From contig CAVWYF010000027.1 in assembly GCA_963759095.1 (NCBI GenBank), positions 1 to 24,000 of the forward strand: a stretch of 24,000 nt of DNA, in the 5' to 3' direction. Positions 1 to 24,000 of the stretch are shown here, one piece after another; position 1 is the first letter of the stretch, and every line of letters starts with the position of its first letter. The notes under the pieces were generated by a model. That model was not told the origin of the DNA. It was given only the letters and a program-made list of their open reading frames with translations, and searched no databases. Origin of the DNA: an uncultured Alphaproteobacteria bacterium. GTDB taxonomy: Bacteria; Pseudomonadota; Alphaproteobacteria; Rhizobiales; Aestuariivirgaceae. Both the position numbers and the translations under genes were made by a program.

Positions 1-271
1 TTGACAGCCTATTCCGTTGAAAAATTGCACATTTGCCTCAGGTCCAAAAAATTTCTGCCTCATAGAGATGGTTCCGGAAATTTTGGCCGAGGTGGTAGTG
101 AGCAAATTTAGCGGCGGCTTTCGATATTTGCCTCTCATAGCGAAAATGTAGACTCCGCTATTCTCGAGTTTTTCAACGGAATATGCCAAAAGCGGCAACG
201 CGCTTAAAAAGAGACCGCATGTAGTTAGGAACGTCACCGGCATCCACTGCTGCCTCGCGTACAAGCCCACT

Positions 272-776
272 CTAATAGAGATGTAAACTCAGTACCGAGC
301 GGATAATATGAATGTCTGCACCAAACCCGAGTTCTCTTCCAATAGACCCAGCCTCGTAAATGTCTGTCGACTTGCCGACATAAAGGTACTCAATCCGCGA
401 CGATAACCACTTGTTACCTGGCCAGAACATTTCCACTCCGCCACCAGCCGTCCAACTTGTCTGCCATTTGCTATCTGTGACGGTCGGCGAGGCGACCACC
501 AGCGGGGGGAGACGTAGTCAGCGTGGTATTAAATACAGCTGGGCCGCCAGCGGCAAAAGCAAGAAACTGGTTCTCTTCACCAAAGGTCATACCAACTCGG
601 CCGCGCACCGTAATCAAGCCACCGATCTCAGCCGTACAACTTCTGGGCGCGCCACCAAGGCAGTCTGTCAACGATGCGTCCATGTTTGAGGTCATTGCAT
701 CCGCCTCTACCCCAAACAGCATCCTGTCTTGAGTGTGGTTCCAACCAACACCCAGTCCAAACAGGGTAGGCAGCAA
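272..776 (-). pseudogene. Outer-membrane beta-barrel protein remnant (Omp25/Omp31/porin-family type), 5'-truncated and frameshifted
   Basis: Two adjacent minus-strand ORFs (471..776 and 272..499) sit in frames offset by 1. They read ...GLGVGWNHTQDRMLFGVEADA...VRGRVGMTF... and ...WTAGGGVEMFW...RIEYLYV...SVLSLHLY (terminal aromatic residue), a typical OMP beta-barrel pattern. The frames can only be joined inside the G6 run at 504-509. Only about 168 codons remain, with no signal peptide and an in-frame stop at 795-797. Confidence 0.7.
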
Positions 777-1578
777 ATGGATTGCGAACGTAAATCAGCG
801 GTCTTATGCCACGGCATAGATTTCCCACTCCGATTCGAGACCACAGTACTCCCGACACATCTGCAAATCGTTCATTTAGAAATGCAGTCCGAGGTATCGG
901 CTCGCCACCGTACCGTTCAATAACAGGAGCGCTTTCATGACCCTGCTCAACGAGTTCACCAGTCTCCGAATTGATAGTCACGTACGCATTGCCGATGGGA
1001 AACAATGAGCTGAGAATAAGAGGCGGTTCTTCGCCAACGTAAGCTCCAAAACGGCACGCGCTAATGGCGATGATTCTAACATCTTCCGGATTTATCACAC
1101 CTTCTCGGATATATCCTCTGATGCGTTGGCTCTTGGTCCAAAATGCACTCGTGGTTCTCAACTGAGCTTGACGAGTGGGGGCATGAGCAAATGCTCCGTT
1201 CTCATCTAAGGGCGGTGGGCCGACAACCTGATCTGGCCCAGGCTCGCCGATGTCTGGGGCTATGGCCTCGATCCAGGTTCGTTGTCCATTCTCCAAAATG
1301 CACAAGTCGGGTTGACCGCCTTCCTGAAGTCTCTCCGATGTCGGGAGGAGAGTTCGACCTGTTTGGAGCAAAGTTTGACCAAGATACATTTCCCAGAATC
1401 GCCCATCGAGATCGCGTGCGAACCCGGGGCGAAAGTCGGGGTCGGCATAAGGTTCATAAGTTTGCCACATCGCCTCTATTTGCTCATGGAGTTCTTGCTC
1501 CACTCGAAATTGAGGGTTGCGCAAGTTCACAAAACCGGGATCAAGGTTATCACCGTCGAAATCGAATAATGGCGGCAT
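628..1578 (-). CDS. Hypothetical protein, 316 aa; possible restriction-endonuclease-like (PD-(D/E)xK-type) core; 3' end reads out of frame across the OMP remnant
   Basis: Long ORF with protein-like composition. The segment FWEMYLGQ...GGQPDLCILENGQRTWIEAIAP (E63, D91, E104) resembles an E...PD...(D/E)x(K) nuclease core but lacks the canonical Lys. I recognise no family. About the last 49 codons (nt about 628-775) overlap the OMP remnant on the same strand in another frame. Confidence 0.6.
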   Translation of the reverse strand: MPPLFDFDGDNLDPGFVNLRNPQFRVEQELHEQIEAMWQTYEPYADPDFRPGFARDLDGRFWEMYLGQTLLQTGRTLLPTSERLQEGGQPDLCILENGQRTWIEAIAPDIGEPGPDQVVGPPPLDENGAFAHAPTRQAQLRTTSAFWTKSQRIRGYIREGVINPEDVRIIAISACRFGAYVGEEPPLILSSLFPIGNAYVTINSETGELVEQGHESAPVIERYGGEPIPRTAFLNERFADVSGVLWSRIGVGNLCRGIRPLIYVRNPFAAYPVWTGCWLEPHSRQDAVWGRGGCNDLKHGRIVDRLPWWRAQKLYG

Positions 1579-1610
1579 TCTTCAAATCCCCATTCGTGGA
1601 TGGTTAGAGG

Positions 1611-2435
1611 ATGGAAAAAACTTCTCTAGAGCAGATAATATGGCAGGTTCTCGTCGATAGCGCCCCTGAACGCGAGGGCGAACTATCTGCAATCTGGCAT
1701 GAATTGAATCCAATTGTACAACTGTTAGCAGACGTTCATGTTGGTGAGCGAATTGTATTCGACGCGGGTGCATACCGATATGTGCGTTTCAACCATCGGG
1801 TGATGCGGGCGTTCTGGATTGCAGGGTTTGCAGCTTGGGAAGCGTATAGATCGGTAGCCAGAAGTAGCAAACTTGGCCTAGATACAGCTCAATTTGATCA
1901 GCTATTAACAGCATTCGAGAAAGTGATTTCGGACGAAGATCCAACCCTTGCTCCTTTGCCCCAGGGTGTGGCGGAGCCGGGTCAATATCCAGATGTCGAA
2001 GAAGACCCAGAGGGACGAGCAGCCTCAGAATTAGCCACCATTGGAGTCGCGTGGGCTTTGCTGCACGAACTTCGTCATATCCAACATCAGCGTGACGGAA
2101 CAGGCGCAAAGCCCTTTGTCGTTGGCCGCTATGAGTACCACAGAGAAGAATTTTCGTGCGACGATTTCGCCACCTCGTACTTGTTAGAGAGAACTCAAGA
2201 TTATGCAGATTCCCAATGTGTAAGTGTTGAATTAGTCAGGCAAAAGAGACAACTCGGTATCTATTTCGGCTTGTTCGCTGTCAGCTTAATAGCAAAAGAC
2301 AAGTGGCAAGCCACGGATACCCATCCGTCAGTGCAAGAACGGATTGATTCAGTTCGCAACCAGATGGCAGGCGAGAAATCAGAGATAGCCGCAGCTATCG
2401 CCCATGTCGCATTCGCCACACTTAGACAAAGATAG
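1611..2435 (+). CDS. HExxH zinc-metallopeptidase-like protein, 274 aa (ImmA/IrrE / M78 / COG2856-like signature; Lit/U49-like alternative)
   Basis: HELRH sits at residues 152-156 (nt 2064-2078). It is followed 23 aa later by EEFSCDDFATSYLL (nt 2145-2186), matching the ImmA/IrrE pattern HExxH...E-x-E-(A/C)-(N/D)-x-FA-x-x-LL. The 140-aa N-terminal region is unassigned. ATG 1611 is the only plausible start, because a TAG lies two codons upstream in frame; AGAGG abuts the ATG. Confidence 0.7.
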   Translation: MEKTSLEQIIWQVLVDSAPEREGELSAIWHELNPIVQLLADVHVGERIVFDAGAYRYVRFNHRVMRAFWIAGFAAWEAYRSVARSSKLGLDTAQFDQLLTAFEKVISDEDPTLAPLPQGVAEPGQYPDVEEDPEGRAASELATIGVAWALLHELRHIQHQRDGTGAKPFVVGRYEYHREEFSCDDFATSYLLERTQDYADSQCVSVELVRQKRQLGIYFGLFAVSLIAKDKWQATDTHPSVQERIDSVRNQMAGEKSEIAAAIAHVAFATLRQR

Positions 2436-2570
2436 CCAAGCGCCCCAAATCCATATTGACATTTAGCGTTTGGAGCTATGGCCAAGCAACTTTTGGCTTC
2501 GCACTTACACGGGAACTACACGCAATGTGTATGGGTTGGAGGTCATCGTAACCTAAGTCATTGAAAAAAC

Positions 2571-2646
2571 TGGTGCCCAGGGGCGGAATCGAACCACCGA
2601 CACGCGGATTTTCAATCCGCTGCTCTACCAACTGAGCTACCTGGGC
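2571..2646 (-). tRNA. tRNA-Phe (anticodon GAA)
   Basis: The reverse complement folds as a 76-nt cloverleaf. Acceptor is GCCCAGG/CCTGGGC, D arm GCTC-AGTTGGTA-GAGC, anticodon arm GCGGA-TTGAAAA-TCCGC (GAA) and T arm GGTGG-TTCGATT-CCGCC, with an encoded CCA. Confidence 0.95.
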
Positions 2647-2780
2647 ATACGGGCCGGATGAAGAATCCCTCATGCGACCGCAGCGGTTTATAGGTGATCG
2701 TCCGGCACCTGTCCAGCGTCAACCAACATACATCGTGACGGTTTTCTTAAGCCTTAATACTCGGCTGCCCGGCGGCCGCC

Positions 2781-3035
2781 TCAGCTGTTCTCGCTGCCAT
2801 CGTCGCGCTTGGGCGACAAGGTCTCTCCGGTCTCGTCGAAATCAGGCGCATCGGTGGCCGGAATGGCATACTGGCCGCCCAGCCAGCGGTGCAGGTCGAC
2901 GTCGGCGCACCTGGCTGAACAAAACGGATGGTATTTCTGTTTTGACGGCTGCTGGCACAGCGGACACGGGCGCCTGGTGCGCAACCTTATCGGTGGTTCC
3001 GGTTTCTTGCCGCCTGAACCTTTTTGATCGCTCAT
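2781..3035 (-). CDS. yacG: DNA gyrase inhibitor YacG (zinc finger)
   Basis: The sequence MSDQKGS...[36 protein letters not shown] matches the YacG CPxC...FCSxRC..DL..W motif. Start was moved to ATG 3035, one nt after the maf stop; the longer ORF-track start at 3125 overlaps maf. Confidence 0.85.
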
Positions 3036-3036
3036 A

Positions 3037-3663
3037 TCAGGTCTCCGTAACCCACTTTCCGTAAACCGGATATCCGCCGGCCTGCAGCATCTGCACGGTT
3101 TCATGCAGCGGCAGACCAACAACACAGGTGTACGACCCGCTCATCCAGCGCACGAAAGCCGCCGCCTTGCCCTGGATGGCATAGCCGCCGGCCTTGCCGC
3201 GCCATTCATCACTCATCAGGTAGGCATCCATGTCAGACCGCATCAGCCGCTTGAAGCGGACCTTGGTGTCGACAACCCTGGAGCGTTCGCGCCCGTCGGG
3301 CGACACCACCGCAATGGTTGTAAATACCCTATGCGAGCGCCCCGACAACAGTCTTAACGCATCACGCGCCTCATCGGTCGACTGCGGCTTGTCAATCACC
3401 CGCCGGCCGACGCTGACCACCGTATCAGCCGCCAACACGAAGACGTTTTCCCCCAGATTGCGCACCAGCGGTGCAGCGCGCGCTGCCTGGGCTTTCTCGC
3501 GCGCCAGCCGCAGCGACAGCGCCCTGGGAGATTCGCGCTTGCGCCGGGTCTCGTCAATATCCACCGGGTTGAGCAGGTCCGGATAAATGCCCACCTGTTC
3601 AATCAATGCCAGCCTGCGCGGCGAGGCGCTGGCCAGTACCAGCTTTGCATCGGTAATCGACAT
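3037..3663 (-). CDS. maf: Maf-like nucleoside triphosphate pyrophosphatase / septum formation protein
   Basis: The N-terminus [19 protein letters not shown], then ...ADTVV...GKP.., then a C-terminal AGGYAIQG motif are all typical of the Maf family. Confidence 0.9.
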
Positions 3664-3757
3664 GTCGTGAGCCTTTTGAACCCTGCTGAGAGCATCATTC
3701 TAGATTGAAGCGGTATGTGCTACAGATTCTGGGCAATTGTCCAGCATCACGGCAAGT

Positions 3758-3779
3758 CTTACGATGTTTTCATCGTAAG
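3758..3779. other. Perfect 9-bp stem / 4-nt loop hairpin spanning the stop codon of the LMW phosphatase gene
   Basis: cttacgatg-tttt-catcgtaag occupies 3758-3779. No U-tract follows it in the minus (sense) orientation, so it is not a canonical intrinsic terminator. Confidence 0.4.
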
Positions 3780-4219
3780 TTTGGCAGGCCGGTTTCGCCG
3801 AACCGGTCCCGCATCCGCTTGATGAGATGGTCCCTGCAGGCGCGATAGGCATCCAGTACCTGCTCCCGGCTGCCCATCTCAAGCGACGGGTCCATCGTCG
3901 GCCAGTACACCACATCAATGGCCATGGTCCGGGTCAGCTCCATGGCCTTGTGATGGGCTTCCGGCGACAACGACACCACCAGGTCAAAACTGGAATCGAC
4001 AAGATCGTCGAACGACTTGGCCTTGTGTTTGGAAATATCGACGCCGATTTCGTCCAGCACCTCGATAATGAACTCGTCGCGCTTGCCCGGACGCACCCCG
4101 CAACTGTCCACAAACACCCGGTGGCCGTAATAATACTTCATGATCCCTTCGGCCATGGGCGAGCGGATGGCATTGTGCGAGCAGCAAAACAGCACAGCAC
4201 CTGGCAGGTCCGCGCTCAT
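3770..4219 (-). CDS. Low-molecular-weight protein-tyrosine phosphatase / ArsC-like family protein
   Basis: The N-terminal P-loop VLFCCSHNAIRSPMAEG fits the CX5R(S/T) signature of LMW-PTPs. Its 149-aa size is typical. Confidence 0.85.
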   Translation of the reverse strand: MSADLPGAVLFCCSHNAIRSPMAEGIMKYYYGHRVFVDSCGVRPGKRDEFIIEVLDEIGVDISKHKAKSFDDLVDSSFDLVVSLSPEAHHKAMELTRTMAIDVVYWPTMDPSLEMGSREQVLDAYRACRDHLIKRMRDRFGETGLPNLR

Positions 4220-4240
4220 ATGGCAGAACCTCGCATTGTT

Positions 4241-4504
4241 ATACCAAAGGAACTAACTATTGACCCTTTTGACCGATTTTTCGCGTTTGTCGGCGAGGCA
4301 TGCTTCACGCCTTGGTCTGGCCGACCACAAGTGGAGCATAACGACGTCCGGCGGACGCGAAAAACCGGCCTTCGGTGGGCCAAATCCGTCCATCTGCTGC
4401 GTTGCGGCGCTTGCCCGATGCACCACATCGCGCTACGCACCGCGCCTGCCAGAGTGAACGGATTTGACTCCATCAAAAGGGTCAATAGTTAGTTCCTTTG
4501 GTAT
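4241..4504. mobile_element. MITE-like element: 32-bp perfect terminal inverted repeats flanking a 200-bp GC-rich core
   Basis: ATACCAAAGGAACTAACTATTGACCCTTTTGA at 4241-4272 is the exact reverse complement of 4473-4504. If the outer A/T pair is assigned to the flank, 31-bp TIRs (4242-4503) are bordered by direct TTA at 4239-4241 and 4504-4506. The element fills the whole intergenic gap between the UPF0262 stop and the phosphatase start. Confidence 0.65.
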
Positions 4505-4980
4505 TAGCCGCGCCAATGCAGCACGCACACCAGCGTGAACAACCGCCGCGCAGTGTCAAAATCCACGACAATCTTGCCGTCCAGCCGGTCCATCAGCACC
4601 TGGCTGCCTTCATTGTGCAGGCCGCGCCGGGCCATGTCGATGGTTTCAATCTGGCTGGGCGTGGCAGTGCGAATGGCCTGATAATAGCTTTCACAGATGC
4701 CGTAATAGTCCTTCACAATGCGTCGCAGCGGCGACAGGGCCAGCACGATGACACTCAAAGTGTCTCCGGCCTCGCTGCACACATTGAACACCAGCTTGGT
4801 GCCGTCGATTGACAGGTTGAGGGAGTAGGGCCCTTCCGGTTTGCCAACGACCTGGAAACTGTTGCTCTCGAGCAGATCGTAGATCGCCACTTTTCGCTCG
4901 TGGTCCACGTCGGCAGAGAAGGTCTTGGACAGCGTATTGTCAAGGTTGACGGCGACCAGTTTGTTGTTGTCGGTGTCCAT
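4504..4980 (-). CDS. UPF0262 family protein
   Basis: The sequence ...[15 protein letters not shown]...[23 protein letters not shown]...[15 protein letters not shown]...[15 protein letters not shown] is the pattern I recall for alphaproteobacterial UPF0262 proteins. It sits next to hisD. Confidence 0.8.
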
Positions 4981-5053
4981 GTCCCGGGCTTCCAGAGCGT
5001 TTGCGGTGAGTCGCGCGATCTAACTGCCTTATTCGCTTCGCATAAGTGAAGGG

Positions 5054-6349
5054 TCAGGGCAAGTTCAACCGCATGGCGACCGAGCGTGCATGGGCTTCCA
5101 GCCCTTCCGCGCGCCCTATTGTGATGGCATCCGGACCAATGGCGCGCAACGCATCTGCACTGCATTTCAGAATGGATGTGCGCTTCATGAAGTCGAGCAC
5201 ATTGAGCCCGGAAGAATACCGCGCACTACGCGCTGTCGGCAGCACGTGATTGGGGCCGCCGACATAATCGCCGACGGCTTCCGGCGTAAACGCGCCCAGG
5301 AATATGGCGCCGGCATTGTGTACGGCCGCGGCAATCTCGTCCTCGTTCCGGCACACGATTTCAAGATGTTCCGGTGCCAGCCGGTCCACCAGCCCCACCG
5401 CATCCATGAGGTTGTCGACGGTGATGATGCAGCCGAATTCGCGCCAGCTCGCCCCGGCAATGTCCGCCTTCGGCAAGGTTGCAAGCTGTGTCTCAACCGC
5501 TTCCGCCACCTCGCGCGCTAGTTGCTCGCTGTCGCATATCAAGATCGACTGGGCTGACGGGTCATGTTCTGCCTGCGCCAGAAGATCAGCCGCAATCCAG
5601 CCCGCATTGGCACTGCCGTCAGCCATCACGAGAACCTCGGACGGACCTGCAATCATGTCGATACCGACCGTGCCGAACACCTGTCTTTTGGCCGCTGCCA
5701 CAAAGGCATTGCCCGGACCGACGATCTTGGCGACCGGCTCTACAGTGTCAGTGCCGAAAGCCAACGCTGCAATGGCTTGCGCACCGCCAATGGTGTGGAT
5801 CTCGGTGACACCGGCAATGCGCGCTGCCGCAATCACCTGGGCGTTGATGACGCCTTTTGGTGTCGGCACCACCATGACCAGGCGGTCAACGCCGGCCACG
5901 CGCGCCGGGATCGCATTCATCAGCACTGAAGACGGATAGGCGGCAAGCCCGCCCGGCACATAAAGCCCGGCTGCCTGAACCGCGCTCCAGCGATGGCCAA
6001 GCTCGACACCTGATGCATCCGTATAGCGCTCACCGGCTGGTACCTGCCGGCCGTGATAGGCCTGGATGCGGGCCGCGGCCGCCTCCAGTGCAGCCAGAAT
6101 GTCAGGCGGGCATTTATCGGCTTCCAGTTTGATCTGGTCGGCTGACATGCGGGCACCGGTGTCAGGCAGATCAAACCCGTCGAACTGTTTTGTGTAGTCG
6201 CGTACTGCCGCATCACCACGGGCTTTGACGTCAGCAAGAATGCCGGCCACGGCGTCATTAACGTCTGCGGACTGTTCACGCTTGTCGCCCAGCAGCCTGG
6301 CAAACTCGGCCTCGAAACCGGCATCATTGATGTTCAGCCAGCGTGTCAT
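5054..6349 (-). CDS. hisD: Histidinol dehydrogenase
   Basis: The 431-aa product contains typical HisD blocks: ...YVPGGLAAYPSSVLMNAIPARVAGV, IGGAQAIAALAFGT, GPGNAFVAAAKR, AGPSEVLV, AQAEHD and GDYVGGPNHVLPT. Confidence 0.95.
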   Translation of the reverse strand: MTRWLNINDAGFEAEFARLLGDKREQSADVNDAVAGILADVKARGDAAVRDYTKQFDGFDLPDTGARMSADQIKLEADKCPPDILAALEAAAARIQAYHGRQVPAGERYTDASGVELGHRWSAVQAAGLYVPGGLAAYPSSVLMNAIPARVAGVDRLVMVVPTPKGVINAQVIAAARIAGVTEIHTIGGAQAIAALAFGTDTVEPVAKIVGPGNAFVAAAKRQVFGTVGIDMIAGPSEVLVMADGSANAGWIAADLLAQAEHDPSAQSILICDSEQLAREVAEAVETQLATLPKADIAGASWREFGCIITVDNLMDAVGLVDRLAPEHLEIVCRNEDEIAAAVHNAGAIFLGAFTPEAVGDYVGGPNHVLPTARSARYSSGLNVLDFMKRTSILKCSADALRAIGPDAITIGRAEGLEAHARSVAMRLNLP

Positions 6350-6819
6350 TCGGTTGCGTCCTGTGTGCTGGTGTCTTCAGGCCCTGCGTCATGGTCCGGC
6401 CGTGCGCGCGCCGGCCAGGCCTCACTCAGGTCTGCAATTGCCACCTCGATACACTCAACCTCGATACGTACAGCACCACCGCCTGCAAACGACAGTTCGA
6501 TGGTGCCTTCCGGCGCCTCAGCGCCTGGAATGAACGTCATGGCAAGCAGCGATACGATTGCCGGCTTGTCGCTCATGATGATATTGCGTGCGCTCACACG
6601 GCGGACCCGGGATATCTGAACACCGCACAGCCGCCGCTCGCCGGTGCCTGCCTTGTTGCCGAAATGAACATAGCGGTTGGCCACAATCGACAGCTTGCCC
6701 GCGCTCTTCATCCAGCGAAGATCGCCCACCGGCAAGACTGCATCCTGCAAATGCGCGGAAATGACGGCCAGATCCTCTTCATCCAGCGCAGCTATTTTTA
6801 TAGCGGGAGTGTCGGCCAT
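6346..6819 (-). CDS. DUF2948 family protein
   Basis: IKIAALDEEDLAVISAHLQDAV... matches the DUF2948 pattern usually found between murA and hisD in Alphaproteobacteria. It overlaps the hisD start by 4 nt (ATGA). Confidence 0.75.
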   Translation of the reverse strand: MADTPAIKIAALDEEDLAVISAHLQDAVLPVGDLRWMKSAGKLSIVANRYVHFGNKAGTGERRLCGVQISRVRRVSARNIIMSDKPAIVSLLAMTFIPGAEAPEGTIELSFAGGGAVRIEVECIEVAIADLSEAWPARARPDHDAGPEDTSTQDATE

Positions 6820-6935
6820 GTGCTTGGTCGCTTTTTGCTTTCAACCCTCAGGAACAGGGGTTGTCTATAGCATGTTGCACGGAAAGTGGGAGCGGTTTTG
6901 CAAACCAGAACATAAGGGGAGATCAAAGATACGAT

Positions 6936-8225
6936 TTAGTCGGAGATGCGCGAGATATCGGCACCACATGCACTGAGCTTGTCTTCCAGTGTTTCGAAAC
7001 CGCGATCAAGATGATAGACCCGGTGCAGCATGCTTTCGCCTTCTGCCGCAAGGGCCGCAATCACCAGTGACACCGACGCGCGAAGATCGGTGGCCATCAC
7101 CTCGGCCCCATGCAACTGATCCACGCCCGTTACGGTTGCGGTATCGCCACTGAGCGAAATGTCGGCGCCCAGGCGGGCCAGTTCCTGCACGTGCATGAAC
7201 CGGTTTTCGAAAATTGTCTCGCGAATGACGGAAGTCCCGCCGGCTCGCGTCATCAGTGCCATGAACTGCGCCTGCAGATCAGTCGGAAAGCCGGGATAAG
7301 GCTGGGTTTCCACATCGACCGGTTTCAGGCCATTGCCGTTGCGCCTGATCCTCATGCCGTCGTTTTCAACATCGATGGTGGCGCCTGCCTGTTCCAGCAC
7401 TGAAATCACGCTGGCCAGGTTGTCAGCCCGCCCGCCGCGCAGTTTGACATCGCCCCCGGTCATGGCCACAGCCATGGCATAGGTGCCGGTTTCGATCCGG
7501 TCTGCCAGAACCTCATGGCTTGCGCCATGCAGTTCATCGACGCCCTGTATGGTCAGTGTCGAGGTGCCGATACCGTCGATTTTGGCACCCATATTGACCA
7601 GGCATTCGGCAACATCGATGACTTCCGGCTCGCGCGCGGCATTCTCGATCACTGTTTCGCCCTTGGCCAGTGTCGCAGCCATCATGGTGGTGTGGGTTGC
7701 CCCGACAGACACCATCGGGAAGGTGATCCTGTTGCCTGTCAGGCCACCGGGCGCCCTGGCCACCACATAACCGTTTTCAATTTCAAGTTCTGCACCCAGT
7801 TCGCGCAGCGCCATGAGATAAAAATCCACCGGCCTTGTGCCGATTGCACAGCCGCCCGGCAGGGAAACGCGGGTATCATGAAAGCGGGTCAGCAACGGCC
7901 CGAGAACCCAGAAACTGGCTCGCATTTTTGACACGAGATTGTAGGGCGCCGTGGTGTCGACAATGTCAGCAGCGGTAAAATGCACCGTTTCACCGGCCTG
8001 GTTGCACTGGCCGGCGCGTTTGCCGTCGGTGCGCTGGTCAACGCCGTGATTGTGCAGAATGCGCTTCAGCAATTGCACATCAGCCAGCCGGGGCAGGTTT
8101 TTGAGCGTGAGTGTTTCAGCAGTCAAGAGACTGGCAATCATCAGGGGCAAAGCGGCATTTTTCGCGCCTGAAATCGGGATTTCGCCATTCAATTCGTTGC
8201 CGCCGCCGATTCTGATCCGGTCCAT
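6936..8225 (-). CDS. murA: UDP-N-acetylglucosamine 1-carboxyvinyltransferase
   Basis: The 429-aa product has the N-terminus [34 protein letters not shown]. It carries the active-site region [13 protein letters not shown] and the C-terminal YHLDRGFE. Confidence 0.95.
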
Positions 8226-8353
8226 GCTGTTTTCGTGCCCTTTTGATACAATCTGGAAAGTATGCTGCGATAGTGCCGCTTTGTGGCGCTTTCATGCACC
8301 TAAAGTGCCAGTTCCGGCAAGGGGCATGTAACGCAACGAAATATGGTTGATTT

Positions 8354-8497
8354 TCAGTCCTTTGCCTTATCGGAAATGTTTTTCTGATCGCCTGTTGCCG
8401 ACGATTTGCTGCGGGCCTGCTGCTTGCGCCGGGCAAGATTGCGCCTGAGCGCTTCTGCCAGGCGTTTTTCCCTTTCTGAAGCCGTTTCGCTGGCCAT
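8354..8497 (-). CDS. Small basic protein, 47 aa (hand-called; below the ORF-track cutoff)
   Basis: Hand translation gives MASETASEREKRLAEALRRNLARRKQQARSKSSATGDQKNISDKAKD*. ATG is at 8497-8495 and TGA at 8356-8354, with AAGGTGG about 8 nt upstream of the ATG. Its composition is far more plausible than the overlapping 130-aa ORF 8116..8508, which runs into murA. Confidence 0.5.
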   Translation of the reverse strand: MASETASEREKRLAEALRRNLARRKQQARSKSSATGDQKNISDKAKD

Positions 8498-8643
8498 GCC
8501 TGCACCACCTTCGAATTAGCGATTATTGAACCTTCATAATGTAGGCATGAGACATGTTATTGTCATGCAGGTTCAATCATGCTTGCACAGTTTCAGTTGC
8601 TGTGGCATTACGCCTGCCATATTGCCGGGCCAGCCCGGGTCAT

Positions 8644-8718
<75 letters not shown>

Positions 8719-8925
8719 TATTTTTCCCGGAAAACAGACTTTTTGTGTGGCCATGTGTAACGGGATGTGTCGGTTCGGGGGTATTCTCGTTCCTGTCTGG
8801 TTTTGCATCAGTGCTTGAAGGACAGTTGTGACTGAACGGTTGATGGAGAGTTTCTGGTTCAACCTCGCCGATCTGGCACGTAGACAGCAAGACATCCTGA
8901 AACGCTCTGAACGAAGCTGCTTCAA

Positions 8926-9435
8926 ATGACTGAGAACAAGCCGACTTTACATTTGCTCGTTGGAAAAATTGCCGCCGGAAAGTCGACCAGGGCGGCTGAA
9001 CTGGGCCGGGCGCCGGGCACAGTGGTTGTAAGCGAAGACCAGTGGCTGGCGGCACTGTTTGGAGATGAGCAGAACTCCATCGGTGATTACGTCCGCTGTT
9101 CTGCCCGGCTTCGAACCGCCATGGAGCCTCATCTGATTGCGCTTTTGCAGTCCGGTCTCTGCGTGGTTCTCGATTTTCCTGCCAACACAATTGCAATGCG
9201 TACATGGGTTCGAAGGTTGCTGGACAAAGCCGGTTGTGCGCACAAACTGCATTTTCTGGATATTGCAGACGACGTTTGCAGGGAACGGTTGCACGAGCGC
9301 AATGCCGCAGGGAACCATGCCTTCTCAGCCACTGATGAACAGTTTGATCTCATCACCAGGCATTTCGTAGCACCATCCGCCGAAGAGGGGTTCCAGGTTG
9401 TTGTGTATCACCGCGATGAAACCGGCGAGAAATGA
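8926..9435 (+). CDS. P-loop NTPase / AAA_33-like kinase family protein, 169 aa
   Basis: Walker A is LLVGKIAAGKST at the N-terminus, followed by a hydrophobic strand plus Asp (VVLDFPAN). The size and layout are typical of small stand-alone P-loop kinases. Confidence 0.75.
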   Translation: MTENKPTLHLLVGKIAAGKSTRAAELGRAPGTVVVSEDQWLAALFGDEQNSIGDYVRCSARLRTAMEPHLIALLQSGLCVVLDFPANTIAMRTWVRRLLDKAGCAHKLHFLDIADDVCRERLHERNAAGNHAFSATDEQFDLITRHFVAPSAEEGFQVVVYHRDETGEK

Positions 9436-9685
9436 TCGGACCTACACCGTGTGTTCTTGATGTGGTTTTTGGGAAACGCTGAAAACGCCGTTTTTCAGTT
9501 GTTGAATTCCCCGCGCAACTGTAACGTGCGACAGGTGCACCGGAACCGGTCAGCACAAGTCGGCGGTTAATGGCAATATTACTGGATTGATACATCGTTT
9601 ACCTCTCATTGTTGGGTAAATCTGTGTGTGTTGCGTAAGCTTTTAGTCACGTAAAACCACGTTTACGGCAGTGTTTGAGGGGGTA

Positions 9686-10411
9686 ATGCAGGAACTGGAC
9701 CCGCTTAGGATCAACCAGATTGTGACGCGGCTGCACATGCAGGTTGTTGCGGTACATGGAATCGAGATCGCTACCAGTGTCGACTTTGACCGTTTTGCAA
9801 CGGTCAGGGCGCAATTGCGCGATGACGCCATTTCGCCCTACTTCGATCCGCAGCATAATGGCCCTGAACTTTCGCAATCGGCCTTCTGGATTGAAGGGCG
9901 CAAGGATGGCGAACCGGTCTATGTAGAAGCCTATCGTCTCTATGAACCAAGCGGGCCGTTCAACCACTGGTGTCGTGCATGGCTGATGGACGCGCACACC
10001 AGGGCAGGCGAGGATGTGCACATTGGTTCGGTTTCCGAACCTATGTCTGATCCGGTCTCACGGTTGGGCGGCCGTATGGCCTACCGAGGTGAACTGTTCA
10101 TGTCGCCGGCCCTGCGCGGAGGCCCCAAGAGCCGGTTGATCAACGACATTTCGCTGCTTCATCACGCTCTGGTCTGGGGGTACTGGAAACCGGACTACAT
10201 CTGGGGTTTGACGACCGAGAGCAGAGCACAGCGCGGCATGCTTCGCCGCATCTATTACAACCACCTGGAAGAGGGATTTATTGTCTGGAAACGCCGGCCT
10301 GCGTGTGTGGAACAGGAGCGCGAAACCCTGTGCTACCAACCGCGCCATCAGATCATCAGGGACCTTGCTGCAGTCAGTCTAGGCTATCAAACGTCTACCG
10401 GCACTTCGTAA
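9686..10411 (+). CDS. Hypothetical protein, 241 aa (weak GNAT-fold-like C-terminal pattern)
   Basis: The ORF is long. I prefer ATG 9686 over the ORF-track GTG 9671 because GAGG lies at 9677-9680, 5 nt upstream. The segment YRGELFMSPALRGGPKSRLINDISLLHHALVWGY...DYIWGLTTE...RGMLRRIYYNHLEEGF loosely resembles GNAT strand4-helix3-strand5-helix4. I recognise no family. Confidence 0.6.
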   Translation: MQELDPLRINQIVTRLHMQVVAVHGIEIATSVDFDRFATVRAQLRDDAISPYFDPQHNGPELSQSAFWIEGRKDGEPVYVEAYRLYEPSGPFNHWCRAWLMDAHTRAGEDVHIGSVSEPMSDPVSRLGGRMAYRGELFMSPALRGGPKSRLINDISLLHHALVWGYWKPDYIWGLTTESRAQRGMLRRIYYNHLEEGFIVWKRRPACVEQERETLCYQPRHQIIRDLAAVSLGYQTSTGTS

Positions 10412-11226
10412 CCGGACCGCCCAAACGGTTCCAGACGATCAGGACGTGTCTCACCTTGCATGAGCAATGATCCAATGGTGATTTTCTGTCCGCTCTGCAC
10501 TGGAAACAGAACACGGTGATAGCGCAGCCAGTAGGCTTCAGCTTGTCCCTGCGCCGGTATCAGCGCCATGCATTCATCAAACAGAACCTGGCGATGTTCC
10601 GACACTTCAAGATACCTGTCGTAGACATGGATCTCCGTCTGTGTGAAACGTTCATCCAGCCGGAACTGCTTCCCCTGACACCAGTCCACCCCCATGATTT
10701 TCCCGAGCGGTGTGCGCGCTCCGACCTCACGGATCGGAAAACCGCCGTCCGGGTCGTCATCTGAGAACACCAGCCGGGACGCGATCAGCCGCGGTGACCT
10801 GATTGCCCGTCTGACATTGCCGGGGATTGAACCGGGGTCTCTTGGTGCCTGTAACGCAGATTGGAGCATTGAAACTTTCAGGCCCTGCAAAAACGCCATC
10901 CGGTCTGAGGCTTCCTCGGGGGTGTCGAAGCGCTCCGCAAACCATCCTTGATTGTAGAAGTTCAGGAAATACGGCGCCGGCATAGCGCCAAGGTTGGCTG
11001 CTGCAAACTGCAGGCTGTCGGGTGTGGCGTAAGCGGTATCCCACTGCACCTCGGTTGCGTATGCGTCATTGGCCGATATGAACGGTCTCATGCATACCAG
11101 GCCAAATCCTCGAAACGGCAAATCATTGTCGGTGAACGGATATCCCGTCAGGTCCCCAACAACCTGACCGCGGTCAATCCAGTTGTATTGGTCGCCATGT
11201 ACCTGTGTGGTTGTCACATTTTTCAT
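10387..11226 (-). CDS. Hypothetical protein, 279 aa (possible PAS-like C-terminal sensor fold; unassigned)
   Basis: This long ORF has its ATG overlapping the stop of the upstream HTH gene (ATGA at 11223-11226). The C-terminal pattern ...YDRYLEVSEHRQVLFDE...AYWLRYHRVLFPVQSGQKITIGSLL resembles the end of alphaproteobacterial PAS_5-type domains. That resemblance comes from memory only. Confidence 0.6.
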   Translation of the reverse strand: MKNVTTTQVHGDQYNWIDRGQVVGDLTGYPFTDNDLPFRGFGLVCMRPFISANDAYATEVQWDTAYATPDSLQFAAANLGAMPAPYFLNFYNQGWFAERFDTPEEASDRMAFLQGLKVSMLQSALQAPRDPGSIPGNVRRAIRSPRLIASRLVFSDDDPDGGFPIREVGARTPLGKIMGVDWCQGKQFRLDERFTQTEIHVYDRYLEVSEHRQVLFDECMALIPAQGQAEAYWLRYHRVLFPVQSGQKITIGSLLMQGETRPDRLEPFGRSGYEVPVDV

Positions 11227-11474
11227 TTGTCGCGTTCGACTTTGGGAAACGGGATTATATTGGACTGTTCGTTCGGTCCGAACAAATCTGTCAGGGAAAG
11301 GCCCAATACTGCGCCCATTTCAATAATTGTTGACGAATGGCCGAGTGTGGCTCCGGCTTCAATGTCCAGAACCGTTCCAATCGCAATGTCCATGTCGCTG
11401 GCCAGTTGCTGAACTGAAATCTTCTTTGAAACCCGCGCGTAGTGCAATCGCGTACCAATATAGCCATGTTTCAT
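11223..11474 (-). CDS. XRE-family helix-turn-helix transcriptional regulator, 83 aa
   Basis: IGTRLHYARVSKKISVQQLASDMDIAIGTVLDIEAGATLGHSSTIIEMGAVLGLSLTDLF is a classic HTH_XRE layout. I prefer ATG 11474, which has AGGGGGG about 7 nt upstream. The ORF-track start at 11669 adds 65 low-complexity residues. Confidence 0.75.
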   Translation of the reverse strand: MKHGYIGTRLHYARVSKKISVQQLASDMDIAIGTVLDIEAGATLGHSSTIIEMGAVLGLSLTDLFGPNEQSNIIPFPKVERDK

Positions 11475-11764
11475 CTTAGACCCCCCTGATGTTGATTCCG
11501 GCGAATCGGTCGATAATTGTACAACGGGCGGTCGCAAGTCATCACGGAATAAATTGTCGCCATTCAGTTTTGAAACCCGGTGTACCGCAGTGATCACGAA
11601 ATCTCTCGTCCGAGGATTTTCTACTCCTGCCCGGTTCCTTGCGGCGCCGTCTGACTCCATTGCCATCAACTCTCATTAAATAACGCTACGTTAATCTGCG
11701 CGGAAGTGTCAATCAGTGCTCTTGTTCGCTGGATATCCCTGCATGCTCGGGTTAAAAGGCTTTC

Positions 11765-13289
11765 ATGGCAGACACTCTCAAGCAGACGCAATCTTCCGAA
11801 CGCCTTTACGCAGATCAGGGAATTCAGCTTTCCCGCGTCTTTTTTGTCATCGGCATGATGATGCTGGTGCTGACGCTGTTCATGTTTCCGCCCCTGGTGT
11901 CGGATCTTGTCGCCCGGAATGATGACTGGAGCGTGTTTGCGGCTTCCGCCTTCGTGACCGGCTTCCTCGGCCTCATGCTGGTGCTGGTCAGCCGCGGCGG
12001 CTGGTCGGACCATGTCTCCTTGAAGGAAGGTTTCGTGCTGACGGTGCTCAGCTGGATAGCGCTGTGCCTGATGGCGTCGATTCCGTTCATGTTCCTGGGC
12101 CGTGATGCCAGTGTTGCCAATGCACTGTTTGAAGCGGTTTCCGGCCTGACCGCAACCGGTGCAACGGTGCTGACCGGTCTCGATCACCTGCCGCCCGGCA
12201 TGTTGTTATGGCGTTCGATCCTGCAGTGGATCGGCGGCGTCGGCATCGTCGTCATGGCGCTGGTCATGCTGCCGTTCCTGCGCGTCGGCGGCATGCAGCT
12301 GTTCCGTGCTGAAAGTTCCGACCGCTCCGACAAGTTCATGCCGCGCGTCGGCGAGGTCATCAGCCTTATCGCGGTCACCTATCTGTCCCTGACATTCGCC
12401 TGCGGATATTGCCTATTACTGGGCCGGCATGAACGCGTTCGATGCGCTCAATCACGCCATGACGACCGTCTCGACGGCAGGTTTTTCGACCCATGACCGG
12501 TCGTTCGCGCATTTTGAGGACAACAAGGCCATCCACTGGATTGCCATTGTCTTCATGCTGGGCTCATGCATGCCGCTGGTTCTGTACGTCAAGATGGTGC
12601 GGTCAAGATCGCTGGCAGTGTGGAATGACGCCCAGGTGCGCGGCTTCGTCCAGATTTCCGGTCTTGCGGTCTTCACCGTGACCTTGTGGTATTATGTGCG
12701 TCACGACGAACCGTTCCTGGACGCGCTCAGGGTGGTCAGTTTCAATGTTGTTTCCATCATTTCGACGACCGGATATGCCTTGGGCGATTATACCAACTGG
12801 GGCAGCGGCATCATGGGGCTGTTTTTTGCCCTGATGTTCCTGGGCGGATGCACGGGGTCGACAACCGGTGGCCTGAAGACCTTCCGTCTTCAGGTCATGA
12901 TGATGACGGCCTCGGGCTATATTCGCCAACTGATGAGCCCGAACCGCATCGTGGTCCTGAACTTCAATAATACCAGGATCACCAACGAAATCGCCACATC
13001 GGTGCTGGCCTATGTCACCGTCATGTTCATATCGGTCATGGTGTTCACCATTGCCTTGTCATTTTTTAATCTTGATCTGATTACCGCGCTGTCCAGTGCC
13101 ACTGCCACGATCACCAATGTAGGCCCGGGTCTGGGAGACATTGTCGGGCCGGCCGGCAGCTATGCCAACCTGGATCCGGGCGCGAAACTGCTGTTGACCG
13201 TGTCCATGTTGCTGGGGCGGCTGGAATTCTTCACCGTGCTCGTGGTGCTGTCACGCTCGTTCTGGCGTAAAAACTCATCAAGATTCTAG
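11765..13289 (+). pseudogene. trkH: TrkH-family potassium uptake protein, interrupted by one frameshift
   Basis: ORFs 11765..12496 and 12429..13289 are the two halves of TrkH (...EAVSGLTATGATV..., ...NHAMTTVSTAGFST..., ...GGCTGSTTGGLKT..., ...TITNVGPGLG...). Removing one G from the GGG at 12421-12423 restores ...GYCLLLAGMNAFDALNHAMTT. Confidence 0.85.
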
Positions 13290-13837
13290 TCCGGTTCGAC
13301 CACGCCGCCTGCACTGTCGGACCGGTTGAGCCTGCGCCAGTTTTCCGGTTCATCAAACTCACCTTGCCATAGACCCTTGCGGGCATTTTTCGCACTGCGT
13401 TCGGAACCAACATACGCCGGCAGTCTGTAAGCCACCGCCCACCCGTCGGCCACCATCTGCCGGTTCAGTTCGGTCTCACCGGCATGGCAAACCGAAACCG
13501 ACCGCTGGTACCGGTCAACATCCATGGTACGGCATCTGACATCGCGGCCCGCAACAATGGCCTTGAGATGGGCTCTGGCCTTGCGTCCACAGTTATAATC
13601 ACGCCCCGCCTTGTCGCGGCAGCGCTGGCCAAGCTCGGGCGCATCGATGCCCTGCAGGCGAATGTCATGGGGCTCGTCGCTCGGGCGCAGGCTGTCGCCA
13701 TCGATTACCCGCATGTTGCCGGCAACGTTGTTTCCAGGCAGAAATTCGATCACGCCCAGTGCCAGCATGGTCAGGGCAATCACCACCAGCACATCGAGGC
13801 CTGTGCGCCATAGCGGGCGCCCCCGCCGGCGGCTCAT
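13286..13837 (-). CDS. Thermonuclease (staphylococcal nuclease-like) family protein with N-terminal membrane anchor
   Basis: VIDGDSL...IRLQGIDAPELGQ...GRKA...DRYQRSVSVC...LNRQMVADGWAVAY...AKNARKGLWQG matches the SNase fold motifs. The N-terminal hydrophobic segment is LDVLVVIALTMLALGVI. Confidence 0.85.
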   Translation of the reverse strand: MSRRRGRPLWRTGLDVLVVIALTMLALGVIEFLPGNNVAGNMRVIDGDSLRPSDEPHDIRLQGIDAPELGQRCRDKAGRDYNCGRKARAHLKAIVAGRDVRCRTMDVDRYQRSVSVCHAGETELNRQMVADGWAVAYRLPAYVGSERSAKNARKGLWQGEFDEPENWRRLNRSDSAGGVVEPD

Positions 13838-14298
13838 TTTTCCGCCTTGGTCCAGCGGTTGACAGCCTTGCTGTCGCTTTCACGTGCATCAACCCAATTG
13901 GCTCCTCGAGCGTCGTCGCCCTCTTCAAGCTTCCAGAACGGTGCCTTGGTCTTCAGCCAGTCCATCAGAAACTGGCAGGCCTCAAAGGCTGCTTCACGGT
14001 GTGACGAACAGGTAATTACCAGCACGATGTCTTCACCCGGATGCATGCGGCCATAGCGATGTACAATCAGGCTTGCATCCAGCGGCCAGCGCTCATTGGC
14101 CTCCGCCTCGATCTCGGCCAATGCCTTTTCGGTCATGCCGGGATAATGCTCCAGTGTCATGGCAGACACCTGCTCGCCCAGATTGAGGTCGCGTACGGAT
14201 CCGGCAAACAGGGCCGTACCGCCGATCTTGTGGTTGTCGCCCCGCACCGCGCGCAGTTCCGCGGCTATGTCAAACGGCTCTTCCTGTACCCGTATCAT
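13834..14298 (-). CDS. moaE: Molybdopterin synthase catalytic subunit MoaE
   Basis: GGTALFAGSVRD...LEHYPGMTEKAL..IVHRYGRM.PGEDIVLV...SSHREAAFEACQFLMDWLKTKAPFWK is the canonical MoaE pattern. It overlaps the downstream nuclease gene start by 4 nt (ATGA). Confidence 0.9.
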   Translation of the reverse strand: MIRVQEEPFDIAAELRAVRGDNHKIGGTALFAGSVRDLNLGEQVSAMTLEHYPGMTEKALAEIEAEANERWPLDASLIVHRYGRMHPGEDIVLVITCSSHREAAFEACQFLMDWLKTKAPFWKLEEGDDARGANWVDARESDSKAVNRWTKAEK

Positions 14299-14311
14299 GA
14301 GCAGACAGTCC

Positions 14312-16347
14312 CTATTCCTGGGGCTTGTTCAGCAGGTTCTTGAACAGTTGACCGCCGAGTTTTTCGGCTTTGCCGGCACCTTGTTCACCCAGCGCCTTGG
14401 CGGCCTCATCGCCGACCACGCTACGCGCGCGGTCCTCGATCGTTTTCGACACCTTGCCTTTGGCCTGTTCTTTCAGTTCGTTGCCGGCAGCGTCGACATT
14501 GATGTTGCCGGTTGAAACACCAAGCTTGTTCAGCGCATCGAGCGCGGCTTGCGGGTTTTCCAGAATGCCTTGTACATCAGGGTAGATTTTCGGGTTTGCC
14601 CACGGACCTTTGACGATAACAGGTACAACGAGACCGGTGAATTCACCGCCCGGGCCTGACGCAGCACTTGGTGCCACCTTGTAGTTCAGCCGTTTGCGCA
14701 GCAGGTCGACAGTGCCTTTCCCCGTCACCCGCACCAGCGGACCCACAAGGTTCAGGTCGTCATTGTTTCCAATGCCGTCGGTAAACCGGAAACCGGCAGA
14801 AAGGGTGGAAAATTCGGTGCTGGCATTGTCGGTCTTTTCCCATCCGCCGAGCACGGCACTTTGCACGCCGGTGACCATGTTCGCCATGTCGATGCCGCGT
14901 ATCACACCGTCTGTCAGCCGGAATTGGGCCGTACCTGACAGCGTTGACACCAGCTCTCGTTGTGATGGCCATTGGCCGCCAGATTGAGCGTGCTGGCAAG
15001 CTTGCCTTCGAACCGTGACGTGCCGGCAAAGTCCTTGAGTAACGCCAGCCGTCCAGACCGTAGTCTGAAATTGCCCGGTCAGTCTGGGTATACGGGTCGA
15101 CCCATCAAGGGTGAGCTTGCCGGTGGCAGTGCTGCCATACAGCGTTATCTTCTTCAGATCGGCATTCAGCTTGCCCGACCCATGTCGATATCAAGCAGGG
15201 TTTCACCGAACTTCACGTCACCGTACACAATGCCTCCGGTGCGCAATCTCAGTTTCGCGTCGAGCGAGTTCAGACTGCTGAAGTCGATCGCGGCATCGTT
15301 CCAGTCGGCTCTCGGTTCGCCGCTATCTGACGACGATTTCTTGCCGGTGTAGATATTGGTGTTCAGCTGGTCCAGCCCGAGGCTGGCGGTTATGCGCGGA
15401 TGATCTCCGACAAGCGTGAGCACCACATTGCCCTGTGCATTCATGCCATCCATCGCAATGGTGGCCTTGTTCAGCTTGACGGTTTGCCCGCTGAGATCGA
15501 CGCCGGCCCTGGCTGAAAACTGTTTCAACCCGGCTTGCCCGCCGATCTCGGCACCCGCCCATTTGGCGAGCTTCCGCAAATCCGGCGATGACACATCAAG
15601 ATTGCCGGCCAGGTTCAGACCGTTCCCAAAACGGGCAAGGCCTGACAGTGCCGCGGTGAGGTTTGCTGACTGGATTGACAGGTCAACGGGGGACCCTTTC
15701 GTGGCAAGGCGCGTCGGCAATTTGGCAAATACCTGCAGGTCAATGCGCTGCCCGTTCCAGATCAATGATCCCTTGACGTCCATCGGGGCTTGCGCGTTGG
15801 CAATGCTGACAACGATATTGACCCCGGTTGCCCGGAACTCGGATCCGGAGCGCTCGTCTGCATAGACTATCTCGCCGTCCTCAATCTTTATCGGTGCAAT
15901 CCGCACGCTTTCAATGGTTGAAGAGCCAGTGCCGGCGGACGGTTCGGCAACGCCGCCATCCCGGTTGAAGTCCCAGTTGGCCTTGCCCTGCTTGTCCACA
16001 ACCAGGTTGAGGCGGGGGCGGATCAGGGTCAGTTCCTGAAAATTGATCTGCCGCGACAGCAATTCCGACCATGACAGCTGCAACTTCAGGGCCTGCGCGG
16101 AAATGGTAGTTCCGTCAAACATGGCGGGCGGGTTGGACAGGGTCGCGCCTTCAACTTCCAGTCTTAAACTCGGCCACAATTTCACTTCGGGCGGTTTCAG
16201 CAAGGTCAGCTTGCGGCCGGTTGCCTGTTCGACCGCACTGCTGAGCTGGGCCGTTGCAAATTCACCGCGCACGAACAACGGAATGCTCACGATGGCGATG
16301 GCCGCAATCAGCACGATGACCAGGATGGGAATGATGATTCGTTTCAT
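14312..16347 (-). pseudogene. AsmA-family outer-membrane biogenesis protein, disrupted by frame changes between about 14960 and 15185
   Basis: The N-terminal ORF (start moved to MKRIIIPILVIVLIAAIAIV at 16347) and the C-terminal ORF 14312..14950 (...LSGTAQFRLTDGVIRGIDM...VPVIVKGPWANPKIYPD) are the two ends of an AsmA-like protein. Hand translation of the gap finds the homologous reading in frame 1 (SGKLNADLKKITLYGSTATGKLTLDGS). It then moves to frame 0 (FRLRSGRLALLKDFAGTSRFEGKLASTLNLAANG) and back to frame 1. Confidence 0.8.
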
Positions 16348-16524
16348 GGTGCGGATTCTAGCAGATCGAACCGGGTTATGAGAGCGCCACATTTGGACAT
16401 GGCATTCAATGAACTCTCCAAAAGTGACAGAAAATGGTTTTGGATTGCTTTCCAGGTGTCTATTGTGGCCGTCATCCAGGGTCCTGACCCTAACTCAATC
16501 CCACACTGATTTTGCGAGTTTTTC

Positions 16525-18483
<1,959 letters not shown>

Positions 18484-18575
18484 GATCAGGACCCATTAAG
18501 TCGAGCTGAGTTTCAAGGTCGGCTTGGTGGACTTTGCGATCGTTCATTAACGGTTAGTCATCGGCGAAACCAGTT

Positions 18576-19223
18576 TCACGGATGCCCAACCAGCTTCATG
18601 GTACTCACATCTCCATCTACTACGAATGCTTCGCCATCTCGGAGTGTGCGATAGGCGATTTCGTTGTTCTCATAAAACTCGACTTCTTTCTCAGCGTCAG
18701 CAGATTCCGAGTGATCAGATTTGTAGTGGACGACTACTGCGTGAGGTAGAATGTCTAGTCCTTCCCATATCGTATCTTCCACATAGCCTTCAGGAACATC
18801 CGCAGGATCATCCACCATTTCAAGACCATGCAGGCTGGGGGCAAGAATGACTACCCCTGCGCTAAATCCGGCATAAACGATTTGATCTGCGGCAAGTAAA
18901 TCCTTGATAAGATAGTCGAAACCGCTTGTTCGCATCGCACGGCGTAGAACGAAAGTGTTCCCGCCGTTCACCCAGACCATATCCAGTTCCATCATTTTTT
19001 GATGTAGCGCTTCTGGTGCGTTGAAGTACTTCCGCAAATCAACTTCCTCAACGGTCATGGCTAGGTCAGCGAAAGTTGACAGTTGTTCAGCAAGCCATTT
19101 CTCTCGAGATTTCTCGAAATTATCGAGAGCATTCATAATAACGCCCACATGCGCGTCCGGCGACAGTTTTACAAGCTCAGCATGTGCGTTTCCAACACGG
19201 AATGATGACAGATATAGCCTCAT
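18576..19223 (-). CDS. Peptidase S51 (dipeptidase E-like) / type-1 glutamine amidotransferase-like protein
   Basis: MRLYLSSF..., VWVNGGNTFVLRRAM and the nucleophile elbow VYAGFSAGVVILAP are S51 hallmarks. Start was set to ATG 19223; the ORF-track TTG at 19250 is also possible. Confidence 0.75.
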   Translation of the reverse strand: MRLYLSSFRVGNAHAELVKLSPDAHVGVIMNALDNFEKSREKWLAEQLSTFADLAMTVEEVDLRKYFNAPEALHQKMMELDMVWVNGGNTFVLRRAMRTSGFDYLIKDLLAADQIVYAGFSAGVVILAPSLHGLEMVDDPADVPEGYVEDTIWEGLDILPHAVVVHYKSDHSESADAEKEVEFYENNEIAYRTLRDGEAFVVDGDVSTMKLVGHP

Positions 19224-19432
19224 ATCAGGACGGTATCGTAAGCGTTGCAAACATAAAAGCGTTGTCAGGTTGTAATAGTTTTTCTAGCCGAATGTGTCCG
19301 CTTTGGACTCAGAGCAGTCGTTTCGCTCAACCTAAATCAATAAGTTTTGACGCCAGACGTTTCCAACTTTGATATAATCCTCAAGTCATTTTTGAGGCCG
19401 CTGGCAAGTCACGGTTCCCACTATGGCCCGGT

Positions 19433-19810
19433 TCAGCTTGCCAGTACGCGGGTCGTGGGGAAGGTGATGTCGATGCGGGTGCCTTTGCGGGCTTCGCTGG
19501 AAAAGGCGAAGGATGCCCGGTTTGCTTCGACCAGCGCCTTGGTGAACGGAAGTCCGAGACCGGTTCCCTGAACATCCGGCCGTCCGGCCAACTCGACCCG
19601 GCGAAACGGTTCCAGCGCTGTGCTCAACTGTTCTTCATTCATGCCGACGCCGGTGTCTGTGACAGACAGCAGAAGCTCTCCGGTATCAATTGCCTTGGCA
19701 GTTATGATCACCTGCCCGCCGGGATCGGTAAACTTGATGGCGTTCGAGGTCAGGTTCAGCAACACCTGCTTGGTCGACCGCATGTCAGCGACCAGTTGGG
19801 GTAGGTGCGG
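19433..19810 (-). pseudogene. Histidine kinase remnant: HATPase_c domain only, no DHp/HisKA or sensor region
   Basis: The N box is QVLLNLTSNAIKFT, G1 is DTGVGM and G2 is GTGLGLPF. The open frame begins directly after the TAG that ends the GntR-type gene at 19811-19813, so everything upstream of the ATP-binding domain is missing. Confidence 0.7.
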
Positions 19811-20530
19811 CTATTGGCTAAGAATTTTTTTCAAGTCGGGCAGATCGGGTTTGGTTGCTGTCAAATCCAGCCCGTCCTGAATGTGCATCAGGTGTTGGCA
19901 GACAATATTTTCCGCCAGTGCCGCATCTCCTGCCTCAATGGCTCCAAGTATCTTTGCATGTTCGCCGTCCGGACATGTCGATTTTCCGGAATCGCCAAAA
20001 AGACCAACAATCAGAGATGTTCGAGTTACCAGTTCACCGATCATTCTGGTTAGAACTGCGTTTCCGCTGACGGACGCCAGCTTGACGTGAAACTCACCGG
20101 ACAGGCGGATGATCTCGGCCCGTTCGGGGTTGCTGCGCGCTGTATCTTCCATCGTTATGTGTTTTCTCAGATCAGCAAGATCACTTTTGCTGATGACTGA
20201 GGTAACTACGCTGATCAGGCCGGGTTCTATCAGTTTGCGAGCCTCGAAAACGTCGTTCGCCTCCTTCGCATCTGGACAGGCGACGAATGCACCACGGTTG
20301 GCTTGAAGATCGATAATGCCCTGGCTGGCCAGCAACAGAAGTGCGCGGCGCACACGCATGCGTCCAACGCCGAAGCTCTCACACAATTGCAATTCGCTCA
20401 GCTTGGTTTTTGGGGCCAGGCGTTGCTCCATCACTGCCGCGTAGATGCGATCGACAATGATCTGTTCGTCAGGATCTGACGCAAACCGATGTATCAAGGC
20501 ATATCCTCTGAGTCCAAAATCCTGGGCCAA
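19811..20530 (-). CDS. GntR-family transcriptional regulator, FadR/FCD subfamily
   Basis: The winged-HTH block is LAPKTKLSELQLCESFGVGRMRVRRALLLLASQGIIDLQANRGAFV. It is followed by an all-helical C-terminal domain with His residues (FHVKL..., EHAKILGAIEAGD), typical of FCD. The start codon is uncertain (TTG at 20530). Confidence 0.8.
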   Translation of the reverse strand: MAQDFGLRGYALIHRFASDPDEQIIVDRIYAAVMEQRLAPKTKLSELQLCESFGVGRMRVRRALLLLASQGIIDLQANRGAFVACPDAKEANDVFEARKLIEPGLISVVTSVISKSDLADLRKHITMEDTARSNPERAEIIRLSGEFHVKLASVSGNAVLTRMIGELVTRTSLIVGLFGDSGKSTCPDGEHAKILGAIEAGDAALAENIVCQHLMHIQDGLDLTATKPDLPDLKKILSQ

Positions 20531-20585
20531 CTAACTGTTTCTGCAAGGAATCGCTCAACCAGTTTCGCCACCATAGCTCATGAGT

Positions 20586-20653
20586 ATTGTTAACGGAAAC
20601 AAGAATGTTGCTGACGTTGGATTCGAAAATTGTTGACGATCATTGTTAACAAT
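20586..20653. promoter_or_regulatory. Three ATTGTT(A/G)AC repeats, one forming a perfect 12-bp palindrome: candidate GntR-type operators
   Basis: ATTGTTAAC is at 20586-20594 and ATTGTTGAC at 20629-20637. ATTGTTAACAAT (a perfect palindrome) is at 20642-20653. All lie in the divergent region between the GntR-type gene and the ABC operon. GT..AC palindromes are the known GntR-family operator style. Confidence 0.45.
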
Positions 20654-20751
20654 CGTTTTATTAGGGAGATACGAAACTTGGGAATTCCCGATCTTCGGTC
20701 GATTCTGGCGTGTGATCCGCCGGACAAGTAGAAACACTATGGGAGGTGAAC

Positions 20752-21936
20752 ATGAAACGCAGAGAACTGTTCAAGACAACACTGGCGGCCGCAGCACTGA
20801 CAGCTCTGTCATCGGTTGCAATGGCTGATAACCCGGTTCTGAAAATCGGATTTGTCGGCGTTACCAGCGGGCCGGCGGCGGCCTGGGGCATATCCAACCA
20901 ACGCTCGATGGAAACCCGTGCGGCCTGGATCAACGAGACCGGTGGCTATACCATCGGTGGGACCACCTATGACATCGAGATTGTCTCGTTCGACGATCAA
21001 AAAGACCCCAAGCGGGCAATTGCTGGTATGGAGAAAATGGCCCAGGCCGGAATTCATTATGTGGTCGGGCCGAATGTGGATGACGGGGCCGCCGCCGTGC
21101 GCCCGGTCGCGGAAAAGAACGGGATCATGTATTTCCCCTATGCCTTCCCCAAGTCGCTCTACACGGCGCCCGCGTCCAATGCCATTCTGGGCATGATCGC
21201 CAACTACCAGTCCGGCCCGGCGATCTACAAACACCTGATGGAAAACAATGACGTAAAGACCGTGGCCTTTGTCGCTGCCAACGAATCCGACCCGCTGAGC
21301 CAGCGTGACGGCGGTGTTGCGGCCGCCAAGGCCCTGGGGCTGGAAGTTGTGTCGGACAGCGTGACCTATCAGGTGGATACCACCGACTTCACCCCGGTGC
21401 TGACCCCGGTCATGCGCACCCAACCTGATCTGCTTGTCCTGTCCGGTGTGGCTCCGGCCAACGCACCGCAACTGATCCGCTCGGCGCGCGAGCTTGGGTT
21501 TACCGGTCTGATTTCCACTGAAACTGCCCAGGACGCCGGTGTTCTGGCCGAAGGTGCGGGCGATCTGGCCAACGGGTTCATTTCGGTCGGTGGCGCATCC
21601 ACACCCGAACTGGCCTCGGACATGATGGTGGAATTTGTCGCCCGCTACACCAAGATGTTCGGCGAATACAACGATGAATCCAACACCAAGGTGTACGCGC
21701 TTGAGTACATTCTTGAAACGATGAAGGCCAACCCGGCGGCGATGAAGGACGTTGAAGCGTTCAAGACGACAATGGACACGTTCGAAGCGCCGAACCCCTA
21801 CATGAAGGGCGATGCCAAGTTGACATATGTTGGTTCCACCTCATTCGGGCAAAAGCGTCAGGTTTCTGTACCGCTGGTGGTGAACGTTTATCAGAACGGC
21901 AAATTCGAAACCATGTTCGTGGCACAGGTCGACTGA
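20752..21936 (+). CDS. ABC transporter substrate-binding protein, LivK/branched-chain-amino-acid type (Peripla_BP_6-like)
   Basis: The signal peptide MKRRELFKTTLAAAALTALSSVAMA has a twin-arginine-like RRxLFK. LKIGFVGVTSGPAAAWG... is typical of type I amide/amino-acid binding proteins. I prefer ATG 20752, with GGGAGG at 20741-20746. Confidence 0.85.
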   Translation: MKRRELFKTTLAAAALTALSSVAMADNPVLKIGFVGVTSGPAAAWGISNQRSMETRAAWINETGGYTIGGTTYDIEIVSFDDQKDPKRAIAGMEKMAQAGIHYVVGPNVDDGAAAVRPVAEKNGIMYFPYAFPKSLYTAPASNAILGMIANYQSGPAIYKHLMENNDVKTVAFVAANESDPLSQRDGGVAAAKALGLEVVSDSVTYQVDTTDFTPVLTPVMRTQPDLLVLSGVAPANAPQLIRSARELGFTGLISTETAQDAGVLAEGAGDLANGFISVGGASTPELASDMMVEFVARYTKMFGEYNDESNTKVYALEYILETMKANPAAMKDVEAFKTTMDTFEAPNPYMKGDAKLTYVGSTSFGQKRQVSVPLVVNVYQNGKFETMFVAQVD

Positions 21937-21966
21937 TCCCGACTTCTCTGACTGCAACAAGGACAC

Positions 21967-21988
21967 CCCCGGGCTAACCGGCCCGGGG
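21967..21988 (+). other. GC-rich intercistronic stem-loop between the binding-protein and permease genes
   Basis: CCCCGGGC (21967-21974) pairs with GCCCGGGG (21981-21988) around a 6-nt loop. No T-run follows, so it is more likely an mRNA-stabilising or attenuating hairpin than a full terminator. Confidence 0.45.
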
Positions 21989-22009
21989 TTCACGGAAAAA
22001 GGCTGTCCA

Positions 22010-22879
22010 ATGGAACAGATATTGGCCAATGGCGTCTATCTGGGTGCCCAGTATGCGATGATCGCACTTGGGCTGACTCTGATATTTGCTCTGATGAACG
22101 TGCTCAATTTTGCCCACGGGCAAATGTATGTGATCGGCGGATTCATCACTTACACGTTTTACGGACAGCTTGGGATTCCGTTTGTCCTGGCGCTGCTGGC
22201 ATCCTGCGTGACATTGGCAATCCTGGGTGCGCTGATAGAAAAATTCCTGTTTGGGCCGGTGATCAAAGGGTCCGCGCGCGAAGAAAGCACCATGCTCCTC
22301 GCAGCCGGCATCGCCTTCCTGCTGGATGCTGTCATCTTGCTGGTATTTGGCGAAAAACAGCGTGGCGTTCCGAAAATTGTCGATGGCGTATTCAACTGGG
22401 ATTGGCGCATCATCATGCCGTATGACCGGATACTGGTGGCCGTATTGGCGATCCTGTCGGTCGTGGCGTTCATTTCTTTCATGCAGTACAGCAAGACCGG
22501 GCGCGCCTTGCGGGCACTCGCACAGGACCGCGTGGCGGCCGAGTTGATGGGTGTCAATGTAGACCGCTATTCCATGATCGGTTTCGCCATGGGGGCCATG
22601 TTGGCGGGGCTGGTCGGTGGGCTGCTGGTGACAATTACCGGTGTTAATCTGGGCATGGGCGGCCCGACTTCGATCAAAGCGTTTATGATGGTGATGATCG
22701 GAGGTGCGGGCGTGATATCCGGTGCCATCGCCGGGGGCGTCATCCTTGGTTTCATGGAGGCCACCGGACTTGTTCTGCTGGCGTCGTATGGAGACGTCAC
22801 CTATCTGGTGATCTTCGTTTCGCTGATGATCTTCCTTGCAATCCGGCCGAATGGCCTGATGGGCAAACCGTGGGGTTAG
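22010..22879 (+). CDS. Branched-chain amino acid ABC transporter permease (LivH-type)
   Basis: The 289-aa polytopic protein starts MEQILANGVYLGAQYAMIALGLTLIFALMNVLNFAHGQMY. It also contains ALAQDRVAAELMGVNVDR and ends IRPNGLMGK, all typical of LivH. Confidence 0.9.
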   Translation: MEQILANGVYLGAQYAMIALGLTLIFALMNVLNFAHGQMYVIGGFITYTFYGQLGIPFVLALLASCVTLAILGALIEKFLFGPVIKGSAREESTMLLAAGIAFLLDAVILLVFGEKQRGVPKIVDGVFNWDWRIIMPYDRILVAVLAILSVVAFISFMQYSKTGRALRALAQDRVAAELMGVNVDRYSMIGFAMGAMLAGLVGGLLVTITGVNLGMGGPTSIKAFMMVMIGGAGVISGAIAGGVILGFMEATGLVLLASYGDVTYLVIFVSLMIFLAIRPNGLMGKPWG

Positions 22880-22883
22880 CGAC

Positions 22884-23870
22884 ATGAACAGCTTCAGCTC
22901 CAGACAAATCATCAGTGTCGTCATATTCCTTTTGGCAATATTCGTGGCGGTGCCGGTTCTGATCTCGGTCACCGGTCGATGGGATTTCTATTTCACCCTG
23001 ACATCGGTTGCCTTGCTGGCCATCGCCAGCGGTGGCGTATGGCTGACATTCTACATCGGCCGCATCCATATCGGACAGGGCGCATTCGCGCTTATAGGTG
23101 CCTATGTCTCGGCTATTCTTGTAACCAAGGCGGGGGTTTCGTTCTGGATTTCCCTGCCTATTGCGGGCCTGATTGCAGCCGGTATCGGCGTCCTGATCGG
23201 CTTGCCTATCCTGCGATTGCGAGGCGTCTATTTTGCCATGATCACGCTGGTGTTGACCCAGGTCGCCACGTTAAGCGCTCTTGCTTTGCCCATTACCAAT
23301 GGCGCACGCGGCATCACCTCGATACCGCTGCCAGGGGCCGTTTCGATCTTTGGGCTTACGCTCATCCCCGATTTTGGCGCATTGGAAAACGCAAAACTGG
23401 CCTTCTATTACACCGCCTGCATCCTGATGGTGATCGTTTTCGCCGCCATGTACAGGCTGGTGAACACGCGGCTGGGGCATCTGTGCCGCTCAATGCAGCA
23501 GAACGAGGAACTGGCCTCGTCCATTGGCGTGAACATCGCCTATATCCGCATCATCATCTTCGCCATCGCGTCGTTCTTTGGTGGTATCGGTGGGGCGATG
23601 TTCGGCTCCATCGCGCAATCGGTTTACCCGTCCACTTTCGTGGTCACAGATTCAATTAACTTCATGCTCAACACCTTCCTTGGCGGCCTGGGTTATGTGT
23701 TTGGCCCGATGCTGGGCACGCTGGTTCTGTATTTTGGCTGGGACCTGCTGTTCACGTTCGGCAAGTATCAGTTGCTGATCTACTCCACTGCCATGATCCT
23801 GCTAATCCGGTTTCTACCAAACGGTCTGCTGAGCATCAGATTCAAAATGCCGATGGGGGGTGAGAAATGA
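22884..23870 (+). CDS. Branched-chain amino acid ABC transporter permease (LivM-type)
   Basis: The 328-aa polytopic protein contains GQGAFALIGAYVSA, LPILRLRGVYFAMITL, NGARGI, and the NEELASSIGVN motif typical of LivM. Confidence 0.9.
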   Translation: MNSFSSRQIISVVIFLLAIFVAVPVLISVTGRWDFYFTLTSVALLAIASGGVWLTFYIGRIHIGQGAFALIGAYVSAILVTKAGVSFWISLPIAGLIAAGIGVLIGLPILRLRGVYFAMITLVLTQVATLSALALPITNGARGITSIPLPGAVSIFGLTLIPDFGALENAKLAFYYTACILMVIVFAAMYRLVNTRLGHLCRSMQQNEELASSIGVNIAYIRIIIFAIASFFGGIGGAMFGSIAQSVYPSTFVVTDSINFMLNTFLGGLGYVFGPMLGTLVLYFGWDLLFTFGKYQLLIYSTAMILLIRFLPNGLLSIRFKMPMGGEK

Positions 23871-24000
23871 ACCCCATTCTGGAAGTTAAGAACGTCTCCA
23901 AGAAGTTCGGCGGCCTTACTGCCAACAATAACATTAGTTTCAACGTGGCCGAGCATGAAATCCTGTCTGTGATCGGTCCCAACGGCGCGGGCAAATCCAC
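23867..24000 (+). CDS. ABC transporter ATP-binding protein (LivG-type), 5' fragment cut by the window end
   Basis: The ATG overlaps the livM-type stop (ATGA at 23867-23870). Hand translation gives MNPILEVKNVSKKFGGLTANNNISFNVAEHEILSVIGPNGAGKS, which includes a Walker A motif. Confidence 0.85.
   Translation, partial: MNPILEVKNVSKKFGGLTANNNISFNVAEHEILSVIGPNGAGKS

Follow-up and report, generated by a model that had tools for sequence, protein, structure and literature searches.

The 24,000-nucleotide stretch of DNA analysed here, referred to below as the window, belongs to an uncultured marine alphaproteobacterium (Anderseniella sp.) and contains a short, AT-richer cassette with two genes lodged between a tRNA-Phe gene and a decapitated OMP gene. 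The question raised by this locus is whether the two genes constitute an uncharacterised defence, abortive-infection or toxin-antitoxin (TA)-like module, as the original prediction proposed, or are of kinds already known. The reading favoured here, to which a probability of about 70% can be attached, is that positions 765-2570 are what decay has left of a defence island specific to this strain at tRNA-Phe, holding two unrelated and normally autonomous defence genes; in short, an eroded defence islet of known kinds of gene and no novel two-gene or TA-like system. The features on which the argument turns are as follows.

272-764, minus strand: OMP_b-brl (opacity/Omp25-like) pseudogene, without codons 1-85 of 249 and with single nucleotides deleted near 489 and near 492
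628-765, minus strand: codons 272-316 (45 residues) of the 316-aa ORF, a spurious tail of OMP-derived DNA read in the wrong frame
765-2570, no strand: AT-richer cassette, between the tRNA-Phe 3' end (2571) and the decapitated OMP gene
766-1578, minus strand: ORF-A, authentic part (codons 1-271), 3'-truncated member of an unnamed family of ~308 aa
1579-1610, no strand: spacer of 32 nt between the divergent start codons (from the ORF list)
1611-2435, plus strand: ORF-B, 274 aa, Lit-family (Peptidase_U49) HExxH metallopeptidase by profile matches, ending at TAG 2433-2435
2436-2570, no strand: island-proximal spacer, GC 0.46
2571-2646, minus strand: intact tRNA-Phe(GAA) (ARAGORN; Rfam tRNA model, 71.6 bits), whose 3' end at 2571 is the island boundary

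The overall layout is as first described: the cassette contains two divergent genes with starts at 1578 (ORF-A) and 1611 (ORF-B), read as open frames of 316 aa (628-1578, minus strand) and 274 aa (1611-2435, plus strand) separated by 32 nt. The AT-richness noted earlier is equally real, with a GC content of 0.501 for 765-2570 versus 0.586 for 2647-8600 and no other 1.8-kb segment in the 24 kb as GC-poor. The ORF list for positions 1-2570 includes, as had been stated, neither an integrase nor an HTH gene, and the Rfam matches in the window amount to two tRNAs only. The left edge, formerly placed at about 780, moves to 765, OMP-derived DNA extending up to 764. An in-frame TAG (1605-1607) stands just upstream of the ORF-B ATG; promoter and terminator scans performed no better than on shuffled sequence, and the 32-nt spacer is devoid of any convincing promoter.

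The cassette directly abuts the 3' end of the minus-strand tRNA-Phe gene, and the suggestion that this gene served as an insertion point for islands is well supported by related strains. In eight related Anderseniella contigs, homology to the window stops at 2571 (n=5), 2572 (n=1, in a contig that itself terminates there) or 2565 (n=2), and beyond the tRNA 3' end these contigs contain different DNA or other islands; at this tRNA-Phe site some related strains have islands with an integrase and others have other genes. Judged from this synteny, tRNA-Phe is an integration hotspot and the segment beside it is accessory DNA, which resembles tRNA-linked genomic islands in general by the break of synteny at the tRNA 3' end, by a content that varies from strain to strain and by a GC content below that of the flanking core. 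Unlike such islands, the window has no integrase left, and the tRNA end is not directly repeated in it (the tRNA-Phe 3' 25-mer does not recur anywhere in the window within 3 mismatches). The distal part of the island is gone through a deletion that also took host DNA, and a remnant of 1.8 kb is what remains; the missing integrase and repeat are consistent with loss of the distal end by deletion. A true empty tRNA-Phe/OMP junction was not found among the relatives, which have no OMP gene within 7-8.5 kb of tRNA-Phe.

The trace of this deletion lies at the junction between the OMP remnant and the cassette (764/765). An intact 249-aa OMP homologue, P0380 (93% identity; a match to PF13505), is encoded at a locus (L062) whose DNA aligns to window positions 764 down to 218 at 95.4%; compared with L062, the first 85 OMP codons and the DNA upstream of them are absent from the window, which confirms that the OMP gene is decapitated, and gaps in the DNA alignment near 489-492 reveal two 1-nt deletions that put the remnant out of frame. 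No tRNA is present in the 277 upstream nt available for the intact locus. On the other side of the junction, what had been taken for a single "316-aa unknown" proves to be chimeric: residues 1-271 are family sequence, while residues 272-316, without counterpart in any ORF-A homologue, are an out-of-frame read-through into OMP-derived DNA. ORF-A 1-273 aligns to 1-272 of a 310-aa homologue (P0003) with 71% identity, and the matches to ORF-A, among the alignments listed, mostly stop near residue 270-285. Read against these intact relatives, a deletion took the last 38 codons of ORF-A, everything downstream of it and the first 85 OMP codons. As ORF-A covers only 1-272 of the homologue, two strands (281-288 and 291-296) of the AlphaFold2 (AF2) model of P0003 (pLDDT 95.6) are missing, and the lost C-terminus corresponds to a terminal β-hairpin together with a PLPxGW..EY motif that the family conserves. 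With OMP sequence joined to it in the wrong frame, the ORF-A of the window is most likely a pseudogene on this comparison, and its 271-residue truncated product would be expected to be inactive or insoluble; the exact 316-aa protein is on record from JGI only.

The family to which ORF-A belongs is large, with 285 homologues of ~308 aa and 1,709 representative clusters at 50% identity distributed over the Alpha-, Beta- and Gammaproteobacteria, and it has no name in Pfam, NCBIfam or PADLOC. Within it, E63 and K149 are invariant and P90, D91, W102, E104 and A105 nearly so. Pfam and NCBIfam nuclease models match neither ORF-A nor the PD-T7-1 homologues discussed below, and searches of the PDB by sequence and profile returned no solved relative of ORF-A, of its family profile or of those PD-T7-1 homologues. 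Foldseek comparison of the P0003 model with the PDB and BFVD gave sub-threshold matches only (best E 0.03), almost all of them to PD-(D/E)xK nucleases (FokI, DdmD, Hjc, HincII, VRR-NUC). The nuclease assignment of the family is an indirect one, to a putative PD-(D/E)xK core (E63, D91, E104 and K149, all retained in the ORF-A of the window) that lies ahead of a β-rich C-terminal domain. For one distant family member, P0243, the sole genomic context found is a 1.3-kb contig. A minus-strand "cluster c1" that seemed to accompany ORF-A homologues was discarded, being an antisense shadow ORF of ORF-A itself.

A closer link to known defence proteins comes from PD-T7-1 and PD-T7-5, two anti-phage systems that Vassallo et al. 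2022 obtained by screening the E. coli pangenome and that reviews list as single-gene PD-(D/E)xK systems; PD-T7-1 protects against phage experimentally (PMC9519451; 10.1101/2024.12.20.629700). The ORF-A of the window gives partial matches to the PADLOC models of PD-T7-5 (E 9.6e-4) and PD-T7-1 (E 7.3e-3), and a homologue at another locus (L044) somewhat stronger ones (PD-T7-1 3e-7, PD-T7-5 7e-7), compared with 1e-83 to 1e-86 for true PD-T7-1 homologues. The ORF-A family and the PD-T7-1 homologues are also connected by blastp (E 4e-5) and, in hhalign, residues 51-293 of the family align to 164-446 of PD-T7-1 with a probability of 99% (E 4.2e-18), so that homology with PD-T7-1/PD-T7-5 extends over ~240 residues by profile comparison. 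The cores correspond motif by motif (RFWEMYL to RLFELYL, GPD to SPD, IWIEA to CWIEA), a C-terminal VHNPxAxxPLP region is held in common, and the ORF-A family resides in defence islands, often directly beside a true PD-T7-1 homologue. In contrast to PD-T7-1, the family is only ~308 aa long, without the N-terminal domain of ~150 aa and an insertion of ~50 aa, and begins with a different helical N-terminus of 50 residues (the alignment starting at PD-T7-1 residue 164); the window copy, truncated at residue 271, has no significant full-length PADLOC match to either protein. These profile comparisons relate the ORF-A family to the defence proteins PD-T7-1 and PD-T7-5, of which it is a shorter version. 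Since its PADLOC E-values reach only 1e-3 to 7e-3, the ORF-A of the window would be expected to escape a label in model-based defence annotation.

The second gene had been described as an HExxH protein of no assignable family. The motif is indeed present (H152-E153-x-x-H156), with H152, E153, E179, E180 and D184 invariant and H156 and C183 nearly invariant among 94 family sequences, but a family can be assigned: Lit / Peptidase_U49, a known single-gene abortive-infection protease. ORF-B matches Pfam PF10463 with 33.1 bits (gathering cut-off 23.9; E 5.9e-8), the PADLOC Lit model at 1.9e-16 across residues 5-268 and NCBIfam PRK09672 at E 2.4e-23, the latter with 82.8 bits, below the equivalog cut-off of 274. 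Homologues with 50-62% identity are named "phage exclusion protein Lit family" at their source, and the close ones all carry PF10463. Searches of the PDB by sequence and profile found no solved relative of ORF-B or of its family profile, and Foldseek of the AF2 model of ORF-B (pLDDT 92.5) against the PDB returned noise only (E 1.5 or worse), so that Lit membership rests on the sequence profiles. On those profiles ORF-B is a member of the Lit / Peptidase_U49 family and not an equivalog of E. coli Lit.

The E. coli protein, the only one for which it is known that a phage capsid peptide triggers EF-Tu cleavage and that abortive infection results (PMC9712102; PMC13581612), offers the nearest comparison. 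Like Lit of the E. coli K-12 e14 element, ORF-B matches the PADLOC and NCBIfam Lit models end to end, has the HExxH motif together with the other invariant acidic residues, corresponds to a single-gene system in size and lies in a mobile or defence-island context. By contrast, ORF-B is only a distant relative from a marine alphaproteobacterium; a nonsense codon has cost it the last 8 residues, and about half of the ten close relatives that were fetched directly follow a gene for a PDC-S06-type AAA ATPase. Given this distance from E. coli Lit and an identity of ~25% to the other Lit subfamily met in this analysis, the trigger and the substrate of ORF-B may differ from Gol and EF-Tu. The TAG at 2433-2435 stands where the family has a conserved Trp, 8 codons before the ancestral stop, and likely arose by a TGG-to-TAG mutation; the last codons of the gene, now orphaned, occupy the following 24 nt (2436-2459) and read PSAPNPY* where the family ends in WPGAPNPY*. 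The premature stop was seen in three independent assemblies, ORF-B is on record from NCBI, JGI and ENA (longest contig 108 kb), and truncated ORF-A and shortened ORF-B are 99.9% conserved across the three datasets, which indicates that the arrangement is at least stable. With every catalytic residue retained and only the last 8 residues missing, activity of ORF-B is plausible but uncertain.

Whether the two genes belong together can be judged from their relatives elsewhere. The divergent ORF-A/ORF-B pair was found only in sequence of the source strain itself (L005, L006). At the 10 loci examined around close ORF-B relatives, no relative of ORF-A lies within 7 kb, and a Lit-family gene is absent from 30 of the 55 genome loci with ORF-A relatives; the species-representative genomes do not include the source genome, and the best match in them is 72%. 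The claim of a two-gene module is not supported on these counts. In the remaining 25 of 55 loci, and in L004, an ORF-A homologue stands first in a conserved block on a single strand (at L044, for example, 10001-13893), with a full-length PD-T7-1 homologue (PADLOC 1.6e-86) second and a Lit-family Peptidase_U49 gene third, usually followed by a gene for a MUG113/T5orf172 protein, with intergenic gaps of 12-49 nt; the order of the block is kept while its flanks vary (Wadjet and IS at L004, AbiE/TIR/SIR2 in Afipia, others elsewhere). The pair of the window consists of a different ORF-A lineage and a different Lit subfamily from those of the block. The genes around ORF-A homologues hit 358 PADLOC models, and defence models dominate among these neighbours. 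The defence-island contexts include Gabija, type I RM, HigBA, Wadjet, TacAT, Dcm/Vsr, AbiE, TIR and SIR2; some homologues directly follow integrase-HigBA at island edges, beside Gabija and RM systems. PDC-S06, a methyl-directed REase and an integrase occur near ORF-B relatives. A prophage or plasmid origin was considered and is not supported, as the phage collection yielded no ORF-A relative and the plasmid collection four weak ones (3 of 4 on conjugative plasmids); a narrower alignment against IMG/VR found only 2 loci.

This distribution bears on several other explanations. It could be argued that the ORF-A-type nuclease-like family and the Lit-family peptidases act together in a system of several genes (for instance a sensor or licensing factor with an effector), the pair of the window being the remnant of a second, independently assembled version. 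The tightly spaced block with its constant order amid changing flanks, the independent juxtaposition in the window of another ORF-A lineage with another Lit subfamily, and a locus (L050) with both Lit subfamilies within 9 kb of an ORF-A homologue all speak for cooperation. However, the Lit-linked ORF-A homologues form one clade of at least 80% identity and their PD-T7-1 neighbours are mutually 77-84% identical, which reduces the many associations to essentially one mobile block; Lit is missing from more than half of the ORF-A loci, five of which have PD-T7-1 without Lit, and the ORF-B subfamily is nowhere accompanied by ORF-A in its ten loci. The closest ORF-A relatives (72% identity) are translationally coupled to an unrelated gene of 270-290 aa instead, and the window pair is divergent whereas the block is collinear. 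Moreover, E. coli Lit is described as acting on its own (PMC9712102) and PD-T7-1 figures in catalogues as a one-gene system (PMC9519451). Cooperation is therefore considered improbable, and the same low odds apply to the broader proposal of a composite nuclease-protease defence system made of the ORF-A family, Lit-family peptidases and the larger paralogue PD-T7-1; if it were true, the block and the window pair would reflect a coupling so far undescribed for Lit or PD-T7-1. A TA-like module, with one protein neutralising the other until infection, is barely credible: the tight juxtaposition in an island and the frequency of HigBA and TacAT near ORF-A homologues are circumstantial, and those TA genes are separate, complete pairs, whereas ORF-A and ORF-B are both enzyme-like proteins of ~300 aa without an antitoxin-type DNA-binding or HTH domain, do not resemble a toxin/antitoxin pair, are divergent instead of forming one operon and are paired nowhere else.

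Two further readings concern function. Many ORF-A homologues adjoin ArdC, DUF2958 and ParB_N-type genes, which we take to be typical of transfer regions of conjugative elements, and this, with the conjugative plasmids among the few plasmid matches and the empty result from the phage collection, would fit a family with an element-borne establishment, anti-defence or DNA-processing function that is merely co-carried in defence islands. The 99% homology probability to the phage-protective PD-T7-1 (PMC9519451; 10.1101/2024.12.20.629700), the homologues placed right after integrase-HigBA at island edges and the dominance of defence models among the neighbours make this non-defence role very unlikely. 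The possibility that both genes are dead relics, and the cassette functionless island DNA decaying until it is purged, is doubtful but has more to be said for it: ORF-A without 38 C-terminal codons and fused to foreign sequence, ORF-B with a stop in place of a conserved Trp and a nearly invariant Pro lost too, a neighbouring OMP gene truncated and frameshifted, the neighbours typical of relatives missing for both genes, and neither an integrase, an att repeat nor an outstanding promoter-like site left. Against it, the catalytic body of ORF-B is complete and confidently folded with all invariant residues, only 8 terminal residues short, its 274 codons contain no other frameshift or stop, and the sequence is conserved almost to identity across three samples.

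Under the preferred reading of an eroded islet, an island entered the Anderseniella genome at the 3' end of tRNA-Phe. By analogy with E. coli e14 Lit, which responds to Gol, a segment of the major capsid protein of T4 (PMC9712102; PMC13581612), ORF-B, a Lit-family zinc metallopeptidase, would stay latent until a phage late protein appears; once triggered, it would cleave a core factor of translation, which in E. coli is EF-Tu, and such cleavage would halt protein synthesis and abort the infection. The ORF-A family would presumably cut nucleic acid upon infection. A single deletion then broke ORF-A and beheaded the OMP gene, fusing the former out of frame to the remnant of the latter. If the genes are independent, the frequent proximity of ORF-A and Lit homologues would amount to island hitch-hiking. 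Family membership, the truncations, the hotspot and the lack of conserved pairing are demonstrated by the analysis, while substrates, triggers and any remaining activity of ORF-B are inferred. The original prediction thus stands in part: both genes are in, or related to, defence families and their homologues populate defence islands, but they are not a conserved two-gene module; likewise, the picture of an accessory, tRNA-linked islet was sound but missed the damage to both genes and the nature of the segment as a deletion remnant.

As a small and damaged defence islet whose composition is recognisable, the locus itself is of little significance, and it illustrates how read-through after a deletion can give a pseudogene the look of an intact unknown protein. 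Of wider interest is the ORF-A family, which, with ~1,700 clusters at 50% identity, is a good candidate for defence catalogues because it is homologous to PD-T7-1/PD-T7-5 and resident in defence islands. The ORF-A/PD-T7-1/Lit/MUG113-T5orf172 block and the coupled pair formed with the 270-290-aa protein are, in addition, concrete candidate multi-gene systems.

At this locus, an intact tRNA-Phe gene is followed on its 3' side by two divergent genes whose start codons lie 32 nt apart:

2571-2646, minus strand: intact tRNA-Phe(GAA), called by ARAGORN and Rfam
1611-2435, plus strand: ORF-B, 274 aa
628-1578, minus strand: ORF-A, 316 aa

The cassette (765-2570) has a GC content of 0.501 vs 0.586 for core genes 2647-8600 and is the lowest-GC 1.8-kb window across all 24 kb; ORF-B carries an HExxH motif, H152-E153-x-x-H156. 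The original prediction described layout, composition and motif accurately but missed three lesions hidden in the locus. An 18-nt inverted repeat (7-24/169-186, 94% complementary, 144 nt apart) sits at the extreme start of the window, in AT-rich DNA (GC 0.47) on the downstream side of the remnant of an outer-membrane-protein (OMP) gene. Further low-GC patches (0.45-0.53) at ~8000-9800, 11000-11800, 18400-19400 and 20400-20800 may be other variable regions; the first surrounds tRNA-Thr (8644-8718), and the stretch beside this tRNA varies in gene content from one related strain to another, with an Exostosin-type glycosyltransferase gene in contigs L074, L077 and L078 only.

HisD and Maf of the window, whose source contig has a length of 108,089 nt, are identical to recorded proteins of Anderseniella sp. 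MAGs, and eight other contigs (L073-L080), each encoding a Maf identical to that of the window, served for comparison. Each runs collinear to the window over hisD-UPF0262-LMWPc-maf-yacG-tRNA-Phe, and homology stops at the tRNA-Phe 3' end: five contigs break off at 2571, one at 2572 and two at 2565. Beyond tRNA-Phe, they carry:

L074, L077, L080: a 394-aa integrase-like gene
L078: an incomplete ORF in the place of the integrase-like gene
L075, L076: two tandem tyrosine integrases (e.g., L075 9295-11930)
L073: a 348-aa gene of unknown function, then a large kinase
L079: the contig end

This loss of homology, with different DNA beyond it, marks tRNA-Phe as a variable integration hotspot; the islands found there differ between related Anderseniella strains. 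The cassette is strain-specific, and it recurs at 99.9% identity in two short contigs of other datasets (L005, L006).

ORF-B was thought to belong to no assignable family, which proves wrong: it matches Pfam Peptidase_U49 (33.1 bits; gathering score 23.9), the PADLOC Lit model (residues 5-268, E 1.9e-16), phrog_34061 (8e-63) and the NCBIfam "phage exclusion protein Lit" model (residues 9-269, E 2.4e-23), but its score against the last, 82.8 bits, is far under the 274-bit equivalog cut-off and sets it apart from E. coli Lit. In a set of 109 homologues, those named by NCBI at 46-62% identity are "phage exclusion protein Lit family protein". H152, E153, E179, E180 and D184 are invariant in a 94-sequence alignment, and H156 and C183 nearly so; the AlphaFold model is confident (pLDDT 92.5) and mostly helical, and no PDB counterpart of it was found. 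By homology, ORF-B is thus assigned to the Lit-family peptidases. E. coli Lit is switched on by Gol, a peptide within the major capsid protein of T4, and the activated enzyme cleaves EF-Tu, leading to translation arrest (PMC9712102, PMC13581612); the guess of abortive infection was therefore right in kind for ORF-B.

No Pfam or NCBIfam model matches ORF-A, which has 285 word-index homologues (59-73% identity) in Alpha-, Beta- and Gammaproteobacteria; an exhaustive search extends the family to 1,709 representative clusters. In a 122-sequence alignment, E63 and K149 are invariant, and P90-D91 and W102-x-E104-A105 nearly invariant. The family model places E63 in helix 57-72, P90-D91 at the start of strand 92-96, W102-x-E104-A105 in strand 99-106 and K149 in helix 135-158, a predicted layout that corresponds to a PD-(D/E)xK core with a relocated lysine; all four residues (E63, D91, E104, K149) are present in ORF-A of the window. 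Foldseek returned no significant match for this model, and the top sub-threshold matches are almost all PD-(D/E)xK nucleases, which the family likely represents.

PADLOC models of PD-T7-1 and PD-T7-5 match ORF-A of the window weakly (1e-3 to 7e-3) and a full-length homologue at 3e-7 and 7e-7, respectively. Many ORF-A homologues neighbor a full-length PD-T7-1 relative (PADLOC, 1.6e-86), to which ORF-A is ~22% identical (blastp, E 4e-5), and profile-profile comparison joins the two families with 99% probability (E 4e-18, ~240 positions). These alignments argue firmly that the ORF-A family is related to PD-T7-1/PD-T7-5. According to reviews, both are single-gene PD-(D/E)xK systems. A functional screen yielded PD-T7-1, which gives protection from T-even and T7-like phages (PMC9519451, 10.1101/2024.12.20.629700).

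The first lesion lies in ORF-A. Its homologues are ~308 aa long and, among the matches listed, alignments mostly end near residue 270-285 of ORF-A. An intact OMP locus (L062, from the same metagenome as L005) aligns to 764..218 with 95.4% identity, which places the ORF-A/OMP junction at 764/765. Codons 1-271 are thus authentic, equivalent to residues 1-272 of a 310-aa homologue (P0003), and codons 272-316 are OMP DNA in another reading frame. The 38 missing residues include a terminal β-hairpin (strands 281-288 and 291-296 in a model of pLDDT 95.6) and a motif conserved even in PD-T7-1. The OMP gene, in turn, has lost the first 85 of its 249 codons and its upstream DNA; relative to L062, it carries two 1-nt deletions near 489-492 (in 485-495) and is hence frameshifted as well as 5'-truncated. 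ORF-B terminates at an in-frame TAG (2433-2435), and the next 24 nt (to 2459) encode, in the same frame, PSAPNPY*, the seven final codons and the stop of the ancestral gene; the match to the family C-terminus, WPGAPNPY*, indicates that a conserved Trp codon was turned into a stop. The responsible base, like the whole of 2433-2459, is identical in three assemblies. Eight residues shorter, ORF-B is possibly still active. The exact 316-aa ORF-A product is on record from JGI gene calls only, and ORF-B from NCBI, JGI and ENA, a pattern that would fit ORF-A being handled as a pseudogene outside JGI.

Whether the two genes form a module, as originally proposed, can be judged from their relatives. The divergent ORF-A/Lit arrangement occurs in none of 55 genome loci with ORF-A relatives. 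A Lit-family gene (Peptidase_U49, ~25% identical to ORF-B) is present in 25 of them and in L004, always within one collinear block ordered ORF-A family, PD-T7-1, Lit and, usually, a MUG113/T5orf172 protein, with internal gaps of 12-49 nt (L044 10001-13893, L004 8001-11329, L028 9998-13870 and ~22 other loci). Its hosts are Alpha-, Beta- and Gammaproteobacteria, its flanks vary, its PD-T7-1 genes share 77-84% identity and its ORF-A copies all fall in a single clade; AbiE, TIR, SIR2, ArdC and ParB-like genes surround it. On these comparisons, the block is essentially one mobile unit, and is a candidate composite system or mini defense island. Independently of the block, the window brings ORF-A and Lit genes together a second time and so leaves room for a functional link between the two families, which we consider improbable.

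Both genes keep other company elsewhere. In the closest ORF-A relatives (72% identity), translation is coupled to that of an unrelated gene of 270-290 aa, and in L001 the two genes share 4 nt at their stop/start junction; the product of the second gene has no Pfam or PADLOC match and falls into two subgroups 58% identical to each other. The two may form a two-gene system, the partner of which the deletion in the window would have removed. Other ORF-A relatives come after integrase-HigBA and before Gabija and type I RM genes, or stand alone; the genes around ORF-A homologues hit 358 PADLOC models, Gabija, SIR2-pAgo and AriA among them. No ORF-A relative lies within 7 kb of close ORF-B relatives in 10 metagenomic loci, the neighbors there being a PDC-S06 AAA ATPase, a methyl-directed restriction enzyme or an integrase. 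In five of the ten, the Lit gene begins 8 nt past an 886-aa AAA_13 ATPase (7e-221 to the PADLOC candidate system PDC-S06), which suggests a possible operon. The pairings are located as follows:

L001 8001-9745; L007, L015-L020, L022 ~10001-11750: ORF-A relative and 270-290-aa partner
L067 4296-8743; also L068, L069, L070, L072: AAA_13 ATPase and ORF-B-type Lit gene

Of the original interpretation, the two-gene module and its description as TA-like are not supported; nor is "uncharacterised". Homology and context do support a defense island. The locus is an eroded islet that holds a Lit-family peptidase and a pseudogenised member of an unnamed PD-T7-1/PD-T7-5-related family; in the simplest reading, two autonomous defense genes would have been joined within an island and later trimmed by deletions. 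More promising leads than the locus itself are the unnamed ORF-A family and its recurrent gene blocks.
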